Source: Raillietiella orientalis
Lineage: Eukaryota
Reading direction: 5' to 3'
Assembly (NCBI GenBank): GCA_036172245.1
Contig: JAYWIR010000002.1
Location: forward strand, 4,402,001 to 4,466,000
DNA: 64,000 bases
The position numbers were made by a program, and so were the translations under genes. Position 1 is the stretch's first letter. Every line of letters starts with the position of its first letter. The notes below the pieces were generated by a model that had not been told where the DNA came from, searched no databases, and worked only from the letters and a program-made list of their open reading frames with translations. Below are positions 1-64,000 of this stretch, in pieces.

Positions 1-129
1 TTTCATAAACTTGGTAGTTGATGAAAGTTTTGAATTATATGTACAAATGAGATCATTATTCCTCTAAGTAACTAAAAAAAAGAAAGTGACTGTTTCCTTT
101 GGCTTTTTATTTTTGGCAAACAGTTAAAT

Positions 130-462
130 TCATGTCTTAGCTTCTTGTTCTTTGTGAATGCCATTCTCATTTAATCTAATTAAAAGGTTAGTTGAAATAA
201 TTGGATGATCTTCAGTTTTTTTCTATTTTGTATTCTCCAAACTAATGATCTTCTTTTCTACGTAAAAATATGGGAATAAAATGTTATTTGTTTCGTCTTT
301 TTCCAGTTCTCTAGTAATGATGATTCTTGCTTTTAACTTTCGTTAACCAAAACACTTAATCGTATTTTTTTTTAATTCGTCATTAATATCTATAGAAACG
401 TGTAGTCTTGTGAGACTCTTTTTGATCTTTTCATTTAGCGAATTTCTCATAATAAATCGAAG
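130..462 (-). pseudogene. Possible decayed coding exon of an unidentified gene
   Basis: A 111-codon K/E/I-rich frame follows a TACAG acceptor and has only two internal stops in very AT-rich DNA. Mini-intron-like units lie upstream. No recognisable homology. Confidence 0.25.
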
Positions 463-2762
463 CTGTATTTTTATTCTTATTTATTGATTGATTTGTAGCT
501 CAAAATCCAAATAGGTCAATAAATTCTGTCTACCTGTCCTAATCATGTTAAGCGAATTTGTAAGCGGTACTATTGTGCATTTTTCGCTCGATTTATCTAT
601 TCTTTGGTATGAGCAATGTTTTCCTATTGATGTTTTTTTTTTATATAAGAACGTACATCCCATACGTTTACTAACTCAGTACTCTACAACTTTTGTAAAT
701 GTTTCACTCTCTATAAACATATGTAATGCATACACATAATATACAAAGCATACCTGAGAAATACATTGCATTTATTTTCATAGATACTCAAAGCCATGCC
801 AATGAATGAATACTGCCGTTGAAACTTTCAAAATACCGACTTCAAAGTGCTATAAATTGATTTCGTGACTTGTTCATAAATGCAAAGGTACTACATTTCT
901 GATGATATGCTAGAACACGAATGGAATTTGAGGCTCACAGTGCTTTATGTGTGGCTCTCGAGACTTTTGGAAAATTACAATTAACTTCTTCATTATAATC
1001 CTCGCTGATATAAATCTACCATCTCATCTAATAGCAGACATTCATATAACTTAAAAAAGAAAAAAAAAAAGACTTTTACAAGCACTTGGCATTCTTGTAG
1101 CACATTTCTTAAATGGGCATGCGGCTTGTTGACAATAGGCTTTCTATGCTTCTTTGCTATAAGATGGCGGGATTTTTGATTGCAGGATGTTTTACCTAAA
1201 GTGGAAAATCAGATTTTAGCAATGGATAATGATCTCGAAGAAATAAATAATTTTTAAGTTTATAAGAAAATTCCAACCTTTATTGAAAAATATACTTCAT
1301 AAATAAATGATCTAAAATAAATGGCATGTGCAGATAAATGTTTTAAAGATTACATTGAGACAATTCACCTGTTTGTCCCACAAGAAATCAAAGTATGTAA
1401 TTGCAATGTATTTGGTGGGGTAGTATATGTTTATGTAGCAAAGCTTTGAGTGAATATGCTTTAGATTTTTCTGGATTAAAGCTTTTACGGAGGCAAAGAT
1501 TAAGGTTCGCATTTATGATATTTTGATAATTCTCTTTTAACGTAGGTTCAGATTTTTTTTTCTAACAATAACTGAATTCAGATTCAAAGCAAAGCATGTA
1601 ACAGTAGAGTTCTTTTGTTCGGCAAATTTCGAACTCCGTTGAGAACTCATCACTTCCCGTCTAATGTGAAAACTGTTAAGCAAACCGCCTTCGTAATTAG
1701 AGTGGAGCAGGTGGGAACGATGCACATTTAGGAAGTAGTATTGACTGAAGTAAACGTAACCTTAGTGATATGGTGTACACACTTTTGGAAGAATCAGCGT
1801 TTAGGAACAAGAGAGAAGATTCTGTTTCAATGATTTACTACGTTTTCTAAGCGTGTTCTTCATTTCAATTTATTGTGTTTTGAGTAAATAAAGCTATTTT
1901 ATGTTGCTGTGAGCATGGAAATAGTTCATACAAACATGTAAACTTGTACGGTACTCGAAATTGATTATGAATTAAAGAACACTGAATATCAGTAATTGTC
2001 GGAAATTATGTATACTTGGTTCACTGATGTGCAATTTTGTTAGTATGCTCCCAAAAATTGCTGAAATAAATTCTGTTTGGTTTCTCGACAAATTAATGTA
2101 CAAGCATTTCTTCATAAATCAGAAGTTTAACCAATGTTTCACCATGTTTAATTGTAGGCCTCTTTCAGTGGAAGTTATTTGCAGAATGAGATTTACATCT
2201 CTATTGTTCTGTATCACCATAATTTCAAAATAGCGCTAGTTAATAATACAGTGAAAAGTATCGTTCGTGACCACGCCTGTTAGATTATATGATATGTTGA
2301 AATAAAAGTGGACAGTTTTGAAAAATGCTGCCGTATTATCCCTGGCACCTTTTTCTGTAGTAGTAAAAGAAAATTTCCGAATTTCAAGTTTTAGTTGTTT
2401 TGGGGGGGATTGTTTGCGTGTAGCATAAAACAGTAATATAAACCCGGAAAATGAGGTAAATTATTGTCTCATTGAATTGTTACATCGTTTCCAAATTTTT
2501 GGCTTGACAGCCATGTTAGATTTTATTTATATTTGTTCCAAGTTCGACGAGTTTTATGTGTTTATCTTGCAGTTCCAGTTGCACTAAATCTAGATTGGCA
2601 TTTTTGTATGTAAATGAATAATTGATTTGGTTTACTCACTCACTTGGTATTTACTCATTGTGTGTTTTCAGTTTAAAACATGGAAACATTGGACTGATCT
2701 TTTTGAAATAAGTCATGGTTACTAAGGAAATTTCTATTTAATCAGAGTAAATAAGCACCAAA

Positions 2763-4089
2763 ATGGTGAGCTGCTACATCAGCAGGATAAGAAAGAAGTT
2801 TTCCCATGTTCTTTTCAGCAGTATCCAAATAATGAAGAGCAAAAATGCAGCAATTATATTGTAGGATCTTATCCTAAAGATTTTCGTTGTGAATATGATG
2901 AAAATGAAGACTGCTCGATTCTGAATGAATCAAAACCACGAATCCTCCTGGTAGGATTAAGAAGGTGAGTCAATTGCAGTTTCAGTCCTGATGAAATTTT
3001 TGTTTAAGAAGTGGCAAATCTTCGATATTGAAGGTTGTTTTTCACAAGATGGCTCCAAATGAGACCTTGTTTTTGGAATCCACCAGTAAAATAATCAAAG
3101 ACAACATATCAAATTCATGTTTTGTGCAGTTTGAAATTTGGGATTTTCCTGGTCAGGGCAATTATTTAGATGGTGATATAGGATGTGAAACAGCAACCAT
3201 GTTTGGACAAGTTGGTGCACTGATATTTATCATAGATGCTCAAGTAAGTAATTTGTAATTACTATCACAAAATTCATAAAGTACAGGATGAGTATCAAGA
3301 AGCTTTGAGGAAATTGCATCAGACTGTAAGCTTTGCATATAAAGTAAATCCAAGTCTGCATTTTGAAGTATTTATTCACAAAGTTGATGGTTTATCAGAT
3401 GATCTCAAGATGGAAATTCAACGAGATATTGTGCAAAAAGTCAGTGATGATATGAAAGATGAGAGTAGGTACCATAGGACTACAATGAAAATTTTAAATA
3501 ATGTTTTAGCAATGAGTCCTAATAGTATTGGCTTTTATCTCACATCAATTTATGATCATAGCATTTTTGAAGCTTTTTCCAAAGTAGTGCAAAAGCTTAT
3601 TCCTCAAATGGCCACCTTGGAAAATTTGCTCAATGTATTCATTTCGGTAAAGTAGTATGCATCATTTGTATAATAATAATAATAATAATGTTTTTCTTTC
3701 AGAATTCTTGTGTTGAAAAAGCATTTCTGTTTGATGTAGTATCAAAGATTTATGTGGCAACAGACTCAGCTCCAGTAGATATGCAGAGTTATGAATTATG
3801 CTGTGATATGATAGATGTAGTCATTGATATTTCTTGCATTTATGGTGTACGCAATGATGATGAATGTGCTACATTTGATAATCAAAGCTCAAGCATTATC
3901 CGTTTGAATCAAGGAACACGATTATATTTACGAGAAGTCAACAAACTTTTAGCTTTAGTTTGTATCTTACGTGAAGAGAGTTGCAGCAAACAAGGACTGA
4001 TAGAATATAATTTTCTTTGTTTTCGAGATGCAATCGAACAAATATTTGCTATTTGCAGTAAGACCCAATCACAAGGAAAGAGTTCATAA
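2763..4089 (+). CDS. RagC-D: Ras-related GTP-binding protein C/D (Rag GTPase, mTORC1 amino-acid sensing); 6 coding exons
   Basis: Spliced translation gives GSYPKDF...[17 protein letters not shown] (P-loop), [59 protein letters not shown] and the roadblock-domain segment [42 protein letters not shown] introns at 2766-2818 (or 2821), 2965-3008, 3244-3286, 3465-3509, 3647-3702. The start ATG at 2763 is tentative. Confidence 0.96.
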
Positions 4090-4181
4090 GCTCCCAAGAA
4101 TATTGCTATATGATAGTGAATATGTGCATCTTTTTATCCATAAATACAAATAATCAAAGAAAAAATTATAATAATAGCATC

Positions 4182-4187
4182 AATAAA
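4182..4187 (+). terminator. Polyadenylation signal AATAAA of RagC/D
   Basis: AATAAA about 90 nt after the RagC/D stop. Confidence 0.55.
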
Positions 4188-4229
4188 AAATCTTCCAAAA
4201 TGAATCTCTTGTTGCATGTGTACCTGTAG

Positions 4230-5220
4230 TCACAGAGTGTGATAACTACGTTCAGTGTGATAAGTACGTGAAGCAAAAAATTTGTGAACTATATAGAATA
4301 TTGCTATCAATCCCAAAGTAAGCACCATTCCACCTAAATGGAGAAACAATATAAATAAGTAAGCTTTGGATAAGCATAATGCAACCTACCTATAAAACTA
4401 AGGAAGTCAAAGGACCTATGCTTGGCGATTGTTAGCCCTATGGGTGAACTTGCATTAGATGAAAGGATTTGCAAAGATTTAACAGTAGTAGTAGCAGAGA
4501 TAGAGGGTGGACTGGACACAGTTGCATTTGTTATCAGAATTTCTTCTATGCTTGTCCACTTTGACACATTTTCATGTAATGAAGATGCGATTGCATATGT
4601 TGATGAAGATAAAATCTCATTAGTTGTTTCATTTGTATGTGAATTATTTGATTTTGATATAACTACGTTGATCACCGTAGTTGTTCCTACTGAAGCTTCA
4701 GAGTCTATGGATTCATTATGCTCATTTCCTCCTAAGATGAAACAAATGTTCCAAGGTTAGTTTGTTATGTCAACAACAAACTAACAATATTTTTTAAATC
4801 TTTTTCACCATTACAAATCGTTTTAAGAAACAAAAAGCACTGTACCTAAAAAATAAGATGGATATATATTACATAATACTCTACTTTAATTACTTATACT
4901 ACTTGCAAGTTTCCAAATGAATGTTTAAAGTTTTATCGCTGACAAAAGTGGGCCAAAATATGAGAAGAGTTGCAGTGCCTTCTCTTAACTTTGCAAGTGC
5001 CCACGAATCTTCGTATTAAAGAAAATGCAGCAAAGTAATGTACAATCGCTGTGTGTGCATATGTTTACGCATACGCACATACATACAGATCTTTAATATT
5101 TCAACGATATATAAGCATTCATGTACAACACTTGCACTGTTTACCTGATATGCATCGTGGCAGGCAAGTCTGAAGAATGATGAAAATTAGAATCTGTCTA
5201 TGCATTAACTTTTCGTTCAT
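4230..5220 (-). CDS. CD164: CD164/endolyn-family (visgun-like) type I lysosomal sialomucin; 3 exons (5220-5145, 4731-4390, 4333-4230)
   Basis: Signal-peptide-like exon MNEKLMHRQILIFIILQTCLPRCISG; Ser/Thr-rich mucin exon with several NxS/T sequons; family signature SFDFLSFIGGMVLTLGLIAIFYIVHKF (cf. FDAASFIGG plus TM helix); C-terminal YHTL YxxPhi sorting motif. Exon phases are compatible. Confidence 0.88.
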
Positions 5221-8200
5221 CTTTAAGCTACAACAAAAATGATTCGTATCAGTATAAACATTGAAATTGCACCATTTCTCAACAACGATGCCCCGTTCAT
5301 CAGTACGCCTATAATGTACGAACTTCAGTCCTGTTGAAGTAACGCACGTAAAGATTCTTCTGCAAAAACGATCGATTCTTTGTTGAGTGATCTTTCGTTT
5401 GTGATTTGTTTTAATATTGAAATTTGTAGGCACACTATTTCCCTACTTTTCTGCCTACTTCCAAGACGGCAGAATCGCTTATACCTTATTCATTTGTTGT
5501 AAACTTTCATAATTAGTGAATGCCAATTTCAGACTAAGAAGAAATCTCTTCTCAGTTGTCGAATACAACAGTAATCATGGCATAGCACATACAAATCAGA
5601 TTTCCCTAATAAACCCTGCTTTTCAGTCGAGTTTGTGATAATACGGACAAAGTCGGGTAATCCTTCACCCTACTATTATGGGTGCCTCTTTGATGGCACG
5701 AATTTCACTTGGCTGTGCAAATAGAACTTTAGGATGAATTCATCCTGAAGAGAAGTAGTACGACTCGAATGGCTGTTTTTTCAGAAAAAACAAAAGGTAG
5801 CAGCTAAACAAACAAAATTTGATATAGAACTGACAAGGGCTGAAGTATAAGTATAAAACTTTCTACTAAGGAGGAATAAAGACATGCGGGTTCGCACGAA
5901 AGTTTCGGTTCTTAACTTTCATGTCACAAGAATCTCAATCCTGGCGACTGAGATGGTCGTCATAGACTTTTCTAGCTGTTAATTTCATTAATACCGTAAA
6001 TAGTGCAATCAAAATTTCAGTCTGATGACTTGTATGCACTTTGCACGTAAGTAGAGTGCACACAATATTATGCACATCAGCAAAATGAAGCAAAAATTTC
6101 TAATGAGATAAAAACATGCTTGCGACATTAGACAGGCAGTAAGTACAATTCTCCGAACAATCATTAGGTGAAGATATTATTAACATATTTTCCATGATAA
6201 CTTTAGCTACAGATCAAACAAATATTACTGTTTCAGAAAAATTTCAATACGAATAGAATAGTATTTAATGGCAACAGAGAAGGATCTTGATACTAATACA
6301 AAATATGATTAATAGTGCGACTAAAGATAACAATAATTATTACTTGATAATTTATTGAGATCTTACTATTTTATATTGATAATTTAATAACCATTCGTTT
6401 TACAAATGAGAACCTAATTTCCGTAATGCTTCATTTGTGAGTAAGAAGCTTTCGTGTTAAAAGCAATAAATTACTTCATTTTCTTTTACCAATTTTTATA
6501 GAACGTGAGGCATTTCTTCAATGAAAGGACACTGTAGATTTGAAGTTATTCGTAGGCTGTCATCAAAAAATCTACATTATCAAATAATGTTATTGATTCT
6601 AACACTTCTAGCTGTTTCTTAATATGGAGATCCCCAAATGTATACTGATTTAAAACATCATCTGAACAAAGAATTCCTATAAGTACAAAAATGCAGAAAT
6701 TAATGCGACATAGAGCCTTAGGTGCAAACCATTTAGTGTCAATTTAGGAACTTTCAAACCCTAAAGAAGAAGCACCATACACGAAATATGCTTTTGGATA
6801 ACATTGTGTCAATGAGTATCTGTTCAACTGCATTTAAAAATTTCTAAGAACTCAAAAATCTATAAAGATATGAAGTATATTCATTTTCTCAAGCACTTTC
6901 ATAATCATGTTGGAAGCATGAGGAATGATTATGAAAGTGTTTAAGAACACAATTTTAGTGATTTATAGAATACGATTAAATAAAGAATAGAGTGTACTTC
7001 AGAAAAGTGAGAGAAGAAAATTAGTTAAAAAAATAGAAAATTAGAGAAAAAGATTAATGAATGAACAATGAAAAAAAATATCCTGCTGCATAGCATAGTA
7101 GCTTTTGAACTCGACTGCTAGAAATAATTATTATGATTCGCTATTATAGATTGCATGAAATGAATTCTACAATGAAATAATAACACGGGATTAATATTGC
7201 ATTTTTTTTTACAATAAGGAATCTGAAAAACTGTGATTTCATAAATGCGACTGCAATTTTTAGATCTGGTAACACAGCCAAAAAATGGCATTAGTTCATT
7301 CTTGATAGACAAGTGTATAGGTGATGTGTTCTATTGAAGCGCATTCAAATTTAAAGACAGAATAAAGAAGGTCTTATAAATTGCAAATGAATTGATGAAG
7401 TATCTATTTGAAGAAATCTTTCCATCTAATAAGCGAATGTTACCTAACATCTAAAATCTTGAGAGTTTGCCTGCTTTACTTGATTCTGCCTTCCATTTTC
7501 ATTTATACACAATGCATGCTAGGAATACATCCAAGTGTCAAACACTCGAAATCGTTGACATTTTGTAATTGCAAGCTTCTTAACTTTAGAGCTACAGTTA
7601 TCTAGAGAACATGGTATGTTAAAAAAAAAATTATCGGGAAAAGCTTAAAATTTCAACAATCTTAAAAACAGATATATACCAAGGCTAAAAGAATGTCAAT
7701 GCCATTTTTTGGATGGTTATAAAAAGAGTGAATGACAACCATTGATGATTAAAGACAGAAAAATCATCATTTATATCCAATGATAATCATTATAATTTGA
7801 AAAGCATGATGTGAGTATCCAAGATGACATGAAAAAAACGAAGTAACCAATAAAGGTTTTTATGAATTTCTAAAAGTGGATGAAAGTACTGTAAGAATGA
7901 GTAACTGTTCCTCAAAGTACATTATAAAAACGTTATGGGTAACTATACTCTTCGAAACTAATACAAGACATAAAAACATAAGCACAATATTACAGTTATC
8001 TCTTACTGCTTTTTTCAAAACACACATGAAATTTTGTATGCCTCACAGTGAAACTGATTCTATTTTGTTTGATTTGTCTCTGATTCATTTTTGAATAATC
8101 CACTATATGACTCTATTCAATATATGTATAAAGTGTTTGTATGCTTCGAAATCCTCACTTTCATTCTAAACAGTTACTTTTACATTGTACAAAAATTCAT

Positions 8201-11173
8201 TGTAAACTCATAACTGTATTAAACATTTCTTTTTACGGATCAATCTTCATCACCATGAGGAAACATATGGAATCAGTTTTACTCGAATGCTATAATGAAA
8301 TTTTTCTTTTTAACATTTGCTGATGCTTCAGGTCATTTTCCATGAATAACCGTGACAGATGATGATGAGTATAGAACTGTTGAAGATATAAATTTTTTTC
8401 ATTCTGAAAGTTGTTCCTTCCTTCCTTTTACTTATAATTCATTATGCATTAGAATGGTTTTTGATATTGCTTTGGATTTTCAAATAAGTTATTGCCCACT
8501 GAAAAAAATTAAATGAAAAATTATATCCTGTATCAATAAAGTGTTCAAAATTCTGAAAGTAATTCTGAAGTATACTACCTAATTTTATTAGGTCTTTTCT
8601 CTGAGAACACAACAATCTTGGGACACGGGGCCTTTAGTGTCATCTTTCTTGAATCTATCATCAGAAATCAGTATGGAGGTGTCGTTTCCAGCACCTCGCA
8701 TTCTTCACATAAAAGATCGTAATAATCAAAGGGATCATCTGCAAGTATTCACAAAATAGTGCTGGACATTATTGTTCCACTTAGGAATTTTTAATCTTCT
8801 CTAAAGGTTGTTTGAAAGTTCTGACGTCCATCTATTAAGAACCCTTTGAAACATTACCCTTGTGTATTTTCGAACATCTTGCTTTTCTCATTTTTGTTCT
8901 TTCAGTAACTCTACATCTTTTTCTCTTTTAATGCTGCTATTTGTGACCAGCTGTATGTCTTTGCAGTGTTTGGTTTTTAAAATTTATACTCTTGGATAGA
9001 GATATATGCTTTCAGTCTATCATTTTATGACTAAGGTTGACAATCCGTATCAGTTATACGGTTGAGTTCTTATAAACTGACTTGGTAATTGAAAAGATAT
9101 GTGAGCATCCCTACACTGCCTTAATGTTGTCCCGCGTGATACAATATATGCACAAATTCAAAAATAATGAAAATTAATGGTTACTGAGTTCATTGAATTT
9201 AGAATTTACATGTTTTGGAGGCTTAAAATAATATTCAGAAGTTGTGTATGGGCACTACTTAGCTTTAAAAAAGAAGCATTGCTTTTTTGCTTGTTTTTAA
9301 TTTTCAATAGTTTGTATTCAATTTTAAATCATAGAGGTAGAGCAAATTGTGAACCTATGTCATAATGGAATTTCTTACATTTCATTTTAATTTTTTTTAA
9401 TATCTATGTGCACATCTTTTCTGAAGCATCAACTACTTAATTGTTTACTTCTTGAGCTTCCTCAAACCTGTAATTCAGTTCTCTAATCATTCAATCATAT
9501 TTTAAAGTAAAAAATTCAAGGTTTTATTTGAAATATTGTCCCTTATATTTTTAGCAAGTAGCAAGTCCATTTCTTGGTTTCTTCAAAACAAATGATAAGC
9601 TTTTTATTATATTAAAAAAAGGAAAACATGTTTTAAGATCATAAAACTTTCAAGAACACTTTGCGTTTGTTTACAATTACATGTTCACGAAATTTTCGTA
9701 ATTAATTTAATCGTGTGTATTTGCAAAGATTTCCAAGGAGAATTATTATAACACAGAGAAATCGGATATTTCACCATAAATATGCACACAGTTTTATGTT
9801 TGGGTGTGCTTGGCACATAAGTTCTTAGCAATCGTGATTTGACTTATTAGATTGCAGTTTTTTTGCCATCTTTTTCTGGGATCCCTTATATGTTACATCT
9901 ACAATTTATATTAGTGATTTTAAATTCTTTATCTTTCATATGATGGCCAAATACAAATGTTCTGATTCTCAATGTATAGTTTGCATTGCGATTGAAAGTA
10001 GTATACAGCAACAATGCAATGGGAAAAGGAAGATTTTCTAAAAATTTCGATATTACTGAATTATGTAAGGTGATCAGTTTCAGTTAATGATTCGAAATCC
10101 CTGCAAGAAACAATGCAATTTACTTGACAGTTTTGAAAAAACACACACACACACAAAAAAAAATCTGAACTTTCTATTCTCGTGTTAGTGACCAGGAGTT
10201 CAAAATGTCTAAAAAAGCAAAAACTGCGTAAGCAAATATGATTGGAATTTCACAAATTATCACATAATAAGTGTAAAAACTCAGCTACTTGTAACAGGTT
10301 TATTACTCATTTTTTCGATGGTACTTTTAGTGATTGGTTTTACTTTATATTTTGATTTTGTCGTTACATTGATTGAAGTTTTTGTAGCAGACTGGCGTCA
10401 ACGAAGCGCTTTGAAAAGCCGGAATTGTACATTTTTGTGCTCAAATTCTCAAATTAATCTTGCTTCTTGCTGTTTGCAATTGCGAAGATTATATGGAAGT
10501 ATAATCCTTAATTAAGCAAATGTTAAGATGCAATAATAGTTTCAATAAAGTCCAAATCGAACTCTAAAAGGTAATCACAATGAAAGTTCATCCGCCATCA
10601 AGGTGGTATGAAAAATAGTGCGAAACCGTGCAATCTTCAGTTAATACGAAAATATTTTTTGGCTGTATTATCATTTAAGGAAATTTGCTTGTTTATAATT
10701 ATTATTGTGCGACTACGTACTTCCGAATACGTAATGTAACGAATTTTATGCACATACTTACTGTGATGAAGTTAAAGGATTACTGTCACAGCGTATTTAC
10801 TGGAAGTAGAAAAAAAACTCAACATGTGTTCTGCTGTTTTGTGTTTGAAACAATTGCCCACATTTCTACTCTATAAAAATTTCATGAGCTTTTGTGCCAA
10901 ATCTCAAATTAAAGATGAGATTGCTATCGTTGAGTGCTAGTATCGAAAATGGCTACCAATATTTGAATTTCGTATTGTGGTTTTACCCCAAAATGTGCAT
11001 AACTGTGTTAAGACTTTTGGAGTATTTTGATTTCTGTGACTTACTCATAATTATGTGAATGATATAACCTGCATGAAACATGTTTGGAGATTTATATCTT
11101 TTGATTGTGCGTTAAAAGTTATAGATCCTTGATCAAAATTTGATCTTATTGAAGTGATCGCATATAATATAAC

Positions 11174-14100
11174 ATGGATCCTGATAACCAAAAAAAATGT
11201 GAAGCATTGTCTAAAACTAATCCTAACACATTTTGCCAAAATGCGAATTCGAATATGGTTTCCGTATATGAACAAAATTATCCTCTTCATCTAAATATAC
11301 CCAATCACAATTCCGTGTTTACTGGAAGTGTGGATAACTGTACAAGATATGAAGAACACAAAAATACATTAGATTGTTCCACTCTTGAAAAAAAGCAAGA
11401 TTCCCGAGCAGTTAACCCAATGCCAAGTATGTACACAAAAAAGGAGCAAGAATCAGCAAATTCATTCGGAAATCCCCAAACTAATCAGTTCAGTTTACAT
11501 TCAAATCACATTTCTTCTGATGAATATTTAACATCATGTCATAAAGTGCAGCACCCATATGTGAATCCATCATCTGTTATGAAAACTAAAAAGTGTGAAA
11601 CTGATGCTGAGTCAAATATGCATCATAAAAACAGTTTGTTTTCTTCCAAAACTTCAACCACTTTGCCATCAGCTACTGTAGCAAAAAAAGAGGTGTGTAT
11701 TGATTATTATCAACGATTACTAAATCGCAAAAAATTTACTCAGTTCTCCCTCCTACTCATTTGCAATCTTTATATTTTCTTTCTTAAGATTTCTTTTCAA
11801 GTGATTTACTTAGTTGCAACTTAGTTACACTTCATTTTCAGCTCTGCTTTATTAAATATCAATGAAAATTGCAACAATTCGTGCTTAATTGATAGTAATT
11901 GGTCATTAAAACAGATTGAAAAGAAAAGTCTACCTGTTCATGAAAAGTATGCTCTTTAAGTTACTGGACATCATCTGTGGCTCAATGTATCATTGCCAAA
12001 GTCATGTATACCTAATTGAAATTATGCTGCTTTGGTTCAAATTACAGATATGGGTTCAGAATTTTTTAAATTAATTTAGGTGATTGTTTTACGTACTGTG
12101 TTTTAAATTCAATGTCCACTTTTGATATTTCTGTAGTCATCTAAGTTTTGAATGTTTTTGTGCAAATAAATTGAGTTTGCAATATCTGTGTATTCATATC
12201 TCATAAATAGCTTATTTATAAATCATTGCATACCGAATATGTCGAACATTCTAAATACTATTGTTTTTTTTAGTGAAGCATTGAAATCATTTACATTTGA
12301 AATTTATAAGTATGAGCTTTAGGACATTTGAGAGCTTAAAATTACTTGATGCAATTTTTTTTTTAAAATGAAATCAGTGAGGATGATCTATTAGGGGGAT
12401 TTTACTGTTGCATCATTGTGTTTATCTGGTTTCTCACACTTGAACATCTGTGGATGATAACTGATGTTGATATTCAGCATATTAAAATTATCCATCATAA
12501 AATACAGTACTGCCAACAATATATGTAGATTGTGGTACATATATTTAATGTGTGCATATATATTCATGTGAGTAAGAGAATTTTGAAAGGCTATTTATTC
12601 CTTGTGAAAAAAGTAGGTTTCTTCCACAGCTTTTCATAAATTAAGGTGATCCTGTAGTAACTTGAATGTGTTTACCAACAAATATCTCATGGGAAATGCA
12701 ATAGTTGGAATTTGGATGTGAGGCATTAAATGGATAAACATTGAAAATCAACACTATATAAACTTTTGATTGGTTTATCATAATTGCTGAAAAATTGTTT
12801 ACTTTGAGCAGTATGCATGAATACCAGTGTTTCTTTAGAATGTGTATGCCAGCAAAATATGAGGAATAGTTTCAAAGTTGGCCTCAGCTGCCCTCAGTTT
12901 ATTTTGGAATTATGAAATTTGGCTTTTGATATGAGTACAACCTTAAAGCATTTAAATTTCACTCTTTGTTTTTTTGTTTACTTCCGTACAATAGTAATAG
13001 TATATTGAGCTAAATCTTGTCCCAGACTGCAGCCACAACCTTTAGGCACAAATAGGAATATGAAATTATCTGATAAAGTCAGCTTCTCAAATTCTGATTG
13101 CATGCTTTTATCCCTTCATATGCTTGATCGTTATTCTAATTTTGATTTCTCTGATTGTGAATAACTTTACAATAGTTTTAAAGCATTGCTAATCATATTT
13201 ATGAAGCTTCCAAATTTTGAAGGTACAAAACAATTTAAAGCATTCGTTGATGTAAATAGTTTACACAGCTTTTGGTGTTTTTTTGAAAGTTAAGACTTGA
13301 ATTTCGAAAGTTTTTTCATTATGTTCAAATTAAAGTAAGTTTTCAAGTCCTTTGCTTTCATACATAAATCCGAATTTTCTAATCGTTTTCTTAATATTTA
13401 AAAATGACTTATGTTTAATGTTAATAAGGATGCTGCCAATGATTACTACAAGTGCTTTCAATTTTATTAAAAACACGAAGATGTGTTGCTTAGAATTCCA
13501 TTTACAGTACTTACTGATTTGTTCATTTTCATCACAGAATCACGAAAAGTTCAGGTTTAGGTTCCAATTTTGTCCTTAATAACGAATTTTGCATAATAGC
13601 TATAGTTGCTGGTACATTTTTTTTTCGAAGTACATTTTTTTTTTTTTTTCAAATTAACATGTTTTTTAGGGGATTTATACTTGTAAATCCAGTGGGAGGT
13701 AGTACCACATCATGTTGATTTCAAGTGTAGGTTCTTTTCATTCTCATGTTGTGTATTCTCCAGCATATCTACAAAGTATCATTCAAAAAGTTATTGATAT
13801 TCGCAATTTTCATCTAAAATCAAAACCATGAGTAGTGTCCTCAAAAAAGAAATAAGTATAAGCTCACATTTTCCAGTATATGGAGAAAATTGAATCCTCA
13901 TTTCAATACTCATGAAATATAGATTCAAATGGGTTAAGTAAATGTATCCTATTTAAAACTTCATGGAAAATTGTGTTCCACCACCAACTTTTATGTTTTC
14001 AGTACATATTCAACTTTGTGTTGCGGTTTGCCTAATCTGTTGTACAGATGTCATACAGCTGTATGCTGCTTTAATCTGAGTATCTTTATTGATTCTCACT

Positions 14101-14811
14101 TAATAATGTAAGATAATGAACACAACCCTTTATTGCTTTTATTATATCACTGTGATTACACTGCAACATTTTGCATTTTGTGTTTTTGTAATCTGAAAAT
14201 TGTGTGTTCCGTACACATGTGTAAAAGTGTGCAGTAGCCTTCCCTTTTGATTGTGGAAATGCAGTGTGCACTCGTAAAAATAAATGTATAAATTTGTAAC
14301 CAAGCATCTAAACCTGTGTCTTCAACTTTTGACATATGAGGAGTAAATTAGACCTTTTTTTTTTTAACATGCTTGAATGCTTGAAGTACATTTTGATCCT
14401 TTGTTCTGTGTAGTTACTTTTCTTACCAGCTTGTAAACTTGAAAGTTTGTTACTTTCTTTCTTTCTTATTAGATATTTAAAAACCAGCTTGCTAATCACA
14501 GAACCGCGACCACACCAATACAGGGTTATAAGTCTTACGACAACCAGAAGCCAAGATGAAAGAAAAGCGTGATAAATTTTTCAGAAATTGAAAAATTCAG
14601 TTTGGAAATCAAACGCGATAACTTTGTGCATGCACCTAACGTTTGCTTCTTTAAGGGGTAGAGCAGGAGATTTATCAATCAAAGATTCGAGTAAATAGAT
14701 TTCGAAGTTGTATCGAGCACAACTAAAATGAACGAGAATGTAGTCGCCCCAGTACCACTCGCATGTGCTGTGTTTACCAGTTTCCTTTTTCTTGTACTCG
14801 TTCTAAGATTC

Positions 14812-14851
<40 letters not shown>

Positions 14852-16246
14852 TAACGAAACCATAATTTTCAAGTGCTAACGGTGCAGTATGGGAAGATGT
14901 GAAATTTCATAGAATAGGAGAACGCATGGAATCTTTTATCGAGCACGGTGAAAAGTGCGTTTGACGTTTTCGGCACCCGGCCTGTGTATTTAGTGAGTGT
15001 ACTATGGTGGGTTTACGAAAGTCGAGGCAAAGTTTTTAAACTGTAAGTAACGTGAAACATTGTTTGGATGTTTGTGGTGTGACCTTGAGTGCCAGCATTA
15101 GAGTGTTTGTGTAGTCTTTAATCAGCCCCGAAGTGAAAGCTTCTTCCATTTGTGGACCCAGTTTTTCGTAATAAAAAAAATAATAATAATGAGGGGGTGG
15201 AAAAAGAAAGGGGGGGGGGAAACACAGTGACACGACAGGCCCGTGGTTCCCTTGCACACGGGACTCTTGCAGGAATTCGAAATCGTTATTTAGCTTTTTG
15301 ACAGCCCGCGTTAGTCATAGATCGAAATGGAGGTTATTGATTCGTTCGGAGGCTGTCCGCCTCTTGGAAAATTACGTTGGACGTTGCAGTGGAAAAATCC
15401 CGATTCGGATGTGCATCGTTAAATAATTACCATGCACACAGTGTAAATAGCGAGGAAGTGCTTTGAAAAATACATCGGCGAGCCTGGCGGTCGATAGTTG
15501 CGCCACGCTGTAATGAACTGGGTTGAAATGAAGAGGGAGTCGAACTGCTCCGACAACGAATGGCTGAGAGAGGAGGCCTAAAGCTTTATGATTGTGGCTG
15601 GCGGAACGTCGATCGCGTCGCACTGTCGGCCAACTGCCTTCTTATGAAACGGATTATAATTTAAAATGATAAGATATCGACGTTTGCTAAATTGTGCTGG
15701 CTAAATTGGTTTAGGTGATACAAATGTGGCATGCCATAGCCTGTTAGAGAAAAACCTGCGATCGTTTTCCCTCTGGAAAGCAGGTTCCGAAGAAAGCAGT
15801 CTCGTGGAAGAGTAAGTGATTTTTTTTCTTCTTCTTCTTCTTCCTCTTCTTCTTGTTCTCTCTCTCTCTCTCTCTCTCTCCTCTCCATCCATCCCTCCTC
15901 CACCTCCTCCTCCACCTCCCCCCCCTCCCCTGCATACACAATGTAAGAGTGTTGCCAATTCTCGTTGTTGTGTGTTCCTTCAGGAAAGTGGCGGTTCAAA
16001 CACGGCTTGTTTATTACGTGAGAAAGGGGAAGAAAAAAAAAAAAAAAAAAACTTGCTGCATTTGCTCAAATCAGCTGATTTGCGTATTTAGAGAGATTTT
16101 GCTTCCCGCACAACACAATAGAATGTGTGTCTCCAGTTTGCTGGGGATTGCCGATATAGTAGCCAAAGCCCAAGGAAATTTCAGTTGTAGCAGTGCCGAA
16201 TCAGAAATCCTTCGGTTCTAGTAAAGTGAATTTCTTGTGTCCTTGG

Positions 16247-16288
<42 letters not shown>

Positions 16289-19200
16289 CGTGTGCGTGTG
16301 TGCACTCGGAAAGATTTGTGCAAGATCTGAACAAAAATTTTTTTTTTTCTTTTTGTTTACGAATGATTTCATCCCGTGAACAACAGCCTCGCAAGCTTTC
16401 ACGGTTTCGAAGGCTTTTATATATGCATTTTATACGTTTTGAGTGAAATCATTTTCACCGCGACTGCATAAACGGTTTATTTTTGTTTCAAAGCACCGTG
16501 TTCGGTTCTATTTCAAAAGTTCCATCGTGAAACAAAGTGCGCGAAGCAAGGAAACCCTCGAGCGAACTGCAAACAAGCAGATACTGGTACGAATATCGTT
16601 TAAGTTACGGAGAGTCCATGCTGTCTGAAAGGGAAGGAAGCCATTATCAACCTCTATTTTTTGTGTTTTGTTTATTGAATGGCAAGCTAAGGAAATTTTC
16701 AGTGAAAAAAGGAAAAACATTTCGTAGTAATCATGTTCATAGTTTTGTGCAGTACTGCGATATGCTGCTAAGTGATTTTTATTTTCAATAACAAATTTGG
16801 AAAATTGGAGTAATTTGAAATCAAGTTTGCAGTGTGCTTTATTTATTCATGAAATTTTTCAGGGAAAGTTACAGGATGTCATTATAAATAATTTAGGAAC
16901 GAAAGTGCCATCACCATTGGGATCGCGTTCTATGTCACCAGCTATAGGTAATTATTTGAACAAACACTATACGCATTATTCATAAGAAAACTTCATTGTA
17001 ATTCCTTAATCACAGAGAAGAAAGGTGTTCCTTCAGTTGATAAAATTTTTCAAAAAACTTAGTAGTCATTTACAATGAATTTTTAGAAATCAGTGCATTT
17101 TTTTAAATTCTACGAACTTAGTACTCATTGAAAATCATTGTTGTTTTTCTCTGTGAATTATGTTCAGAATATTCTTTATGAATTAGATTTACATCATTTC
17201 CTGTTAATTTCAATTTGCACACCCCTGAACTACAGTATAGATTAACCATTTTTTGTAGAAATGTTCAATGACAAGTTTAAAATTCAGATTGTCTTTCCAG
17301 TGCTTTCATTTCAGCGATTCTAATTTAAGTATCTAATTTCTGTGCATGATTTAGGGCCACAGAGCATTCCGATGCCCCCGCGCCCTCCTGCTTCTGGAGA
17401 TAATCATTCTATTCGAGTTTTGCATCCAATGGCAGCTCAAGGGAGCTACCAACAGCCAATGCCTCCTCCTCCGCATATAGCCCATTCTGGTGTGTACCAT
17501 GCAAAAGTTGGTTCATGTCCGCCAGGATCGATTTCTCCTGGTAATATTTGTCATGGAGGGACAGGACAGCCTCCAGGAATTTCGTATTCAACTCAATATC
17601 CTTCAGGCATGGATGAGAAACATTTGCATTTAAGCTTTATTAATAGTCTTTTTAGGTTATCGGCCTCCTTCACATATAAGTAGCTATCCTGTTTATTCTC
17701 ATCCAGGTCATATGAATCCATCTTTAAATAGCAATTATGAACATTGTCCTTCATCTGTTAATAATCATGTGAGTCCGACTCAAACATTTCCTTATCAGTA
17801 TGGGCAAGTGAGTGACAGCAACTCTTAACAGCTTTTCTTACTTTTTGATTCAGAATTGGCCCACCTCTAATCTAATGAGTAACCCAGATGCCAAAAATTC
17901 TTCCATGATAAACTCAGTGTCAGGCCCTCCAGTTAGTTCTCGTTTGCCTGCTCCCAATGCACCTCACTATCTAAGACAGCACTTACAAGTATGCAAACTC
18001 TTCTTGGTGTTTGATTTTCGTCCCCCCTCCCCTCCCCTCCAAATCCGTTATATTTATTAAATTATTTTTTATAGCAAAAAATGGGATTTCCTTCATCCCC
18101 AAACCCTATGGTTTTTAATGGCTCATCAGTGAGCTCTGCACTTGCATCACATGATAGTATGTTGCCTCCTCAACGACCACAACAGTCTGTAACTCCTCAA
18201 ACTGTATCGTCTCAAAAAACGCATCAACAATCAACTGGAAATCCTCATTTAAGTGCAGGTTCAGATAGCAGTGTGATCTCCATGGATAATCTCCATGAAA
18301 CTTTAGGTTAGTACCTTACTTACATCTTGTTCTGACATTACATCATCAGTAGCTAATAATGGAATGAGCCCTTTGCCTACTGGACCTGATGGAACATCAC
18401 TTCATGATGAAGCATCACAACATTCCACAATATCTAATGCTTCTCAGGTATCAGGTGAAGATCGTGCTGGCACTCCACGTAAAGAAACGGGATTTTCCGG
18501 AAAGTTAACTCATGCACATATGCCTCAAAATACGTTAACATCTGGAGGCAACTATCCTGATGAAGTAGATATTGCTAACCAGAGTTGGACTAGGGTATCT
18601 AGTAGTCCTGTGAGTTCTCATCGGAAGTATTGTATGATGTATTCCTAAAATTCTTCAATTAGGTATACAATTGCCATATGGCTCCACCTGAACCATATAG
18701 GCTAAAAAAAGCTGATGCCCTGTACAGACTGTATGAAATGGATGAAAGTCTAGAACGAAGGGCATGGCTTGATAGGCTTTTGCGCTTTATGGAAGAGAGA
18801 GGCACTGCTATCACTGCCTGCCCAACTATCTCAAAAAATCCCTTGGATCTTCACAAACTGTATTTGCTAGTTCGTGATCATGGTGGTTTTGTGGAGGTAA
18901 ATAACTGCATAACTTTCTTCCAGGACTTTCTCAATAGAAGAACTATAGGTTTCTAAGAACAAAACCTGGAAGGATATAGCAGGGCTCATGGGCATTGGTG
19001 CCTCTTCCAGTGCTGCATACACTTTGCGCAAACATTATACTAAGAACTTGCTGCCATTTGAGTGTCGTTTTGATCGTGGTGGTGTTGATCCTCAACCTAT
19101 TATTACTCAGTTTGAAAGCAGCAGTAAAAAGAAGACAAGCAAAACACCTATAGTTCAGTCACCATGTTCATCAAATTCTCAAGATGGTTTTCCCCTTGCA

Positions 19201-22135
19201 AATTCTAATTCAAGTTCCATGGAAGGTTATCCTACTCCTACAGCTGGCCCTCCATATTCTTTGCCTCCATCTATAGAATATAATGTTTCAAGTGGCCACC
19301 CACAAGGAGAAAACATTAATGTGGGTAACCCATTTGATGATCCTTATGGCAACCATCCTCAGTGCTATAGTGCTTCTGTCTATCCTCCACAGCCATCAGG
19401 AATGAATGCTTCTGGTATGTATTCATTTAGCACCAAGCAGTGTTAACGTCTCATATTAGGGTATGCAAGTTATCCACCAACATGCCAGGCAGACACTTAT
19501 CAGAACAGACCAGATTTTGCTGGTGGAGCTCCCACCGCTCAGTATGCCTCACCTTCTGGGTTCCCTAATCGGTCAGTGAGCAGTCAAATTGTGTAGACTG
19601 GAAATATTTTTTTTTAGGTCTTATCCCCCATCTTCTGCCACGCATTCATCTGCTACTTCTGAGGATTCATTTAATGGAAGATACGCAACCCCTTTCCCTG
19701 CACGTCCAGGTGCACCACCATATTCTGCATCTCCTACTCCACCCAATTATCCTTCTGAACATTACAATCAGGTTGATTGGCTGGCTTTCTTTTGCTTCTG
19801 GGTTAACTGATTATTTTTCGTGGGCAGGGTTTCCAGACCACGTTTCCTCCTAAGACTCATTACGCACCATCTGCAAGACCTATGCAGCAGTACCAAAATT
19901 ATGGGCAACAATCTGTGCAGTCATCTGTCTATAATAGTTGGCAGGGACAGCAAAGGCCATTTGTTGAACAGTTTGGTCAGCAGTGGCCTTCTCCTCGTAC
20001 TCAAGAAGGAATTGCATCTCAGTGGGGCCAACGGTATCCTTATCCAGTTCAGGTGTGTAATTCTTGATTCAGAAGGTTATAGAACATTTACTAGGCCCAG
20101 CAGTGGAGCTCTGGACCTGCTGTCCCTATGAGACAAGTTTATCCTCCTAGGCCTGCGAATTTCCCCTCCAAGCAGCAATACCCATCTGTAGCTGTCCAAC
20201 CCATAGCCTCCAAAGCAAATTCTGCAGGGTTCCTTGCTCCCCAGTTATCACGGAAAGAGATGAGCTTCCCCCCCGATAGTGTAGAAGCCATGTCGCCATT
20301 ACTAGTGAAAAGACGTCGTTTAACCCGACAGGACATCCAGCCTGTGGATGCTTGGCGAATAATGATGGCCCTAAAGTCAGGATTGTTGGCAGAGTCCACT
20401 TGGGCACTGGATGTGCTAAATGCTTTGCTATTTGACGATTCCTCGGTGCTTTATTTTGGCTTAGCTAACTTGCCAGGTCTCCTGGATGTTCTTCTAGAAC
20501 ATTTTCGCCGTACCCTTATTGAAATATTTAACATTGGAGATGACCTGGAGGCAGATGTGGCCTGCCAAGCATTTCAAGATCCCCCTCTTTCAGCACAATG
20601 GTTTGAACGCCCCTTGTGGAATCCTCCTGTACCTGAATTGGGAGAGGCCCTTGTTATAGACCCAAGTGATAAACAAGTGTATTTGTTTGGTCCCAATTAT
20701 ACTTGGGAAACACGAATGGGATACAATGTTGGTACTTGTCCATGTGATGATGTTTTGGTGATTGATGGCAGTGCTGAATGGGAAGATGATTTACTTATTG
20801 AACCATGGCTTACGGGTGCTAATGCTAGCACTCGGCATATTGTTACCCGGTTTGATAGTGATTGGAGCCGTGTGCCATTTGTGCAAATGCTAAGCTGTGA
20901 TGCGGAAAAAAGTGATGCATCAACAACAGACATGACTGACAAAAGTGTTTCTGGCACGTCGTCTTTGAAAAATGTTTGTGCACCAAGTGGTTTGAAAGTG
21001 TGTGATCTCTCCCATACTTTGTGCAGAAAAAAGCAAGAAGAATTTGAGGATGAGTGTTGTAGTAGGGATGAACCCAGTCTGAACCCAGTCACTGAGACTA
21101 AACTTGGACTCATTCATCGTTGTCTTGCTGTATCCAACGTGCTGCGTAGTTTATCATTTCTCTCAGCCAATGGTTTGGAAATGTCAAAGAATGCAGGATT
21201 GTTACTCCTCCTTGGGAAACTGTTGCTCCTCCATCATGAACACCCAGTACGCACTGAACAGAGGCGTAACTATGATCGAGAGGAAGAAAGTGATTGGCGT
21301 GAATCCTGTAGTAGTCTCCTTGGTGAACGTCAGTGGTGGTGGGATGAGCTACATATACTTCGTGAGAATTCCCTTGTGATTCTGGCCAATGTGGCATCCC
21401 AGTTGGATCTAAGCTCTTACTCTGAGGAAATTGCGCGCCCTATTCTAGATGGATTGTTACATTGGGCTGTATGTCCATCTGCATATGGGCAAGATCCTTT
21501 CCCCTACCTGCCATCCCATTCCGTCCTATCGCCACAGCGTTTGTCCCTTGAAGCACTTTGTAAGCTGTGTGTTCAGGAAACCAATGTAGATCTTGTTTTA
21601 GCCACTCCCCCTTTTGAACGACTTGAACATCTCTGTGGTTTATTAGTGAAGGCTTTATGCCGTACTGAAGATCAGGTAGGAGTATGTTAAGTATGCTGTG
21701 TTTAGCAATGCTGACCTGTTTTTTTCCCAGGTTATGCGTGAATTTGCCATCAACTTACTGCATTATTTTGCTGCAGCTGATCCTGGTGTGGCTCGTTGCA
21801 TAGCATTGCATCATCCTTGCATCTCCTTAATTGTGAGCTTTATTGAGCAAGCTGAGCAGAGTGCGTTAGGCATTGCCAACACCCATGGTGTTCATGTATT
21901 ACGTGAAAATCCAGATGCAATGGGCACTAGTTTGGACATGTTGCGTCGTGCTGCACGAATTTTATTGCACTTAGCTCATGTTAGGGAAAACCGGCTTTTA
22001 TATGTGCAGCATGAACAACGGTTGCTTACTCTGGTCATGAGTCAGATCCTAGATCAGCATGTTGCAGCCATTTTGAGTAGGGTGCTGTTTGAAGTATCGC
22101 ATGCCAATGCAGGTGATGTTGGCAGCGATTCATGA
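11174..22135 (+). CDS. osa: Osa / ARID1A-B subunit of the BAP/BAF SWI-SNF complex; ~14 exons, ~1600 aa (first exon 11174-11692 tentative, core from 16863)
   Basis: ARID domain (LYEMDESLERRAWLDRLLRFMEERG...PLDLHKLY...KNKTWKDIAGLMGIGASSSAAYTLRKHYTKNLLPFEC), RSMSP and PMPPRP motifs, Pro/Gln/Tyr-rich linkers, C-terminal BAF250_C region (FPPDSVEA...AWRIMMALKSGLLAESTWALDVL...LDGLLHWAVCPSA...SPQRLSLEALCKL...MLRRAA). Exons join in frame through mostly 42-56 nt introns. Confidence 0.96.
14814..14845. repeat. (AT)n microsatellite
   Basis: Direct observation. Confidence 0.95.
15820..15930. repeat. Compound polypyrimidine microsatellite (CTT)n-(CT)n-(CCT)n
   Basis: Direct observation; it produces the spurious low-complexity ORFs at 15661-16221. 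Confidence 0.9.
16247..16302. repeat. (TA)n-(TG)n compound microsatellite
   Basis: Direct observation. Confidence 0.95.
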
Positions 22136-22179
22136 TGTGATAAGTGTCCATGTTTTGTACAGCTGTCCTTGTAAAGTCA

Positions 22180-22185
22180 AATAAA
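22180..22185 (+). terminator. Polyadenylation signal AATAAA of osa
   Basis: AATAAA 45 nt after the osa stop. Confidence 0.6.
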
Positions 22186-25100
22186 ATTGAAATAATATAT
22201 CTATTTGATCTATTCTGTTTACGAAACTTTATTTATTGCCCCCTACATGTTTACAGCTTATTGCAAATTCCAATCTGATGATTTATACTTTGACAAAACC
22301 GTTTGGTTAACTTTTCTTACGACATGCGTCGAGGTTTTAAAAGAAATTGCCAACCTAATTACTGGTGTTGGAAGCGCTGTAGGGACCTGTGTAGTCGTGA
22401 ACGTGATCCAAACCGAAAGAAGTTCATGTAGTTCAAAGTTCTAGAAGGACAGTGTATGTAAAGCCCCGACGCTTGTAATCTGTGCTTGCAAAAGCAGTGA
22501 ATGAATGTCCTGAATTCTGCAGGTGAGAAAAAACGCCCCAAGCTTTTGCGACTTGGTAGCCATTACCAAGTAGTCGCGAAGATATTTCGATTCGCACTTA
22601 AGGTTTCGATAAAAACAAACTGCAGATACCAAAACATTTATTAGACGCTTTACAGTCGGCAATTTGCGTTACGTGTAGCTACCTGTACCGTTATCTGGAA
22701 AATTTAAAAACTCGGACGGGCCCGGTAACTTGAATGAAAGTTTTTATGTAATCAAAGTAACCTGCACATCTTGGTTTGGATTTTCTTCCACAGGATGCCT
22801 TCATTTTTCCTCGCGACGCATACTCTGTTACATGAATAGTTTTCTCAACTCTTGAGAATTAAACTCCTCAAAACAGCAACAACCGACGCGAAGTCTGCAG
22901 TCCAGAAATTGAGGGGAAAACATCGGACACGGAAAATATAAGGCATCAAGACGTGTGAATGGTTGCATTTTTTTTTCCAAGGTGTTTAGCTTTATGGTTC
23001 TCATTCAGGATTTTTATTCCGACTTGGTTACTCGGTATGAAAGCCTTAGCAAACAAGGCATTTGCAGAAAGGCAATTTTTGAGAATCTTTGTGTTGACAC
23101 AGCAAAGCCAAGCATCCGGAGATTTTACTTCTGCTACAGTGGGCATCCTATCATTCATACAGTAAATCCCAAAAATCGAATCTCAAGGTTTTTACCCCTA
23201 CCATGCATCCAAAAACATCAAAATAAAATAAAATGAAAATCTAAAAGTACAAGATGCGATTTTCTGATCTTTAACGCACATAAAGCGGTCGACAAAGAAG
23301 ACGCGAAACGCTGTTCAAACTGGAAATGAAAAGTATCTGTAAGGCGCCCCGAGTTTCGGTTCGTGTGCAAGGAATAAGAACGGAAAAAGAAACTCGTTTC
23401 ATATTGACATATGCTAGTGTGCACGTACGTTAGCACACAGCATAGTGTTTCGCATATTCTTCTTCTGTGCCTTCCCTTACTGGAGCGATTTCAGTTTCCT
23501 TATTTCTTCTGCAAGTGAAAACTTTCCGTGCATCTGTTAGAGATTACGCAATGCTGGCCGTAATTTGGATTTTGTCGATTTTTTTCACTGAACTACTCTT
23601 TGTAAAGGACCTAAAGCCTTTTTTTTTTTCTTTTCTTTCTTTATGCCACTGAGACCACCGACTACAACTAATGTTTCTGTACCACAGGTTTCCCAGTCAC
23701 AAAAATAGGAATTGAACACAAAGGGGGGGGGGGGGGATAATAAGTAAAAATGAAGAAAGTGACAGTGAACGTCAGGCTGTGCGTATTGGGATGTGTGGCA
23801 CACATCAGATGACGAATTCCGAGTTACTGCTGAACTTTTCAGTTTTTTGTTCTTGGGATCATTCTCGTTTTATCCTGTCTCGGTAAATTCGGCCAACAGT
23901 CACTTTTCGTTTTTTTTAATGCCTGCACGCTAAATGAAGGGACGATAAATTACGTTACACAACACAGCGTCGGCTCCCAACCCGAACTTTTCACTTTAAA
24001 CGAAATGTATGCTTTTAAAAAGAACGCGAGCTCTGGGTGTGATCCACCCAGAGCTCGCGTTGCACCGTTCCCTATGGACGGATGCAACCGTAGGAAATAA
24101 GTGTGGAATCCTCCAATTCTGTTTCCCGAAAATTCCTTTCACCAGGCCATCAGAAAGTCCCGAGGCAGCGTCTGGGTGTAGCCCGCAAGAAAGTCAGTCT
24201 TCGGCTTATCAGCGAATACACCTCCGACACCCGTGTTGGCAGTCGGCAGGTCTTACGGCAGTCTGTTCGGTTCCCCCGGAATGCCGTAACACGCTCGCAG
24301 ATTGGATCCCACCTCATTATCTTTCCTTACACACGCATGTCCGCAAGAAGCGTTCTCAAGTGCAATGCAGTCTTTCTTCGGGATTTCGCAGACTTGCACG
24401 CGTTTCGGTGACAGGCGATTGTGAGTATCACCGGCAGTTCCTGATACTGCTGACCGACCGTTGACTTCCGCTTTCTGAGTTTCCGTATCAGTGATGGCTT
24501 TGGTTCCTGTACCCAAACAACAGCAACAAATGTGATCCGTCATCGCTCCAGGATTACCAGAAGCATTGGCTTAGTTTGAGAAACCATTTCGAAAAAAAAA
24601 AAAAAAAAGATTATCATCATCATTATTTTTCAGGGGAATAATAGAAAATTTTAAAGAAAACTGATGCACAGATTGATCATCATGAAAAGCTGTACTATGA
24701 AAAGGAATAAGCCATTGCAATTTTGCAAAATTTATGCTCCTTATTGATTTGATGAAATGAATGAATTTGAAACCTCAAATTCTGTAAATGCGCATACCAA
24801 GAGGCGCGAGGAACGTAGTTAAGTACAAACCATTTGTAATTTCTTTCGTTCCTGTTTCCACTGCGTAATTTCAGTTTTACCAAATAATGGGAATGGGCAA
24901 GCCAAAAAGTTACAGTTGCAAACTAAATTTTTCCAAGCACCGTGAAATGCTCTTCAAAGTAGTTTCCTTTCAAAGGTTTGTATCAAAGATTTCTTTTTAT
25001 AAAAAAAAAAAGAATCAAAAAGTTATAGTGGGTATATATATTTTTTTACTTCAGATAGTTCTCTGTAAATTCACACATTGCAAAAACTTTTGAAGGAAAC

Positions 25101-26506
25101 AACATTGCCTATATTTAGATTTTTAATTATTAATCTTTCCTATGTCGAAAACACATTATACTGTTTACTTGCTTTCATTTTTTCTTAGCATCTGAAGCAT
25201 CGAATCCAAATCATTTTTGTAATGACATGAAAACAAGTGATTTCAAGTAACTTCGTGTTCCGGTAGTGTTTGTCTTCTGTACACAACTGTGAAGATTTGC
25301 TTCTCTTCGCACAGTTCATTCCCCATTCCAACTGAATGGTTCCAAACGTGTTCGTTCGCAAACGTTGCCACTGCAAAAATTTCTTTTCAATTAACAGTTA
25401 ATGATTACAAGAACTGGACCTCGAGAAGCATCTGTATCTACACGAGTTTAAGAGCTACCCAAAGGTCTTCAAAACAGTATTCCTTGCATTCAAATTACCC
25501 ACACCTAGTGCATTTATAAATCTAAAATACCTATTTTAATTCCAGTTCGTATTCGCAATGCAGCTCGGTCAAGCGATTTACCCTGTGCGGCCGCATGTCC
25601 GAGTACTCAAGAAGATTCGACACTTTGTGTGTTCTCTCTCTCTCTTTTTTTTTTTGTTTGCTGGCTCAACCTTAACTAGGACCTCGGTTTTTCTCGATGC
25701 AATCTTTACATGCAAGTAATATTTACTACAACCACTGACGTCGACCACGTGCTTTTCGAGCAGTCTTCAATATTTCCGCATCCCACTATTTGACCAGTTT
25801 GCATGCCAGCTGCATTCTACTAACAGAACATTCTTGTCATCAAGTATGATGCGTTTTTTTTTTTTTTTTTTTTTTTTTTATTACTGGTGCGTGTTTGGCC
25901 TTCTACTGCGAGCCCTTGGGACGGCTTATTGAATTTGGATTTCATTTAGGCAATAAAATGCAGGGCAATCACATGATAGCACAAACCAGTTTCTAATTTG
26001 CCCATACGGTGGAAAGCAAACACTGGCGACATTCCATAAACAATCTTTTGCTTCCTTAAGACTTTAGACTTCCTCTGTTGGAAACTGACGGCACAAGCCG
26101 TTTACCTAATCCAATCCTTTCAGGGAGCCAGCCAGTAATGTAGTGAAGTTGGATCAAACAGGTTTCGGTAAATCCCAAGCGGAAGTGCACGACCTGAAGC
26201 CTCCCTTTACTTTTCCCTTTCCTTGGTTTGTAGTATAACAAATTAGATCAATCAGAAGTGAGAGAGTAGTAAGTTTTTACATTTTGAATACCTCACCAAC
26301 ACATGGTTTTTTTTTCCCCCCAACCCTTTTTTCAATTACGTCCCCAAAACGAAACTTCGCTTGTGAAAATTATAATCCACAAATAGCAGCAGCATGATCC
26401 GTGAAAACATCAAAGGAAAAAAAGGAAAAAAAAGGAGGAAAAAAAAACGCTTCCTGACCACGGTCGATCACAATCCACCTGACAGGGGCGGCAGCTGAAG
26501 TTTTTT

Positions 26507-26512
26507 TTTATT
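26507..26512 (-). terminator. Polyadenylation signal AATAAA of trx
   Basis: TTTATT on + strand about 50 nt past the trx stop. Confidence 0.5.
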
Positions 26513-26561
26513 TTATCAAAAAAAATTCCTTAATAGGCCGTGAAACCAATACGCGCAAAGA

Positions 26562-29500
26562 TCAGTTCATGTACTTCCGGCATTTACGAGATAGGCAGTT
26601 GCACGGTATTTTGACATCCTCGATGGGGAACTTGTAATCGTAGGTGAGCTCCTCACCCTTGTACAGATAGCGCAGGGCGAATATGATGATGCGCTTGCGC
26701 CCGAGGATGTCCACGACACGGCTGAAGCAATTCGGGTCGCAGGAGTGGTTGATGAAACGTGCAGCGTTCCCACAGGTCGTCGCATCGACGACGGTGAGGT
26801 CGTCAATCCTGAACATGTAGCAGCCGATCCCTTTGGCTTCGTACAAGCGCTCACGCTTGTCTGCAAGCAATGGCCTGATCAACTGCCCAGCATACTCTAT
26901 GACCATTTCACCTTGCTCTATAGCTCTTCGACTGAACAAACCGCGCCCGTGAATGTCGGAACGGAAAACACCAACGGCATTTCGGCAAGTCTCTTTTAAG
27001 TGACGGTACTGCATCGCCAACGGAAGTTCTGTTTTGGGCATGCGAGATTTGGTCACATGGACATCCACCAAACTAGGGATGGGTAATGGGCGATGATGAG
27101 ATGCTAACCACGAAAACATATCACTGTCACTGCGGTTCTTAAATGGAATAATACGAGCACATCCTTGATTTTCTGTAATCTCTTTATCGATTGGCAGCTG
27201 CTGGATCAACTTACGAATATTTGAATTGCTAAGGCCGCATAATTTTAAATCAGAGAGAGAACATATCGAGTAGAAAGGAAGTCCTTTGGCCGCACGGGCC
27301 GTTTCTACGGCTTCCAACGCTGCGGACCACACTGAGCTAAGATTATTTGCACGAAAGACAATACCTTCCGAACTACGGAGTTCATAAATAAAACCACTGG
27401 TTTTAATCAAGGAACCAGCTTCAGGTTCCATTTCTACAGTTAAAGGTTCAGTAAAAAATTCTTTTGGCTTGATCACAACCATATTCTTTGGTACATCTTG
27501 CTCTTGAGACTTCAAAGACAATACTTTCAAATTGAAGTCTCCAAAACCCATTTCCTTTAGCCAGTTAACTATGCAATCTGTAGAACTGACTGTATTGTCA
27601 GACTGAGTTGACTGTTCCAAAACTGGAGCAGCAGGTAATGATTGTGTACAGGAATGGCCAGAGTTCCTACTGCTTGTTGTTTTATCTTCCATTGTAACAC
27701 CACCATTATAATTGTAACTATTGGGAATCTGCAATGGCATATACGCTGGTAATGATGGTGCTAAGGAAATGGGTTGTGCAAAAAGTGCATGATTGGCAAC
27801 AGGAGTATAATAAGTCATCTGTGTGTTCAAATGCAGTACTGGAACACTTGGAACAAAATAAACTGATGGAAAATACATAAATAAAGGAGGAATTATATAA
27901 GTTGCAGCACCAGTCTGATACTCATTCATAGGTACATGTGGAGAAAAATAATCTACTGGAGAAAAATAAATATTAGGAGCTGGAGAAGTGCTGCTAGCAG
28001 AAGAAATGTCATTCTCAATTTTTCCTATACTTTGGTTCTCTTCATTGCTACATATTTCTTCAAAGGGCTTAATGTGGGATTCATTATTGGAAAAGTCACA
28101 ACGAACATTAGATGTCTTATAGAAACTCTTGCATGAACCAGCAGTCATGCCCTCAGATTCCCTATGACATGACACTGATTCTGACGCAGTGGATCCAGTA
28201 ACTTCAGCATATTCAACATTTTCACCTACTTCTTCACTGCTGCTGCTGCTGCTGCTGCTGCTATCTACATCATATTCGCACTGCTCCTGATGACGAAGGC
28301 AGCTGCCAACAGTGCGATACACCCTCTTGCATCGAGGGCACTTGGTTTCATATAAAGTCTGTGTATCACATTCTGCTGCATCATTTGAATCTGTTGCTCC
28401 ATCCACTTGCAGAATACTACAAATCTCTTCCTTATTATTACCGTTATCACACACATTTGCATGCAGTTCTAGATCCAATATCAATGTAAGCAGAGCCTCT
28501 TCTAAAAGATCAGCAGATAATCCTTCTGTTTCAAACATGTGAAAATCGATTTGGTCCACTGAATTTAACACTGATTCAGCCACTTTCACAACAAATATGT
28601 TTGTTTTTTTGCTATGAGCTTTGGCATCAAAATCACAATATCGACTTGAAAACTTTGACTGCACACAGTTATGTGTTATTGTATAATCAGGTGGATTCCA
28701 CGTAGAAATAGAGGGAGGATTGGAATGAAGGGAAAAATGGTAAGCAACTCTTTTTTCAGGATCTCGAATCCCCCAAAAAAATCGGACACACTGATATCCA
28801 TCCAAAAATAATCTGTCAGGTATAGTAACTAAAGAACCCAGTTGTATAACCTAAAAAAAGAAACAAAAACACAGATGCACAAACTATCAATTAAAATTTA
28901 GGCCTTACATTTAAAGCGCCTATACTTGGGCAAACATCCTGGCAAACTTCAGAGCTTGTGATTTCCGGAATTATTTTCAAATAATATTCTGTATTTAGTA
29001 GAGGAGCACCTGGCAGAACATCTGTTCCGTGATTTGGGCAGAACACACTATTAGAAGTCCAAGTAACATCTATTGCACAACGAGCACAAGGAAAATGATA
29101 AACACATGTACACTCAGGATAGCAGCAATAAAGTGTAGCACCAAATTGAAAACAAACTGTACATTTTGCTATTTCTCCTTGTTTCACTGCTGCTTGAACA
29201 CCTTTAAGTTTTCCATCATGCATCTGGCAAACACCCTTTGACCAAAGAACACAATTTGCATGAATCCACTGTCTTGTGCCAAATGCAATTAATCTGCCAG
29301 ATTCCGAATTTTCATTTTCTTTTTGCAGGCACAAAATACAGAAACGCTTATCATACCAAAAGTTTTGATATTGCAGAGAGGAACTGCTTAAAGCGATTTG
29401 CACATGCTGACTACTTTCAAGAAAAGATTCTATATCACAGTTTGCACCATCTTTAGATTTACTATGTTTATCCATCTGGTGATAGGTATGATCTGTGTTT

Positions 29501-32500
29501 GTAATCATAGCAGGTGTAGAGCCAAACATCAGAAAAGGAATACTAATTTCATATGAAAACCAGGGAAAAATTCGTTTCACAACATGCTCAAAGGCAGAAC
29601 ATATCAGCCGAAATTGCTCATTTGCTAGAGTCAATTGTAGATAAAAATGCCGCAACAGTTTGTGAAAGTCTTCATTAAAATGTCCAACAGATTGATATGT
29701 TAGAGAAGACATAATTTCAAGGCTGGCAGGTCTAATTCCTTGTATATGGTCCAGCAGATCAGTCAGCAACCGACTGCAAATATTTTGTAAATCTGTATTG
29801 TCTGTGGAATGTTTGCCACTACTACTGGGACAATGTAATAATTCAAATTCAGGTTCTGTAAGCAACAAATTAATAATGCGGATTATTCCATTTTGACGAG
29901 CGGAATTTAAAGCCTTCCTCCAAACAGTTGCTTTCTTATTTGAAACCTGGCAAACTTGGCAAATATATTTTATGGTTTCTGGCAAAGCAATGAATATGTG
30001 ATAATCTTCCTCTGTTAGCTGCTCACAGGAAGTATGGATCCATTCAAAACAACAATTGCATTGTATCATCTGATTTCAAATAAGAAAAATGACTAATCAA
30101 ATGCTCTTACCTGAACATCGAAATCTTCATCTGCATAACAACAATGACAGACAGGACAGACATTGCCTTTCATCTGCAATTTTTCACACGCTGAACAAAG
30201 CCTTGACTTGAAAAAAACATTGCTTCTTCCACAGCTATTACACTTGTCACACTGTGGGCACAGCTAGAAAAAACTTTGTAATTGTCTTCATGATCTTAAG
30301 ACAAACTAACCCAAATTGAAGATGCATGATTAAAACTGCTATAAGAAAGGCAATGTTCATGAAAAGTCTGAAGGCACTGATAACACTGCAATGTTGGTGC
30401 TGAATGTCCACAAACATGACAAACTTGGCAATGGTGGCAAACAAATGTTCCAGTACGTTCAAATCTCAATATCACATTTGCCTCCTGTTGTTGCATACAA
30501 TATTGATGAAATGGCTCAGCACAAACGAAGCAGTAATGCAACTGATAAAATAAGTAATGGAATATTATGACCAATGCATAACTTTGCTTACATTTTTTCC
30601 AGAAGTACCACAAAGAAGGCAAAGGTCACACTGTGCTTTGGAATCCAAAATACAGATACCATCATTTTCAACTGAAGCAGTGTTTATGTCTATTGCTCTG
30701 ACAGGTGCATTTTGGTCATACCAGTTGCATACTTGTTTTGATTTTTGAGAATTTATAAATGCTTGTGAATAACCAGATAAATGGAATTCATTATGCTGAA
30801 AAAAAAAAAAAAAAAAATCAAATACATAGATTCATGAAATGAAGCATCTTCCACAATATTTTAAAATGTTTTATATTAAGAAAAAAAAAAAAAAAACGGT
30901 ATTGCTCGGAAAAAACAAAAACATTTAGTCTGACAATATTTCATCACCAGGTATGACTACTACTCAAAACACTTATTTATACTTTCAGGTAATGTTTGAA
31001 ATCACAATACTTATAATTTCAGTTTTCCCTATGTACATAATCAGAATACTAAACAAAACTTTGAGCAGAGGTCAACTACTCACTTAGACTGCCAATCAAA
31101 TTGTGTGATGGCTCCTCAGCTTTAAGCCACATATAAAAAGGCTGAAGGGTGCTCGCAAAGGGCAAGTTACACAGAGGATGGGAATGTAAGCTTAGAGATA
31201 TTGGTGAATCTGAAATAGAGACAGTTTATTGACTCTACTTTTAGATTTGTTTGTTCTAGGCTGAAAACAAATGCAAGCAGAGGTCCATTGTCACGTGCTA
31301 CTCAGTCTTAAATAACTGTTAGGTAACTCATTTTCTCTACTAGTTTTAACAAAAGTCTTTAAAAGAGTACTTTAAGTACATGGTGATACTGCTTTGTTAT
31401 TGAGTTTTGACCACAGACTTGCCCCTGCTGCACCCAAACAGACCTCAATATGTGCCAATAAATTATCAATGTAACAAATTCAACATATGAGTATATTTAA
31501 TGATATATTAACTTCAGTAACATTTTTTATCAATGTGATAATTGCAGACCTCTGCTCCTAGATATTTTTTTCTTTTTTTAAAAACAAGCACTTACTGAAT
31601 TATTGGGAATAAATACAGATACATGTCCAGGCTTTTTCAAAGACTTAGGAGCTACAATACGAGGAGAAATGCACTTCTGCTTTCTAAAAATAACCAGATA
31701 GAGATTATGCTGCACAGTAAAATATTGCATACATACAGGCAAAATCTCTTTTTTTTAAGAAGAATACCTTGTTCTTTTCTTGCATTATTGCGAAGACATA
31801 TTGCACACTTTCCACACTCTGGTGCTTTGCAGCCACAACACTGATAACAACGTCGCATTAATTTGGGTTCACTAGATTCAGTCGATTTTGCACTTGGGGA
31901 ATGAGGCATCTCATCACAACTGTGATTTTCCAATGCAGTAGGAATGGGAGACACAGCAGGTATCACATTTTGAAATTTATTAGTGACTTCACCATTGGCT
32001 GGAAAAGTGGCAAGAGGTAAAAGCATGGCTTCAGCTTGTGTACGGTTAACATGCTTTACTCGAGCCATATGGATTGCATTTTTCGATACTCTTTTCTTAG
32101 ATGCTTTTTTGTTTTTAGGTCGATGACATTGGTCATTTTTGGTTTTATGAAACATTTCACGCTGTCCTTGTTGCAAACAATGAAAAGCTTTTCGTTTAAT
32201 GGAATTGGCAGTTTTCACAGTATGCTGCTGTTGGGTTAATTCCAATAGGAATGAACCTTTATATGATCCACTTGCACCACTTTGTCGTTTGAGCTTGGAA
32301 GCATTCTCGTATGTTTTCACTACTTTTGCATCATCCCCTGTTTGACTAGAACAATACACAAATGAATTTTGCTGTGGATCTGTGTTCTCTGGAGCATCTC
32401 CACTGTTCAATGATGGGAGCAATGAATGGAAAATTTGAAAGTGTTTTTGAGGAATTCGGACACATACAGCTAACACTTGCTTGATAAGACAAGCATGACA

Positions 32501-34296
32501 ACGGTGCTTGGTAGAAAGAGAGCAAGGACCTGTAACAAAATTAAAGATAATAATTAGAAAGGATAGTTTTACCTTCTTTGTTAAGGCAAACGCACTGTGT
32601 ACGATTCTTTTTTAAATTACGAATTGTGCGAATGCAATATGAGCACATAAGAACACCATATTTGCGGTAGTTTTCAATACGAACATAGAGTACTTCTCGC
32701 TGACAGATGGAACAAATTAACTGTCCAATACAATCCTTTCCTAAAATTTAAACATTAAGATAACATCATATTTCCTGAAAACAACGCACGTTTTCTCTTT
32801 GTTGATACATTACTTTGCAAATCCTTATTGGATTCAAAAGAGCAGCTCCTTTTTCTACTTGAATTCCATCCATTTTCCAACATATTTAGATGTGGAATTT
32901 TTACATCTGTAACAATGTTACCTAGCTTAGTAGTTTCCTTTATATTAACAATGTAATGGTCTTCTAATTCTGATTCTGATGATTCTTGAAGTTGAACATC
33001 CAGGGTTGACAAACCAGCTTCTTTTTCAAATACATCTACATTGGAAACACTATTTTCTTCTAGCACTGTACTATTCACAGTGGAGTCTTTCAGTGGCTGC
33101 ACATTAGGGACTCCATCAATTATTGTTATCCTAAATTTTCCATCCACTGATTCATATACTTGATCTTTAGAAGACATCTCAATTGGTAAGGGTTCCTCTG
33201 ACAACAAGCAATCCTGAGTACCATTTGTGTGCAAATTTTCATAACCCACTTTAGGTAAACTGGCAACATCTAAATCATAAGTTTGCTCTACAGAGTTTGA
33301 TTCCTTTTTATCCGTTTTTTCCATATGAAATTCTATGCTGCAGTTTTTTGGTTCATCCACTAAATCACTACAAGTTTCAGGGACAGCCATTCTTTTTGCT
33401 GTATACATTTTGCAATTATCTTGAAGATTCATTTTCATCTTGTAAGATGGCTTCCATGCTCGTTTCCCAGTTACTATTTTCGATGCAAACCAATTTCGAC
33501 TGAAAAACTTCCTTTCTTCAAGATGGCTTACTTTTCCTCTTGCTATTTGATTCTGAGCTGTCTTTACAACTTTCCTTGTTTTCCTCAATTTGCTACATAC
33601 TGGCATTTTTACAATTAACTTTTGTTTATTTTTAACTTCCGTTTGATCTGAATTAATGAAAGCATCTGATGCTAGTTTTCCTTCTGATTCTTGCATGTTG
33701 TTTGGCTTTTTAGTTTTCTGAAACTTTATCCTGGGTTCAGCAGATTTCTTAAAAAAATATTTTCCTTTAGCTTGATTTTCATCTGTAATAAATAGTGGAT
33801 GTTTTTTTTTTTCGGAACTAAGTTTATATACTTTTATATATCCAGACAATGCTTTTGGATGCTTTTCATGCTTTGATATATGATGTAACCTCACTGTGGG
33901 TCTAAATATTTTCCAAACATCTGAATTTCTTTCTGCATTGTAACTATTTATATTTGAAAGGTTCACATTTACATTATTAGGAAACACAGAATGTTTTTCA
34001 ATATAACCTTCTATTAAAGATATGAGCAAAGATATTTGTTCAAGCACAGCTACATGTGTTTTTGTTTCTTTATCAAGAAAACCTATGAATTCCACCTAAA
34101 TAATAGATAGCAGATTGAAATTATTACTTCCAATTTGATTTTTTTTTCAACTTACTTCTTCCTTGTGCGTACTCGGAGAACTAATGGATCCACATTGAGA
34201 TGGAAACGGTTGTTTTGAATCACCACACACATAATCTTCAGATTCGCAGTTTTCTTTTTCTTTAACATCAGACCACTGAGAATCTGTGAGGGCCAT
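26562..34296 (-). CDS. trx: Trithorax / MLL1-2 (KMT2A/B) histone H3K4 methyltransferase; 10 coding exons, ~2200 aa
   Basis: In order: FIGF motif; nuclear-receptor-like Zn finger (CSIC...KYGVLMCSYC...CHACL); CXXC-like finger; PHD1-3 (CLLCGTSG..YCFVCAEPFH; KGNVCPVC..Y.DEDFDVQMIQC); atypical bromo region ending IFPWF; DHTY; extended PHD (DKRFCILC...GRLI..WIHANCVLWS); FYRN; QVD/G taspase site; FYRC; GCAR Win motif; SET/post-SET (SDIHGRGLF...MVIEYAG...GIGCYMFRID...NAARFINHSCDPNC...EELTYDYKF...CNCLSRKCRKYMN). Confidence 0.97.
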
Positions 34297-37200
34297 TTTC
34301 TATTCTAATACTTATCACTTGTACAAAATGTGCATACTCTACAAAAATAAGAAAAATTTCACATTTATGCACCAAACCTCAATACCCACTAAAAAATATT
34401 TACATTCGCACGATACAATTATGATACATGAAAACAGTTGTTTTTTAGTTATTGAGGTGTCCAACATTATAGAATGCTTACAACAATAGCGAAAATATTG
34501 CAGTTTGAAATCCCCTTGACTTTTCCAACTCATTTACGACACAACTACATCTAAACATGATTAAAAAAAGAAAAATTAGTAACAATAAGGGAATTGTCGT
34601 CCAGTGGCAAGGCAAAACATTTTTATGTGTTGTACCGTGACTTATTTTGCCTTGCAGAATTAATTTAATACTACGCCTCCCATGTAATACTTAACCACCA
34701 TTTTGATTCCAGAGTTTCGCGGCTTGCATGATGTCAACAGACATCACTATTGCCATCATTTCATTAACCTCCACATGATTACATAAAACAAATTAATACT
34801 AGCTCACAAACAACACATTGATTTATTTATAACGATTAGCGCAAACGTTCAAATTTTTATTTCTTTCAGATCAATATTTCTTTATCTATATGGAAAATTT
34901 GAAATCAACAATGCCAAGTTATGGAATTTTTTTATTTCTCATATTAAACCTAGTAAACATCCAATCGAAGGCAGCAGGCATGTTTCTTCAAAGCAATGAA
35001 ATATTCTTTTATTTTTCAAAGCTATTAGAACGTCAAGAAAAAATGATATACTGATAGTTGTACTTTCCATATTGCCTATGTAATAGTAGAAATTAAACTG
35101 ATCCACAAGTTCTTTGTCAGTTGCAAGACATAATTTTATCGCATTTCTTCTCATTTGCTCTCATCATCATTTCGTAGTTATATGGAAACCAGAATAGAAG
35201 CAGTAACCAAAAGAAAGAAATATCTGTTGAAACTTTCAATTTATTGGTTAATGATGGACGGATACGACTTCATTTTAGAAATCAGCCACTTTACAAAAAT
35301 GCTAAACAGTCTCCCTTTTCTAAGAAGGTGGTTTTCCATCAAAAACATAAGCACCAGAAATGGTTTTTAAAGTATGTATGAATATACATTTTTGGAACCT
35401 TGAAAAAATAGTAATCTCGACTAGAAATTATCGATGACTTTTGAATCAGCTATAATTGTTTGCAAAAAGTTCATTTTCTTCCAAATTGAAATTTTTGGTA
35501 ACTTCTTGCTGATGTCAATTGGGAGTCAAAGTACCCGCATATTTTTGTGTGTGTTTTTTTTATTTTCACAGTCTTTGGATATGTGAACAAGATCTTCAAA
35601 GACCAAAAGAATGAAATACACAATAATTCTTACACCTGTCAACGCATTCATTGAAATAGACTCCCATGTAGGTTACTGTGTACGAGGAAGTTATATGATC
35701 CATGGCTGATGATAGAATTGTTAAAATATCATATAAATAAAACGTGAAGGAAAACAATAGGCTATAATAACCTTGATTATGAGGCATTACAATCGTAGTG
35801 TAATAACTGATTAAAGAAATCCAGGGAAAAGTTCACAACATTCGATAAATTGAAACAAAAATCTATTCATGGCATAAATATCATGTAAATAATGATATAT
35901 CATTTCTAGACCTTACATTCAACTTTTTTTGACATCCTATTCTTAACTGACCAATTTTAAGTTTTGGTGTCATTTATAAATTAACCATTTATTCTTTTTT
36001 CCTGTAATCAGTAATTCCTTTCTGTTATTCTAGCATTTTCAATACAAAAGAATCAAATTAAGATCCTGAAAAATGATGGAGATAAACAATAAATACAAAA
36101 AGTTTGCTGAAAATCATTATTTCTGTTCTTTTTAAATGCTTTAATGATTCGCTTTACATTTTTATATATTACTGTGTTTAGAGCATCTTGAGTTGCTTAA
36201 AATTTTTCTATTGACTGTTCGTTGCCATTTCTTAAACGTGCTATATCCGGTATTCATTTCCGAAATCTAGTTCCCTTAAGACATGGTGATTAGCATCCAA
36301 AAATATTGATATGTCAGACATTATTAGTTAACTGCTAATTGAGAACAGGAGTTTTTTAGCACGATATGAATAAATGTTAGAAAGATAGCTCAGTGATCTT
36401 AGAATAAGTATTTTAAGAATTTCTCAGTAGTTGTATTTTTTAGGAAGTTCAACTTTGTAATTCATTTTGATTGTTTTGATTAGTTTAAGCATAGCACTAA
36501 AAATCTGACATCTGGAACTTCCTGAATAATAAACATTATTGCTTTGAACTCGAAACGCCTTTGAAAAGTTGATTCATTTATTTTACTCTAGCAACTTCCA
36601 ATTTTTTCACTTTACATATAAAATCCAATCAATTTGACTTTAAACAATGAGTTCTGGGTAAGCTTTTCGTTTGCCTTGAGCGATGAAAATGAATAATTGC
36701 GACTTTCCCATATTCATTTTCAGAATAGTTACATGATTATCTTAGCTCGGAATTAGGCACTTCAAAAATTTTCCTCCTTCTGTATACCTTCAAGAGAATA
36801 ACAAGAAACCAAACGACTCATTTAGTCTTAGAATTTTTTGTATCATTCTCCAAATAATACATTGTTTGCTTATTTATAAATTATTTTTGTCTTGAAACTT
36901 AAGTTGCCATAGGCAGCTCCACTTATTATTAAGTATATTTGAGAAAGGCTCTTTTTATGCATTTTCTGATTGCTTTTCTATGTAGATAGAAACAATTGGA
37001 TTAACGAAATTTAATTAGAAAATTGAAATTAAAAAACAAACTTTCTCTAAAGCACCGCTTTGTAGGATTTTTTTTAATCAAGTCTTATTTCTTAAATTAT
37101 TTCAGGCACATGCATGTTTTTTTTTATTGATAATACTCCTATGCAAGAAACAGTCATGCATTGCATGCTAAAGTTCTTAGAGATTCATTAACCTTACACA

Positions 37201-38498
37201 TGATTCTTAAAAACTGCTAACAACAATTTTTTTATTTGTCAACTGGAAATTATCCTTCAAGTTTTTCACTACGAAAATTCACTAGAAGATATTACTTTTT
37301 ACTAGATTTCTCGAAACATCTCTCCGAAATCATGTTAGCTTAACCGATATTAATAGCGATATTAATTCCATGGAGGTACGTTATGAAGCAATTTAATTTT
37401 TTGGAATGCAATTTAAAATCCCAGTTTTCTGAATCGAGGGGTTCTATGACATAGATCTTTATTTCTTTTTTCCCTGGTGGTGGTGAATTTTATCACTCCT
37501 TTGATCACTAACTCCATGAAAAGTGCAGTTTGAAACTGGAAATAAAAGAATCTTTAATATCACGTCATCTGATGCCAATTTTTCCATCAAGTGATTAGAA
37601 ATGAACTGCATCAACCTTCTTAAGGTATATTTAGCTAATTTCAGTAATTCTGAGTTTCCTACACGCGCATCCTTATTCAATCTAGTTTTTCTTTTAGTTT
37701 TCTCTTTCTCTGTAAGTTATTGTACTTCGAGTATCTGTAAATTTAGTGTACTCAACCAAAATTCAGTAAGAAGCAGATTATTAATAAGAATTTGTAAATT
37801 TGACCTAACTCACTTCCATTCCGAAATTTTAAACAGAAATTATTGTGATATTGTCATATTATAAGAACCGTCGTAACTCAGCAAATACATGTAATTCCTT
37901 CGGACATTTTATATATTAATGAGTCAAAGAACTTGTTTATGATTTTGTGTAGAGTTTATAATTATTTTATTACTTGCTGATATCTCATAAAATCACTGGT
38001 TGAAATTCTTGCAAATGTGATTTTATATGCGTTTATCAAAGGAGTTCGTGTTCCTCAAATTGGAATGCTAAAAGAAAAATTTTGGAATGCGTTGGTAAAA
38101 AATTAAGAAGACATGCCATCAATAAGCACCATTTCTAAAATGAAATATGGACTAATAATAATAAAATACATTAATCATAATATGCACAAGCCATCCAAAA
38201 TAAATGAATCATTTCTTGATTTGTGTAAACTGTATCTTAAAATTAGTATTGATTCACAATTTTAAATAATACACGGTATTTGTGGTAACCATGTCACTCA
38301 TGCTGTCGTCTGTAAATGTAGTAATGGAATCTGTAGCCGTGTTTGTATTAAGTTTACTTAGTATGTGATTTTTTTATACGCCCAGCTGCGAACTATGAGA
38401 AACCAGTGACTTTATCTGTTGCAGATCGCATAAATTTGTTAATTTATAATCTTATTTCATTTCCTGTGTTTCTGTGATCTCAACATTCCATTGGTTTT

Positions 38499-41400
38499 AT
38501 GATGATTCATCGAATAAGTTGTGTGGCTCGATTGGGTTATTCCTCTATAGAGCCGAATTTTGGTGGTGCATTGTCGTTTCTCAAAAGTGGTTCCTATAAA
38601 AGTTATTGCATTTTAAAATATTCAGATCGGTAAGAAAATTTGCATGTTTTAATGCATTGAAGTTTTACGTTTGCCGACTTATTTTTGTGTCAAATCCGAA
38701 ATCGCACTTCATCCCAGTTGAAATCTTTGGTTTCATATGATTACCAGTTATTCTTGGTGTCATTTTTTTCAATTCTTTAATAACCATGAGGTTTTGTTTG
38801 GAAAGGCATAATTAAAATCTCCATGAGATTCGAATAAACATTCTGTGATTATTTTCATTTCCTTAGTTGCTACTCTTGATTAGCTCGGTACATTTTGGAG
38901 ATTAGTAGAGTAAGCCTTTAAGTATTTGTTGCGTCTGTTTAGAAAATTGTTCTTGATAAAAACATTACTTTCGACGTAGAGCGGGTGGCATTTCGAAAAG
39001 TTGAGGAGTAGTTTCTGAGTTCTCTGAAATTGAAGTTGAATAGCTAGTTTTATGTATAATAAAGTGAATTAAATTGCGATGAAATATGAATTAAAACTTT
39101 AATGATTTTTTTGTTGCATGAATCCTTAAGACATGAAATGCTCTTGGCATATCCAGAGATTGATCTGGATATAATATCCGTTTGAAGTCCATTTTGAGGG
39201 ATAAATTTCCACGATAAAATAAATTGAAATATCAGTTTCTACGATAAACATGATTTTATAAGAATATGAAAGATGTACAGGTAAAGTTTAGTGCAATTAC
39301 GTTTCACGTCCTTGTTTCTATTGCACGTAACTAATTCCATTTAGTACTTAGAAAAGGGCACATAAGAAATTAGAGGGGTGAAGGAAAATTAATATTAATT
39401 ATTTTCTTCATTCGTATCCACGAAAGGTTTCATCAAAATAATCTCAGCGAGGATTTTTAAATTTAGTAATAATGCACACAGTAAAACTTAAGCAATGGAC
39501 AGTATCATACAATAAGAATTATTGTACTAAATGTGAATAAAAAACTATATATATATATACGTATTTATAAGTGCCTATGTCTAGTTTAACATAATAGTTG
39601 CTTATTCTTTCCAACATGAATTATTTTATTTTAATGTTTCAAAACAACAAAAAAGGGAAAAGCATTTGTAACTAAGTTGAAAAGTTTTGAAACCTCATTT
39701 GTTTTGTTTCCATTGTATACTAATCTTGTGTTTATGGAAGTGGATTATTGTATATAGATCTGAGTTGCCTGTTTTTCACATAAATTGTGAAAAAGAGAAA
39801 ACTAATATTTATTTTTAAGTTGTTAAAAATTATGGGTCCAGTAAAGAGAAAAGTAGAAAGCTCATAATTCCTTTTGTAATGTGAGACTAATTCCTAAAGA
39901 TTTGTGTTTCTATCAGTTTGAGCTTTAAGTGTAAGTGGTTGGAATAAATAATAAGCCTACACAATTGAAATCAAGTTGAAACTTCAACTGAAATTTCTCA
40001 ATTTATTATAAATGTATAATTCCCTTCTAGTTAACTGGGTGAATGTTTTGAGATGTTCTATAGGTTGCTTCGATTTCAATATTTTTCATTGCATTTAGAT
40101 TTTTCAATTGAATTCTCAATATAAGTTGTTGAAATTCTATTGCCCTGATCAATTTTAGGACTATTTTTTAATTTCCTAATTACATGCCGAGAAACTTTGT
40201 TAGCCTAGTTGACTATTTGGCATGTTTTTTTTGTCTGTGATTTTTGATCATGGAAAATAATAGTTCCATTATTTCTTTGTGTTTCCTTTGTTTGAATAAT
40301 TTGAATTAGCAAGTCATTTAATGTTTATAATGGGCGTTAGTTTATCATTTGCAATTTTTATATTGAGAGAATATGTTGTCTGTATATGTGGAAATGACTT
40401 TTAATCAGGTAATCTGCCTTTGTGAGTGCAGTAAATCACAGAATGTGTGAGTGAATTTTAAAATAAAATTAAAAACATTTTAACTTTAATAAGTGGTTGG
40501 ATTACTGGGAATAAACTTTGATTTATGTCATAGATGGTCGTAGGTAATTAAGAATTAAAATAAATTAATCATTCCAAGAAGCTGTTTTATTTATATTGAT
40601 TGTATGCCTATAGGTTGACTGATTTAAGTAGTGATTTATTGAATCATATGAATTCCATGTGATATGTGCTTGTATATGCACATATTTGTATGTGAATATA
40701 TGTGTGTGTCTACATATGTGTATAAGCTCATATATGGACATTTGTATCCATTTAATGTGAGTTGCATCTTTGAAATGTGGAATTTTAATATTTTCAGGTT
40801 TTCATCATTAGATTCCAAGGCAGCTCCAGATGCATGTCAAAAATCTGATGCATCAGTTTCCTCATATTCCCATCAAATAAAGGTGTTCAAGATGGAAAAT
40901 GACTTTATCCAACTTGACCTGAGCATTCGCAAATTTGGTAGAGTAAAGAAAAAGGATGTGGAAAAGATTCTTTCTCAAATATCATCTGCTGGTATCTAGT
41001 TTTTTGTTTTCATTTTTTTATGTATAATAGGTCTATAGAATTAAATCCAGATTAATTTTTATGATACTGCAGTAAGCTTTGAGTGTTAATGAATGTTTGA
41101 AAGGGAAATGATAATGTTCTCATTCAGCTATGGGATGGACAGTGTGTGCAATCCAATCATTAAGTGTTCCAATTGAAAAGTGAAATGTAGCAAACATTTA
41201 AGTATGGGTGATTTTTCTCATTAAGAAATACAAGCAGATCTCTAAGCAACATTAGTGATTTCTTACTGTTCTGTTCTCTTACTGCAAAGGATGCTTGATA
41301 CTTCATGAGAGTATGAAGTTTCATATAAGAACTGATTTATCTTTGGAATAATCAGTTAGGATTTCTTATTAAATTCCTCTTCTTCAAAAAGTAATCAGAC

Positions 41401-44400
41401 TCTTTTGACAAATTTGCAAATTGTGCACTTATACTGTCATAGAATCCAAAAACAGAAATGGTAGAAGTTTGCAATCTTGTATTTTCTTTAATAATAGTAA
41501 TATCTTGATTGTTTTGAAGTTTTGCATTTAATTTGCTTAGTATCAGTTCAGTATTTTTGTTTTATTTACTTCTTTATATGCTGAAATTTTGTGTACGGCT
41601 CCCTTTTAACACCTTTTCATGTGAAAAGCTATCCAGATTCTCACGCACCAAAAAAAAATCTTTAATGCTAAATCATTTTTCTTGAGAAATTTTTTAGTTT
41701 TCAAATTCAATTTTTCCAATTTTAATTTGCTTTAGTGTATGAGATGAACTTTTTTGATTGAAATTGTGTAATGCATATCGTAGTTTCTTTACTAAATGTT
41801 TGGATTATAGTGTTTCGTTGTTAAAGCTTATTTGCAATTCACAAGCTGCAGAATTAAGGTTTTGTTTAATAAACATTGGTTGAATACACAATTTATGTAT
41901 ATACCTTTGATATCTTGAAATTATTTTTATTTGTTTGCTTCATGCATTGAGTGTTTTATTCCATTTTCACAGATATTCCTATTCAAAATGTTCTTAAGTA
42001 ATTTGTTTCATTAAAATGCAATTTTGTGCTTGTCCAATTTTGAGTTAGTGTAGAACGGATTTCACATCACTACATATTAGTTAATAGTCAATATTTTCAC
42101 CAAAGAAATTTTTTTTGGTGTTTTTAAATTGAAAGCTGGATTTTAAATTTTGCTTTTCTATTTGTTTGGGGTTTTTATTATTCCTTTAGATAACTTTATC
42201 GACTTCTTTACCATGAATTAATAAAATGTGTCTCAGATGCTTTGACTAGTACTCAATGCTTATTTCTAATCCGATGTGGGTTGTACCTCCCAGAGGAACA
42301 TCCAGATGCTTGCATAGAACTGATTAATGAGATTTTCCGTAAATTTGAAGAATATGGTATGTTAAAATGAGTAACAGTATTTTCAGACATGGATAGATAC
42401 TTTTAGATGTTCCTTTGGATATTAGCCATTATAATGCATTGTTAAGTGTATATTTAGAAAATGAGTTTGCATTTTCTCCTACTGAATTCCTTTCAATGCT
42501 CGAAAGCAAATCATTGCAGCCAAATAGAGTTACATATCAATACTTAATTTCAAGATATTGCTATAATGGTGATCTAGAAAATGCCACTAAAATACTGCAA
42601 TACATGAAAGAAAAAGAGCTTCCCATTAATGCGCAAGTATTTAACGCTCTAATAATAGGGCATTCCAGAGCCAAGTATGTACCATGCAATTTTTTTCCTA
42701 TTTTTATTGTACCTATAGTGAATTGGAAAATGCAGAGAACATTATTCAAATTATGAGAGATGCAAAGCTAGAACCTACAGCAGATACATATTGTCATCTT
42801 CTGTGTGCCTATGCTGAAAAAGGATTAATTCAGAAATTACTTTCATTGTTAAAGGAATGCCAAAACAATGAAGTCTTTTTGCAAAATAAACATCTTATGC
42901 AGATTGTTATACGTTTGGCTAGATCTGGATTTTCTGATCACATTGGCAGTGTAAATAATTGATTTCTTTTCATAGTTTCAAATGCAATTTCAGATTAGCG
43001 AATTTTTCCAAAGAAAGACAGGGTTTCACCAAGAATGTACTAATCATATTCTACAGCTTTTGAGCTTTAAACTTCATAATTCTGCATTTGAATTGCTTTT
43101 AATATTTCTTGGAAGCAACATCAGTGATCCTCGGCAATCAGCGGATTTTTTTTTTTCTTACTTAGCTGAAACAGATCTGGTAAGTATTCTGTGATGTAAA
43201 GCTATGTCTGCAGATATTGCTAAGGATAATTCTGCTGAAAAATCTTACAGTTTTCACATTAATAATTTACTTAATTAGCTGCTACTCAAAATAAAATGAA
43301 GTTCTGTTACCTGTAATCTGCATGTTTCATATGTCAGTGAATGCTCATAAATGCCATAGCAGAAACTTGTCAATTAGAATTTATTTACTTTGCGTCTTTT
43401 AAGCTTGGAAATGTGTTAAGGCTGTTTTCTTGAATGTGCATGTGTTTTGTCATTAGTTTTTAAGGTAGCCTTTGTTGAGACTCACCTTGGAACCTTAACT
43501 TAATAATGTATTTAAATGAGTGTTCCTGATTAGGAAATGACTTGAATCATTATTTGCCAAGCACCATGGATATCATTGAGATGAAAAATCGTAGTTCAGT
43601 TTTTATCTAAGTGAGCAAAATTAGAACTGAAGATAGCTTACACCAACCTACACCATGCTAATTACTGTTATGCTCTGTGATTGCAAAATGCCGTAAAAAT
43701 ATCGAAATATCTTAGAAAATAGCTAGAAAAATAAAGTGATTCATGTAGCTATCAATAATTATACTGACATATGATGCTTGTAAGTTCTCCTTGAGGTATC
43801 ATATCATATCTGTGTTAAACATCATAGTAATCAGGAACATTAAGGAGATAGAAATGAAAAGAAAGACGTAATTTTTTTTTAGCTTGATAGACTGACTATT
43901 ATCCTAATAATTTTGGTTACTTTGTAGTTTTCATAACTTCATGTAATTTATTGTTGTGTATTTAGTAATGAGTTTATAAATAGAATTGATGTGCATAGAA
44001 AACGGAAATTTGCATTTGCAGAATTTTCGTTTCTTGCAGTTTAGAACTTTTTAAAATTTAAACCAAATCAATGAAGACTTATAAATTGGATACACGTTCT
44101 GTCATGCAAAAGGCAGTTTTTGACTATTCAGCAAAAAATTTTTCTAAAACAAAATTATAATGTGATATGCAAATTAAAAAGATTGTTGTTGGTATTGGAA
44201 ATGGGTGAATATTTGCATCAATACTGTGGATGATTGTGTGTTCACAACTGTTTTTATAGCTGAATTATTGATCATAAAGAAGCGTTTAATGTTAACTATT
44301 TGTTTGACATATTCAGACTTCAAATATTTAATTTTGGTTAATCAGAAAGCTGACTGTTGTCGTTAAGGTTCATCATGAACTGTGTACATTTCGGTTATAA

Positions 44401-47400
44401 GCATAATAACAATATGTTATATTTGTGAATGATCATCATTCTAAAGAATTCAGCAAATAGATCAAGAACTTCGTGTTTGATATTTCAGGGCATTGATAAG
44501 ATTGTTCATTATCATAAAATTCTTAAAGAAAAAAATATTCATCACTATGGCATCCTAAAGAGTTTAGAAACTGCACTAAAACTTCAGAAAACTGATATGG
44601 TGCTTGCATTATTAAAAGCAATTCGGAATGAAGGATTGCCTATTCGTGTGCATTATTTTTGGCCACTGCTAGTGCAATGTGGGAAGCAGGGAGATCAGCA
44701 AAGTATATTCAAAAGGTTATATCAACTTTTAATGTATTTTCCAGAAATACTTTCCTTGCTGAAAATAATGCCCAAATTTTGTGGTCATCCTGTAACTTTT
44801 GACACACTCAAAGATTATGTGATTCCTGCATTGAATGGAACAGCTGGAAGCATTATCCAGGCTTTAGCTACAACAGGGTGTCCTCCCGAATTAATGTATA
44901 CCTCCCTTTTGTACAACCTGATTACAGAATCGCGGATTCGTGAAGCTCTTGAACTTGGTAATAATGCGATTTGATTGCTAACTGTTTCTCCTTTTTGCTT
45001 TCTTTCAGCATCCGATTCATCATCGCAATTCAGATTAGACTTTTTAAAGGCTATACTGTTAAGGAGATTACTAAACTCTCCAGACGCTGATGTTGTGCAG
45101 TTAATAAAGTCCATTGCGAAACATTCTGTTCATGAGCAAAGGAATGTAGAAGAAGAATTATTGCTTGCTGCTGCAAACAGTAGAGAAGTACAAAAGGAAC
45201 CAGATAAGTTGTCTTACATTTTACAGGTAACTTTGTGTGGTCACAAGGAAATATTACATATGTTTTAGCATTATGTGCAAGCGAAAATCCCAATTTCTTT
45301 AGCTGGAATTGAACTTTTAAAAGCAAATTTCACAGAGGAGGTATCCAGTAAATTTGCATCTCTTTTAGAGGTGGTGACATCACCCAATTTGTTAGGGAAC
45401 GAAGTGGAAGAAAATTCTAAATTGCTTTGTGCTGAAGTAAGTGTTCCCATTTTCAGAGATACAGCTCATCTGGACTGTTTCAGCAAATAGCATTTCAAGA
45501 AAGTGAAGAATCTTATGAAACTTTGCATCAGAAACTCTATGCTGCAGCAATAACTCATGATTTAGATGCATGTAGAAGCATTTATAAAGTAGGACATACA
45601 ATGTATTATCTAACAAATGAAGTGTTTTGCGTTTAGAAAATTAATACACTTGGCTATAGACTTGGTTACGATTTGGCGAAAATGCTAATTGATGTGTTTA
45701 TCCATGGAGACCGTTTTGATGAAGCATGGCAAATTTATTTAAAAGAAAAACTAAAGTTCGATTTCTCATTGATGCTTAATCATTGGTTGCAGCTTTTTTG
45801 TCTGTGTATTGAAAAAGGACATTTAAAATGTAAATTAAGAAGGTTTTGTTTTGTTTTCGAAGTTATAAGTTATCATTCAGGTGCTGTTCGTTTGTTGAAC
45901 GATTTAGCTGTTAAAAATGCAAATTCCAATTTAAAGGTGAATGCTGACAACTTGCTGGCATATGTTGCTAAGAAAGGGGGTATCCATCTCCTTGAGAAGA
46001 CGTTTGATAAATTTGAACAGTTAAATTTAATTAAGCCTAGTAATGCATTTCTCGCTCCTATCATTGAAGCCTATTTAGTAAAGTAATTGTATGGTAATGA
46101 GAGGTGAATTTGTGATTGTTTTCTGACTTTAGCAACCAAGTAGACACAGCAATTTCCAAGTATCAGCATCTTGTCAGAACTTATCATGTAACTCCTGGGA
46201 GAAGGATACTTATGCAACATTTGATAAAAGCAGGTGATGAAGAAAAACTCCAAAGTGTTGTTTCTTTAACCATGGAAGTGAATGGAGAATCGGATACGCT
46301 CACCGACTTGCTTTTCTATTTTATTGAATGTGGTCACATAAAAAAAGCCTGTAAGATCCTACAGATGCGTGGCTTCAGAGCTCAGAACCAAAGAATCATG
46401 GCCAAATGCAGTCATTACGTGGAAACTGGCAAGTTGAAAGAATTAGAACAGCTTGTAGTTATAACCAAAGATTTAATTGATGTTGATCGTCATATGATGT
46501 ATGAATATTTGCTGAATGCATATTGTAAGTTTATTTGAAAAGTAAATATTTCAGTGACTGAATTCTTTAGGTCAGCAAAGAAATGTTGACAAAGCATTGA
46601 ACGTTTGGGTATCTTTGCAAGAAGAAAATTTGGAACCTTCTGTTGAGATTTTACAGCGTCTTGCAGCTTTCTTGCAAAAGGAAAAACATCCTATTCCTTT
46701 TAACATACCAAGGGGAAAGTCACATCAACAATATGCTGTGCCTTCAAAGTACAAATCTCTGGGCAGTGTTAAAGATTCGAATCGTAAGAGTAGTATCGAT
46801 ATTAATGAAGAATTGAAGACACAGCAAAAGCCTTTAAACATCAGAAAAAGTTGTTATCAAGTTGAGAAACTCATAGAAAGTGGAAATGTGCATGAAGCTG
46901 TCAGTTTAACTTGTGAATTGCTTCATAAAAATACTTTTCTGGTTCCCCGTATCGTTCGATACCTGATAGATATCTTGTCATCTTCGGGTGACATTTCTTC
47001 ATTGGAACTTTTGGAAGGACTAATGGATCAAAGCATGAAAACCTTGACTTCCCTTACAGACAAACTATGTATTGCATATGACAAAGCAGGAAGAGCAAGA
47101 GACTACATGGAGTTGTTGAGAAACAAAGGTTTGGAAACATTACAAGCACCTTTTCCAAAAGTGGGGATCTTGTCACTGCTCCAGAATAATCCCGATTTGG
47201 AAGAAAACTGTAAGTGCATAAGTGTTTATCATTCCCAACCTGTTTAACTTAAGAGATAAACTTAAATGCTTAATAGGAAGCCATTAATGTATGTTTCTAA
47301 ACAAAAAATCTGATTGTATTTAAACATGCTAAAAGTATTTTGTGCATTCTGCTATCAGATAGGATGTTTGCACATGACATGACAATCAAGGAGTTTATGG

Positions 47401-47883
47401 ATCCCATTAATACTTTATGGATTCATCAGATGATTAATGAGAGATACAGTGAAGCTGAAACTACATTTGAGAATTACTTGAGTAAAGCACCCACTGTGTT
47501 CTTTGACACCATTCTGAAGAAGGCTCAACAGGCTGATAATCCAGAAATGGCTCTGAAGTGCTTACATATATTAAAGCAACACCCTTTTCCACAGAATGTG
47601 AATGATATTTACAGTTGCGTGGTGGATATTTATGGTCAGTTTTTTATAATTTTTATTAATTGTGTTACATACTTTTTGTTCAGTTGAGAGAAAAGATATC
47701 GACTCAGGTTTGCAAATTTTATCTACTGCACTAAGTCATGAAATTCGACTGGAATCCTTGAACAGAAGTTCATTAGAAAACTTCAGAAAGTTAGTAGAGT
47801 CTTCAGGCCAAGCATTTCCATACAACTTGAATGAAAGATCATATGTTACAGGCCTTGCTAAAGCCTCTTTGATAACAATGTGA
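38499..47883 (+). CDS. LRPPRC: Leucine-rich PPR motif-containing protein, mitochondrial (LRPPRC / bicoid stability factor); ~17 exons
   Basis: Exon 38499-38629 encodes an Arg/Ser-rich mitochondrial-presequence-like N-terminus that joins in phase to 40798. Characteristic segments: [89 protein letters not shown], and PPR-like helices throughout. Confidence 0.93.
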
Positions 47884-48644
47884 CAGAATCAGATGTTCCT
47901 TGCTGATGTTTGTATCCATCATATTTAGTTTCCCTACATAGCTTCCTTTCATCACCTGTTTTCTATGTATTATCTAACAAATGAATATATTTCATATATC
48001 TTCTAAAAAACTTCGCTTGTGCTAGAACTGTGGTTTCCAGTTCAGTAAGCCACCAAAGATTCAGTTTTCGTTCAGTAGCCACTGGCTCCACAAATGATGT
48101 GCAGAATGCTTGAAGTCCATAATCCTAGATGTTACATAATTGTTTGTGTGGGAACTTTTGAAACCTACACTTCCATACTTATAAATACATGTTTTCATAT
48201 CACACATTATGAATTTATAGGACAATGCCTAAACAAAGCAATTAAATGCTTGTTTAGGCATTTAACTGTATGATATTCAAGATCATGTTATTAAAATTTT
48301 TCAAATCCTTGCCTATTCCAAGGTACAAAGTACTCATAAATCTTGTCTGTCTTGATATTTTTCTCTACTTCAATGTATACATAAGGGTTTTCACAAATTG
48401 GCACACAGTTATCGCAAGGAATTATGACATGCTGTTATGATGCTTTAATAATTGCAAAGCTTTCGGTACACGTCAATGGTTCTTCATGAACCACATAAAA
48501 GATGTTTTAATTTTATGGTACTGATATACCAAACAACAGTTATAATGTAATGAAGTTTAGTAATGTTTGGTATTTGGTAATTAGGCAGCAAACTACAATA
48601 CAGCTGTGAGACCTCAAATTCATCCATTGAAATAAAATGATTGG

Positions 48645-51600
48645 TTATTTGACTCTGTCTATTCTTGAAAAATACAATGGTCCATAATTATTGGGTAAAA
48701 AAGGTAGTACCAAACTGCCATACTTGACATCATTGGAAGCAAACTGAAATATTGATTGCAATGGCTGCAAAGCAAGACTTAGGTCTCTAAAATTTACTTT
48801 ATAAGAAAACACGATCTTTTCTTAATTCTTTACCTGACAACAAATTCTGCTTTACTTTCTTTATGCATGATTTCCAATGCACGATACACAACTCCATCAT
48901 TCTGAATTGGGGATAAGGAGCATGTAGAATAAACTACGCTTCCTCCAGAACATACAGCTTGCAATGCAGCACTAAGATGGATAACAAAACATGCTAAAAA
49001 AACTCATAAAATACCAAAGAAGCTTAGTTTGTTGCTCTGGAATTCGTATTCTTTCCTTGATACGGTGGATGCGAAACATATTACTCTCATCTTTGCAAGC
49101 ACTTAGACGATCACTGGTACAGGGGACATCCACAAGGATCTACAATATCTTTTTAAGTCACTTGGAACCTTACTTTTTCATAACTTTGTTCCTCAGGCCA
49201 CAGTGTGCCATCTGAACATGTGAAACAAACATCTGGACAACCAGAATGTGCTGAACAGTACTTTTTCCACATTTTTTTCATATAGTTCAATCGGGATTGG
49301 GAAACATCATTAAGAACCATTAAACCTGCAAAGTTTTAGCCAGCAGATTTCCACACTTACTTGGTAATAGTGTTTGCATAATTATTAGGGCTTTCCCTCC
49401 AGGAGCAGCACACAAGTCCAAGATTCTATCTTGATATTCTATGTTAAGAGCCAGAACTGGGAGTATGCTAGCTCCATTCATCAAATAATAATCTAATACA
49501 CATGAAACATTGATTTCTTTAAGTTGAATTCTCTGATGCAGTCTCAATCTACTCTGCTTTTTTCAAGAACATTTTTTAAAAAGCAATGTTCAAATACTTT
49601 GGTTATGAAAGATTTCATATTGTTCACAAGCCTTCTACATTTCTATTTGAAAGAACATTTATGAACAATAATCATTTGGAAGCATTCTTAAACATTGCTA
49701 TGATCTTAGACTAACTTATCCACTTAAAAACTGAGCAATTCTTTGGACAATACTGCCAAGTTTCTTCATCCAGTTACAAGCAATGGTACTGTTTTAAAAA
49801 CTCCTTGCTACAGCTTAGCTCTTATGCATTATTTTCATATGTATTGCAATCATTAAATTCACTGTTTCACCGTTTGCTCTATCAACTAAACTACAACTGG
49901 TGTTTCATAAAAAATCCTAGATGTGAAAATGAAAAGACTACAGTACCTATCATTTATTATCAACTGTTTTCATTAAGAGAATAATGACAATGTAGAGCTC
50001 AAGACAAACAAAACTATGTGTATGGAATTAACTCTTGATAAATAAATTTTACTGATTCCATGCATTCTCATTTCTTTGTAGGTAGTATAATTTTCCCTTA
50101 TCTTAGCGCTAATCCCAAATTCATTATGTATACCTTTGAAATCATTATGTATACCTTTGAAATCACTGGCATTAATGCAAAGTTATCCAAGTAATTCTAT
50201 TAGATACAGACAATGGCAACAGGATACTTCAAAATTTCATACATGTGCATTTTGAATAAGCATATATTAGCTCAATAAGCATTTATTAGCTCAACTTAAA
50301 AGCAAAATAATGACGGTCTTGAAAGAACAAATCAATTATCAACAAATATCAACTATATGTTCATAAAATACAATACTGAAGGTCTTGAAACTTTCAAGTG
50401 GCTAATAGTACAGCAACAGATATAACTGATGTTGAATGCAAAAAAGTCTGACAGTGTATAAAGCTGATCTTTTTAAATTTTGCAAATGCTCTTAGACGTA
50501 TCAGAAAAATTTGTAACTTATATTACAATAATAACAGACCACTTTCAGTATGTCTTGAAGCTCTGGGTGATTCAAAGACAAAAGAATCTACTTTGCAATC
50601 ATGATGTAATAAACCTACTGGACAAAAATATTGAAAAAATTCCTTTATCATACTCACTATTTAGTTGTGGGTCAGTCTTACTGGAACACGGATAAGGAAA
50701 CGAGCTGATATCACCTCTCATAAAACAATATAATTGCACGTTTTTAGGAAAATCAAACTTTTCCAAAGATGTACATTTGATGGCAAAATCTTCATTCTCC
50801 TTACTATATTTAAAATAATCTGATTCATGAACCCAATCTTCACATCCTTGCAGATCAGCAGAAGGCATATAATCTGCTAATGCTGCATGATGTTCTATGC
50901 TGTCACTATCGATAAATCTATTAGAACTACTAGATAGATACTGTATTCTAAATTTATCAATTTCGGAGTTATCAACTGGTGGAATATCAGGTAGGTGATA
51001 CTGAAAATCTTCAGGCACACTGTCTTCGCTTAATTTGGGCAATTTTGCTTCTCCAGGATGGGGCAAGCTATCTTTAGACTGCTTCTGTTGTTCATTGTAA
51101 TAAAATGCCCTTAAGTCAAAGCATCCAAGGGACTAATGAAATTAATACAAGTAAATGAAATAAACTTTACCTCCAATTTTTGGCAAGCATCTTCTACACA
51201 AAATCTGTTAACAACAGCTATATATTTGCTTTTACAAAGGAGCGCTAATCTTATTGAGGGCCAAATGGAGCCATAAAATGAAGCATAATATTTGTCAAAA
51301 TACTCCAAGGCATAATCACAACCTCTCTTTTTCTGGATAAAAAAAAGTAAACAAAGAGTAAACATATGTTTCCACATCATGGAATTTCCAAATGCATCAG
51401 ACAAAATAAATAATTATTGTCATCCAAAAACAAACAGATAAGTTTCAACTACAATAGAAAACAAACTATACTACTTGAGCTATCTTAATGCTTACTTCAA
51501 ATCCCCAATTTAGCAAAAAAGGCAATCAGGATTTTCTTCCCAACTTTTGCAAAGAATGCCCATGAAAATCTGAATTTTACGAATTACCTATATGACTAAC

Positions 51601-52056
51601 CAATATCAAATAATCAGAGTGAAGAATGAAATTATAGAATCAGCATTACAAAATTAGTTTATCATACATTAATACATGCGAAACGACAAATTTTTACAGT
51701 TATTTAATCCTTTAAAATGCAATCAGTCAAAATGATTTCATTCAAATTATTGCGACACCTATGATCGTCATCAATGCTGTTCATGGTATGCACTGAGCAC
51801 TGTCATTCAATTTAACAGGTATTTACCAACAGCTGAACTGATGTAAACGAAATGGAACTGCAATCTTGAGGCAATTATGTACTTTTATGAATATAAACGA
51901 GAAATTCCTTATTCTTATATTTACTTCAAATAGGATCGCACAAAATTTTTCTGGATTAGCTCTTACCTTGGAAACTTTATTGGCAACATTTGCAAACTTG
52001 CGGGAGAAAAGACACGCACACAATCTCCTGGAAGCTCCAAGGGCATAAGTCCTCAT
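48645..52056 (-). CDS. NSUN4: NSUN4 mitochondrial rRNA m5C methyltransferase; 8 exons
   Basis: Mitochondrial-presequence-like MRTYALGASRRL...; ALEYFDKYY...WPSIRLALL..KY; YYLMNGASILPVLAL; motif I DLCAAPGGK; motif IV ILVDVPCTSDR; motif VI VVYSTCSLSPIQNDGVV; C-terminal LVLPFLPNNYGPLYF. Confidence 0.94.
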
Positions 52057-53032
52057 CTTTCATATCTAGAGCAGATCGACGTCCACGAAATAACAGGCCA
52101 AATGCAAGGTCTTCGCTACCTGGTCCTGAGCTCGGCAATCCTGTTGCGTTTGGTCTGCCGCTTCCCGGTTATGCGTTGCCGCCACACTCATAGCAAAATT
52201 TTTCAATCTCTTTTTGTGGGAGTTATCCCCACTGCAACTACCATATAGGTTGTACGGTTTCTAGCAAACACTCCAGAGGGAGTTATCTCCCTTTATATTT
52301 CGGACTACGAATGAAACTGGGCTGACATGAGCGGTTCCGGTATCGGTCAGGAATAATGCCATCCTCATTGCTAATTCGAACTTTTCAAGCAACAGCGTTT
52401 CTGCTTGCCATATTATTAATGCAATCTCTTCATTTTAGTGAAGTAAATCATCAGTCATGCAAAGTGAATCAAAACATCAGGATTATGTAACTTGTAGCAT
52501 CTTGAGACCTAAATTTCAAATTTAAACCTAAAATCCATGAGGTCCTAAGTCAGCGTAGAGTTCATTATAACATATCTTCGTAAATTCATTGCCTTATGGA
52601 TAAGGTAATTGAAATCTTCTGTAATCTCGATAATCGTGAACAGTAGGAATTCTGGATTAATACGGGCTACTTTTGTTGTTGTGGAATAAAGCATCTATTA
52701 CTGCTAATCCTTTAGTTTCTGCTTATTCTTCCTCAAAACTCGAGCAGTTTGAATATCCTTATTGGTTGAGCAGCAGAACATTGGAAAGATGCATATGCAA
52801 TTCATCGTTTCTATTAGCAGTGTTCCGTAGTTAGAACTGAACTCATGAATCTAATTTCAGTCATAAATAGGACTATTATCATGCAAGAACAGGCGAATCA
52901 GAGACTGTGATTCAATGAGAAATAAAGAATTAGGAGTGATCAGCACTGAACTGCTCATATTTTACTGTCTAAAGTGTGAGGATGTGTAATATTTGGAGCT
53001 TCGGATTACTCGATACATTTATCATCATGCTA

Positions 53033-53490
53033 TAGTACACCCTCGTATAACGCGGGGGATATGTTCCGCATAATACGAGCTCTATGAATTACTCATTGAT
53101 AATATAGTAGTGTTTATAAAAATATGGCATGTATCTTAATGCGTTGTACCAGTAGCATATTTATCATTTCACTTGGAAACAGAAAGAAAAGAAAGTAAAA
53201 GCCTTTATTCATTATTTAACTGGAAGAAGAGAAAAAATACCTTTAGACTTTTGCTGATATCTAATCACTAAACAAATCTATAGCTTCACCTAGTTTTCTC
53301 GTTGTTGAAAAGTGCGTCTTTTTGTGCTGTTTAAATAAAGTAAAATTAAAAATATCTAAATCACGTGTTTGCAATCCTTTCGAAGACAGTTGAACACACT
53401 TTACCACGAAATCAAAATTCATCCACAGAGTCGTACCGCGTTATACGAGAGCTGTCGCAATTTTCCCGTCGCTTATACGGAGGTTCACTG
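53033..53490. mobile_element. Degenerate pogo/Tigger-like (Tc1-mariner superfamily) non-autonomous element (MITE)
   Basis: Left end TA|TAGTACACCCTCGTATAACGCGGGGGATATGTTCC. The right end reverse-complements to CAGTGAACCTCCGTATAAGCG (imperfect TIR). A subterminal inverted copy CCGCGTTATACGAGAG lies at ~53436. The interior is AT-rich and non-coding. The right-hand TA target duplication is missing. Confidence 0.65.
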
Positions 53491-56400
53491 CCTTTACTAA
53501 ATCAAACGCATGTCAAATTAATTAGTGCAAATAATATCATTAGCATTTAATACCGCAACTTGGTCGTATGTTGCCTTCGTTCATTTCACATTTACCTTTC
53601 TGGCCATTAAGTTTATCCGTACAGAACCGGGAAAAATCCTCCACCTGTAGCTGCAAGCTATCCACGTTATCAGCCTCAGTCTGTGAAGCGATGACCACCC
53701 TCCACGTCTCTTCGTACGTGCCATGTGCAAAAGAGGTTTTGTGAAAATCATTGCTCCTGTAAATTTCATACCTCTTTGCTGTCTTGGAAGAGCCGTACGC
53801 ACTCTCAGCTCGTTAGTAGTTGCCGGCTGCTAAGACAGTTTCCTGCAGATGTCAGGTGCCTCTTTCCTTGAAACGTTCGGCAAACTGATTGAATCGAAGA
53901 CGGGAGAATTTGGCGGAACACTCCCACTGGCATGGGAGCGTCCCTTGGTCTTTTGATTCCAAGGAACGGACTGCAGTCATTTATGGAAGCTGGTAAAGAC
54001 GAGTGAAGATTCCACTTTGTTAATCAAGCTGCATGTGAGCGAGTCAAGCGTTGAGAAAGAAATCGGAAGACGGATAACTGGACCCCTTTGGTCTGTGGAT
54101 CCGATGGCCTTCCATTCAAGATTGGAGCGATTTCAGCGTCTGCAACAAGTTGGCAAACGGTGAGGAATGGTCCTTTGTGATTTAATGATAATGAACAGCG
54201 TGCAGTGCTCTGGAAAGCGCAAACAAAAATTCATTAGAGCTGCGCCAAAAAGGAGAAGAGGAAGAAAAAGAAAGGCGCGAAGATCTCGAGGGTCAGAAAA
54301 AACTCAAACTGAACTTCTTTCGAGATAGGTTCTTCAAAGCATGTCTCACCTAATGGCTACCTCTCTACTTCCTTTGTCTTCCATGGTGCCCTGCATGCAT
54401 AGCTCTCAATTCTCCAAGAAGCCAAGCCTCATTTGTTTCTGCGACGATGTCCTCAGAGAGTCAGTCAAAGGAACTGAAGGATGCTTCTATCCCCTGCTAT
54501 CTGGGGTGCGACAATATGCTTATCTTGGGGGCATCATTCGAATCCCCCCTGTCGTTTGCAGTTCTAGATTAGCTCCAGAATCGACCCTCTTGTGGTTTTC
54601 GTCTTCCCACGCTTTGGTGGCAACAGCCCACGCAGATCTATCGGGTAGAGCCATAGTGAAGAGAATCACGGATCGAGCCGTAGAGCCAGAAAATGGCGAC
54701 TGCAGGTTGGGAACGTAAGAGTCAAGAACCGTTACTCACTTTCTTCACTGTAGTGTTCCCACTTGGATGAGCGTTTCGACTTGAAGGTGAATGACAGTGA
54801 GTGACTCAGGGATTCTGAGCGATGTCTTGGCTTTGTCCTCGACACCTCCCGCGAGGCAAGGAGTCCAGCTTCTGCTGGGACGAAACAAAATGCTGTGAGG
54901 ATCGTAGCTACTCAGAGTGGAACTTGATAGAGCGACACGAGGGCGACATGCGTTCATCTGTTCTCTGAGCCGAACAAGTCTTCTGAGCCGGAAGTATCTG
55001 ACGCCAATGTTGAGAATTTGTCTCTTGTTGAGTTGAGGGCTTCATACATCGCGTACCATTTCCGTTTTGGCGACCGTGTGGCTCTCCGGTCTCTCCTCGC
55101 GTGGCACCAAGCGTTGCGGGTTCCAATCCCCACACGAAGGAGCGACGTCGAGAATGGGGGGTACGTCATGGGTTTCGAGAGTCCCCTCGCCCCCGCAGGA
55201 TGGCACTGGTTAGCCGACAGACTTCGGGTGCGGTGACACTGGTTGACACCCGGGCACGGCGGAGCGTTTATTTATAAAAAAATAAACATACACGTCTGTG
55301 GTAGGACGTTTGATCCTGCCATATTACTTATAACTACGAGAAGGAATCTACCGGGAACTGGCATGCAGACCAGCAGGGTTCGCCTCGGCAGCACAGGGGG
55401 AGGGGATACAAACAAAAAGAAAGAAAGAAAGAAAACAAAAAACATAGAGTAAAAAAATAGGGGGATTCGGGAAGGTATCACTGTGTTCTGGAGGGTGTCC
55501 TCTGCATCCTCCTAAAGATGCCGGCAAGTAAGGATGAGGTACAGCATTGGTGGAAGCCGGAAACCCCCGGATGTCCCCGTTGAGTGGCCGGGACTGGAAT
55601 TTGACTCTCTGGGGTCCTTCCACGAATTGAGGAGCCCATTGGGTTCCCCTCCGGCTGCGAAAATGGAGCCGTGCCATGGAGCTGGTTGATACATCCCTCT
55701 GGGGGCCGACTCTCCGCAGTGTCAAAAGCGCTCTGTTCCCTTCGGGGAGTGCCCTTCAAGAGAAATTTGGTAGCGTCCCACTCCCGGGGTTCTCTTCAGA
55801 GGAGGAGGAAACTGGAAGGAGTGGTCTCCCGGAATGGAGGGTCTGCTCCTTTGCACAACCGGAGGGGGAACTGCCCACTCCTTGATTCCTGGAATGACGC
55901 GCAGGTCAACTCCCCATTGTCCCGGCCACTCATCGGGGGCATCCGGTTTGAGCCGCTACCATTTCCACCGCACCCGAATGAATAGAGGCCAACCAGCATC
56001 ATCTCGCGGGAGGAACTCGAACCAACGAAGCACCCCCATTTCTCGGTGTCGATTCTTTCCGAGTATTCGAACCCACGACTCTTGGTGGTGCCTTGCGCGG
56101 AGACCGCAGCAGCCACAAGGCCTTCAGATCGTGAACATGCCCCTCAAAGACCTTGCCGGCTCCTGATTCCCGAAGCTTCTGTGTTAATGATTCGCAGGAT
56201 ACAGTGCTTAACGCATTAGCGAAATCGCTGTAGTTTGGGAGGATGCGTGCCTTTCTACTGTCCGGATACCGCCAATAGTGAGCGAGAATTCCCCAGTGAA
56301 GTCAGCAGACGGAAATCTGTGCTTGCAGTATTTTCTTTCAGGCCACATTTTTTACTGAACAAAGAATTCGTCGTAAGAATAGTCAGGCTGGATCTTCATG

Positions 56401-59400
56401 GTCTTCCTGCCTTCGGTGTGGGATCTCAGCCAAAAGGCCGAGGAGAGCGGTGCTCGAGGATGCAGTGCACATCGCATCCTTCCTCTGCGAGCTGTAGTGT
56501 TTGCAAAGCATCCATTTGAAAATTCTGCTGTGGCTCCCGGGGCGCCGCTGCAGTCCCGGACCGGGCAGGCACCGGTCTGCCAGTTCTAATTCACATCAAG
56601 TGGAGAAGAGTAAAACTTGGGTTAGGAAATTGCTTTGTTTGTTTAATCCCTTCAGCGATCCACTGACGTAGGGGACGCACTGTTGCGAACAGGTGTGCCG
56701 ATTCACTGACGTAGGCGACAGGCCTCAAATATCTCAAGTTTACCTCTGCCTGCATTCCTCAACATCACACATTCCGCTGATCAGTCACTTACAGTACACC
56801 TCAAACTTTCGCCCCTGTTGTTTTTCATAGGACCCCACAACCGCCACAAGACGTATCGGCCCCCAAAACTCACTTTTATCTCTGAAACGCATCAATCGAT
56901 TGAAAATTAAAAGCCTTTCTCCTCCAGGAAATTTAAGAACCGAGAGGAAGCCTGGAAACGATTTGTAAATCCTCTCCATAAGCGCTGAACCCGTGACTGC
57001 ATTTCGGCTGTTGCTCGACAGCAAAGCTTTTCCAGCATCCGGTCCGTCCCATATTGCTGCGTCTCCGCTTCTCGTTCTCGGGCGGGGAGCGCTCTGATGC
57101 GAACCCGAAACCTCTCGAAAGTTGCGGGCTGACCTGCTTTCTGGCTCCGCTGTTATCCATTCTTCCTAACAGTCAGAGCACTTCTGCTCTTACGCTGCAT
57201 CCTTGGTCATCCGTTGCTCACGCTCGATCGTTCCGCCATCTTAGGCAACGAAGCCAGGCCCGTACGGGCCGCATGACTTTTCTTTGCAAATGTTTGTTTG
57301 TTCCTTCGAAAATATTTGCAGATCTCATTTTCAAGGGATCTTCTTGAACATCTTCGGCACATTCCCTCTGCCCCCCATCCTTCCCCGAAGTTCCAGTTCC
57401 CCAAAGCTTCCATCATGAGATCCCATTAAAGGTGGAGGCTCATATTTTTACTGAACGATGAAGTGCGGGGGCGTTGGTGCATCTCCCACCTCCACCCGCG
57501 AATGCATTGCTAGAGGTCAGTGACATAGCATTTTGCCCTGGATTGGGGACCGCGGGGCCACGATCGGAAGCACGCCTCACGCACACGAGGGTTGCGAGCT
57601 CTCAGATTGCGAAGTGGGTTGCATGCCGATGCTCAAAAGAGCATGCTGCGAGTAATGGAGCAGATGCTGTAACGGAGATGCAGTCAGCATGAGCCTTAGA
57701 TTATCTGGAAAGCGCTGTAGCATTTTTTCTGCCTCGCTCGCGCGTTGTCTGCGTCTTTTATCTTTCTACGCAACGTGGCAGCTTCCAGATGCTCCTTTGC
57801 AATTCCTGTTGGTGGATCTTGCACTTCGGTACATTCTAATGCGGATTTATCGGCGATGCTGAAGAGTTCCTGCGAGGCATCTGCGATTCCTGTCGACGGT
57901 TGCTATGAGTCCGTTCGAGATGAGACCGAGGTCATCGGTCGAAGAGGGAGGAGTTCCTGCTCGCGGCAGTGTTCGGGCGTTCCAGACAGAGCAAGATCAT
58001 CCAATGACACCTCACCATCTGATCACCTGGTACTTTGGACGGATTCCATCCGACCGTTTTGGTTACTCCCGCCAATGAGCAAACGGCTCCTCCTTCATTC
58101 CCGCCAATGAGCGGTTCCCTTGCGGGTTGTTCCCACCGGAGAAGGAACGAGTAGTGGCCTCCTCCAAGGGGTCCCTCGAGAGAGAATAAGGGGGTGTTTC
58201 CCTTCGAAGTTCCCTTGGGAGTCAACCAGGATGAGAGGGTTCCTTTCGGGTTTCCCTACCAAGCACAAGCACGCCATGCAACGAACCCTTTGCATGGCTG
58301 CTAGCCATGGGAAGAGAAATCATCCTTGTCGGGATGGCTAACCAAACTGAAGCAGTCGAGATGAGTGACGCTTCTCATCGCTAATCCAAGATCAGAGTAA
58401 AGCCTCAAGGCCACCCCACTCCTTTGCACGCGCTGGTCAGAACCCCACGCTTGCGGGGTAACACGCCTTGGACGCGTTCAACTCCAAGCTTTGGGAACAG
58501 CACTTGCGAAAAGACCGAACTCAAAGTTCTCAAAGGGTGAGGGAGCCTGGGACGCAGGAAGAGAGACAGAATTGCTCCTTGTTGGAGCAATACGTGGCAT
58601 CGGATACGCAGTGATGCCATAAGAAATACATGTAATTGTGGTTACTGGACCACAGTTGTGTGTGTGAATCGAACGAACTGTGCGCGCAAAGACGTTGTGA
58701 AATGTCGTGAAAGACTCGGCGACGCTGCAGAAACGACGTGCCTTTCGTTTTATTCCAGAGTGTTCGGACAGTTCGTGTTTGGAACATTCGTCGTAGCAAA
58801 GAGTATTCGTCCCTCCCCCCCCCATTTTGTAATAATCATTTCGACATACAGATGCAATGCTAGGTAATTTTTTCCGCGCAGAAACTGGTGTGCAGCTCCC
58901 AGATGTGCTTCATGCATTTGCTCAGGATTTTTTTTTTTTTTTTTTAAAGTCGAAATTGTAAATTTAATCATTTTTTAAAATGAGCTTGCACGTGCCATTT
59001 CCTCGAAATTAGCTGGACGAAATGAAGCTCAGTCATCCGAACAGCAGATAATCAGAAACAAGGTTGAAGCTAAAAAAATTTTTTTTGCTCTGAAACCAAA
59101 ATACAAGTCATTATTACTATTAAGGCTGTAATGCAATCCAAACAGAAGTATGTAATAAGATTAGGCATCGTTATCTCTACATAGCGAGCTTCATCACTAT
59201 TGCAAGGAGGAGGAGATCGGTACCAAAAGAATTCTCAAGAGTTCCTCCTCCTAAGGATCCGAAATATCGAAAGGTACGTGCGAAAAAAAGGGTTAAGTAA
59301 AACGAGCAATTGTACCATAAAACGCCATTGCTAACTTCATCATTGATTTTTAATATGGAGCAGCTAAATGTTATAATTTGTTATAATCATAGAAGATTAT

Positions 59401-60061
59401 AGAATGATACAATGATTTCTAAAAGTCACCATTTTAGCTGCCAAGCAAATTCAAAGGGATGTGGTGGGATGTGTAATGTCATCAATATGGACCACCCAAA
59501 AAATTAATTGTTAATAAGAGGAGTTAAAGAGATAATAAGAGATAATTAGATAGCATCTTGTTTCCTTGGTCATGTTTGGAAGAAGCAAGAAAATAGATCT
59601 GCCTCATTTATGAGCGCTCACTCGAAAGAGGCAGTACAATTTAGCGTGCTTTAACTTGCATTGAAGTGTACGTCATAATTAGGTATCTATGTATACAGAC
59701 AGCTGCTGCGCGTATACAGGACATTCTATTACTTTCATAAATTCCTGAATAAACTGAATGCTGAAATGGTTGGATTTTAGCTCTCAATCAACCAAACCAC
59801 GCACTCAGATATTTAAATTTCACGTACTTTGTTAATTATTTGCGTTTGTCAGTGCTGTGTGATTAAGTAGGCTTTAAAATCACGTGCGGTATGATTTTAA
59901 AGTAAACTTACAGACAATCACAGGAGCTTTACCGATTGAGAGAGAACCTTGCAGGAATTCTTGTGACCCTTATTGCATTCTTTAGTTGCTTTTCAATGTT
60001 CATCACGAGCACGAAAGCTAAGATGATTAGGCTGGAAAAAGTTATGTACACGCGAACGTAG

Positions 60062-61461
60062 ATGTGCTTTAGTCCCACAAGTACCAATATTCTCATCTTT
60101 TTGTTGATTTTGCGTTTATTGCCAGATGGTGAATCTCTTCCCGAAGACGAATGGTATACGTTCAAGGTAATGGGACTTGCTTTATGTGTGCGTGTTTCCT
60201 TTGCTTTGTTAAAATTAAGCATCAGTACGTTGTAGATGGTCACACTGATTACAGTTCACCTGGTCGCAATTTCCAAAATTCATCAAAAGCATTAAGAACT
60301 AATGTTCAATTCAGTTACGAATTTTACGAAAGAGGGAATACTTATACCAATATACCAATATTCAGTTATGCATGTATTGATTATGCTGATACTTGGTACA
60401 GAATATTCTGTTCAATGAGTAGCTCCCTCCCGATCCGCGACTGAATGATTAAAAGGCAATGAATTTCATTGCAGATCAGTTCATGAGCACGAGCGTACGA
60501 GTTGAATGAACGAGAAGCTACGAGAAAACCGTACATTCTATCCCCTGCTAAAGAATTTCGAGTCGGTTGTGAGATGTCATCCGTCAGATCCGTTGAGTCG
60601 CTCATGCACATTTACTTACGGATGTTTTTTTTTTTTTCTTACTAAATTGTTATTCTGAGCCTGGCAACACTTCTATAGTTGGCTTATTGACAACGCCGAG
60701 CAATAAGTCGACGTCCGGTAACGTTGAACTCGGCAATCGTAGAATATGTTACTGGGAGCCCGGAGCATCATATGGGTGAATACCTGTTGCTGGGGGGGTA
60801 ATCCGAAATGAGCACATTTTCTGATGTTGCTTTCAACAGCAGATTATCGCGATTTATATTTCAAGCCCTGTAATGGCATTTTTTATTCCCGAGTAAACAA
60901 AGAATTACCAGAAAAGTATTGCACAACGTCATAGAGGATATGTTTTTTGATCATAACTAGGAATAGGTTCATTCACGAAATTCAAGAAATCGTAGAGGGA
61001 TAAAACAGTATTTGTTGTATGGCTTTTTAAAGCAGACTGTGGAAATATGATATCCTGTGTGTATCCTTTTCTTTCTTTCTTTTCTTTTCTTTTTTTTTTT
61101 CGAGATCATTTACAACAGGAGATATCGAAACACTAAAGAAGAGAATCGAAGGTATTCCATATATATGAAGAATAAGTACCTTATCGAGAAACATAATGAG
61201 CAGCACCTGAGAGGGGAAATGTCATTCACAATGGCCCTCAATAAATACGCAGATATGGTGAGGATATCCCTGTCTTCGTGCTACCAATTCGGTTCCTTAA
61301 GAGAAAGTCTTGGCCGTGAATGGGATTCGTTGCACTGCTTTTTTAATCAGCTGCTGAATTCCCTTCTGAGCATGCTGGAAGAGAATGTGCATTGATAAAT
61401 CACACTGATTTTCTTATTTTTTACCAGTACTTGATTGTTCGTTAGTATCTTTAGCATTTTC

Positions 61462-61496
<35 letters not shown>

Positions 61497-62537
61497 GCTC
61501 TGACTTTTGAACTTTTGTAATGACCGATTTGTATCCATTGACTTTTGGTTGCTTAACCTCTTTGTCCGTTTGATGTAAGCAATCTTAGCAGACTGGATAG
61601 AAAACCTGTTTTTGTGTGATTGTACCATGTCGATAGGAAACCAGAGAATCCGTCGGTAAGCTAAATGGGTTGAAACGGAAATGGAACAAGAGGACTAAAG
61701 TGCAAACAGTCAAGCAAACCGGAATAGACATTCCGAAATCCATGGACTATCGAAAATTAGGTTATGTGACCCACGTCAAGGATCAAAAATTCTGCTCTGC
61801 CTGCTGGGCGTTCAGTACTGTAGTTTTATTTTCTCACATTTTGCCGTTCCAATTACTGATTCTATTTTAGATTGGCTCGTTGGAGGGAGCATACTACAAA
61901 AAAACAGGAGAACTTTTACCGTTGAGTGAGCAGCAGCTGATAGACTGTGCTAAAGATTGGGACAATTCGGGCTGCAAAGGTGGTTCAATGAGTTCAGCTT
62001 TCGAATACATAATAGACAACGGAGGAGTGTGTACAGAGGAATCGTATCCATATACTGGCTGTGTAACCATGACGTGGACGGTATTTCATGATTTATGAAT
62101 TTGTCTTTTTTTTGTAGGATAAAAAGTGTCGTTTCTCAAACCAGAGTTTGGGAGCGACCATGACGGATTTTGATTACGTAAATTGCAGGAACGAAAGAGA
62201 ACTGCAAAAAGCTCTCGTTCTCTACGGACCGATCTCTGTTGCCATAGATGCCAGTCACGATTCTTTTCTTTTTTATTCATCTGGTAGGAGATGAATGACT
62301 GAGTGTACTTACGAGAATATCGATATAGGAATATATTATAACAGGAATTGTTCCAGTGAACATCTTGATCACGCTGCGCTACTTGTGGGATACGATGTAA
62401 GTGATGAAGGTGATGAATTCTGGATCGTTAAAAATTCATACGGAGAGGACTGGGGAGAAGATGGCTACATAAAAATGTCCCGAAATAGGGACAACAATTG
62501 TGGCATCGCATCCGAGGCCATTTTTCCCATTCTATAA
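60062..62537 (+). CDS. Papain-family (C1A) cathepsin L-like cysteine protease preproenzyme; 6 exons
   Basis: Signal exon 60062-60166 ending EWYTFK; I29 propeptide with ERFNIN-like [20 protein letters not shown] and ALNKYADM; mature domain IPKSMDYR...[73 protein letters not shown]. Catalytic Cys, His and Asn are present. Confidence 0.95.
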
Positions 62538-62611
62538 TTTTGTGGCGTATTTGGCAAACCACATTTATTCATTGTGTGTATGAACAAATGGATTTTCATC
62601 TCTGAAGATAC

Positions 62612-62617
62612 AATAAA
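62612..62617 (+). terminator. Polyadenylation signal AATAAA of the cathepsin gene
   Basis: AATAAA 75 nt after the stop. Confidence 0.55.
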
Positions 62618-64000
62618 ATGTCATTATTAACGACGGATCGACTAAGTACGGATTTAATTTTGATCACGTTACATTCCAATGGAAACGAAAGCACATAAGT
62701 AGTTGATTAAAAAAGTCCAGAAGGAGTCAACGGATCATAATTTTTTTTTTCTCCAGGGAAGAATCCAGTTGTTTAACATAAAAACAACTGGCGTGCACCA
62801 TTGCATCCCCTTGGTCATGTTTTATGATGACTGTGGGATACACGAGTTGAGTTATTGACCCAAAAATGACTGAGTTAGCACAAATAAGTAGTAGGGTTCC
62901 CTGGTCTTCAAGGAAGTTGTTTCAAATGCATTTTCGCATTTTTTTTGTTTTTGTTTTGAGATGATTCATAAAGTCTCTCAGCTGCAAAATTTGAAACTTT
63001 GCATATGATTCCTGCCCATTTACAAAGTGTGATGAATCTGGAAGAGAATATTCAGCTTCTCGTAGGAATTAATTATCTTCAGTTATTATATTTCGAATTT
63101 TTTTTTAACGTTATAACGGTTTCCTTTTCAGGAAAAGCGCTTTTTCATGAAGTGCCATTTGCTGCATTGTTACCAGGTATTTTTTGGTCCTTTTGAACGT
63201 TTAGTTCGGATGGACTTCTTTCTTGAAAGAACTTTTCTTATCCTATGCATTCTGCATGATGGTAGTTTCCGCTCGAAGAGTTTTTTAATAGCAAACCTTT
63301 TACAGTGATTTCCTCTTAGAATTTCGAGTCTCAAGTATTGAAAAATTTGGGTCATATTTTTTTTCTTCTGTTACCAGAGTTTACTTCGTGTTTTTTTTTT
63401 TTTTGAAAATGCACGAAGCCCCAAATTATCCTTTTGAGAGCTAATTTGAGAATGTCACCAAATTAAAAAAATAGACTAACATCTCATCGGCATATTTCAT
63501 TAAAATCAATGTGTTGTGATGTATTATGCAAACTAAGAACTCAGACATGTCGCTTTTAAGAAAGAATGTCATATTTTCAAAGGCAACTGTTGACGAATTC
63601 CTGAAGAACCATTTGTTCAGCAAATGTCGAATTCAAAATACTGGGAACATTTTCTGAGCGTGCAACTGCAATGTAAAAGCAGATAATCTGACTGATAAAT
63701 GCAGGACAGTAATAATTCATGAAAGAGCACGTGAAACATAAAGTTTTAAAGATATTTAATACAAAATTGCAATTCTTACGTTAAGTATGCACACTGGCGG
63801 CAGAAATCAACAGCTGCTGTTTAGTAGCTTGGTAAGAGACTCGAGCTTATACTGAAGTATGACCTCAAGTATGACCTCTCATTTCTGGGCATGCAGATCA
63901 CCAGTTGCAGTTCAGAAAGAGTAATACAGATACTGACAAAGTTATCTAGTTACACTTGAAGCATTAAAAGCAATTCCTTAACAAGCAATTTTTTTCCTGA

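Follow-up and report, generated by a model that had tools for sequence, protein, structure and literature searches.

The NSUN4 locus and its three shortest introns

The window, the stretch of 64,000 nucleotides analysed here, contains genes for a Rag GTPase, an ARID1/Osa protein, a trithorax/MLL-type SET protein, a PPR protein that we take to be LRPPRC-like, the methyltransferase NSUN4, and a papain-family cysteine protease (Table 1). A GC-rich block (GC up to 0.52) at positions 53500–59000, between NSUN4 and the protease, contains many overlapping open reading frames, among which no gene was identified; the block is probably derived from repeats. A search of the 64-kb window against Rfam gave no match.

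The gene identified from its sequence as NSUN4, an RsmB/NOP2 m5C methyltransferase and mitochondrial RNA methyltransferase, is described by an eight-exon model on the minus strand. The removal of seven introns of 634, 38, 1165, 35, 34, 43, and 47 nt leaves an open frame of 471 amino acids. The best PDB match of this protein is to solved NSUN4 chains (E 1.8e-13), and named animal NSUN4 proteins match it too. It contains the S-adenosylmethionine-binding motif I and both cysteine motifs of the methyltransferase, IV and VI. No other close copy was found in the assembly (210.5 Mb, 491 contigs), and the gene is single-copy. Exon 1 probably encodes a mitochondrial presequence. Exon 3 used as a homolog query found nothing among 241 candidates, and the query with exon 4 succeeded. 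The ends of intron 3 are less certain, because the signal-free aligner moved both by 24–44 nt. This intron also contains a tandem duplication of about 20 nt (window positions 50125–50165).

Table 1. Genes of the window and the exon–intron model of NSUN4.
Feature	Position in window	Strand	Basis or remark
Rag GTPase (RagC/D-like)	2700-4100	+	
ARID1/Osa	17300-22100	+	
Trithorax/MLL-type SET protein	26565-34100	-	
PPR protein	40900-47800	+	
NSUN4 exon 1	51967..52056	-	putative start ATG 52056; weakly conserved, start set by frame
NSUN4 intron 1, 634 nt, GT-AG	51333..51966	-	donor and acceptor scores strong
NSUN4 exon 2	51171..51332	-	tblastn to three database proteins
NSUN4 intron 2, 38 nt, GT-AG, phase 0	51133..51170	-	weakest-supported of the three shortest
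NSUN4 exon 3	50658..51132	-	homology and alignment
NSUN4 intron 3, 1165 nt	49493..50657	-	ends set by hand
NSUN4 exon 4, SAM-binding motif I	49361..49492	-	PDB NSUN4 match E 1.8e-13; Pfam PF01189
NSUN4 intron 4, 35 nt, GT-AG, phase 1 (splits Ser codon)	49326..49360	-	position common to other animals
NSUN4 exon 5	49174..49325	-	alignment
NSUN4 intron 5, 34 nt, GT-AG, phase 0	49140..49173	-	directly before DVPC motif
NSUN4 exon 6, motif IV cysteine	49015..49139	-	alignment
NSUN4 intron 6, 43 nt	48972..49014	-	chosen with 5/5 references
NSUN4 exon 7, motif VI cysteine	48834..48971	-	alignment
NSUN4 intron 7, 47 nt	48787..48833	-	chosen with 5/5 references
NSUN4 exon 8, through stop codon	48645..48786	-	ORF and alignment
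Papain-family cysteine protease	61600-62540	+	

A first-pass annotation of the window had called the introns of 34, 35, and 38 nt in this gene. The coordinates of all three proved exact, as did their GT-AG ends and lengths that are not divisible by three. Splicing is also needed to hold the frame, as had been claimed, since the predicted NSUN4 protein is intact only with the introns removed. The GT...AG ends, donors of the U1 type rather than the U12 type, and the restoration of the conserved frame point to U2-type introns.

Five proteins (from a mite, an aphid, an annelid, a bird, and a rodent), taken from the 120 matches listed, were aligned to the DNA by a custom protein-to-DNA aligner with a flat intron cost, no length preference, a 15-nt minimum, and the end dinucleotides as the only signals. 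The 34- and 35-nt introns were each chosen with all five references. The 34-nt junction is free of gaps against every reference, the 35-nt junction against every one except the rodent isoform, in which 13 residues are missing at this point, and the 38-nt junction against all but the aphid protein, which is short at its N-terminus. We also enumerated nearby frame-keeping GT/GC-AG pairs (92, 22, and 98 pairs tried for the 34-, 35-, and 38-nt introns). Each intron ranked first among its frame-keeping alternatives, of which there were 21, 7, and 37, respectively. The runner-up to the 34-nt intron, like that to the 35-nt intron, is even shorter, and any longer choice scores at least 33 and 40 points less, respectively. 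Relative to 112 short introns, the donors of the three lie at the 55th–85th percentile, above the median and not extreme; the 35-nt intron has its donor at the 85th and its acceptor at the 75th percentile.

Eleven unnamed animal proteins appear to read through introns. Ten of them stop aligning at the position of the 35-nt intron, with a codon that fits a phase-1 GT donor, and the eleventh lacks an intron at this position and leaves the alignment at that of the 34-nt intron. Because these intron positions are common to other animals, we read the introns as old ones that have since shrunk. The read-through of the 35-nt intron itself was rejected as a chance alignment to mammalian NSUN4, in which the conserved Asn-Asp is lost and which ends in a stop. 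Protein homology cannot test the exact length of an intron. The three introns nevertheless appear real and well supported, with splicing that is predicted from the DNA.

Intron lengths, splice signals, and spliceosome parts in the genome

Introns outside NSUN4 were called by homology in two samples. The first consisted of 12 dynein heavy-chain regions aligned to the best of 22 long references, drawn from the 150 matches listed. A pass with four references each and no signal scores resulted in 753 distinct calls, of which 221 passed, two of them artefactual, and the shortest genuine intron measured 37 nt. A second pass, with two references and length-neutral signal scores, resulted in 583 calls, 439 common to both, and 362 passing, none below 37 nt. 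The second sample, 19 housekeeping regions with E. coli or paralog proteins as references, provided 99 calls; 32 passed, with the shortest at 39 nt, and the 67 that were dropped included one of 35 nt and two of 37 nt. In the dynein regions, two calls of 22 and 24 nt, made with all four references and absent from the second pass, were rejected as being in reality one 46-nt intron. It is located on the minus strand of contig C13 (around 346300–346350), starts with GT, and must end in TG for the protein to be conserved, so it may have a non-canonical acceptor or contain a one-base error.

The pooled homology-called introns outside NSUN4 number 394, of which 274 are at most 100 nt long. Two of the pooled introns measure 37 nt, 14 are at most 40 nt, and none is below 37 nt; the 10th percentile is 44 nt and the median 59 nt. 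The short-intron mode is 45.5 nt according to a two-component Frechet fit (44.2–47.6 in 40 bootstraps), although the genome-wide value may differ by a few bases because the sample is non-random, comprising two gene classes and conserved flanks only. Kernel modes are 45.4 nt for 129 AT-rich introns, 54.5 nt for 145 GC-rich introns, and 42.2 nt for 29 housekeeping introns. The short introns have a sharp lower floor near 37–39 nt, and those of up to 35 nt account for no more than about 1% of them. Since none of the 274 short introns is below 37 nt, the 34- and 35-nt introns of NSUN4 represent a rare tail of the short mode and not a mid-30s class. The introns sampled show no peak at 33–37 nt of the kind known from flatworms. 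Nor do they include ultra-short animal introns in the sense of Hadjez 2026, which are less than 30 bp long and have the donor reduced to GTa, as no well-supported intron is shorter than 34 nt. Three of the five short introns in NSUN4 are at most 38 nt long, whereas elsewhere this applies to two of 274. The binomial P is 4e-6 (2e-4 at the upper bound), with no correction for the gene having been picked from a whole-genome scan.

The proposal of the first-pass annotation that introns are unusually small holds genome-wide: the length histogram has its mode at about 45 nt, compared with 58.7 nt in Drosophila and 64.2 nt in Daphnia. The range of 41–56 nt that it gave for most other introns agrees with introns read by hand in RagC and cathepsin L and with provisional ab initio predictions for ARID1 and LRPPRC. 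The ab initio finder is noisy, recovering 29–32 of 38 dynein introns, which were in its training set, and 0–2 of the five NSUN4 introns; the lengths that it called peak at 42–50 nt, and the run was excluded from the counts. A possible 36-nt intron in ARID1 (window positions 17490–17525) comes from this run only. Regional GC varies from 0.33 to 0.64 (12 dynein regions and stretches of contigs C2 and C14), and the length of short introns rises with intron GC (Spearman 0.46, 148 introns; modes of about 45 versus 55 nt). Dynein heavy chains are encoded at about 13 loci, which suggests a full axonemal set; the majority are rich in introns, with 26–59 in the aligned parts.

The donors keep the exon AG and the +5 G as usual (53–65%). 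The 66 introns of at most 50 nt show little of a pyrimidine tract at their acceptors; these end in TAG (42%), CAG (39%), or AAG (18%), whereas AAG ends only 6% of the 82 introns of 51–100 nt. The branch motif YTRAY was not enriched in 93 short introns (21 observed versus 24.2 after shuffling), and therefore the branch positions in the three NSUN4 introns are guesses read by eye. No stable RNA structure was found in these three introns (z 0.63, 0.68, and -0.21). The acceptor of C. elegans is strict, whereas the acceptors here are degenerate, and a U12 snRNA is present.

The first-pass annotation had further proposed a spliceosome adapted to unusually small introns. The parts checked give no sign of this: U1, U6, U12, U2AF2, and SF1 look ordinary. 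The survey took in U1, U2, U6, U12, U2AF2, SF1, and SAP30BP. The U1 snRNA is 163 nt long with the usual 5' end, the U6 and U12 snRNAs were found at full length, the U2AF2 pieces include the RS, ULM, RRM, and UHM parts, and domains of SF1 and SAP30BP are present. The two SAP30BP (HCNGP) matches have equal scores and lie inverted, 15 kb apart, on contig C1 (2154108 and 2169683); they are either a recent duplication or an assembly duplicate. One of the 14 G-patch matches resembles SPF45, a label that we assume from its motif; this piece gave no match in a PDB search and only G-patch in Pfam.

A family search and three patterns found no intact U2 gene in the assembly, and such an absence is no proof of loss. 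There are 46 U2 matches in all, and the fragments retain the usual branch-pairing stretch. The four best are 3' parts without the 5' end that share the same start point, one of them at positions 6216406–6216589 of contig C3. The DNA upstream of one U2 match reads as the tail of a reverse transcriptase and restriction-like endonuclease, and the C3 match shares this tail. The truncated copies look like a U2-targeting non-LTR element, presumably of the Utopia kind.

Placement of the organism and comparison with known short introns

The arthropod-like lineage named in the first-pass annotation can be sharpened: judged from COX1, gene order, and GC skew, the DNA very probably comes from Pentastomida, the parasitic crustaceans known as tongue worms. 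On the mitochondrial contig C282 (9.2 kb), trnL2 follows cox1 and thus lies between cox1 and cox2, an order that we take to be a marker of Pancrustacea. The cox2 gene ends at position 2963 and is directly followed by trnD (2964–3025). The plus strand contains 6.7% G and 28.8% C, which corresponds to a GC skew of about -0.62. The six pentastomid mitogenomes described in PMC12202648 have a skew of -0.58 to -0.65 and cox2 followed by trnD, and Table 1 of that paper includes the same location of trnL2 between cox1 and cox2. The top three of the 120 COX1 matches listed are Armillifer armillatus, Linguatula arctica, and A. agkistrodontis (73–74%), followed by insects (69–71%). In a 17-sequence FastTree of COX1, the sequence is sister to the three pentastomids with support of 1.0, and it carries 16 of the 44 residues that separate these from 13 insects. 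The insects were the sole outgroup, with no other crustacean, so that the tree may conceal a position with Branchiura or an effect of long-branch attraction. The mitochondrial order differs from that of Armillifer in the position of trnW and in a second trnL2: trnW lies between trnY and cox1, the duplicated trnL2 flanks an insert of about 450 nt between cox1 and cox2 (C282, 1740–2320), and a tRNA cluster precedes nad3.

The tie between the mitochondrial placement and the contig of the window is indirect, via nuclear copies. COX1 has 54 matches on many contigs, mostly nuclear mitochondrial copies, with identities from 93.5% down to about 65%. The copies on C50 (93.5%) and C33 (79.6%) match the mitochondrial contig, and an old copy on C2 scores 87 with this contig, 77–84 with pentastomids, and 76–82 with insects. 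ARID1 in the ESM Atlas has Arthropoda as its commonest group and indicates nothing finer. A nematode origin was ruled out by the pancrustacean mitochondrial order, the COX1 matches, and about a dozen dynein heavy-chain loci.

The arthropod table of Gotoh 2018 (PMC6157073, supplementary Table S3C), with about 106 rows by our hand count, one of which is a tardigrade, has its lowest short-intron mode in Tribolium, at 47.55 nt. The mode of the present genome equals this Tribolium value (47.6 nt, the lowest published for an arthropod) or falls slightly short of it. The tabulated modes are 58.65 nt for Drosophila melanogaster, 59.43 for Lepeophtheirus, and 64.18 for Daphnia; among nematodes, 43–44 nt for Strongyloides, 43 for Meloidogyne, and 45.87 for C. 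elegans; and among flatworms, 32.58 nt for Schistosoma mansoni, 34.15 for Echinococcus granulosus, and 33.7 for Taenia solium (PMC6157073). The validated minima in Table 4 of Piovesan 2015 (PMC4675715) are 35 bp in Tribolium (nAChRb1), 39 in C. elegans, and 40 in Drosophila. The 34-nt intron is one base under this Tribolium intron, the shortest validated arthropod intron found. The statement in the first-pass annotation that mid-30s introns are known mainly from flatworms and reduced animals agrees with the flatworm modes of 33–34 nt but overlooks the beetle intron.

Tribolium castaneum is also an arthropod; its short-intron mode is almost identical, and one of its GT-AG introns is just as short. 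The genome studied here differs in belonging to a parasite of crustacean lineage, in a mode about 2 nt lower (45.5, with an interval reaching 47.6), in the value of about 42 nt in 29 housekeeping introns, in the one 34-nt intron, and in that its introns are predicted from DNA. Nematodes share the modal size but belong to another phylum. According to Pai 2017, the 3' sites of Drosophila introns of 40–50 nt are weak, and their branch point lies at -14 (PMC5762160). These introns resemble ours in their weak 3' signals and the scant room for a pyrimidine tract; in the fly, however, they are a minority below a 60–70-nt peak and have a detectable branch motif, whereas here 40–50 nt is the peak and no motif is enriched. 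Schistosoma, Echinococcus, Taenia, myxobolids, and Dicyema are likewise endoparasites with shortened introns. In flatworms, and in myxobolids and Dicyema with their introns of 22–27 nt (PMC13644364), the short size is a whole peak, whereas here 34–35 nt is the tail. Hadjez 2026 reports medians of 22–27 bp in myxobolids, which keep canonical U2 and U2AF, and expects further parasitic lineages with shortened introns (PMC13644364). Fukumura 2021 describes an SPF45 route for short human introns with truncated pyrimidine tracts (PMC8363638). The human SPF45/RBM17-dependent introns share their truncated tracts with those studied here, where an SPF45-like G-patch gene and SAP30BP domains are present, but they are at least 56 nt long (PMC8363638). 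No paper on pentastomid intron lengths was found in a literature search that mostly did not reach subscription journals, and a genome paper may already report them.

Explanations for the short introns

We consider it likely that the major (U2-type) spliceosome handles the three introns as ordinary substrates and recognises them by intron definition, at the lower limit of size. The 35-nt intron, and probably also the 34-nt intron, would occupy an old position and have shrunk to approximately the smallest size that can be spliced. Recognition would occur across the intron. The donor would pair well with U1, and the branch adenosine, placed by eye, may lie about 10–15 nt from the AG and 20–29 nt from the donor. 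Such proximity of the branch to the AG would leave almost no pyrimidine tract, as in the Drosophila introns of 40–50 nt. U2AF probably binds weakly, perhaps with assistance from an SPF45-type route. In an endoparasitic crustacean, deletion pressure may have shifted the whole distribution to nematode- or beetle-like values, with 34–35 nt as its tail. We infer the recognition mode, the branch points, and the cause of shrinkage. Several observations run counter to this explanation: the 34- and 35-nt introns are below all 274 short introns called elsewhere, and it accounts for the clustering of introns of at most 38 nt in NSUN4 only as a gene-level correlation. The lack of an enriched branch motif, the donors that are not extreme, the failure to find an intact U2 gene, and the SPF45 label assumed from a motif also weigh against it. 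The three introns alone reveal no new splicing mechanism. They belong to the tail of a known kind of distribution, have a beetle precedent, and occur with an ordinary-looking spliceosome.

The lengths themselves could be artefacts. A loss of bases within an intron keeps the frame, so homology is blind to errors of one or two bases; the introns contain homopolymer runs of 3–5 bases, and one or two additional bases would bring them near the 37-nt floor. The dynein intron ending in TG may be such a base error. However, no frameshift was found in the 34,382 codons of the 12 best dynein alignments and one in all 48 alignments, counts from which the aligner can mask some frameshifts as false tiny introns (20 of 753 calls were at most 33 nt, 16 of them with a single reference). 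At this rate, one gene would hardly have acquired separate errors in three of its introns, and small assembly deletions are therefore a highly improbable cause. It is also improbable, if less so, that the 38-nt call alone is wrong and its donor joins a later AG, for example in an 86-nt intron. Without signal scores, the 38-nt intron was chosen with only one of the five references, the mite protein; four longer choices score within 5 points, it leads by only 4.4 points, and its acceptor reaches only the 20th percentile. Nevertheless, it is the top open-frame choice and gap-free in a multiple alignment, donor scores are negative for three of the four runners-up, and the ab initio run selected it at two of three penalties.

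A functional role for the short introns is doubtful but compatible with the explanation by ordinary U2-type introns. Slow or partial splicing would lead to retention, with a frameshift, early stop, and decay, and would tune the output of NSUN4. Drosophila introns of 40–50 nt splice more slowly (2.7 versus 1.7 min; PMC5762160), a tardigrade database protein stops just past the junction that corresponds to the 35-nt intron, 13 residues directly after this junction are absent from a rodent "isoform X2", and the three shortest introns cluster in one gene. However, both database isoforms are predictions, none of the three introns is structured, and the signals of the 35-nt intron are above average. 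We regard as unlikely a spliceosome altered at the protein level (for example in the U1 snRNP, SF3b, or U2AF) with a lower minimum distance from donor to branch. The mode of 45.5 nt against 59–64 nt in the two tabulated crustaceans, the weak pyrimidine tract, the excess of AAG ends in the shortest introns, and the lack of an enriched branch motif are all consistent with such a change. Against it, the parts checked, a minority of the proteins, look ordinary, the U12 of the minor spliceosome is kept, a free-living beetle attains the same numbers, and myxozoans with introns of 22–27 nt keep canonical U2 and U2AF (PMC13644364).

The most far-reaching reading is a speculation to which we give little probability. 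In it, tongue worms have the shortest intron mode of arthropods (42–46 nt), and no spliced arthropod intron is shorter than their 34-nt intron. They would have arrived at these lengths separately from beetles and nematodes, after a change in the early spliceosome that removed its need for a branch consensus and for a pyrimidine tract but left the minor spliceosome in place. A parasitic crustacean would then join the lineages of convergent intron shrinkage, and the introns of 34–47 nt in one gene would form a natural series for the steric limit. If RNA confirms the more ordinary explanation by U2-type introns at the lower size limit, an endoparasite of crustacean lineage has a mode about 15–20 nt below those of Daphnia and the salmon louse and comparable to those of nematodes and of the most compact beetle among the genomes tabulated. 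Such shortening fits the published guess of further parasitic cases and is far milder than that in myxozoans (PMC13644364). Gene finders that require at least 40 nt or use lengths trained on the fly will mis-annotate this genome. With its five introns of 34–47 nt, NSUN4 is a handy minigene for studying the lower size limit.
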